DNA of 15,138 nucleotides from an uncultured Methanosarcinales archaeon (GTDB lineage Archaea; Nanobdellota; Nanobdellia; Woesearchaeales; JACPIF01), in assembly GCA_964491335.1 (NCBI GenBank), contig CAZBGH010000014.1, positions 1 through 15,138 on the forward strand, read 5' to 3'. The translations under genes were made by a program, and so were the position numbers. The notes under the pieces were generated by a model. It ran no database searches. It was not told where the DNA came from and was given only the letters and a program-made list of their open reading frames with translations. Shown piece by piece: positions 1 through 15,138 of the stretch (position 1 is its first letter; every line of letters begins with the position of its first letter).

Positions 1-262
1 TAAAATTGGAAAATAGCAGTATATACATAGCGATTACATATGAGAAGCAAAAATTAGCCACCGAACCGTTTCTCGTTTTATTTATCGTAAAGCCCCCGAT
101 TTCGTTAGTTATAATAAAAAGTTTTGTTTAATCTTTGTTATGTGACAATAAGAATTATTTCATATTTTTATTTTTTCTGTGAGATTAAACGAAGGCAGCA
201 ACTAAAAGAATTTACAGTTTACGATGATTTTGTCGTCGGCAACTCAAAAATTGATTTTAACT

Positions 263-302
263 ATTGTTAACTACCTGCAAGGATTGTTAACTATCTGCAA
301 GG
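263..302. repeat. Tandem direct repeat, 2 x 20 bp (attgttaactacctgcaagg / attgttaactatctgcaagg)
   Basis: Read directly. The copies at 263-282 and 283-302 differ at one position. Each contains gttaac. Confidence 0.9.
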
Positions 303-360
303 CATTTCTATATTTCCGTAATCTCTAGCAAAGCATTTCTATATTCCTGTAGTTTCTAAG
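303..360. repeat. Imperfect tandem duplication (about 31 + 27 bp) spanning the stop codon of the 325..600 gene
   Basis: catttctatatttccgtaatctctagcaaag (303-333) is followed by catttctatattcctgtagtttctaag (334-360). On the minus strand the inner copy encodes the C-terminus LRNYRNIEMLC-stop. The outer copy is a degenerate untranslated echo (RLRKYRNALQ). Confidence 0.75.
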
Positions 361-600
361 TTCAGATTTATCATAATATCTAGGACTATGCATTCTCATC
401 ATGTCTTTGTGGTTTATCATATCCTTATTGTTCATCATGTCCTTATGGTGTTTTTCCATTGCATCTAAGTAACTTTTCTCATAGACCAATCCTCTGGGCA
501 ATTCTCTGTCATATCCGCCAATATGTGCTAACGTAAAGCTTGCTAAAATTGCAATGAGTAACAATGCGCTTGTAATAACCAAATACTTTTCTTTTGCCAT
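325..600 (-). CDS. Small secreted or membrane-anchored Met/His-rich protein (putative Cu(I)/metal-binding), 91 aa
   Basis: I trimmed track ORF 325..711 to the ATG at 598-600, which has a perfect GGAGGT 6 nt upstream. The product has an N-terminal hydrophobic segment (YLVITSALLLIAILASFTLA). This is followed by a periodic segment, MEKHHKDMM-NNKDMI-NHKDMM-RMH. The stop is TAG at 325-327. Confidence 0.6.
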   Translation of the reverse strand: MAKEKYLVITSALLLIAILASFTLAHIGGYDRELPRGLVYEKSYLDAMEKHHKDMMNNKDMINHKDMMRMHSPRYYDKSELRNYRNIEMLC

Positions 601-606
601 TCTTTT

Positions 607-612
607 ACCTCC
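607..612 (-). promoter_or_regulatory. Shine-Dalgarno GGAGGT for the 325..600 CDS
   Basis: Plus-strand acctcc at 607-612 is GGAGGT on the minus strand. The spacer to the ATG is 6 nt. Confidence 0.7.
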
Positions 613-760
613 AGAGACCTTCAAAGACCTCCAGAGCCTTGCTTGTTCTTCCAGTATCTCTGTAGGTATCATAAGGTGAAACGAGATAACTAATTTACTG
701 AAACTAGTCAAGAAAAAAGTGATACAAGCTCCTAAAATAATGAAACTTGATTGTTTTGTC

Positions 761-787
761 GTTTATTGTTGTTTATTGTTGTTTATT
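761..787. repeat. Tandem decamer gtttattgtt x about 2.7
   Basis: gtttattgtt gtttattgtt gtttatt, read directly. It overlaps the TAA stop (783-785) of the 783..1631 gene. Confidence 0.85.
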
Positions 788-1631
788 TTGCTCTCTTTAT
801 TAGAGTAGTAATATAAAACCTGTTAAAATATATCCAGAAGTAAATAAATACATATGCAATCCATGCAAATACAGTTAAGTAAAATGGGTAGTATTTTATA
901 TATAAAATAGGGTCCCTAAATATTGTTACAGCTGCAATAGTACTAGTGACAAAATAAAGAATCACGTAAAAGGATATAAATACCAGAAAGGTTAAAAAAA
1001 GTGGCATTAGTTTCCATAATTTCTTACTGAAAATTGCTCTAAAAACTGATTTAAGCAGAATAATAGTGCTAAAATTACTAGATTTCTTATTAACAAAAAA
1101 CTCTGTGGCTGATAGATTATATACTAAATAGAAAACTATTGCTGTAGATATAGTGATAATATCCCTGAAATAAGGAAAAAAGTCTGCTCTAAGTGTGTAA
1201 GATAAAACGTTCATAATAACCATTAAAAATGTAAAGAAAACAATAAAGATTAGTAGATTAAGGAGATATAGTTTTAGTAGTCTCTTTAGATCTAATTTTG
1301 TTTTTAACTTATTTTTTATAATATCCATTATACTATATCTAAAGAATGTAAGTGATAATATTAATAATGCTACATAGATAAGCATACTAAATATAATTAA
1401 ATAATTGGTAATTCCTCTGAGAAATTGTGCTAGTGCCAAAAGTGTATTAGCATTAAAGAAGAGACCAGCTAAAAAGAGAATGGTATATATAGATAACACA
1501 AATAATACATCAAATAATACAATTAACCAATTATAATGCTTCAGTGCTAAAAATTGGGAATAAGCATCATAAAAAGCTGTTGACTTAAGTTTTCCTTTTA
1601 ATTTTGAGAGATACGAGAGATACTTTACCAT
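783..1631 (-). CDS. Polytopic integral membrane protein, function unknown (282 aa)
   Basis: ATG start at 1629-1631 and a long uninterrupted ORF. There are multiple F/I/L/Y-rich hydrophobic spans separated by short K/R-rich loops. I recognise no family motif. Confidence 0.6.
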   Translation of the reverse strand: MVKYLSYLSKLKGKLKSTAFYDAYSQFLALKHYNWLIVLFDVLFVLSIYTILFLAGLFFNANTLLALAQFLRGITNYLIIFSMLIYVALLILSLTFFRYSIMDIIKNKLKTKLDLKRLLKLYLLNLLIFIVFFTFLMVIMNVLSYTLRADFFPYFRDIITISTAIVFYLVYNLSATEFFVNKKSSNFSTIILLKSVFRAIFSKKLWKLMPLFLTFLVFISFYVILYFVTSTIAAVTIFRDPILYIKYYPFYLTVFAWIAYVFIYFWIYFNRFYITTLIKRAK

Positions 1632-1749
1632 TATTTATTAGCCTTTTTTACGTATTTATTAATCTTATCTTTATTTAAGTAATGGCTAAGAGTGGGGAAA
1701 AGTGAAGGTAACCAATAACAAGATTTAAAGGATCCGCATTAGTCATTTT

Positions 1750-2454
1750 TTAGTGCCCAAAATAAAGATCTTTCATAAGGTTTTTCTTAACTATTTCAGA
1801 ACCACCATATAAGGCTATTCTCCCTGCTTCCAATACATGAACCTTATTTGATATTTCTAGTGCCATGTGTGCATTTTGTTCAACTAGGATAATAGTAGTT
1901 CCCTGTTTGTTAATCTCTTTTATTTTTTTAAATACTTCTGCCATAATATTTGGATCTAGACCTAAGCTAGGTTCATCTAAAAGTAACAATTCTGGTCTAA
2001 GCATTAAGGCCCTACCAATGGATAACATCTGCTGCTGCCCACCACTAAGGAAAGTAGCTTTTTGATTTCTTTTTTCTTTTAGTATTGGAAAATAATTATA
2101 AATTTCTTTTATTCTTTTTTGTACTAGGTTTTTATCTTCAATAATAAAAGCCCCCATTTCTAAATTCTCCTCAACTGTCATTGTTGAGAAGATTCTTCTT
2201 CCTTGAGGGACATAGGAAATCCCTTGTCTCACTGTTTCATTAGGGCTTTTATTTGTTATGTCCTTATTTTTAAATAAGATTTTTCCTTTATCTAGCTTTA
2301 ATAATCCAAAAATACATTTTAATGTTGTTGATTTTCCTGAACCATTGGGACCAATTAAAGCTAGTAAATCTCCTTCTTTAGCAAGTAGATTAATACCTTT
2401 CAAAATCTTTAGATTTCCATACCCTGCCTCTAAATGTTTTATTTCTAGCATCAT
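1750..2454 (-). CDS. livF: Branched-chain amino acid ABC transporter ATP-binding protein, LivF type
   Basis: Walker A GPNGSGKST, ABC signature LSGGQQQ, Walker B LLLLDEPS. The length (234 aa) and last-in-operon position are typical of LivF/BraG. Its ATG overlaps the upstream stop (ATGA at 2451-2454). Confidence 0.9.
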   Translation of the reverse strand: MMLEIKHLEAGYGNLKILKGINLLAKEGDLLALIGPNGSGKSTTLKCIFGLLKLDKGKILFKNKDITNKSPNETVRQGISYVPQGRRIFSTMTVEENLEMGAFIIEDKNLVQKRIKEIYNYFPILKEKRNQKATFLSGGQQQMLSIGRALMLRPELLLLDEPSLGLDPNIMAEVFKKIKEINKQGTTIILVEQNAHMALEISNKVHVLEAGRIALYGGSEIVKKNLMKDLYFGH

Positions 2455-3212
2455 AACTTTACCTTTTTGCCTAGATAAGCTTGTAAAACTTTAGGATTTT
2501 TTTGAACTTGTTTTGGAGTTCCTATAGCAATTTCTTTTCCATAATCCATAACAATAACTTTATCAGCTAAGTCCATAACAAATTTCATATCATGCTCAAT
2601 AAATAATATTGTCTTTCCTTCTTTTTTTAATCTTAGTAAGAGTTCCTTTATTTTTTCTCTCATTATAGGACTAACACCTGCAACAGGCTCGTCTAGAAGC
2701 AATAAATCTGCTTCTGTTGCTAATGCTCTTGCTATTTCAAGCAATTTCTGTTGTCCATAGCTAAGATTACAAGCATGAGAATTTTTCTTATTTTCCAGAC
2801 CCACAAATTTCAGAAATTCTAAACACCTTTCTCTGTTAGTTTGTTCTTCATGCTTTATGTACCTAGTTCTTAGAATTGTGCTTAAAATTTTTTCTCCTTC
2901 TTGGTGTTTAGCCAACAATAAATTTTCCATTGCTGTTAATTTTGGAAATAATCTTATCAACTGAAATGTTCTAGTGATCCCTAATCTTGCAATTTGATAT
3001 GAAGATAGATCAATTATTGGCTCTCCTTTAAAATGAATATCACCTTTATCCGGCCTTACTAAACCAGTAACCAAGTTAAAGACTGTTGTTTTACCTGCTC
3101 CATTTGGGCCAATTAAAGCAACAATTTGATTTTGATCAACTATAAAATTACAATCATGTACTGCCCTAATCCCCCTGAAATGCTTTTGAAGGTTTTTAAC
3201 TTTTAATAACAT
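2451..3212 (-). CDS. livG: Branched-chain amino acid ABC transporter ATP-binding protein, LivG type
   Basis: Walker A GPNGAGKTT, signature LSYGQQK, Walker B LLLLDEP. The length is 253 aa. The TGA stop overlaps the livF ATG. Confidence 0.9.
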   Translation of the reverse strand: MLLKVKNLQKHFRGIRAVHDCNFIVDQNQIVALIGPNGAGKTTVFNLVTGLVRPDKGDIHFKGEPIIDLSSYQIARLGITRTFQLIRLFPKLTAMENLLLAKHQEGEKILSTILRTRYIKHEEQTNRERCLEFLKFVGLENKKNSHACNLSYGQQKLLEIARALATEADLLLLDEPVAGVSPIMREKIKELLLRLKKEGKTILFIEHDMKFVMDLADKVIVMDYGKEIAIGTPKQVQKNPKVLQAYLGKKVKL

Positions 3213-3213
3213 T

Positions 3214-4098
3214 TTAGCTCTCCTTTTCTACAGGAATCTCACCTAAAATACCTTGCGGTCTTTTTATAAGCAAATAAATTAGTAAACCTGCGTATATCAT
3301 CTGCCTTAAAGCTCCAATAGCAAAGCTTGGCAATGGTAAAAATCTTAATGGTTCTGGTAATAAAACTAAAATAACTGCTCCAATTATTGAACCCTCAACA
3401 GAAGCTAGTCCACCAACTAAAACCATGGAAATTATCAGTATCGATTCTAAAATTGTAAAGCTTGAGGGATCAATGTAAGTAATGTAGTGTGCATACAAAC
3501 CTCCTGCAATACCTGCAAAAACAGCTGAAATAACTAAAGCATGTATTTTGTACTTAATTATATTTTTTCCTAAACTAGAAACAACTAATTCGTCTTCTCT
3601 TATAGCTTTTAATAATCTTCCAAAAGGGGCATTAGTAATATGTTTAATGAATATGTAAGTTATTAAGACAAATATCCCAACTAGGATTAAATAAGAAAAA
3701 CCAGAAAATGTAATGCCAAATAAAATTGGCTTTGGAATTCCTGGTAAGCCAAGAGGGCCCCTTGTTAAGGAAATCCAATTCCTAAAAATATTTTCAATAA
3801 TTATTGCAAACCCTAAAGTAGCTATTGCAAGATAATCTCCTTTTAATTTTACAGATGGTATTGCTAACAGTAAACCAAAAAAACTTGCTACTAACCCGCC
3901 ACTTAATAAACCAATCCAAAAAGGAACTCCAAAATTTAATACAAGTAAAGCTGAGGTATAAGCACCAATTCCATAAAAGGCAACATGGCCTATGTTTAAT
4001 AAACCAGTAAAACCCATAGCTAAATTTAGGCTTATAGATAATATTATGTAAATTCCAATCAGAATCAATAAATGGATTATATAAGATTCTAAGGCCAT
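3214..4098 (-). CDS. livM: Branched-chain amino acid ABC transporter permease, LivM type
   Basis: A multi-TM protein of 294 aa with LivM-like segments (GLLNIGHVAFYGIGAYT; LVGGLASVEGSIIGA). It abuts livH (stop/start are adjacent) and livG (1-nt gap). Confidence 0.85.
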   Translation of the reverse strand: MALESYIIHLLILIGIYIILSISLNLAMGFTGLLNIGHVAFYGIGAYTSALLVLNFGVPFWIGLLSGGLVASFFGLLLAIPSVKLKGDYLAIATLGFAIIIENIFRNWISLTRGPLGLPGIPKPILFGITFSGFSYLILVGIFVLITYIFIKHITNAPFGRLLKAIREDELVVSSLGKNIIKYKIHALVISAVFAGIAGGLYAHYITYIDPSSFTILESILIISMVLVGGLASVEGSIIGAVILVLLPEPLRFLPLPSFAIGALRQMIYAGLLIYLLIKRPQGILGEIPVEKES

Positions 4099-4980
4099 TT
4101 AACCTGAAGCCTCCTCTCTTGTTTTAACACCAAATAATCCTTTTGGTCTAAATAATAAAAATAAGATTAATATTACGAAAGCAATTGCATCTTTATAGCC
4201 ACTTGGCAAGAACCATATTCCTATGTTCTCAATAATACCTATTAAAAATCCTCCAACTAAAGCAGCTGGAACATTTCCTATGCCACCAATAATACTCGCA
4301 GTTAAACCCTTTAATATAACACTAAGGCCCATAGTATGCTCAGGATTTTGCTCTAAGGCAACTAAAATTCCTGCTATTCCTGTCAATAAACTAGAAATAA
4401 CAAAAGTTATTGCTATAGTTTTTTCAACATTTATTCCAAGAGTAGAAGCAATTTGCTTATCATCAGCAATTGCTCTCATTGCTTTTCCTAGTTTTGTGGT
4501 TTTCATAAACAACTGTAAAAGCAGAAATAAAACTAGTGAAATTACTATTAACAAAATTTGGGTTTTTGTTATTATTGCTCCAGATATTTCATAACCCCTA
4601 GTAATTGGCAAACCAAATGTTCTAACCTCGGCTCCAAAAATAAGCAAAATAAGGGCTGTGATAAAAAGAAATACACCAAAAGAGGCAAGAAATAATATAA
4701 AATTACTTGCATTTTTATTTCTTAATGGTTTGTAAACAATTTTATTTATTAAAATTGCTAATATAGAGACTATAATCAATGCAAGAATCAAAGAAACTAA
4801 AAAATTAAGGCCAAATAAAATATTAAATGCATAGGCAGAAAAAGCAGAAACAACAAATAAAGCTCCTGGACTTAAATCCATAAATTTAATAATATTATAA
4901 ATTAAAGAAAAACTAGAAGCCATTAAAGCATAAATTGCTCCTGCTATTATTCCATTAACTAACAACTGTAAAAGTACCAT
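4099..4980 (-). CDS. livH: Branched-chain amino acid ABC transporter permease, LivH type
   Basis: A multi-TM protein of 293 aa with LivH-like segments (MRAIADDKQIASTLGINV; IIGGIGNVPAALVGGFLIGIIEN). It holds the second position of a K-H-M-G-F gene order. Confidence 0.85.
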   Translation of the reverse strand: MVLLQLLVNGIIAGAIYALMASSFSLIYNIIKFMDLSPGALFVVSAFSAYAFNILFGLNFLVSLILALIIVSILAILINKIVYKPLRNKNASNFILFLASFGVFLFITALILLIFGAEVRTFGLPITRGYEISGAIITKTQILLIVISLVLFLLLQLFMKTTKLGKAMRAIADDKQIASTLGINVEKTIAITFVISSLLTGIAGILVALEQNPEHTMGLSVILKGLTASIIGGIGNVPAALVGGFLIGIIENIGIWFLPSGYKDAIAFVILILFLLFRPKGLFGVKTREEASG

Positions 4981-5012
4981 TATAATTAATTAAAAAAAGT
5001 GAAAATAAAAAT

Positions 5013-6158
5013 TTATTGTTTATATTCATTCACTTTCCCATCCTTAACAACCTTTAAAACATAATTGAATAAAGGATCTCCATTTGGGTCTAATGTCAAT
5101 AGACCAGCTGTTCCTTTTCTATTTTTAATTGAATAAAGGTGGGTTTTTATGCAATCTGCCTTAACTTCTCCACAACTTTCTATTGCTTCTTTAAGAATAT
5201 AAACTGCATCATAGGTTGTAGCTAAGTAAACAGGTGGCAATGCCCCAGCTAATTCTCCATATCTTGCTGTTAATTTATCTAAAAATTCTTTTGATATGGG
5301 ATCATCTGGATTAAATAGGGGTTCAGCAAGAATAGCCCCATCAATTTCATTTTTGTATTGTTCTAGCACATCCTTTCCAGCAGCTATTTCATTAGTATAT
5401 AATGGTCCTTCATACCCCAATTCCTTTAATTGCTTTAAAACTAAACCGAATTTTGCTGGAGTTTGAGGAACTATATAAACAGCATCTGGTTTTGCATTTA
5501 TTATTTTAGTTATCTGGGTTTTAAAGTCGCTTGCGTCTGAACTAAAAGACTCATCAGTAGATATTACCCCTCCTAATGATTTAAATTTATTTTTAAATAC
5601 TCTGGAAACAGCTTGTGCATAATCTGTTACCTCTGATAACACCCCTACTTTAACATATCCTTGTTCAATAGCTGACTCTGCTATTTTACTTCCAGAAGAA
5701 GCGTCAGAAGGAAAGTTTCTAAATACATAATCACCAGCATTAGTGATATCTGGGCTACCAGAGCCTGGAGAGAATAATATTACTTTACTAGATTCTGCTA
5801 TTGGTGCAGCACCCAATGTCTCTCCACTACATAGTCCTCCAAGAATCACTTTTACTCCATCAACATTTATTAATTTCTGTGCAGCTGATGAGGCTTCTTT
5901 TCCTGTGCATTTTCCATCTTCAAATATGATTTTTATCTGCTTTCCAAGGATTCCACCTTGTGAGTTAATTTCTTCAATAGCTAAAATAGCTGACTTTTGC
6001 AATGGCAATCCATAAGCAGCAGCATCCCCAGAAAGAGGCATTATAGAACCTATTTTAATTTCTCCAGTATCTCTAGACTTAAATATTAAAACTGCTGCAA
6101 GGATTATTATTGCTACTGCGACAATACCAATAATCCCCTTTGTTGTTTTTGTAGCCAT
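5013..6158 (-). CDS. livJ: ABC transporter substrate-binding protein, Leu/Ile/Val-binding (LivJ/K, type I periplasmic binding fold) family, membrane-anchored
   Basis: N-terminal TM anchor (GIIGIVAVAIIILAAVLIF), then IKIGSIMPLSGDAAAYG...A...EIN..GGILGKQIK..FEDGKC, which is typical of this family. It is first in the liv operon. GGGGGT lies about 8 nt upstream of the ATG. Confidence 0.8.
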   Translation of the reverse strand: MATKTTKGIIGIVAVAIIILAAVLIFKSRDTGEIKIGSIMPLSGDAAAYGLPLQKSAILAIEEINSQGGILGKQIKIIFEDGKCTGKEASSAAQKLINVDGVKVILGGLCSGETLGAAPIAESSKVILFSPGSGSPDITNAGDYVFRNFPSDASSGSKIAESAIEQGYVKVGVLSEVTDYAQAVSRVFKNKFKSLGGVISTDESFSSDASDFKTQITKIINAKPDAVYIVPQTPAKFGLVLKQLKELGYEGPLYTNEIAAGKDVLEQYKNEIDGAILAEPLFNPDDPISKEFLDKLTARYGELAGALPPVYLATTYDAVYILKEAIESCGEVKADCIKTHLYSIKNRKGTAGLLTLDPNGDPLFNYVLKVVKDGKVNEYKQ

Positions 6159-6291
6159 TCTTTAAACCCCCATTTTTATCTTCTTTGTAGTGTTTATCAT
6201 ATTATTATGTTGATTATATTGTTAAATAAATTAATAAATGGTGGTAAGTATAATCCCCTTTTTAAATATTTACTTTTTCAGTAGTATCGCA

Positions 6292-7284
6292 TTACTGTTT
6301 TTTCTTTGGTTTATTCTTCCTATAGAAATAATATATCAGTAAAATAAAAAGAATAAGCAATAACCCGCCAAATATATTCCCTACATTTGAACCAATTAAT
6401 TTTCTCTGCCACTCATAAAAAAGGAATTTTCCACCTAGCATATTATAAGCATTGAATTTCCATGTTCCACCATAGATAGAAACTATAATGCCCATAGCAA
6501 CTAATAATGACCCTCCGATTAGGTTACTGGTGTTAAAAGTAAATTTTCCAAGGTAGAATGTCTTGCCATGAACCCATTTTTTATTGCCTAAATTATATTT
6601 ATCATATAGCCCAGCAATAACAAATAAAGGTACTAATAACCCAATCCCATAAAAGAAAAATAATAGACTGGCATAAAAGAAATTATGCAAATAAGTAGCC
6701 ATTACTATTATTCCGACAAGTATTGGTCCTAAGCAAGCTGACCATCCTATAACAAAAAATGCTCCTAGCAGATATATTCCTAAATAATCGTGCCTAAATT
6801 GCCTATGCTTTATGAATGGTTTTATAAAAGATGAGAAACCTTTACCAAAAAACATCATTATACCAAGTAACATTAGCAATAAACCTGATACTTTAGCTAA
6901 GAAAGCATTTCCTTCCTGAAGGAATAAAAAAGATTTTCCTATATAAGAAGCAATAATCCCTAATATAATAAAAACTGTCATAAAGCCTGCTGAAAAAGCA
7001 AGCATAGCTTTCATTATATCCCTTTTTTCCTTAAAAGTAAAGGCAAAGAAAGCAGGTAATGTAGTAGCTGTGCATGGGCTTAAAAGACTAATAAAGCCTG
7101 CTAAAAAGGCTATAAGAAAGGATATATTCCTTACATAAGACTCTGCTTCTTTCTGATTTGACTCTATTGCACTTTGCAGGCTTTTTGGTAACTTAGGTAA
7201 CTCTTGAGAAAGGCTTATAGGGATTATTAGGCTAGCTACAATAGTTATTAACAAAAAGGCTAAAAATAGTTTAGTTTTATGCAT
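6292..7284 (-). CDS. ccdA: CcdA/DsbD-family transmembrane thiol-disulfide electron transporter (cytochrome c biogenesis protein transmembrane region family)
   Basis: Two family-typical membrane-embedded Cys motifs are present: LLSPCTATTLPAFF and GWSACLGPIL. The protein is polytopic. The track start at 7293 is TTG, so I trimmed it to the ATG at 7282-7284 (MHKTKLF...). Confidence 0.8.
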   Translation of the reverse strand: MHKTKLFLAFLLITIVASLIIPISLSQELPKLPKSLQSAIESNQKEAESYVRNISFLIAFLAGFISLLSPCTATTLPAFFAFTFKEKRDIMKAMLAFSAGFMTVFIILGIIASYIGKSFLFLQEGNAFLAKVSGLLLMLLGIMMFFGKGFSSFIKPFIKHRQFRHDYLGIYLLGAFFVIGWSACLGPILVGIIVMATYLHNFFYASLLFFFYGIGLLVPLFVIAGLYDKYNLGNKKWVHGKTFYLGKFTFNTSNLIGGSLLVAMGIIVSIYGGTWKFNAYNMLGGKFLFYEWQRKLIGSNVGNIFGGLLLILFILLIYYFYRKNKPKKKQ

Positions 7285-7341
7285 CTTAACCAATAGTATC
7301 TTTTATAGGGGCATTATATCTTTGTACGAGCCTGTGGGACT

Positions 7342-8439
7342 TCATGGAGCAAATACAATGGATATTACATCTCCGTCTTTCCATACATAATCTGCATATT
7401 GCTCATTTGCAATCCCATTAACAGCCATCTTTAATTTTCCACTTTTGCCATCTGAACAAAGGTCGTTATTGCAATACCCATCAAAACATTTGCTAGTAAA
7501 TCTTACTCCTAATTGATCAAAAATGCCTCCAACTCTAAGCTTTTCAGGCTCCAGAAGTTCTGTCCCACTTTCATCAATTTTCACTAAAGCATGAAAATGC
7601 AGCCTATCATTTTCTTTATGAGTATGCTGATTTTCCAAATCTCCTGCTTCAAGCGGAAGATGATAAGGTTTACCACAAACACTCATTGCCAATTGCGTGT
7701 GCCAGTGGACAGCTAAATTACATCCATCTTGGCCACATACAATAAACCCTCTTTCAGCTCCTGATTGATAGAAATAAGAAACACTGTATCCTAGTAGCAA
7801 AGCTAAAACACCAATCCCTATACCATAAATAATTGGAGCAATTCTAAACTTTTTAATAATTTTATCATCTTTATTTTTTCTGTTTTTTCTTTTTGATTTC
7901 TTACTGCAAAAAAGTGTTGAAAGTGATGCATACATACCAAAAGCTAAGCTTGCAATAGCAATAAAAATTGATCCAATAATAGAATATTCTGCTCGTTTAT
8001 CCTTTACGTTAATTTCAAAAGTAGGTGTTAAGCTATCTTGGTCATCAAGCCTTAACAAGAATTTGGAAAAATATCTTCCTGCAAAACTTGGTTTCCAGCT
8101 AAATGCGTATACTCCTTTTTGCACCTCAGAAATTGCTGCGTAATATATTGGCTTTCGTGTTTTGAAATCAAGCACTGAGCCTTGAACATCAATGCCAGTT
8201 GCCAACTTGCCATCAGGAGCTATAACGTGTACTGCAAATGACAGTTCCTTACCAACATAAAATCTCGTGTCTGAAGGTATAAATGTGATATCATATCCTT
8301 CAATGTGGAGGCTCTCGCCTTCTACTCCTTCAGGCAAAGAAGAATCTTCTACATGAGAAGTTGTAGTAGTCAGATTAAAAATACTCGCTAGGACTGTAAT
8401 CATCAACAAAAAATATATTTTCCTATTGTTCTCTAGCAT
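7342..8439 (-). CDS. Two-TM membrane protein with an N-terminal Ig-like extracytoplasmic domain and a C-terminal His/Cys-rich extracytoplasmic domain
   Basis: - Signal or anchor at the N-terminus.
- A beta-rich domain over residues 40-145 (YtkA/FixH-like in composition).
- TM, basic loop (KKSKRKNRKNKDDK), TM.
- A C-terminal domain with CGQDGC, HWH, HTH, HFH and CFDGYCNNDLC.
- ATG start and TGA stop. Confidence 0.65.
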   Translation of the reverse strand: MLENNRKIYFLLMITVLASIFNLTTTTSHVEDSSLPEGVEGESLHIEGYDITFIPSDTRFYVGKELSFAVHVIAPDGKLATGIDVQGSVLDFKTRKPIYYAAISEVQKGVYAFSWKPSFAGRYFSKFLLRLDDQDSLTPTFEINVKDKRAEYSIIGSIFIAIASLAFGMYASLSTLFCSKKSKRKNRKNKDDKIIKKFRIAPIIYGIGIGVLALLLGYSVSYFYQSGAERGFIVCGQDGCNLAVHWHTQLAMSVCGKPYHLPLEAGDLENQHTHKENDRLHFHALVKIDESGTELLEPEKLRVGGIFDQLGVRFTSKCFDGYCNNDLCSDGKSGKLKMAVNGIANEQYADYVWKDGDVISIVFAP

Positions 8440-8593
8440 TTTTACAGGGTCCTTGATATTTTACACATGTCTCTTTAAATCATTACATACAAATCCTTAT
8501 TCTACGAAATAGAGTCATTCACAAAAAAATCCCTAAAAATTTTCTTGGCTTAGTAAATTATAGTATATTATTTTAAGACTTTATTTTACAATT

Positions 8594-9007
8594 TTAGTTT
8601 ATAACTATGCTCCCCTTCATATCAGCATGTCCAGCACCACAATATACTGTGCATATCATTGTATTGAATGTTCCTGTTTTATCTGCAATAAATTCTATAA
8701 CCTTTGTCTCGTTAGGGGGCAATCTTACACTATCAACGCCAAAATCAGGAATACCTATGCCGTGAGTTACATCAATACTTGTAACCTTAAGCCTTACTTT
8801 ATCACCTTTATTTACTTCAATAACATTTGGGATAAATTCCCACTGTTTTGCTATAACATCAAACTCCTTAAGGTTCCCATTTTGAAATTCTTCTACTGTA
8901 GTTTTACCACCATTTTGGCTCTCTTGTGTTTTAGCACAGCCTGCTAGGATAAACAGAACTAATACTGTTAGTGTAGTGATGAAGTAAAAAATACTTTTCT
9001 TTGTCAT
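8594..9007 (-). CDS. CuA-motif cupredoxin-domain lipoprotein (cytochrome oxidase subunit II C-terminal domain-like), 137 aa
   Basis: Signal peptide with lipobox LAGC. The pattern AKQWEF.P..IEV.KGDKV.L.VTS.DVTHG..IP matches the COX2 cupredoxin fold. The ligand motif C119-TVY-C123-GAG-H127-AD-M130, together with H82, fits the CuA consensus H...CxxxCGxxHxxM. Confidence 0.75.
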   Translation of the reverse strand: MTKKSIFYFITTLTVLVLFILAGCAKTQESQNGGKTTVEEFQNGNLKEFDVIAKQWEFIPNVIEVNKGDKVRLKVTSIDVTHGIGIPDFGVDSVRLPPNETKVIEFIADKTGTFNTMICTVYCGAGHADMKGSIVIN

Positions 9008-9014
9008 TGTACTT

Positions 9015-9518
9015 TTAAGTTTGATTTACAATTGGTTTTAATTTATACCCGATTGGAAACATAATAATTCTTATTGATCCTTTGATGAAAAAATCTCGTA
9101 TATCTGGATCATGGAGTGCATCAGTCAAAACAGATTCTGGGTTGGACCCACTTTCAACTTGACTTGCGTAATGTCTAATTCTGCTATCTAACGGCACATC
9201 TAATAAACCGAGAGGCAAATTTCCAATAGCACCACCTGAAGCTATGTAATCGCAGAGATAAGCTTTTATTGGAGGAGTCTTAATTTCAGATGTAGGTATA
9301 CCAAGCATTTCATGAACGCCTAACCTTTGCAACTCACGAATGGCTAATTGTTTTCTCTTTTTTATTGGTTTTACAATAATCTGATAACCTAAAAGATAAG
9401 ATGGAATAATAACTAGAGATATTGCAGCACCTATTGCTGAAACTATCTCCTTTTTATGTTGACTAATATATGACACACCTTGATTATATAAATCCATAAG
9501 ACTTCCCAAATCGGTCAT
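9015..9518 (-). CDS. Hypothetical single-pass membrane protein (167 aa)
   Basis: ATG start. There is one TM (IVSAIGAAISLVIIPSYLLGYQII) followed by KKRK, so the C-terminal domain is probably cytoplasmic. It ends 7 nt before the cupredoxin ATG. I recognise no motif. Confidence 0.55.
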   Translation of the reverse strand: MTDLGSLMDLYNQGVSYISQHKKEIVSAIGAAISLVIIPSYLLGYQIIVKPIKKRKQLAIRELQRLGVHEMLGIPTSEIKTPPIKAYLCDYIASGGAIGNLPLGLLDVPLDSRIRHYASQVESGSNPESVLTDALHDPDIRDFFIKGSIRIIMFPIGYKLKPIVNQT

Positions 9519-9566
9519 TTTACTTGCCCTTTTTACTCAAGATAAAGCCTATGAAATATCTAATCC

Positions 9567-10871
9567 TTATTGTGCCTGAGGCTGAGGCTCAATAATCTGG
9601 TCAGTCTGAAGATCGTGGTAAATTCCCATAACAGAAGGTGCCCTGAAAGTATATACAGTTTCATTTGTATCTGGATCCTTATCTACTGTTCCAACCTGGT
9701 TCCAGATTTGGATTACTTGTGGATATGCCTCAAGGTCATTTGACATGAACATTGTTGGCACTTTAGTAATATTATATTCTTCTAGCAATTCTTTCCCATT
9801 TTTGGTAGCTATATCATAGGTGCTTTCATGCCCTAAAACAACCCCGAGATTTCCAAGAATTTGTTTGTGAAGACTTATATCATAACATTTTGTGCAGTTT
9901 TTATCTGTAATAAATACAACTCCTACCAGTCCAGTAACTTTTTCTTTCTCAGGATCATAGTAAGGAGCATTTATATTTCTAAAGACATATTTACCATCTG
10001 ATTCAACTGTACCCACATTCTGCCAATTGCTCTTTACTATCTCATACTCTCCAATCTCATTAGTAAATACAATTGACGGAACTTTCTTGAGGTCATATCT
10101 TTTAATTATTTCCTTTCCTTCATTTGAATCTGAATCATAAGAAATCTCTTTACCAAAGAAAATTCCACTTCTCTTTAATTGATTTAGAAGCTGTGAGAGG
10201 TCAGTACATTTATCACAATCCTTTTTATAAATTAATGAAGACTCAACAATTCCTTTTATCTTACCGCTTTGTACGTCAATATAAGGTGGAAGAATCTGAG
10301 TTAACACATAAGCATCTGATTTTTTCTCTAGCAACTGAGCAAGAGCTGCTACTTTATCAAGCTCGCCTGTTACAATTAGTGTAGGCACTCTAGTAATTCC
10401 ATATTTTGCAATTAATTCTTTTGCATCTCTATCATTAACAGTATATTCCTCTTCTTTTATTAGCTTAACCTTATTTTCTTTTATAAGACTAATTATTGAC
10501 TCAATGTTAAAGCACTCTTTGCAATTACTGGCTTTTATGATTGTTAACTTTATATTAGCTGGCTTTAATGCCTCTTCTAAAATTTTCTGAGCGTTATTTA
10601 TTTTATTCTGTGTAAGAAATAATATTCCAACATTAACTAATAGAATTAAAGTAAGGCCTATTATAAGAATATCCCTCAGTTTTTCCCAGTTAGGGCCAGA
10701 TTTGGAATATTCTACTTTAGCGGTATCTTTACCAGTATCTTTTACTAGTTTACTCACTTTAGGTGTTTGCTTTTGCTTTTCCTCTTTATATGCCTGTTTA
10801 TGCTTTCCCTCTACTTTGAGAGGTTTTTCTTGAATTATGTTGCCTTTCTGTATCTTACGCTTTTTTTCCAT
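9567..10871 (-). CDS. Membrane-anchored protein with three tandem thioredoxin-like (CxxC) domains
   Basis: The track start at 10886 is TTG, so I trimmed it to the ATG at 10869-10871 (MEKKRK...). The protein has a Lys-rich N-terminus and a TM (ILIIGLTLILLVNVGILFL). Three units of about 105 aa follow, each with a CxxC (CKEC, CDKC, CTKC at track residues 122, 224, 331). Each unit also has a downstream GKE[LI]...Y.[IL].[RK]VP[TS] cis-Pro segment. Confidence 0.8.
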   Translation of the reverse strand: MEKKRKIQKGNIIQEKPLKVEGKHKQAYKEEKQKQTPKVSKLVKDTGKDTAKVEYSKSGPNWEKLRDILIIGLTLILLVNVGILFLTQNKINNAQKILEEALKPANIKLTIIKASNCKECFNIESIISLIKENKVKLIKEEEYTVNDRDAKELIAKYGITRVPTLIVTGELDKVAALAQLLEKKSDAYVLTQILPPYIDVQSGKIKGIVESSLIYKKDCDKCTDLSQLLNQLKRSGIFFGKEISYDSDSNEGKEIIKRYDLKKVPSIVFTNEIGEYEIVKSNWQNVGTVESDGKYVFRNINAPYYDPEKEKVTGLVGVVFITDKNCTKCYDISLHKQILGNLGVVLGHESTYDIATKNGKELLEEYNITKVPTMFMSNDLEAYPQVIQIWNQVGTVDKDPDTNETVYTFRAPSVMGIYHDLQTDQIIEPQPQAQ

Positions 10872-10910
10872 TATATCACAATACAATTATTTTTATTATT
10901 ACTATACTTT

Positions 10911-11010
10911 GCAACGAGGTGTTTCAGTGGTGCTTGTCTGTCCGCCCATTAATGTTACATCATGGATTGGCGGACTTTTGGCATAGCCTCGTAGTTCGAG
11001 GCTCGTTTGC
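10911..11010 (-). other. GC-rich structured island in an AT-rich intergenic region (candidate 5' leader, cis-regulatory RNA or small RNA)
   Basis: - Perfect 7-bp hairpin gtccgcc (10940-10946) / ggcggac (10969-10975) with a 22-nt loop.
- Perfect 7-bp hairpin agcctcg (10985-10991) / cgaggct (10997-11003) with a 5-nt loop.
- Enclosing helix gcaacg (10911-10916) / cgtttgc (11004-11010) with one bulged t.
- Strand assignment is tentative. Confidence 0.3.
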
Positions 11011-11139
11011 TAATTGTTATAAATAAAAACTACTTTTAGTGAATCATTTGCAGATTATTTTATTTAAAATTAAAACAATCTTAAGTTAAGGACATGAGCC
11101 AATTTGTTGGTAAATATTATAAACTTGGATATTAATAAC

Positions 11140-11613
11140 CTAAAAACTGGTAATACTACACCCGCTCAATTGTGCAAGCCTATCAAAACTCTGCACTCTC
11201 TCATATTTTTGCCCGTTTATAACCCACGTAGGAGTTAATTTAATATCCTGTCCTTCCCTGTAATCCTTATAGTTGATGTATTTAAATGAGTTTCCAAACA
11301 TTGCAGCTTGCTCCTTTGTATAGCTGCACCAGTCAATTGCACCGTACATTATTGCTCCTTTTTCAGTTAAACATTTAGCTAAGTTGTCATAAATACCATA
11401 CTTAAACTTTGATGCATAAATGCCATACCCTAAACCACTAAATATAACTATTACTCCTATAATTGTACTTATAAAATATAATTTTGTTCTTTTTCTTTTG
11501 CTCTGCTGAGCTTTTAGAATGTCATCATCTACTCTTTTTCTTACTGCCTCTGCATGTTCCCTTTGCTTTTGCAAATGTAATTCATGCCTTTCTTTTTTAG
11601 AAAGATTTTCCAT
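11140..11613 (-). CDS. Membrane-anchored thioredoxin-like protein (VKOR-associated Trx-like domain family), monothiol CxxT variant
   Basis: The track start at 11637 is TTG and the first ATG is at 11611-11613 (MENLSKKER...). The protein has a charged N-terminus and a TM (LYFISTIIGVIVIFSGLGYGIY). Next comes CLTEKGAIMYGAIDWCSYTKEQAAMFG...LTPTWVINGQKYERVQSFDRLAQLSGC. This matches my recollection of the GAKMYGAYWCPHCxxQK..FG...YPTW.ING..Y.G...L..L family pattern, but with WCSYT in place of WCPHC. Confidence 0.7.
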   Translation of the reverse strand: MENLSKKERHELHLQKQREHAEAVRKRVDDDILKAQQSKRKRTKLYFISTIIGVIVIFSGLGYGIYASKFKYGIYDNLAKCLTEKGAIMYGAIDWCSYTKEQAAMFGNSFKYINYKDYREGQDIKLTPTWVINGQKYERVQSFDRLAQLSGCSITSF

Positions 11614-11637
11614 TTTTCTATATCTGTTCTTATTCAA

Positions 11638-11853
11638 TTACGCAGACTCTGCATTATATGTTAAGAGTTGTTCTGCTGTGCTTGTGTCTACTGCTGGAGC
11701 AGTTACTCCACATCCGCCGCCTATTACTCCTTGCCCCTGCTGCTGGCCTTGGTATGCTGCGTAACCTGAAGGCTGGCTCTTTGTGCACCCTATTAATAAC
11801 AATAAAGAAGTTCCTATTATTGCTATTATTAACAAAATACTTTTAGTGCTCAT
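11638..11853 (-). CDS. Small Gln/Gly-rich lipoprotein with an internal VIGGGC motif (71 aa)
   Basis: ATG start with GGGGGT 9 nt upstream. It has a signal peptide with lipobox LIGC, then QGQQQGQGVIGGGCGV and a 23-aa tail. Its stop directly abuts the next ORF. Confidence 0.6.
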   Translation of the reverse strand: MSTKSILLIIAIIGTSLLLLIGCTKSQPSGYAAYQGQQQGQGVIGGGCGVTAPAVDTSTAEQLLTYNAESA

Positions 11854-11862
11854 TTTTCAAAA

Positions 11863-11893
11863 ACCCCCTTTCCATCTAAATTTTTTTATATAA
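11863..11893 (-). promoter_or_regulatory. Putative RBS (GGGGGT, 11863-11868) and TATA-like box (TTATATAA, 11886-11893) for the 71-aa gene
   Basis: Read directly. The TATA-like octamer lies about 33 nt upstream of the ATG in a 184-bp AT-rich spacer. Confidence 0.35.
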
Positions 11894-12037
11894 TTGTATT
11901 TACACAATAATTTATACTAAATTATATGTTATCTGCTTATCTTAAAGTATTAATTAATTTTATATTCTATTTACAGTCTAAGTTAAAAATATTGATTTAT
12001 TATTAAAGCTTTGCTAAAATATACCTAACAAAGATAG

Positions 12038-12262
12038 CTAACAGCCCCCTACCATACTTGGAAGGTTCTGTATGCTCTTGGGCACTTGTCCCTGTGCATT
12101 TCCACCCTGGCCTTGGCTTACCACATTCTGCGAGCTGCTGCCTATTGTTGTTATTGCGCCGCTACCAATTTTACTTTTTAGGCTAACTAACTGCACAGCT
12201 TGGACTAATGTTACAAGTACCAAGACTACCAATACAATCACTATCACAGTATTCTTATTCAT
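12038..12262 (-). CDS. Small anchored protein: N-terminal TM/signal, Ser/Gly/Gln-rich linker, C-terminal LPSMVGGC tail (74 aa)
   Basis: The ATG at 12260-12262 has AGGAGGT 7 nt upstream. The hydrophobic N-terminus is VIVIVLVVLVLVTLVQAV, followed by a low-complexity linker. The protein ends ...SIQNLPSMVGGC-TAG. Confidence 0.7.
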   Translation of the reverse strand: MNKNTVIVIVLVVLVLVTLVQAVQLVSLKSKIGSGAITTIGSSSQNVVSQGQGGNAQGQVPKSIQNLPSMVGGC

Positions 12263-12263
12263 A

Positions 12264-13028
12264 TTAACAACCTCCTACCATACTAGGCAACTGGCCTATG
12301 CTTGATATATCCCCAGTGCTTAACTTACTCAGTAGATCCCTATCATTTAAATTTGTAGCTGTTAGTTCCATCTTATTGCTAAGTAGAGCAGTAGCTTTTT
12401 CTACCATGTTTCTTGGGTAATATAAAGATTTCCATCTAATTAATTCTAAAAGTATTTCTTCATCTGTGTATGTATCTGGATAATTCCTAATGAAATATTT
12501 TGCTAGCCCTCTAAAAGATGCTGCATGTGAGCATCCGCATAAATCTCTTCCATTATGATCTGTCACTGCTGGAGCTGAGCAGCAGAACTCACATGATATT
12601 TTTGAAGTAACATCAATATACCTTTGTTTTTCTTCTGCGGTTAAGGTTTTGGTTGGTATAGAATAGTCAAGATTTGCTAGCACATTCAAGCTATTTACTG
12701 GATCGTCATAGCTAACACCGATCTCAGGGCCCCATTTTGGAGTTCCTGTTGGGATTAAAGCATTAATTGCATCTTGTACATCATCACCTGTTCTTGCTGC
12801 TTTTAAAGCAAGCTCTCCTGTTGAACTCTTAATAGTTAATTTATCAGCAGATTTACCTGTTGATCTTCCAAATCCAGAAATAGAGCTAGATAACTTACCG
12901 ATTGATAAAGTTGAAGGTCCTTGACCTAAATTAATACTAGATATCTGATACCAATTAAAAAGAATAAGCAGTACAACCACGCCTATAATATACAACCCGT
13001 ATTTCTCAACTGGATTACTGCTCTTCAT
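12264..13028 (-). CDS. Anchored Cys/His-cluster protein with C-terminal LPSMVGGC tail (254 aa)
   Basis: - ATG with GAGGGGAG upstream.
- N-terminal TM (LYIIGVVVLLILFNWY).
- Ser/Gly linker, then a globular region containing SCEFCCSAPAVTDHNGRDLCGCSHAASF.
- Ends ...SSIGQLPSMVGGC-TAA, 1 nt before the next ATG. Confidence 0.75.
   Translation of the reverse strand: MKSSNPVEKYGLYIIGVVVLLILFNWYQISSINLGQGPSTLSIGKLSSSISGFGRSTGKSADKLTIKSSTGELALKAARTGDDVQDAINALIPTGTPKWGPEIGVSYDDPVNSLNVLANLDYSIPTKTLTAEEKQRYIDVTSKISCEFCCSAPAVTDHNGRDLCGCSHAASFRGLAKYFIRNYPDTYTDEEILLELIRWKSLYYPRNMVEKATALLSNKMELTATNLNDRDLLSKLSTGDISSIGQLPSMVGGC
12270..12276 (-). promoter_or_regulatory. Shine-Dalgarno AGGAGGT for the 74-aa gene, embedded in the V-G-G codons of the upstream gene's tail
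   Basis: Plus-strand acctcct at 12270-12276. The minus strand reads atg gtA GGA GGT tgt taa t ATG. Confidence 0.7.
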
Positions 13029-13225
13029 TAACTCCCCTCGTAATGTAAACCTTTATTCGATTAAAAAATAAATCCTAATTGAAAATTAACCAATAGTTAA
13101 TCATCTTAGGAAACATTTACAAGTATTGTAAAGCATTAAGTATATAAAGTTTTCGATTTGTGGTTCTGGTGCATAGAAGGTTCGTTTACTTATATATCTA
13201 TTTATTGGTGCGATATGGTTGGTTT

Positions 13226-13444
13226 TTATCCTTTTAATGTGGATATATTCCAAACCTTTGGTCTAAATTTAACACTACCCTCTGCTACAGCTTGGTCAAA
13301 TCTATGGTTTGATGGAGATTCGGTTACTCTTTGGTTTGCCTTAGTTATGGATTCGGCTCTAAAAATAAATTTTTTACCAAATCTTCCCAATAGAACCCAT
13401 TCATCACCACCTATATCTGTAGTTGGTATATTAATATTCCCCAT
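13226..13444 (-). CDS. Hypothetical small protein (72 aa), third gene of a coupled three-gene module
   Basis: The track start at 13456 is GTG. The ATG at 13442-13444 lies 1 nt after the upstream TAA (13446-13448). The sequence is MGNINIPTTDIGGDEWVLLGRFGKKFIF..., and I recognise no family. Confidence 0.5.
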   Translation of the reverse strand: MGNINIPTTDIGGDEWVLLGRFGKKFIFRAESITKANQRVTESPSNHRFDQAVAEGSVKFRPKVWNISTLKG

Positions 13445-13445
13445 T

Positions 13446-13817
13446 TTAATATTCACTTATCTTATTTTCCTTCTCAAGTTTCTCCATAATTCTTTCTATT
13501 TGTTCAGAGGGTATTGGTATTGTTCTAATCAAATCAACCATACTTATCCTTATTTTTCCGATACTTTTCAACTTAAGAAGTTGTTCTTTTATTATTTCTT
13601 CAGCTTGCTCATCTGATAAATTAGTTATTAGTTGTTTATCACTTAAAACTTTTCCTTCAAGAGCTTCTACTTTTCTTTGCAATTCTCTAATAAATCCGTA
13701 CAAAACGACATCTTTTCTATCCTCAAAGTCAAGAGCAATCTCTATCGTTATATCCTCATAAGGAACTTTAATCTTTAATTTCCCATCTTCTCCAGTGAAT
13801 TTCGATAGTTTGTGCAT
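13446..13817 (-). CDS. Hypothetical protein with a coiled-coil middle and a possible C-terminal winged-helix segment (123 aa)
   Basis: The ATG at 13815-13817 overlaps the upstream stop (TAATG). Composition is charged and helical (RELQRKVEALEGK). The C-terminus IRISMVDLIRTIPIPSEQIERIMEKLEKENKI looks wHTH-like. Confidence 0.6.
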   Translation of the reverse strand: MHKLSKFTGEDGKLKIKVPYEDITIEIALDFEDRKDVVLYGFIRELQRKVEALEGKVLSDKQLITNLSDEQAEEIIKEQLLKLKSIGKIRISMVDLIRTIPIPSEQIERIMEKLEKENKISEY

Positions 13818-14104
13818 TACTCCATCTCTTCCAATAACTCAATAAATTTTTGAGAGGTAGTTGTATCTTGAGTACTGATATGGAGAATCTTCTTTGCAAT
13901 CTCCTCTTTATTTTCATGATTTAATACAATTGGATATGGAACTTCTTTTTTACTATCTTTTTCACTAACAATAAAGACTATACTAATAGGTTCTATATGT
14001 AGATTCCTCTCTTTTAGTTTTTTCAAAAATTTATCTACGAGAAAATCTTTAATGCTGATGCCCTCAAAATATACAATGTTCTTCTTTTTAATTATCTTAG
14101 GCAT
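13817..14104 (-). CDS. Hypothetical small protein (95 aa), first gene of the three-gene module
   Basis: The track start at 14230 is GTG, and the extension it adds looks non-coding (TATA-rich). The internal ATG at 14102-14104 has GGTGAT 4 nt upstream and a TTTATATA box about 37 nt upstream. The sequence is MPKIIKKKNIVYFEGISIKDF... Confidence 0.5.
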   Translation of the reverse strand: MPKIIKKKNIVYFEGISIKDFLVDKFLKKLKERNLHIEPISIVFIVSEKDSKKEVPYPIVLNHENKEEIAKKILHISTQDTTTSQKFIELLEEME

Positions 14105-14140
14105 CACAATCACCACTATGCTTAAACATATACTTGAAAC

Positions 14141-14148
14141 TATATAAA
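14141..14148 (-). promoter_or_regulatory. TATA-like box (minus strand TTTATATA) in the divergent intergenic region 14105-14232
   Basis: Plus-strand tatataaa at 14141-14148. A second atatataaag at about 14166-14175 could serve the divergent plus-strand ORF. Confidence 0.35.
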
Positions 14149-14232
14149 TATTACTACTATAGGTGATATATAAAGTTTTATCAATCTTGTGAAGTTGCCT
14201 TACACTATACTTACAAAGTTTTACATCCACTT

Positions 14233-14517
14233 ATGCCTTATCCACAATTAACAAAAGAAGAATCAGATAAAGCACATGAAGATAACGCTATATGGAAGAA
14301 GAAGGCTGTATATTGGCACAATGCCATTCCTATTTTTAATTATGATATCAGGCACTCCTTAACTAATGATGTTCAATTAGTAACCAATATTAAGCAATTA
14401 GAACTTAATGAAAAACTATATGCAGGAATTCAATGGAATAATTGGATTAATATTATTGTTTCTGCCATAAATCTATTCTTGCTTATAGTTAATATTGTCT
14501 TGCTTGTTAAGGGATAG
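14233..14517 (+). CDS. Hypothetical tail-anchored small protein (94 aa)
   Basis: ATG start. A hydrophilic N-terminal region is followed by a single C-terminal TM (INIIVSAINLFLLIVNIVLLV). It is divergent from the three-gene module and is the only credible plus-strand ORF. Confidence 0.45.
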   Translation: MPYPQLTKEESDKAHEDNAIWKKKAVYWHNAIPIFNYDIRHSLTNDVQLVTNIKQLELNEKLYAGIQWNNWINIIVSAINLFLLIVNIVLLVKG

Positions 14518-14519
14518 TT

Positions 14520-15017
14520 TCAATAATTCCATCCACCTATTACCTCTAAGCCAACAGCATTAATTCCACTCTTTAAAAATGGCGTGGTTCCTATTGCCGA
14601 ATGCGGTCCTATAAAATTGTAGTAATTGATTAGGGCATTAGTCATAAGCCCAGCATTTTCTTTATCAGATAAACCACGCATTGTTTTTATTCTATCCCTT
14701 ATTGTTCCATTGAGTCTCTCAATGTTATTGTTATTGATTCTTTTATCTCTTATAGATTTTAATCTTACATGTGTTGTTTTCGGTAGTTCTTTTTGGACAC
14801 TCCTAGAATAAGAATGGCATCCATCTGTGACCATTGCGAAAGGTTGGCATTGTGTTAGTTCCTTTGCCTCTCTAAAAAGCTTTGTACTATCTCTGATTCA
14901 TCTTCTATTGGTTACTTGATTAGCAATTAAGAATCTAGTTTCTTCATCCATTAAATTCCAGAGCCAGATCCATTTACCACCAGCTTGGATTTTCTTCATT
15001 ACATTTGTACGAACTTG
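14520..15017 (-). pseudogene. IS6-like (COG3316-type DDE) transposase remnant, 5'-truncated and carrying an in-frame TGA
   Basis: The reading frame gives ...QVRTNVMKKIQAGGKWIWLWNLMDEETRFLIANQVTNRR-TGA(14898-14900)-IRDSTKLFREAKELTQCQPFAMVTDGCHSY...NNNIERLNGTIRDRIKTMRGL...YYNFIGPHSAIGTTP. The second D and the E regions of a DDE triad are recognisable. The first D region and the N-terminal HTH are missing. There is no room for a terminal inverted repeat beyond the stop at 14520. Confidence 0.7.
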
Positions 15018-15138
15018 TCAGTAAGAAATCTGGAGCTATTATAACTACAGCAAGCCCTGCTAGTGTTGCTAAAGAAATCAATGTTTTTCTTGCTACTGAT
15101 TTTACCTTTTGTTCAAGTGAACTTCTCATTCTTCCCAT
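14974..15138 (-). CDS. Short ORF at the window edge (at least 54 aa) with a signal-anchor-like segment, possibly the 5' end of a gene interrupted by the IS remnant
   Basis: Translates as MGRMRSSLEQKVKSVARKTLISLATLAGLAVVIIAPDFLLTSSYKCNEENPSWW-TAA. It is in a different frame from the transposase remnant and runs into it. It may extend beyond the window. Confidence 0.2.
   Translation of the reverse strand: MGRMRSSLEQKVKSVARKTLISLATLAGLAVVIIAPDFLLTSSYKCNEENPSWW

What the first reader, a model, noticed from the sequence alone, without database searches (positions are those of the whole stretch)
6292..13028. Extracytoplasmic thiol-redox / copper-type gene island without any cytochrome c maturation or oxidase partner
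Nine consecutive same-strand genes all encode exported or membrane-anchored proteins rich in redox or metal motifs:
- CcdA, which imports reducing power.
- A His/Cys-rich two-domain protein.
- A CuA-motif cupredoxin lipoprotein.
- One hypothetical protein.
- A 3x CxxC Trx-fold protein.
- A monothiol Trx-like protein.
- Three small Cys-bearing anchored proteins.

The usual clients of CcdA are absent from the window. These include CcsBA/ResBC, cytochromes c with CxxCH, Sco, and oxidase subunit I. I saw no CxxCH motif in any ORF of the island. Taken together, this looks like a self-contained envelope system of unknown function, such as copper handling or detoxification, or maintenance of reduced surface thiols.
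Basis: inference. Interest (0 to 1): 0.7.

Follow-up and report, generated by a model that had tools for sequence, protein, structure and literature searches.

The report
DPANN archaeal envelope thiol–copper gene cluster
This stretch is one copy of a gene cluster conserved across the tiny DPANN archaea: it joins an electron importer, thioredoxin-like proteins, a copper (CuA) protein and several uncharacterised cysteine-tipped membrane proteins under one predicted repressor, most likely to protect or manage cell-surface thiols and copper.

Summary
Nine consecutive minus-strand ORFs (6292-13028) all carry a membrane anchor or signal. They include a CcdA, a lipobox cupredoxin with all CuA ligands, a 3x CxxC thioredoxin-fold protein and a monothiol (CSYT) relative of the VKOR-linked Trx domain. 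None has CxxCH.

The window comes from a DPANN archaeon, and the cluster is strongly syntenic in 80 DPANN genome loci.
- **Core:** a Cys-rich protein ending ...MVGGC (A), a mini-protein with the same anchor and tail (b, 78/79), and the triple-Trx protein (E, 52/58).
- **Frequent partners:** in loci with at least 8 kb on both sides, CcdA is present in 24/28 and the CuA cupredoxin or a four-His protein in 23/28.
- **Regulator:** a BlaI-type repressor with a short BlaR1-like protease is present in 17/28. Its predicted operator, TTTACA-N5-TGTAAA, sits on A's promoter in this window.
- **Copper link:** copper P-type ATPases and CopG/DUF411 are enriched nearby.

My best reading (confidence about 0.5) is an inducible envelope thiol/copper homeostasis system, analogous to bacterial Scs and TlpA systems. 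A, b, c and H have no Pfam or PDB match, and A has no structural match in the PDB. I could not do a whole-genome check for oxidases. The 167-aa ORF is not conserved. The regulator genes lie outside the window.

The parts
13141..13155 (-). Archaeal promoter-like BRE/TATA element (cgaaaac tttatata) upstream of gene A
   Evidence: Read directly from the sequence. It lies about 21 nt upstream of the operator centre. The promoter function is inferred, not tested.
13116..13132 (.). Predicted operator of the BlaI-type repressor: palindrome TTTACAATACTTGTAAA, 88 nt before the A start codon
   Evidence: TACA-N5-TGTA occurs twice in the window against 0.33 expected. The same dyad lies upstream of A in 22 of 71 related loci, at 0.56 per kb there versus 0.025 per kb elsewhere. 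A 1-mismatch copy lies 111 bp upstream of the repressor gene on the source contig.
12264..13028 (-). Gene A: 254-aa membrane-anchored Cys-rich protein with a helical domain carrying CEFCC...CGCSH and an invariant C-terminal LPxMVGGC tail. It belongs to an uncharacterised DPANN family.
   Evidence: 131 homologues, all unnamed or labelled 'hypothetical protein', and 318 clusters at 50% identity. Invariant residues: C146, C149, C150, C164, G165, C166, H168 and P248-M-V-G-G-C254. AF2 gives pLDDT 84.9, with the tail at 81-89. No structural or sequence match in the PDB and no Pfam or NCBIfam hit.
12038..12262 (-). Gene b: 74-aa mini-protein with the same anchor motif (VQAxQL) and the same C-terminal NLPxMVGGC tail as A, joined by a Gly/Ser/Gln-rich linker
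   Evidence: Present directly downstream of A in 78 of 79 loci. Family consensus. The anchor-end motif [NQ]xxQ[IL] is shared with A: 71/80 for b, 63/78 for A, and 0 in D, G and H.
11638..11853 (-). Gene c: 71-aa lipobox protein (LIGC) with a conserved GGGCGV motif
   Evidence: Lipobox. Family consensus from 42 sequences. Present in 40 of 80 loci, always next to D.
11140..11637 (-). Gene D: membrane-anchored monothiol thioredoxin-like protein (WCSYT), a relative of the Trx domain fused to bacterial VKOR. The called gene is 11140-11613 (157 aa).
   Evidence: 3kp8/3kp9 at E 2.6e-7, with CPHC aligned to CSYT. C..YT and two further Cys are conserved in 54 sequences. Present in 47 of 80 loci.
9567..10886 (-). 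Gene E: membrane-anchored protein with three thioredoxin-fold domains, each with CxxC and a cis-Pro motif. The called gene is 9567-10871 (434 aa).
   Evidence: Pfam Thioredoxin_3 at 37.6 bits, plus Glutaredoxin. NCBIfam PDO family at 1.6e-11, below cut-off. CKEC, CDKC and CTKC. All three CxxC conserved in 66 sequences. Nearest PDB entry is P. furiosus PDO 1a8l, E 0.004. Present within 3.5 kb downstream of A in 52 of 58 loci.
9015..9518 (-). ORF F: 167-aa single-pass hypothetical protein. It is lineage-specific and probably not part of the conserved system.
   Evidence: No Pfam or NCBIfam hit. No homologue in any of the 80 related loci. Absent from the collinear closest relative L011.
8594..9007 (-). 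Gene G: 137-aa lipobox cupredoxin with the full CuA ligand set (H82, C119, C123, H127, M130). It is the stand-alone 'DPANN nosZ-like' type.
   Evidence: Lipobox LAGC. Described as a clade in PMC10936187. Cupredoxin present in 16 of 28 complete loci. The full CuA motif is present in 21 of 80 loci.
7342..8439 (-). Gene H: 365-aa protein made of signal, Ig-like domain, two TM helices and a conserved extracytoplasmic domain with four invariant His (HxH...HxH...H) plus Cys, ending in a beta-grasp-like segment
   Evidence: Invariant H245, H247, H272 and H281 across 27 diverse members. Weak ThiS hit. Present in 15 of 28 complete loci. No Pfam or PDB relative. The AF2 model is poor, pLDDT 57.
6292..7293 (-). 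Gene I: CcdA-type thiol-disulfide transporter (DsbD_TM). The called gene is 6292-7284 (330 aa).
   Evidence: Pfam DsbD_TM at 37.6 bits against cut-off 27.1. The LSPC and GWSAC cysteines are conserved in 52 sequences. Present within 10 kb of A in 24 of 28 complete loci.
783..1631 (-). Possible displaced accessory gene: a 282-aa polytopic membrane protein that directly follows CcdA in relatives
   Evidence: It lies immediately downstream of CcdA in L011, L012, L054 and L073, and is present in 6 of 80 loci. No family hit. In the window it is separated from CcdA by the Liv operon (1750-6158), which is absent from all 80 loci.

Best explanation
The island is the local copy of a DPANN-wide, co-regulated envelope system for thiol and copper homeostasis.

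**Proposed mechanism**
1. CcdA carries reducing equivalents from cytoplasmic thioredoxin across the membrane.
2. The membrane-anchored triple-thioredoxin protein E receives them and keeps extracytoplasmic cysteines reduced or correctly paired.
3. Its main clients are the co-encoded proteins:
   - the lone, glycine-flanked cysteines of A and b (C-terminal ...MVGGC) and of lipoprotein c (GGGCGV);
   - the monothiol Trx D, which can hold partners as mixed disulfides;
   - the two CuA cysteines of cupredoxin G, which must be reduced before copper insertion.
4. The tethered thiolate and thioether tails, and the four-His domain of H, bind or buffer Cu(I)/Cu(II) at the membrane surface. They may hand copper to the cupredoxin.
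5. Expression is controlled by a BlaI-type repressor bound to TTTACA-N5-TGTAAA on the A promoter. The repressor is inactivated by a short BlaR1-like protease. The only external parts of that protease are an N-terminal CxxC and a GCx6C loop, which would sense oxidation or metal.

**What is shown:** gene identities, motifs, conservation, synteny, operator enrichment and copper-gene enrichment.

**What is inferred:** the direction of electron flow, copper binding by A, b, c and H, the sensing mode of the protease, and the promoter.
For: **Synteny**
- A-b-E is essentially invariant (b 78/79, E 52/58).
- In loci with at least 8 kb on both sides: CcdA 24/28, G or H 23/28, BlaI plus M56 17/28.
- The closest relative, L011, is collinear in the order A-b-c-D-E-G-I.

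**Redox parts**
- CcdA keeps both catalytic Cys.
- E has three conserved CxxC plus cis-Pro motifs.
- D is a conserved CxxT variant of the VKOR-partner Trx domain.

**Shared features of A and b**
- Both carry the invariant MVGGC tail and the same anchor motif.
- The tail is modelled at pLDDT 81-89, meaning ordered rather than floppy.

**Regulation**
- The operator dyad is 22-fold enriched upstream of A and is present in the window.
- A near-copy lies upstream of the repressor gene.
- The M56 proteins are 211-273 aa, too short for a penicillin-binding domain, and carry conserved N-terminal CxxC and GCx6C.

**Copper**
- G has the full CuA ligand set.
- P1B-type ATPases with CPC and HMA motifs lie within 10 kb of A in 10-11 of 80 loci, against about 2% expected (P about 6e-7).
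- In L091, DUF411/CopG sits inside the cluster and a copper ATPase lies beside it.
- A G homologue lies between a ferric-reductase-like gene and a copper ATPase, next to a multicopper oxidase.
- The contig's DoxX scores 64.7 bits to the Cu-RiPP maturation family HvfX.

**Precedents**
- The Scs system links DsbD-like and Trx-like proteins to copper stress (PMC10907172).
- TlpA must reduce CuA cysteines, and a flexible C-terminal tail of PcuC delivers copper (PMC6669012).
Against: - No biochemical or expression data exist for any component.
- A, b, c and H have no detectable relative of known function, so copper binding by them is conjecture.
- The core A-b-E occurs in many full-length loci without a cupredoxin or copper ATPase within 10 kb. 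Copper may therefore be one client among several.
- The repressor has no Cys (27 of 39 have none), so it is not a CopY-type direct copper sensor.
- Its NCBIfam matches are below cut-off.
- No Sco or PCuAC motif is present.
- The 2% background used for the ATPase enrichment is my own assumption.
Confidence: 0.5

Rival explanations
1. It is a general extracytoplasmic protein-folding system (disulfide isomerase and reductase) for secreted and surface proteins of DPANN cells. CcdA would keep a PDI-like triple-Trx protein reduced. A, b, c and D would be cofactors or redox-buffer thiols. Copper genes would be neighbours only because the cupredoxin is one Cys-containing client.
For: - A-b-E plus CcdA is far more constant than the cupredoxin or copper ATPase.
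- E most resembles archaeal protein disulfide oxidoreductases and PedC-like proteins.
- VKOR, DoxX/MauE and a second CcdA-like (SfLAP) gene lie nearby on the contig.
- One A-family member is fused to an FKBP-type prolyl isomerase.
Against: - Copper ATPases are enriched nearby, and CopG/DUF411 lies inside the cluster in some genomes.
- G or H is present in 23 of 28 complete loci.
- An invariant Met next to the terminal Cys and a four-His domain are better explained by metal binding than by folding catalysis.
- A housekeeping foldase would not obviously need a dedicated sensor-protease and repressor pair.
Confidence: 0.22
2. It is a minimal extracellular electron-transfer chain centred on the stand-alone CuA cupredoxin. 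The thiol proteins and CcdA would serve only to assemble the CuA centre. The cupredoxin would pass electrons to or from an external partner such as O2, N2O or a host cell, as suggested for the 'DPANN nosZ-like' protein.
For: - The full CuA electron-transfer ligand set is conserved.
- The clade has been proposed as a nitrous-oxide-reductase-like protein (PMC10936187).
- G homologues sit next to ferredoxin and Rieske genes (L092) or a ferric-reductase-like flavocytochrome (L094).
- G-DoxX adjacency occurs in several loci.
- CuA sites are known to need Trx-type reductases and tethered chaperones.
Against: - There is no catalytic partner. No CuZ domain is present (137 aa; 56 bits against a NosZ cut-off of 625).
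- No oxidase subunit I and no cytochrome c motif are present.
- Complementation of a P. aeruginosa nosZ mutant failed.
- The core A-b-E is often found without G.
- No Sco or PCuAC is present.
Confidence: 0.13
3. The cysteine-tipped, membrane-tethered proteins A, b and c are surface adhesion or attachment devices. They would form reversible disulfides with host-cell surface proteins of these episymbiotic archaea. The Trx/CcdA machinery would reset them.
For: - DPANN archaea are largely host-attached.
- The lone Cys sits at the end of long flexible linkers.
- Type IV pilus-like loci lie just upstream in two genomes.
- The monothiol Trx D could stabilise mixed disulfides.
Against: - There is no direct evidence.
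- The pilus adjacency is seen in only 2 loci examined that way, and most loci have BlaI/M56 upstream instead.
- The A tail is modelled as ordered, which does not suggest a freely reaching arm.
- This reading does not explain the copper-gene enrichment.
Confidence: 0.05
4. The nine genes are a chance juxtaposition of unrelated exported proteins with no joint function.
For: - The 167-aa ORF is not conserved.
- There are intergenic gaps of 150-250 nt inside the island.
- The neighbourhood shows rearrangement: a transposase remnant and the Liv insertion.
Against: - Eight of the nine genes recur together, in conserved order and strand, in dozens of genomes down to about 32% identity of A.
- A conserved operator lies upstream of A.
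Confidence: 0.02

Closest known systems
Scs (suppressor of copper sensitivity) system, ScsABCD of Salmonella, Proteus and Caulobacter
   Same: A membrane electron importer of the DsbD superfamily feeds extracytoplasmic thioredoxin-fold CxxC proteins. At least one of these is membrane-anchored, and a small accessory membrane protein is present. The system is linked to copper and oxidative stress in the envelope, and its components bind Cu(I) (PMC10907172; PMC3322552 and PMC8900818 listed).
   Different: - It is not homologous beyond the CcdA/DsbD core and the Trx fold.
- It is archaeal.
- The importer is a minimal CcdA, not the multi-domain ScsB.
- The Trx protein has three tandem domains.
- The core also contains families with no Scs counterpart (A, b, c, H) and a CuA cupredoxin.
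- The regulator is a BlaI/BlaR1-like pair rather than CpxR/CueR-type control (the latter is from my own knowledge).
TlpA-ScoI-PcuC pathway for CuA assembly, with CcdA/DsbD as upstream reductant
   Same: A CuA domain whose two cysteines must be kept reduced by a membrane-anchored thioredoxin. Membrane-tethered helpers are involved. A flexible C-terminal tail rich in copper ligands performs the transfer (PMC6669012).
   Different: - No Sco (CxxxCP...H) or PCuAC (H(M)x10Mx21HxM) motif is present in any island protein.
- The CuA protein is a stand-alone lipoprotein without oxidase subunit I.
- The core thiol genes are more widespread than the cupredoxin.
'DPANN nosZ-like' CuA proteins (Zhang et al., mBio 2024, PMC10936187)
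   Same: Gene G matches the description: a short protein with only the Cx3Cx3H CuA site and no CuZ. Its HMM score to NosZ is about 56 bits, within their reported range. It is predicted to lie outside the membrane, in genomes without other respiratory genes.
   Different: - That paper proposed a role in N2O reduction and stated that the genes were found only in oxygen-deficient zones, with fatty-acid genes around them.
- Here the gene sits in a thiol/copper cluster, and many of the related loci come from MAGs whose isolate names are labelled groundwater.
- This points to a different, copper/redox-homeostasis context.
BlaI/BlaR1 (MecI/MecR1) and CopY repressor systems
   Same: A winged-helix Penicillinase_R repressor is paired with an M56 HExxH membrane protease. 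It is transcribed divergently from the regulated operon. The operator is a TACA/TGTA dyad.
   Different: - The protease is only 211-273 aa and lacks the extracellular penicillin-binding sensor domain. Its predicted external segments instead carry CxxC and GCx6C.
- The repressor lacks the CxCx4CxC metal site of CopY.
- The dyad spacer is 5 nt.
Bacterial VKOR-thioredoxin fusion (Synechococcus, PDB 3kp9)
   Same: Protein D is a clear homologue of its Trx-like domain, including the flanking MYGA..WC...Q..FG and TPTW.I.G motifs. A stand-alone VKOR is encoded 9 kb away on the contig.
   Different: - The resolving cysteine is replaced (CSYT), and this is conserved across the family. D therefore cannot cycle as a normal dithiol oxidase.
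- It is encoded beside CcdA-linked genes, not fused to VKOR.

Membership tests
CcdA / DsbD_TM thiol-disulfide transporter (gene I) | Pfam DsbD_TM match above the gathering score | tested here: met
   37.6 bits against cut-off 27.1.
CcdA / DsbD_TM thiol-disulfide transporter (gene I) | Two conserved catalytic cysteines in TM segments | tested here: met
   The cysteines of LSPC and GWSAC are conserved in at least 90% of 52 family members.
CcdA / DsbD_TM thiol-disulfide transporter (gene I) | Transfers electrons from cytoplasmic thioredoxin to an external Trx-like acceptor | not testable with these tools
   This needs biochemistry. Only the co-location with E supports it (24 of 28 complete loci).
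CuA cupredoxin domain (COX2 / NosZ C-terminal type; gene G) | Cupredoxin fold with ligand set H...Cx3Cx3Hx2M | tested here: met
   Pfam COX2 at 28.4 bits against cut-off 22. All ligands align with the Thermus CuA domain.
Cytochrome c oxidase subunit II (gene G) | N-terminal two-helix membrane anchor and a partner subunit I | tested here: not met
   G has a single lipobox signal peptide. NCBIfam CoxB scores 55.7 bits against cut-off 147.7. No subunit I is present in the window or on the contig.
Nitrous-oxide reductase NosZ (gene G) | Seven-bladed propeller with the CuZ site preceding the CuA domain | tested here: not met
   The protein is only 137 aa. It scores 56.1 bits against cut-off 625 and matches only model positions 480-576.
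Thioredoxin-fold oxidoreductase / archaeal PDO-like (gene E) | Trx fold with CxxC active site and cis-Pro loop | tested here: met
   Thioredoxin_3 at 37.6 bits against cut-off 24.8. There are three CxxC motifs. Each is conserved together with the LP/VPT motifs in 66 sequences.
Thioredoxin-fold oxidoreductase / archaeal PDO-like (gene E) | Membership of the two-domain PDO equivalog (TIGR02187) | tested here: not met
   44 bits against cut-off 185. E has three domains plus a TM anchor rather than two soluble domains.
VKOR-associated Trx-like domain (gene D) | Sequence homology to the Trx domain of bacterial VKOR | tested here: met
   3kp8 at E 2.6e-7 and 3kp9 at E 7.4e-7.
VKOR-associated Trx-like domain (gene D) | CxxC redox pair | tested here: not met
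   CPHC aligns with CSYT. C..YT is conserved in the family.
BlaI/BlaR1-type regulation (genes outside the window; operator inside) | Penicillinase_R repressor, M56 HExxH protease and a TACA/TGTA dyad operator | tested here: met
   Precomputed Pfam families on the contig. The two genes are paired in 39 loci. HExxH is conserved. The dyad is enriched 22-fold upstream of A.
BlaI/BlaR1-type regulation (genes outside the window; operator inside) | Extracellular penicillin-binding sensor domain on the protease | tested here: not met
   The proteins are 211-273 aa, against 585 positions in the BlaR1 model. The match covers only positions 100-221.
CopY/TcrY copper repressor | C-terminal CxCx4CxC metal-binding motif | tested here: not met
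   The contig's repressor has no cysteine, and 27 of 39 homologues have none. The NCBIfam CopY_TcrY score is 31.8 bits against cut-off 121.95.
Scs copper-sensitivity suppressor system | Homologous ScsB, ScsC, ScsD and ScsA proteins | tested here: not met
   NCBIfam and Pfam scans of all nine proteins gave only generic DsbD_TM and Trx hits. The resemblance is functional, not orthologous.
Scs copper-sensitivity suppressor system | Copper-induced expression and Cu(I) binding by the Trx components | not testable with these tools
   This needs transcriptomics and metal-binding assays.
Sco / PCuAC CuA-assembly chaperones | Sco CxxxCP...H motif or PCuAC H(M)x10Mx21HxM motif | tested here: not met
   Neither motif occurs in any island or neighbouring protein, and there are no Pfam hits.

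The most novel reading that the evidence does not exclude
A, b and c would be a new class of membrane-tethered 'thiol-arm' proteins, each carrying a lone Gly-flanked cysteine on a flexible tether. A would have a novel Cys/His-cluster domain that docks the shared MVGGC tail.

Together with CcdA, the triple-Trx protein and the stand-alone CuA cupredoxin, they would form a previously unknown extracytoplasmic redox chain in non-respiring DPANN archaea. That chain would couple cytoplasmic thioredoxin to a copper centre and an external acceptor. In effect it would be a quinone-independent thiol oxidase or electron outlet, rather than merely a stress-repair system.
Probability: 0.1. Interest if true: 0.85.

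Novelty: new variant of a known kind. Interest (0 to 1): 0.6.

Why it matters
- **Likely importance to the organisms.** DPANN archaea have about 1-Mb genomes with very few redox genes. Yet this cluster is retained across four or more phyla-level lineages, which argues that it matters for life at their cell surface.
- **A new context for the 'nosZ-like' CuA protein.** Its function is an open question, with a published hypothesis of N2O reduction. This cluster gives it a concrete genomic setting and points towards copper and thiol homeostasis. That makes the question testable through specific partners, a defined operator and a candidate sensor.
- **New targets for study.** Four conserved protein families have no known relatives. 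One has a confident model with no structural match in the PDB and an invariant C-terminal MVGGC motif.
- **A possible new kind of sensor.** The BlaR1-like sensor has replaced its antibiotic-binding domain with external cysteines. This could be a new type of envelope redox or metal sensor.

Tried and rejected
- **Structure search for A:** AF2 gave a good model (pLDDT 84.9), but Foldseek against the PDB found nothing (best E 0.66). A profile search of PDB sequences also found nothing.
- **Remote homology for A:** a profile search of 1.84 billion representatives returned 318 clusters; the 150 listed are mostly of similar length and the tool gives no annotation.
- **Longer A-family proteins:** scanning these for fused domains gave nothing consistent. 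There was a single FKBP fusion.
- **Protein H:**
  - phmmer against the PDB gave zero hits.
  - A word-indexed homologue search gave only 7 hits.
  - The AF2 model was poor (pLDDT 57), so its Foldseek matches are meaningless.
  - A 27-sequence profile against the PDB gave zero hits.
  - Pfam scanning of the members gave nothing consistent.
- **Literature:**
  - 'MVGGC' returned no relevant paper.
  - DPANN + CcdA + disulfide returned none.
  - archaea + BlaR1 + BlaI + thioredoxin returned nothing relevant.
- **Ideas considered and rejected:**
  - Cytochrome c-type haem motifs in A (CGCSH and CEFCC are not CxxCH).
  - An Erv/ALR-like sulfhydryl oxidase (no fold match).
  - A sortase or archaeosortase sorting signal for LPxMVGGC (no hydrophobic segment follows the motif).
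  - A type IV pilin signal for b (no matching signal seen; the pilus-gene adjacency occurs in only two of the loci inspected).
  - RiPP precursors for b and c (no modifying enzyme in the cluster).
  - Homology between the 282-aa membrane protein and the 276-aa one in L009 (not supported).
- **Not possible:** the whole-genome check for oxidases, because only +/-10 kb pieces of genomes can be fetched.

Full report
**1. The observation**

The window (GC about 0.28-0.37) carries nine consecutive minus-strand ORFs between 6292 and 13028. A simple hydropathy scan finds at least one hydrophobic segment in each. Two of them (71 aa and 137 aa) have a lipobox, LIGC and LAGC.

- **CcdA (6292-7293):** passes the Pfam DsbD_TM cut-off.
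- **137-aa protein:** passes the Cupredoxin_1 and COX2 cut-offs. It aligns with the Thermus ba3 CuA domain at E 3.5e-13 to 1.6e-11, with every CuA ligand in place.
- **439-aa protein:** has CKEC, CDKC and CTKC and thioredoxin and glutaredoxin matches.
- **165-aa protein:** is homologous to the Trx domain of Synechococcus VKOR (E 2.6e-7), with CPHC replaced by CSYT.

No island protein contains CxxCH. Nothing in the window, or on the 28.6-kb contig it comes from, matches cytochrome c maturation proteins, Sco, PCuAC or oxidase subunit I.

**2. Origin**

The window is an exact piece of JGI metagenome contig Ga0212128_10000500. The named homologues of its most distinctive protein are labelled Woesearchaeota, Aenigmatarchaeota or Nanoarchaeota. 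A scan of one genome per species returned 80 loci. They come from those groups and from Micrarchaeota, apart from several labelled 'uncultured Methanosarcinales' (which I take to be mislabelled) and one labelled 'Binatia'. The organism is therefore a DPANN archaeon.

**3. Anatomy, in transcription order**

- **A (12264-13028):**
  - It has an N-terminal anchor and a mostly helical domain, and it ends in LPSMVGGC.
  - Across 15 members down to about 40% identity, the invariant residues are C146, C149, C150, C164, G165, C166, H168 and the last residues P-x-M-V-G-G-C.
  - AF2 models it well (pLDDT 84.9, pTM 0.72). The C-terminal tail scores 81-89, so it is predicted to be ordered. I could not inspect the coordinates, so where the tail sits is unknown.
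  - Nothing in the PDB resembles it by fold (best E 0.66) or by profile.
  - Pfam and NCBIfam give nothing.
  - The family has 318 clusters at 50% identity.
- **b (12038-12262):** 74 aa, with a similar anchor, a Gly/Ser/Gln linker and the same NLPSMVGGC end. A and b also share a polar motif, [NQ]xxQ[IL], at the outer end of the anchor (63/78 and 71/80). A minority of E proteins share it (14/65), and D, G and H never do. In b the sequence VQA|FQL could alternatively be a signal-peptidase site (my inference).
- **c (11638-11853):** a lipobox protein with a conserved GGGCGV.
- **D (11140-11637):** the monothiol Trx. C..YT and two further cysteines are conserved in 54 sequences.
- **E (9567-10886):** an anchor plus three Trx domains. 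All CxxC and cis-Pro motifs are conserved in 66 sequences. The nearest solved relative is the P. furiosus protein disulfide oxidoreductase (E 0.004).
- **F (9015-9518):** no family and no homologue in any related locus.
- **G (8594-9007):** the CuA cupredoxin.
- **H (7342-8439):** signal, Ig-like domain, two helices, then a conserved external domain with four invariant histidines (H245, H247, H272, H281) plus cysteines, and a beta-grasp-like end.
- **I (6292-7293):** CcdA, with both catalytic cysteines conserved.

**4. Synteny**

I searched six-frame ORFs of the 80 loci with the window's proteins using jackhmmer, plus motif rules for the tiny proteins. Many loci are cut by contig ends, so raw counts are lower bounds.

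| Gene | Loci out of 80 |
|---|---|
| A | 80 |
| b | 79 |
| E | 69 |
| CcdA | 56 |
| D | 47 |
| c | 40 |
| BlaI-like repressor | 39 |
| M56 protease | 39 |
| H | 35 |
| Cupredoxin | 32 |
| DoxX | 10 |
| SfLAP-like | 10 |
| VKOR | 4 |
| F | 0 |

Counts corrected for available flank:
- b within 1.5 kb downstream of A: 78/79.
- E within 3.5 kb downstream of A: 52/58.
- In the 28 loci with at least 8 kb on both sides:
  - CcdA 24
  - cupredoxin 16
  - H 15
  - cupredoxin or H 23
  - repressor plus protease 17

The usual order is protease and repressor transcribed leftwards, then A, b, (c, D), E, (G), (H) and CcdA transcribed rightwards. A more distant clade has the order A-c-D-b-E-G-CcdA. The closest relative on a long contig (L011; A is 74% identical) is collinear in the order A-b-c-D-E-G-CcdA. 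It lacks F, and its H lies elsewhere.

**5. Regulation**

On the source contig a Penicillinase_R (BlaI/CopY family) repressor and an M56 (BlaR1-like) protease lie upstream of A. They are separated from it by about 2.4 kb that contains a transposase fragment and small ORFs. In many other loci the pair is transcribed divergently and lies within about 100-150 bp of A.

A dyad, TACA-N5-TGTA (usually TTTACA-N5-TGTAAA), lies upstream of A in 22 of 71 loci with enough sequence. Its density there is 0.56 per kb, against 0.025 per kb in the rest of the loci. The window has it at 13116-13132, 88 nt before the A start codon. Just upstream is a BRE/TATA-like element, cgaaaac-tttatata (13141-13155), so the dyad would overlap the transcription start (promoter assignment inferred). 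A one-mismatch copy lies 111 bp upstream of the repressor gene.

The proteases are only 211-273 aa, too short for the penicillin-binding domain of BlaR1. By the positive-inside rule, their only external parts are the N-terminus, which often starts MCTEC or CSSC, and the TM2-TM3 loop with GCx6C (22 of 37 full-length proteins by strict regular expression). The repressor itself usually has no cysteine, so it is not a CopY-type copper sensor. The natural inference is that the protease senses thiol oxidation or a thiophilic metal outside the cell.

**6. Copper links**

- **The cupredoxin clade:**
  - G belongs to the short CuA-only clade reported in DPANN as 'nosZ-like'. Its function is unknown.
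  - Those genomes lack other respiratory genes, and complementation of a nosZ mutant was negative (PMC10936187).
  - G's scores to NosZ (56.1 bits) and CoxB (55.7 bits) are far below the family cut-offs.
- **Nearby ATPases:**
  - P-type ATPases with CPC or CPH and N-terminal CxxC motifs lie within 10 kb of A in 10-11 of 80 loci.
  - For a single-copy gene in a roughly 1-Mb genome I would expect about 2%, giving P about 6e-7. That background is my assumption.
- **G homologues on long contigs elsewhere:**
  - One locus (L091) has a membrane-bound MarR-like regulator with a Cys loop.
  - It is followed by A, b, DUF411/CopG (SCGCC), E, a c-like peptide, D and G.
  - A copper-type ATPase lies a few genes further on.
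  - Another locus (L094) has a G homologue between a ferric-reductase-like flavoprotein and a copper ATPase. It sits beside a multicopper oxidase and an outer-membrane efflux protein.
  - A third (L092) lies between a ferredoxin gene and a Rieske gene.
- **DoxX:** the contig's DoxX protein scores 64.7 bits (cut-off 80) to HvfX, a Cu-binding-RiPP maturation family. Cupredoxin-DoxX adjacency recurs in the distant clade.

**7. Proposed mechanism**

I propose that CcdA imports electrons and E distributes them. The clients would be the lone, glycine-flanked cysteines of A, b and c, the monothiol D, and the CuA cysteines of G. The thiolate and thioether tails and the four-His domain would bind or buffer copper at the membrane surface and may load the cupredoxin. 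The BlaR1-like protease would sense external thiol oxidation or metal and relieve repression.

Precedents:
- CuA cysteines need a membrane-anchored thioredoxin (TlpA) before metallation, and the flexible Met/His-rich C-terminal tail of PcuC is what delivers copper (PMC6669012).
- The Scs system couples a DsbD-like importer and Trx-like, Cu(I)-binding proteins to copper and redox stress (PMC10907172).

The shown parts are identities, motifs, synteny, the operator and the copper-gene enrichment. Electron flow, copper binding and sensing are inferred. I put about 0.5 on this reading.

**8. Rivals**

- **General disulfide-isomerase or folding system (0.22).** This fits the greater constancy of A-b-E-CcdA and the nearby VKOR/DoxX genes. 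It does not explain the copper enrichment, the invariant Met or the four-His domain.
- **CuA-centred electron-transfer chain (0.13).** This fits the intact CuA site and the ferredoxin, Rieske and ferric-reductase neighbours of homologues. It lacks any catalytic partner, and the core often occurs without G.
- **Thiol-based host attachment (0.05).** This is speculative.
- **Chance juxtaposition (0.02).** This is excluded by the synteny.

**9. Comparison with known systems**

It works most like Scs or the TlpA/DsbD branches, but it is not a member of either. Only the CcdA core and the Trx fold are shared. Sco and PCuAC motifs are absent. G fails the defining features of both COX2 and NosZ. D fails the CxxC criterion. 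The regulator pair fails the BlaR1 sensor-domain criterion and the CopY metal-site criterion.

No paper in the searchable library describes the cluster or the MVGGC motif. I therefore rate it a new variant of a known kind of system, built largely from uncharacterised families.

**10. Limits**

Only the cited paper speaks to it.
- I could not inspect model coordinates to see where the A tail lies.
- H could not be modelled or matched.
- All functional statements about A, b, c and H are inference.

Noticed in passing
window 1750-6158: A five-gene branched-chain amino-acid-type ABC transporter operon (LivK/H/M/G/F-like) sits between CcdA and a 282-aa membrane protein. In relatives L011, L012, L054 and L073 that membrane protein directly follows CcdA. 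No Liv homologue occurs in any of the 80 related loci, so this looks like a lineage-specific insertion into the island.
   Followed up: partly
window 325-711 (called gene about 325-672): A small membrane-anchored protein with a His/Met-rich repeat, HHKDMMNNKDMINHKDMMRMH, which looks like a copper-binding motif. It has no family hit and no homologue in the 80 loci.
   Followed up: partly
window 13029-15138: Between gene A and the BlaI/M56 regulator pair (outside the window) lie a transposase remnant (rve_3, 14520-14834) and several small ORFs without family matches. In many related loci the regulator pair lies within about 100-150 bp of A, so this 2.4-kb stretch looks like mobile-element debris that split regulator from operon.
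   Followed up: partly
L006 1987-6210 (same contig, beyond the window's right end): A second redox neighbourhood: a SfLAP-like (CcdA-like, NPC motif) membrane protein, a stand-alone VKOR with CIVC, a DoxX/MauE protein scoring to the Cu-RiPP maturation family HvfX, and a 408-aa pyridine-nucleotide-disulfide oxidoreductase.
   Followed up: partly
L009 16197-16961 and 16 other loci: Homologues of bacterial prolipoprotein diacylglyceryl transferase (Lgt, PF01790) lie within 10 kb of A in 17 of 80 DPANN loci. They are next to genes for lipobox proteins (c and the cupredoxins), which hints at bacterial-type lipoprotein modification in these archaea.
   Followed up: partly
L073 3957-6527, L084 6710-9265, L086 14448-16889: ORFs of about 850 aa whose C-terminal part matched CcdA in my search. 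By eye, the N-terminal part looks like a DUF255/YyaL-type thioredoxin domain (SAPAWCYWCHV) followed by a large helical domain, possibly a ready-made importer-plus-acceptor fusion. I did not run a family scan on them.
   Followed up: no
L009 4262-7530 and L010 532-6395: Type IV pilus-like loci (T2SSE and T2SSF; one ATPase carries an intein) lie just upstream of the cluster on the opposite strand in two long contigs. This was not assessed in the other loci.
   Followed up: no
window 10371-10383: A second exact TACA-N5-TGTA match (TACAATTAGTGTA) lies inside gene E. It may be chance, or an internal operator.
   Followed up: no
L091 3074-3547: In one lineage the BlaI/M56 pair is replaced by a regulator of about 157 aa. 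It has two membrane helices flanking a CSHGSSC loop and a C-terminal winged-helix (MarR/DUF7343) domain, so it may be a one-component membrane-bound version of the same sensor idea.
   Followed up: no
L012 19473-20635 and L089 6280-10819: Some genomes carry a second A (or A-b) copy a few kb from the first, which indicates paralogous expansion of the family.
   Followed up: no
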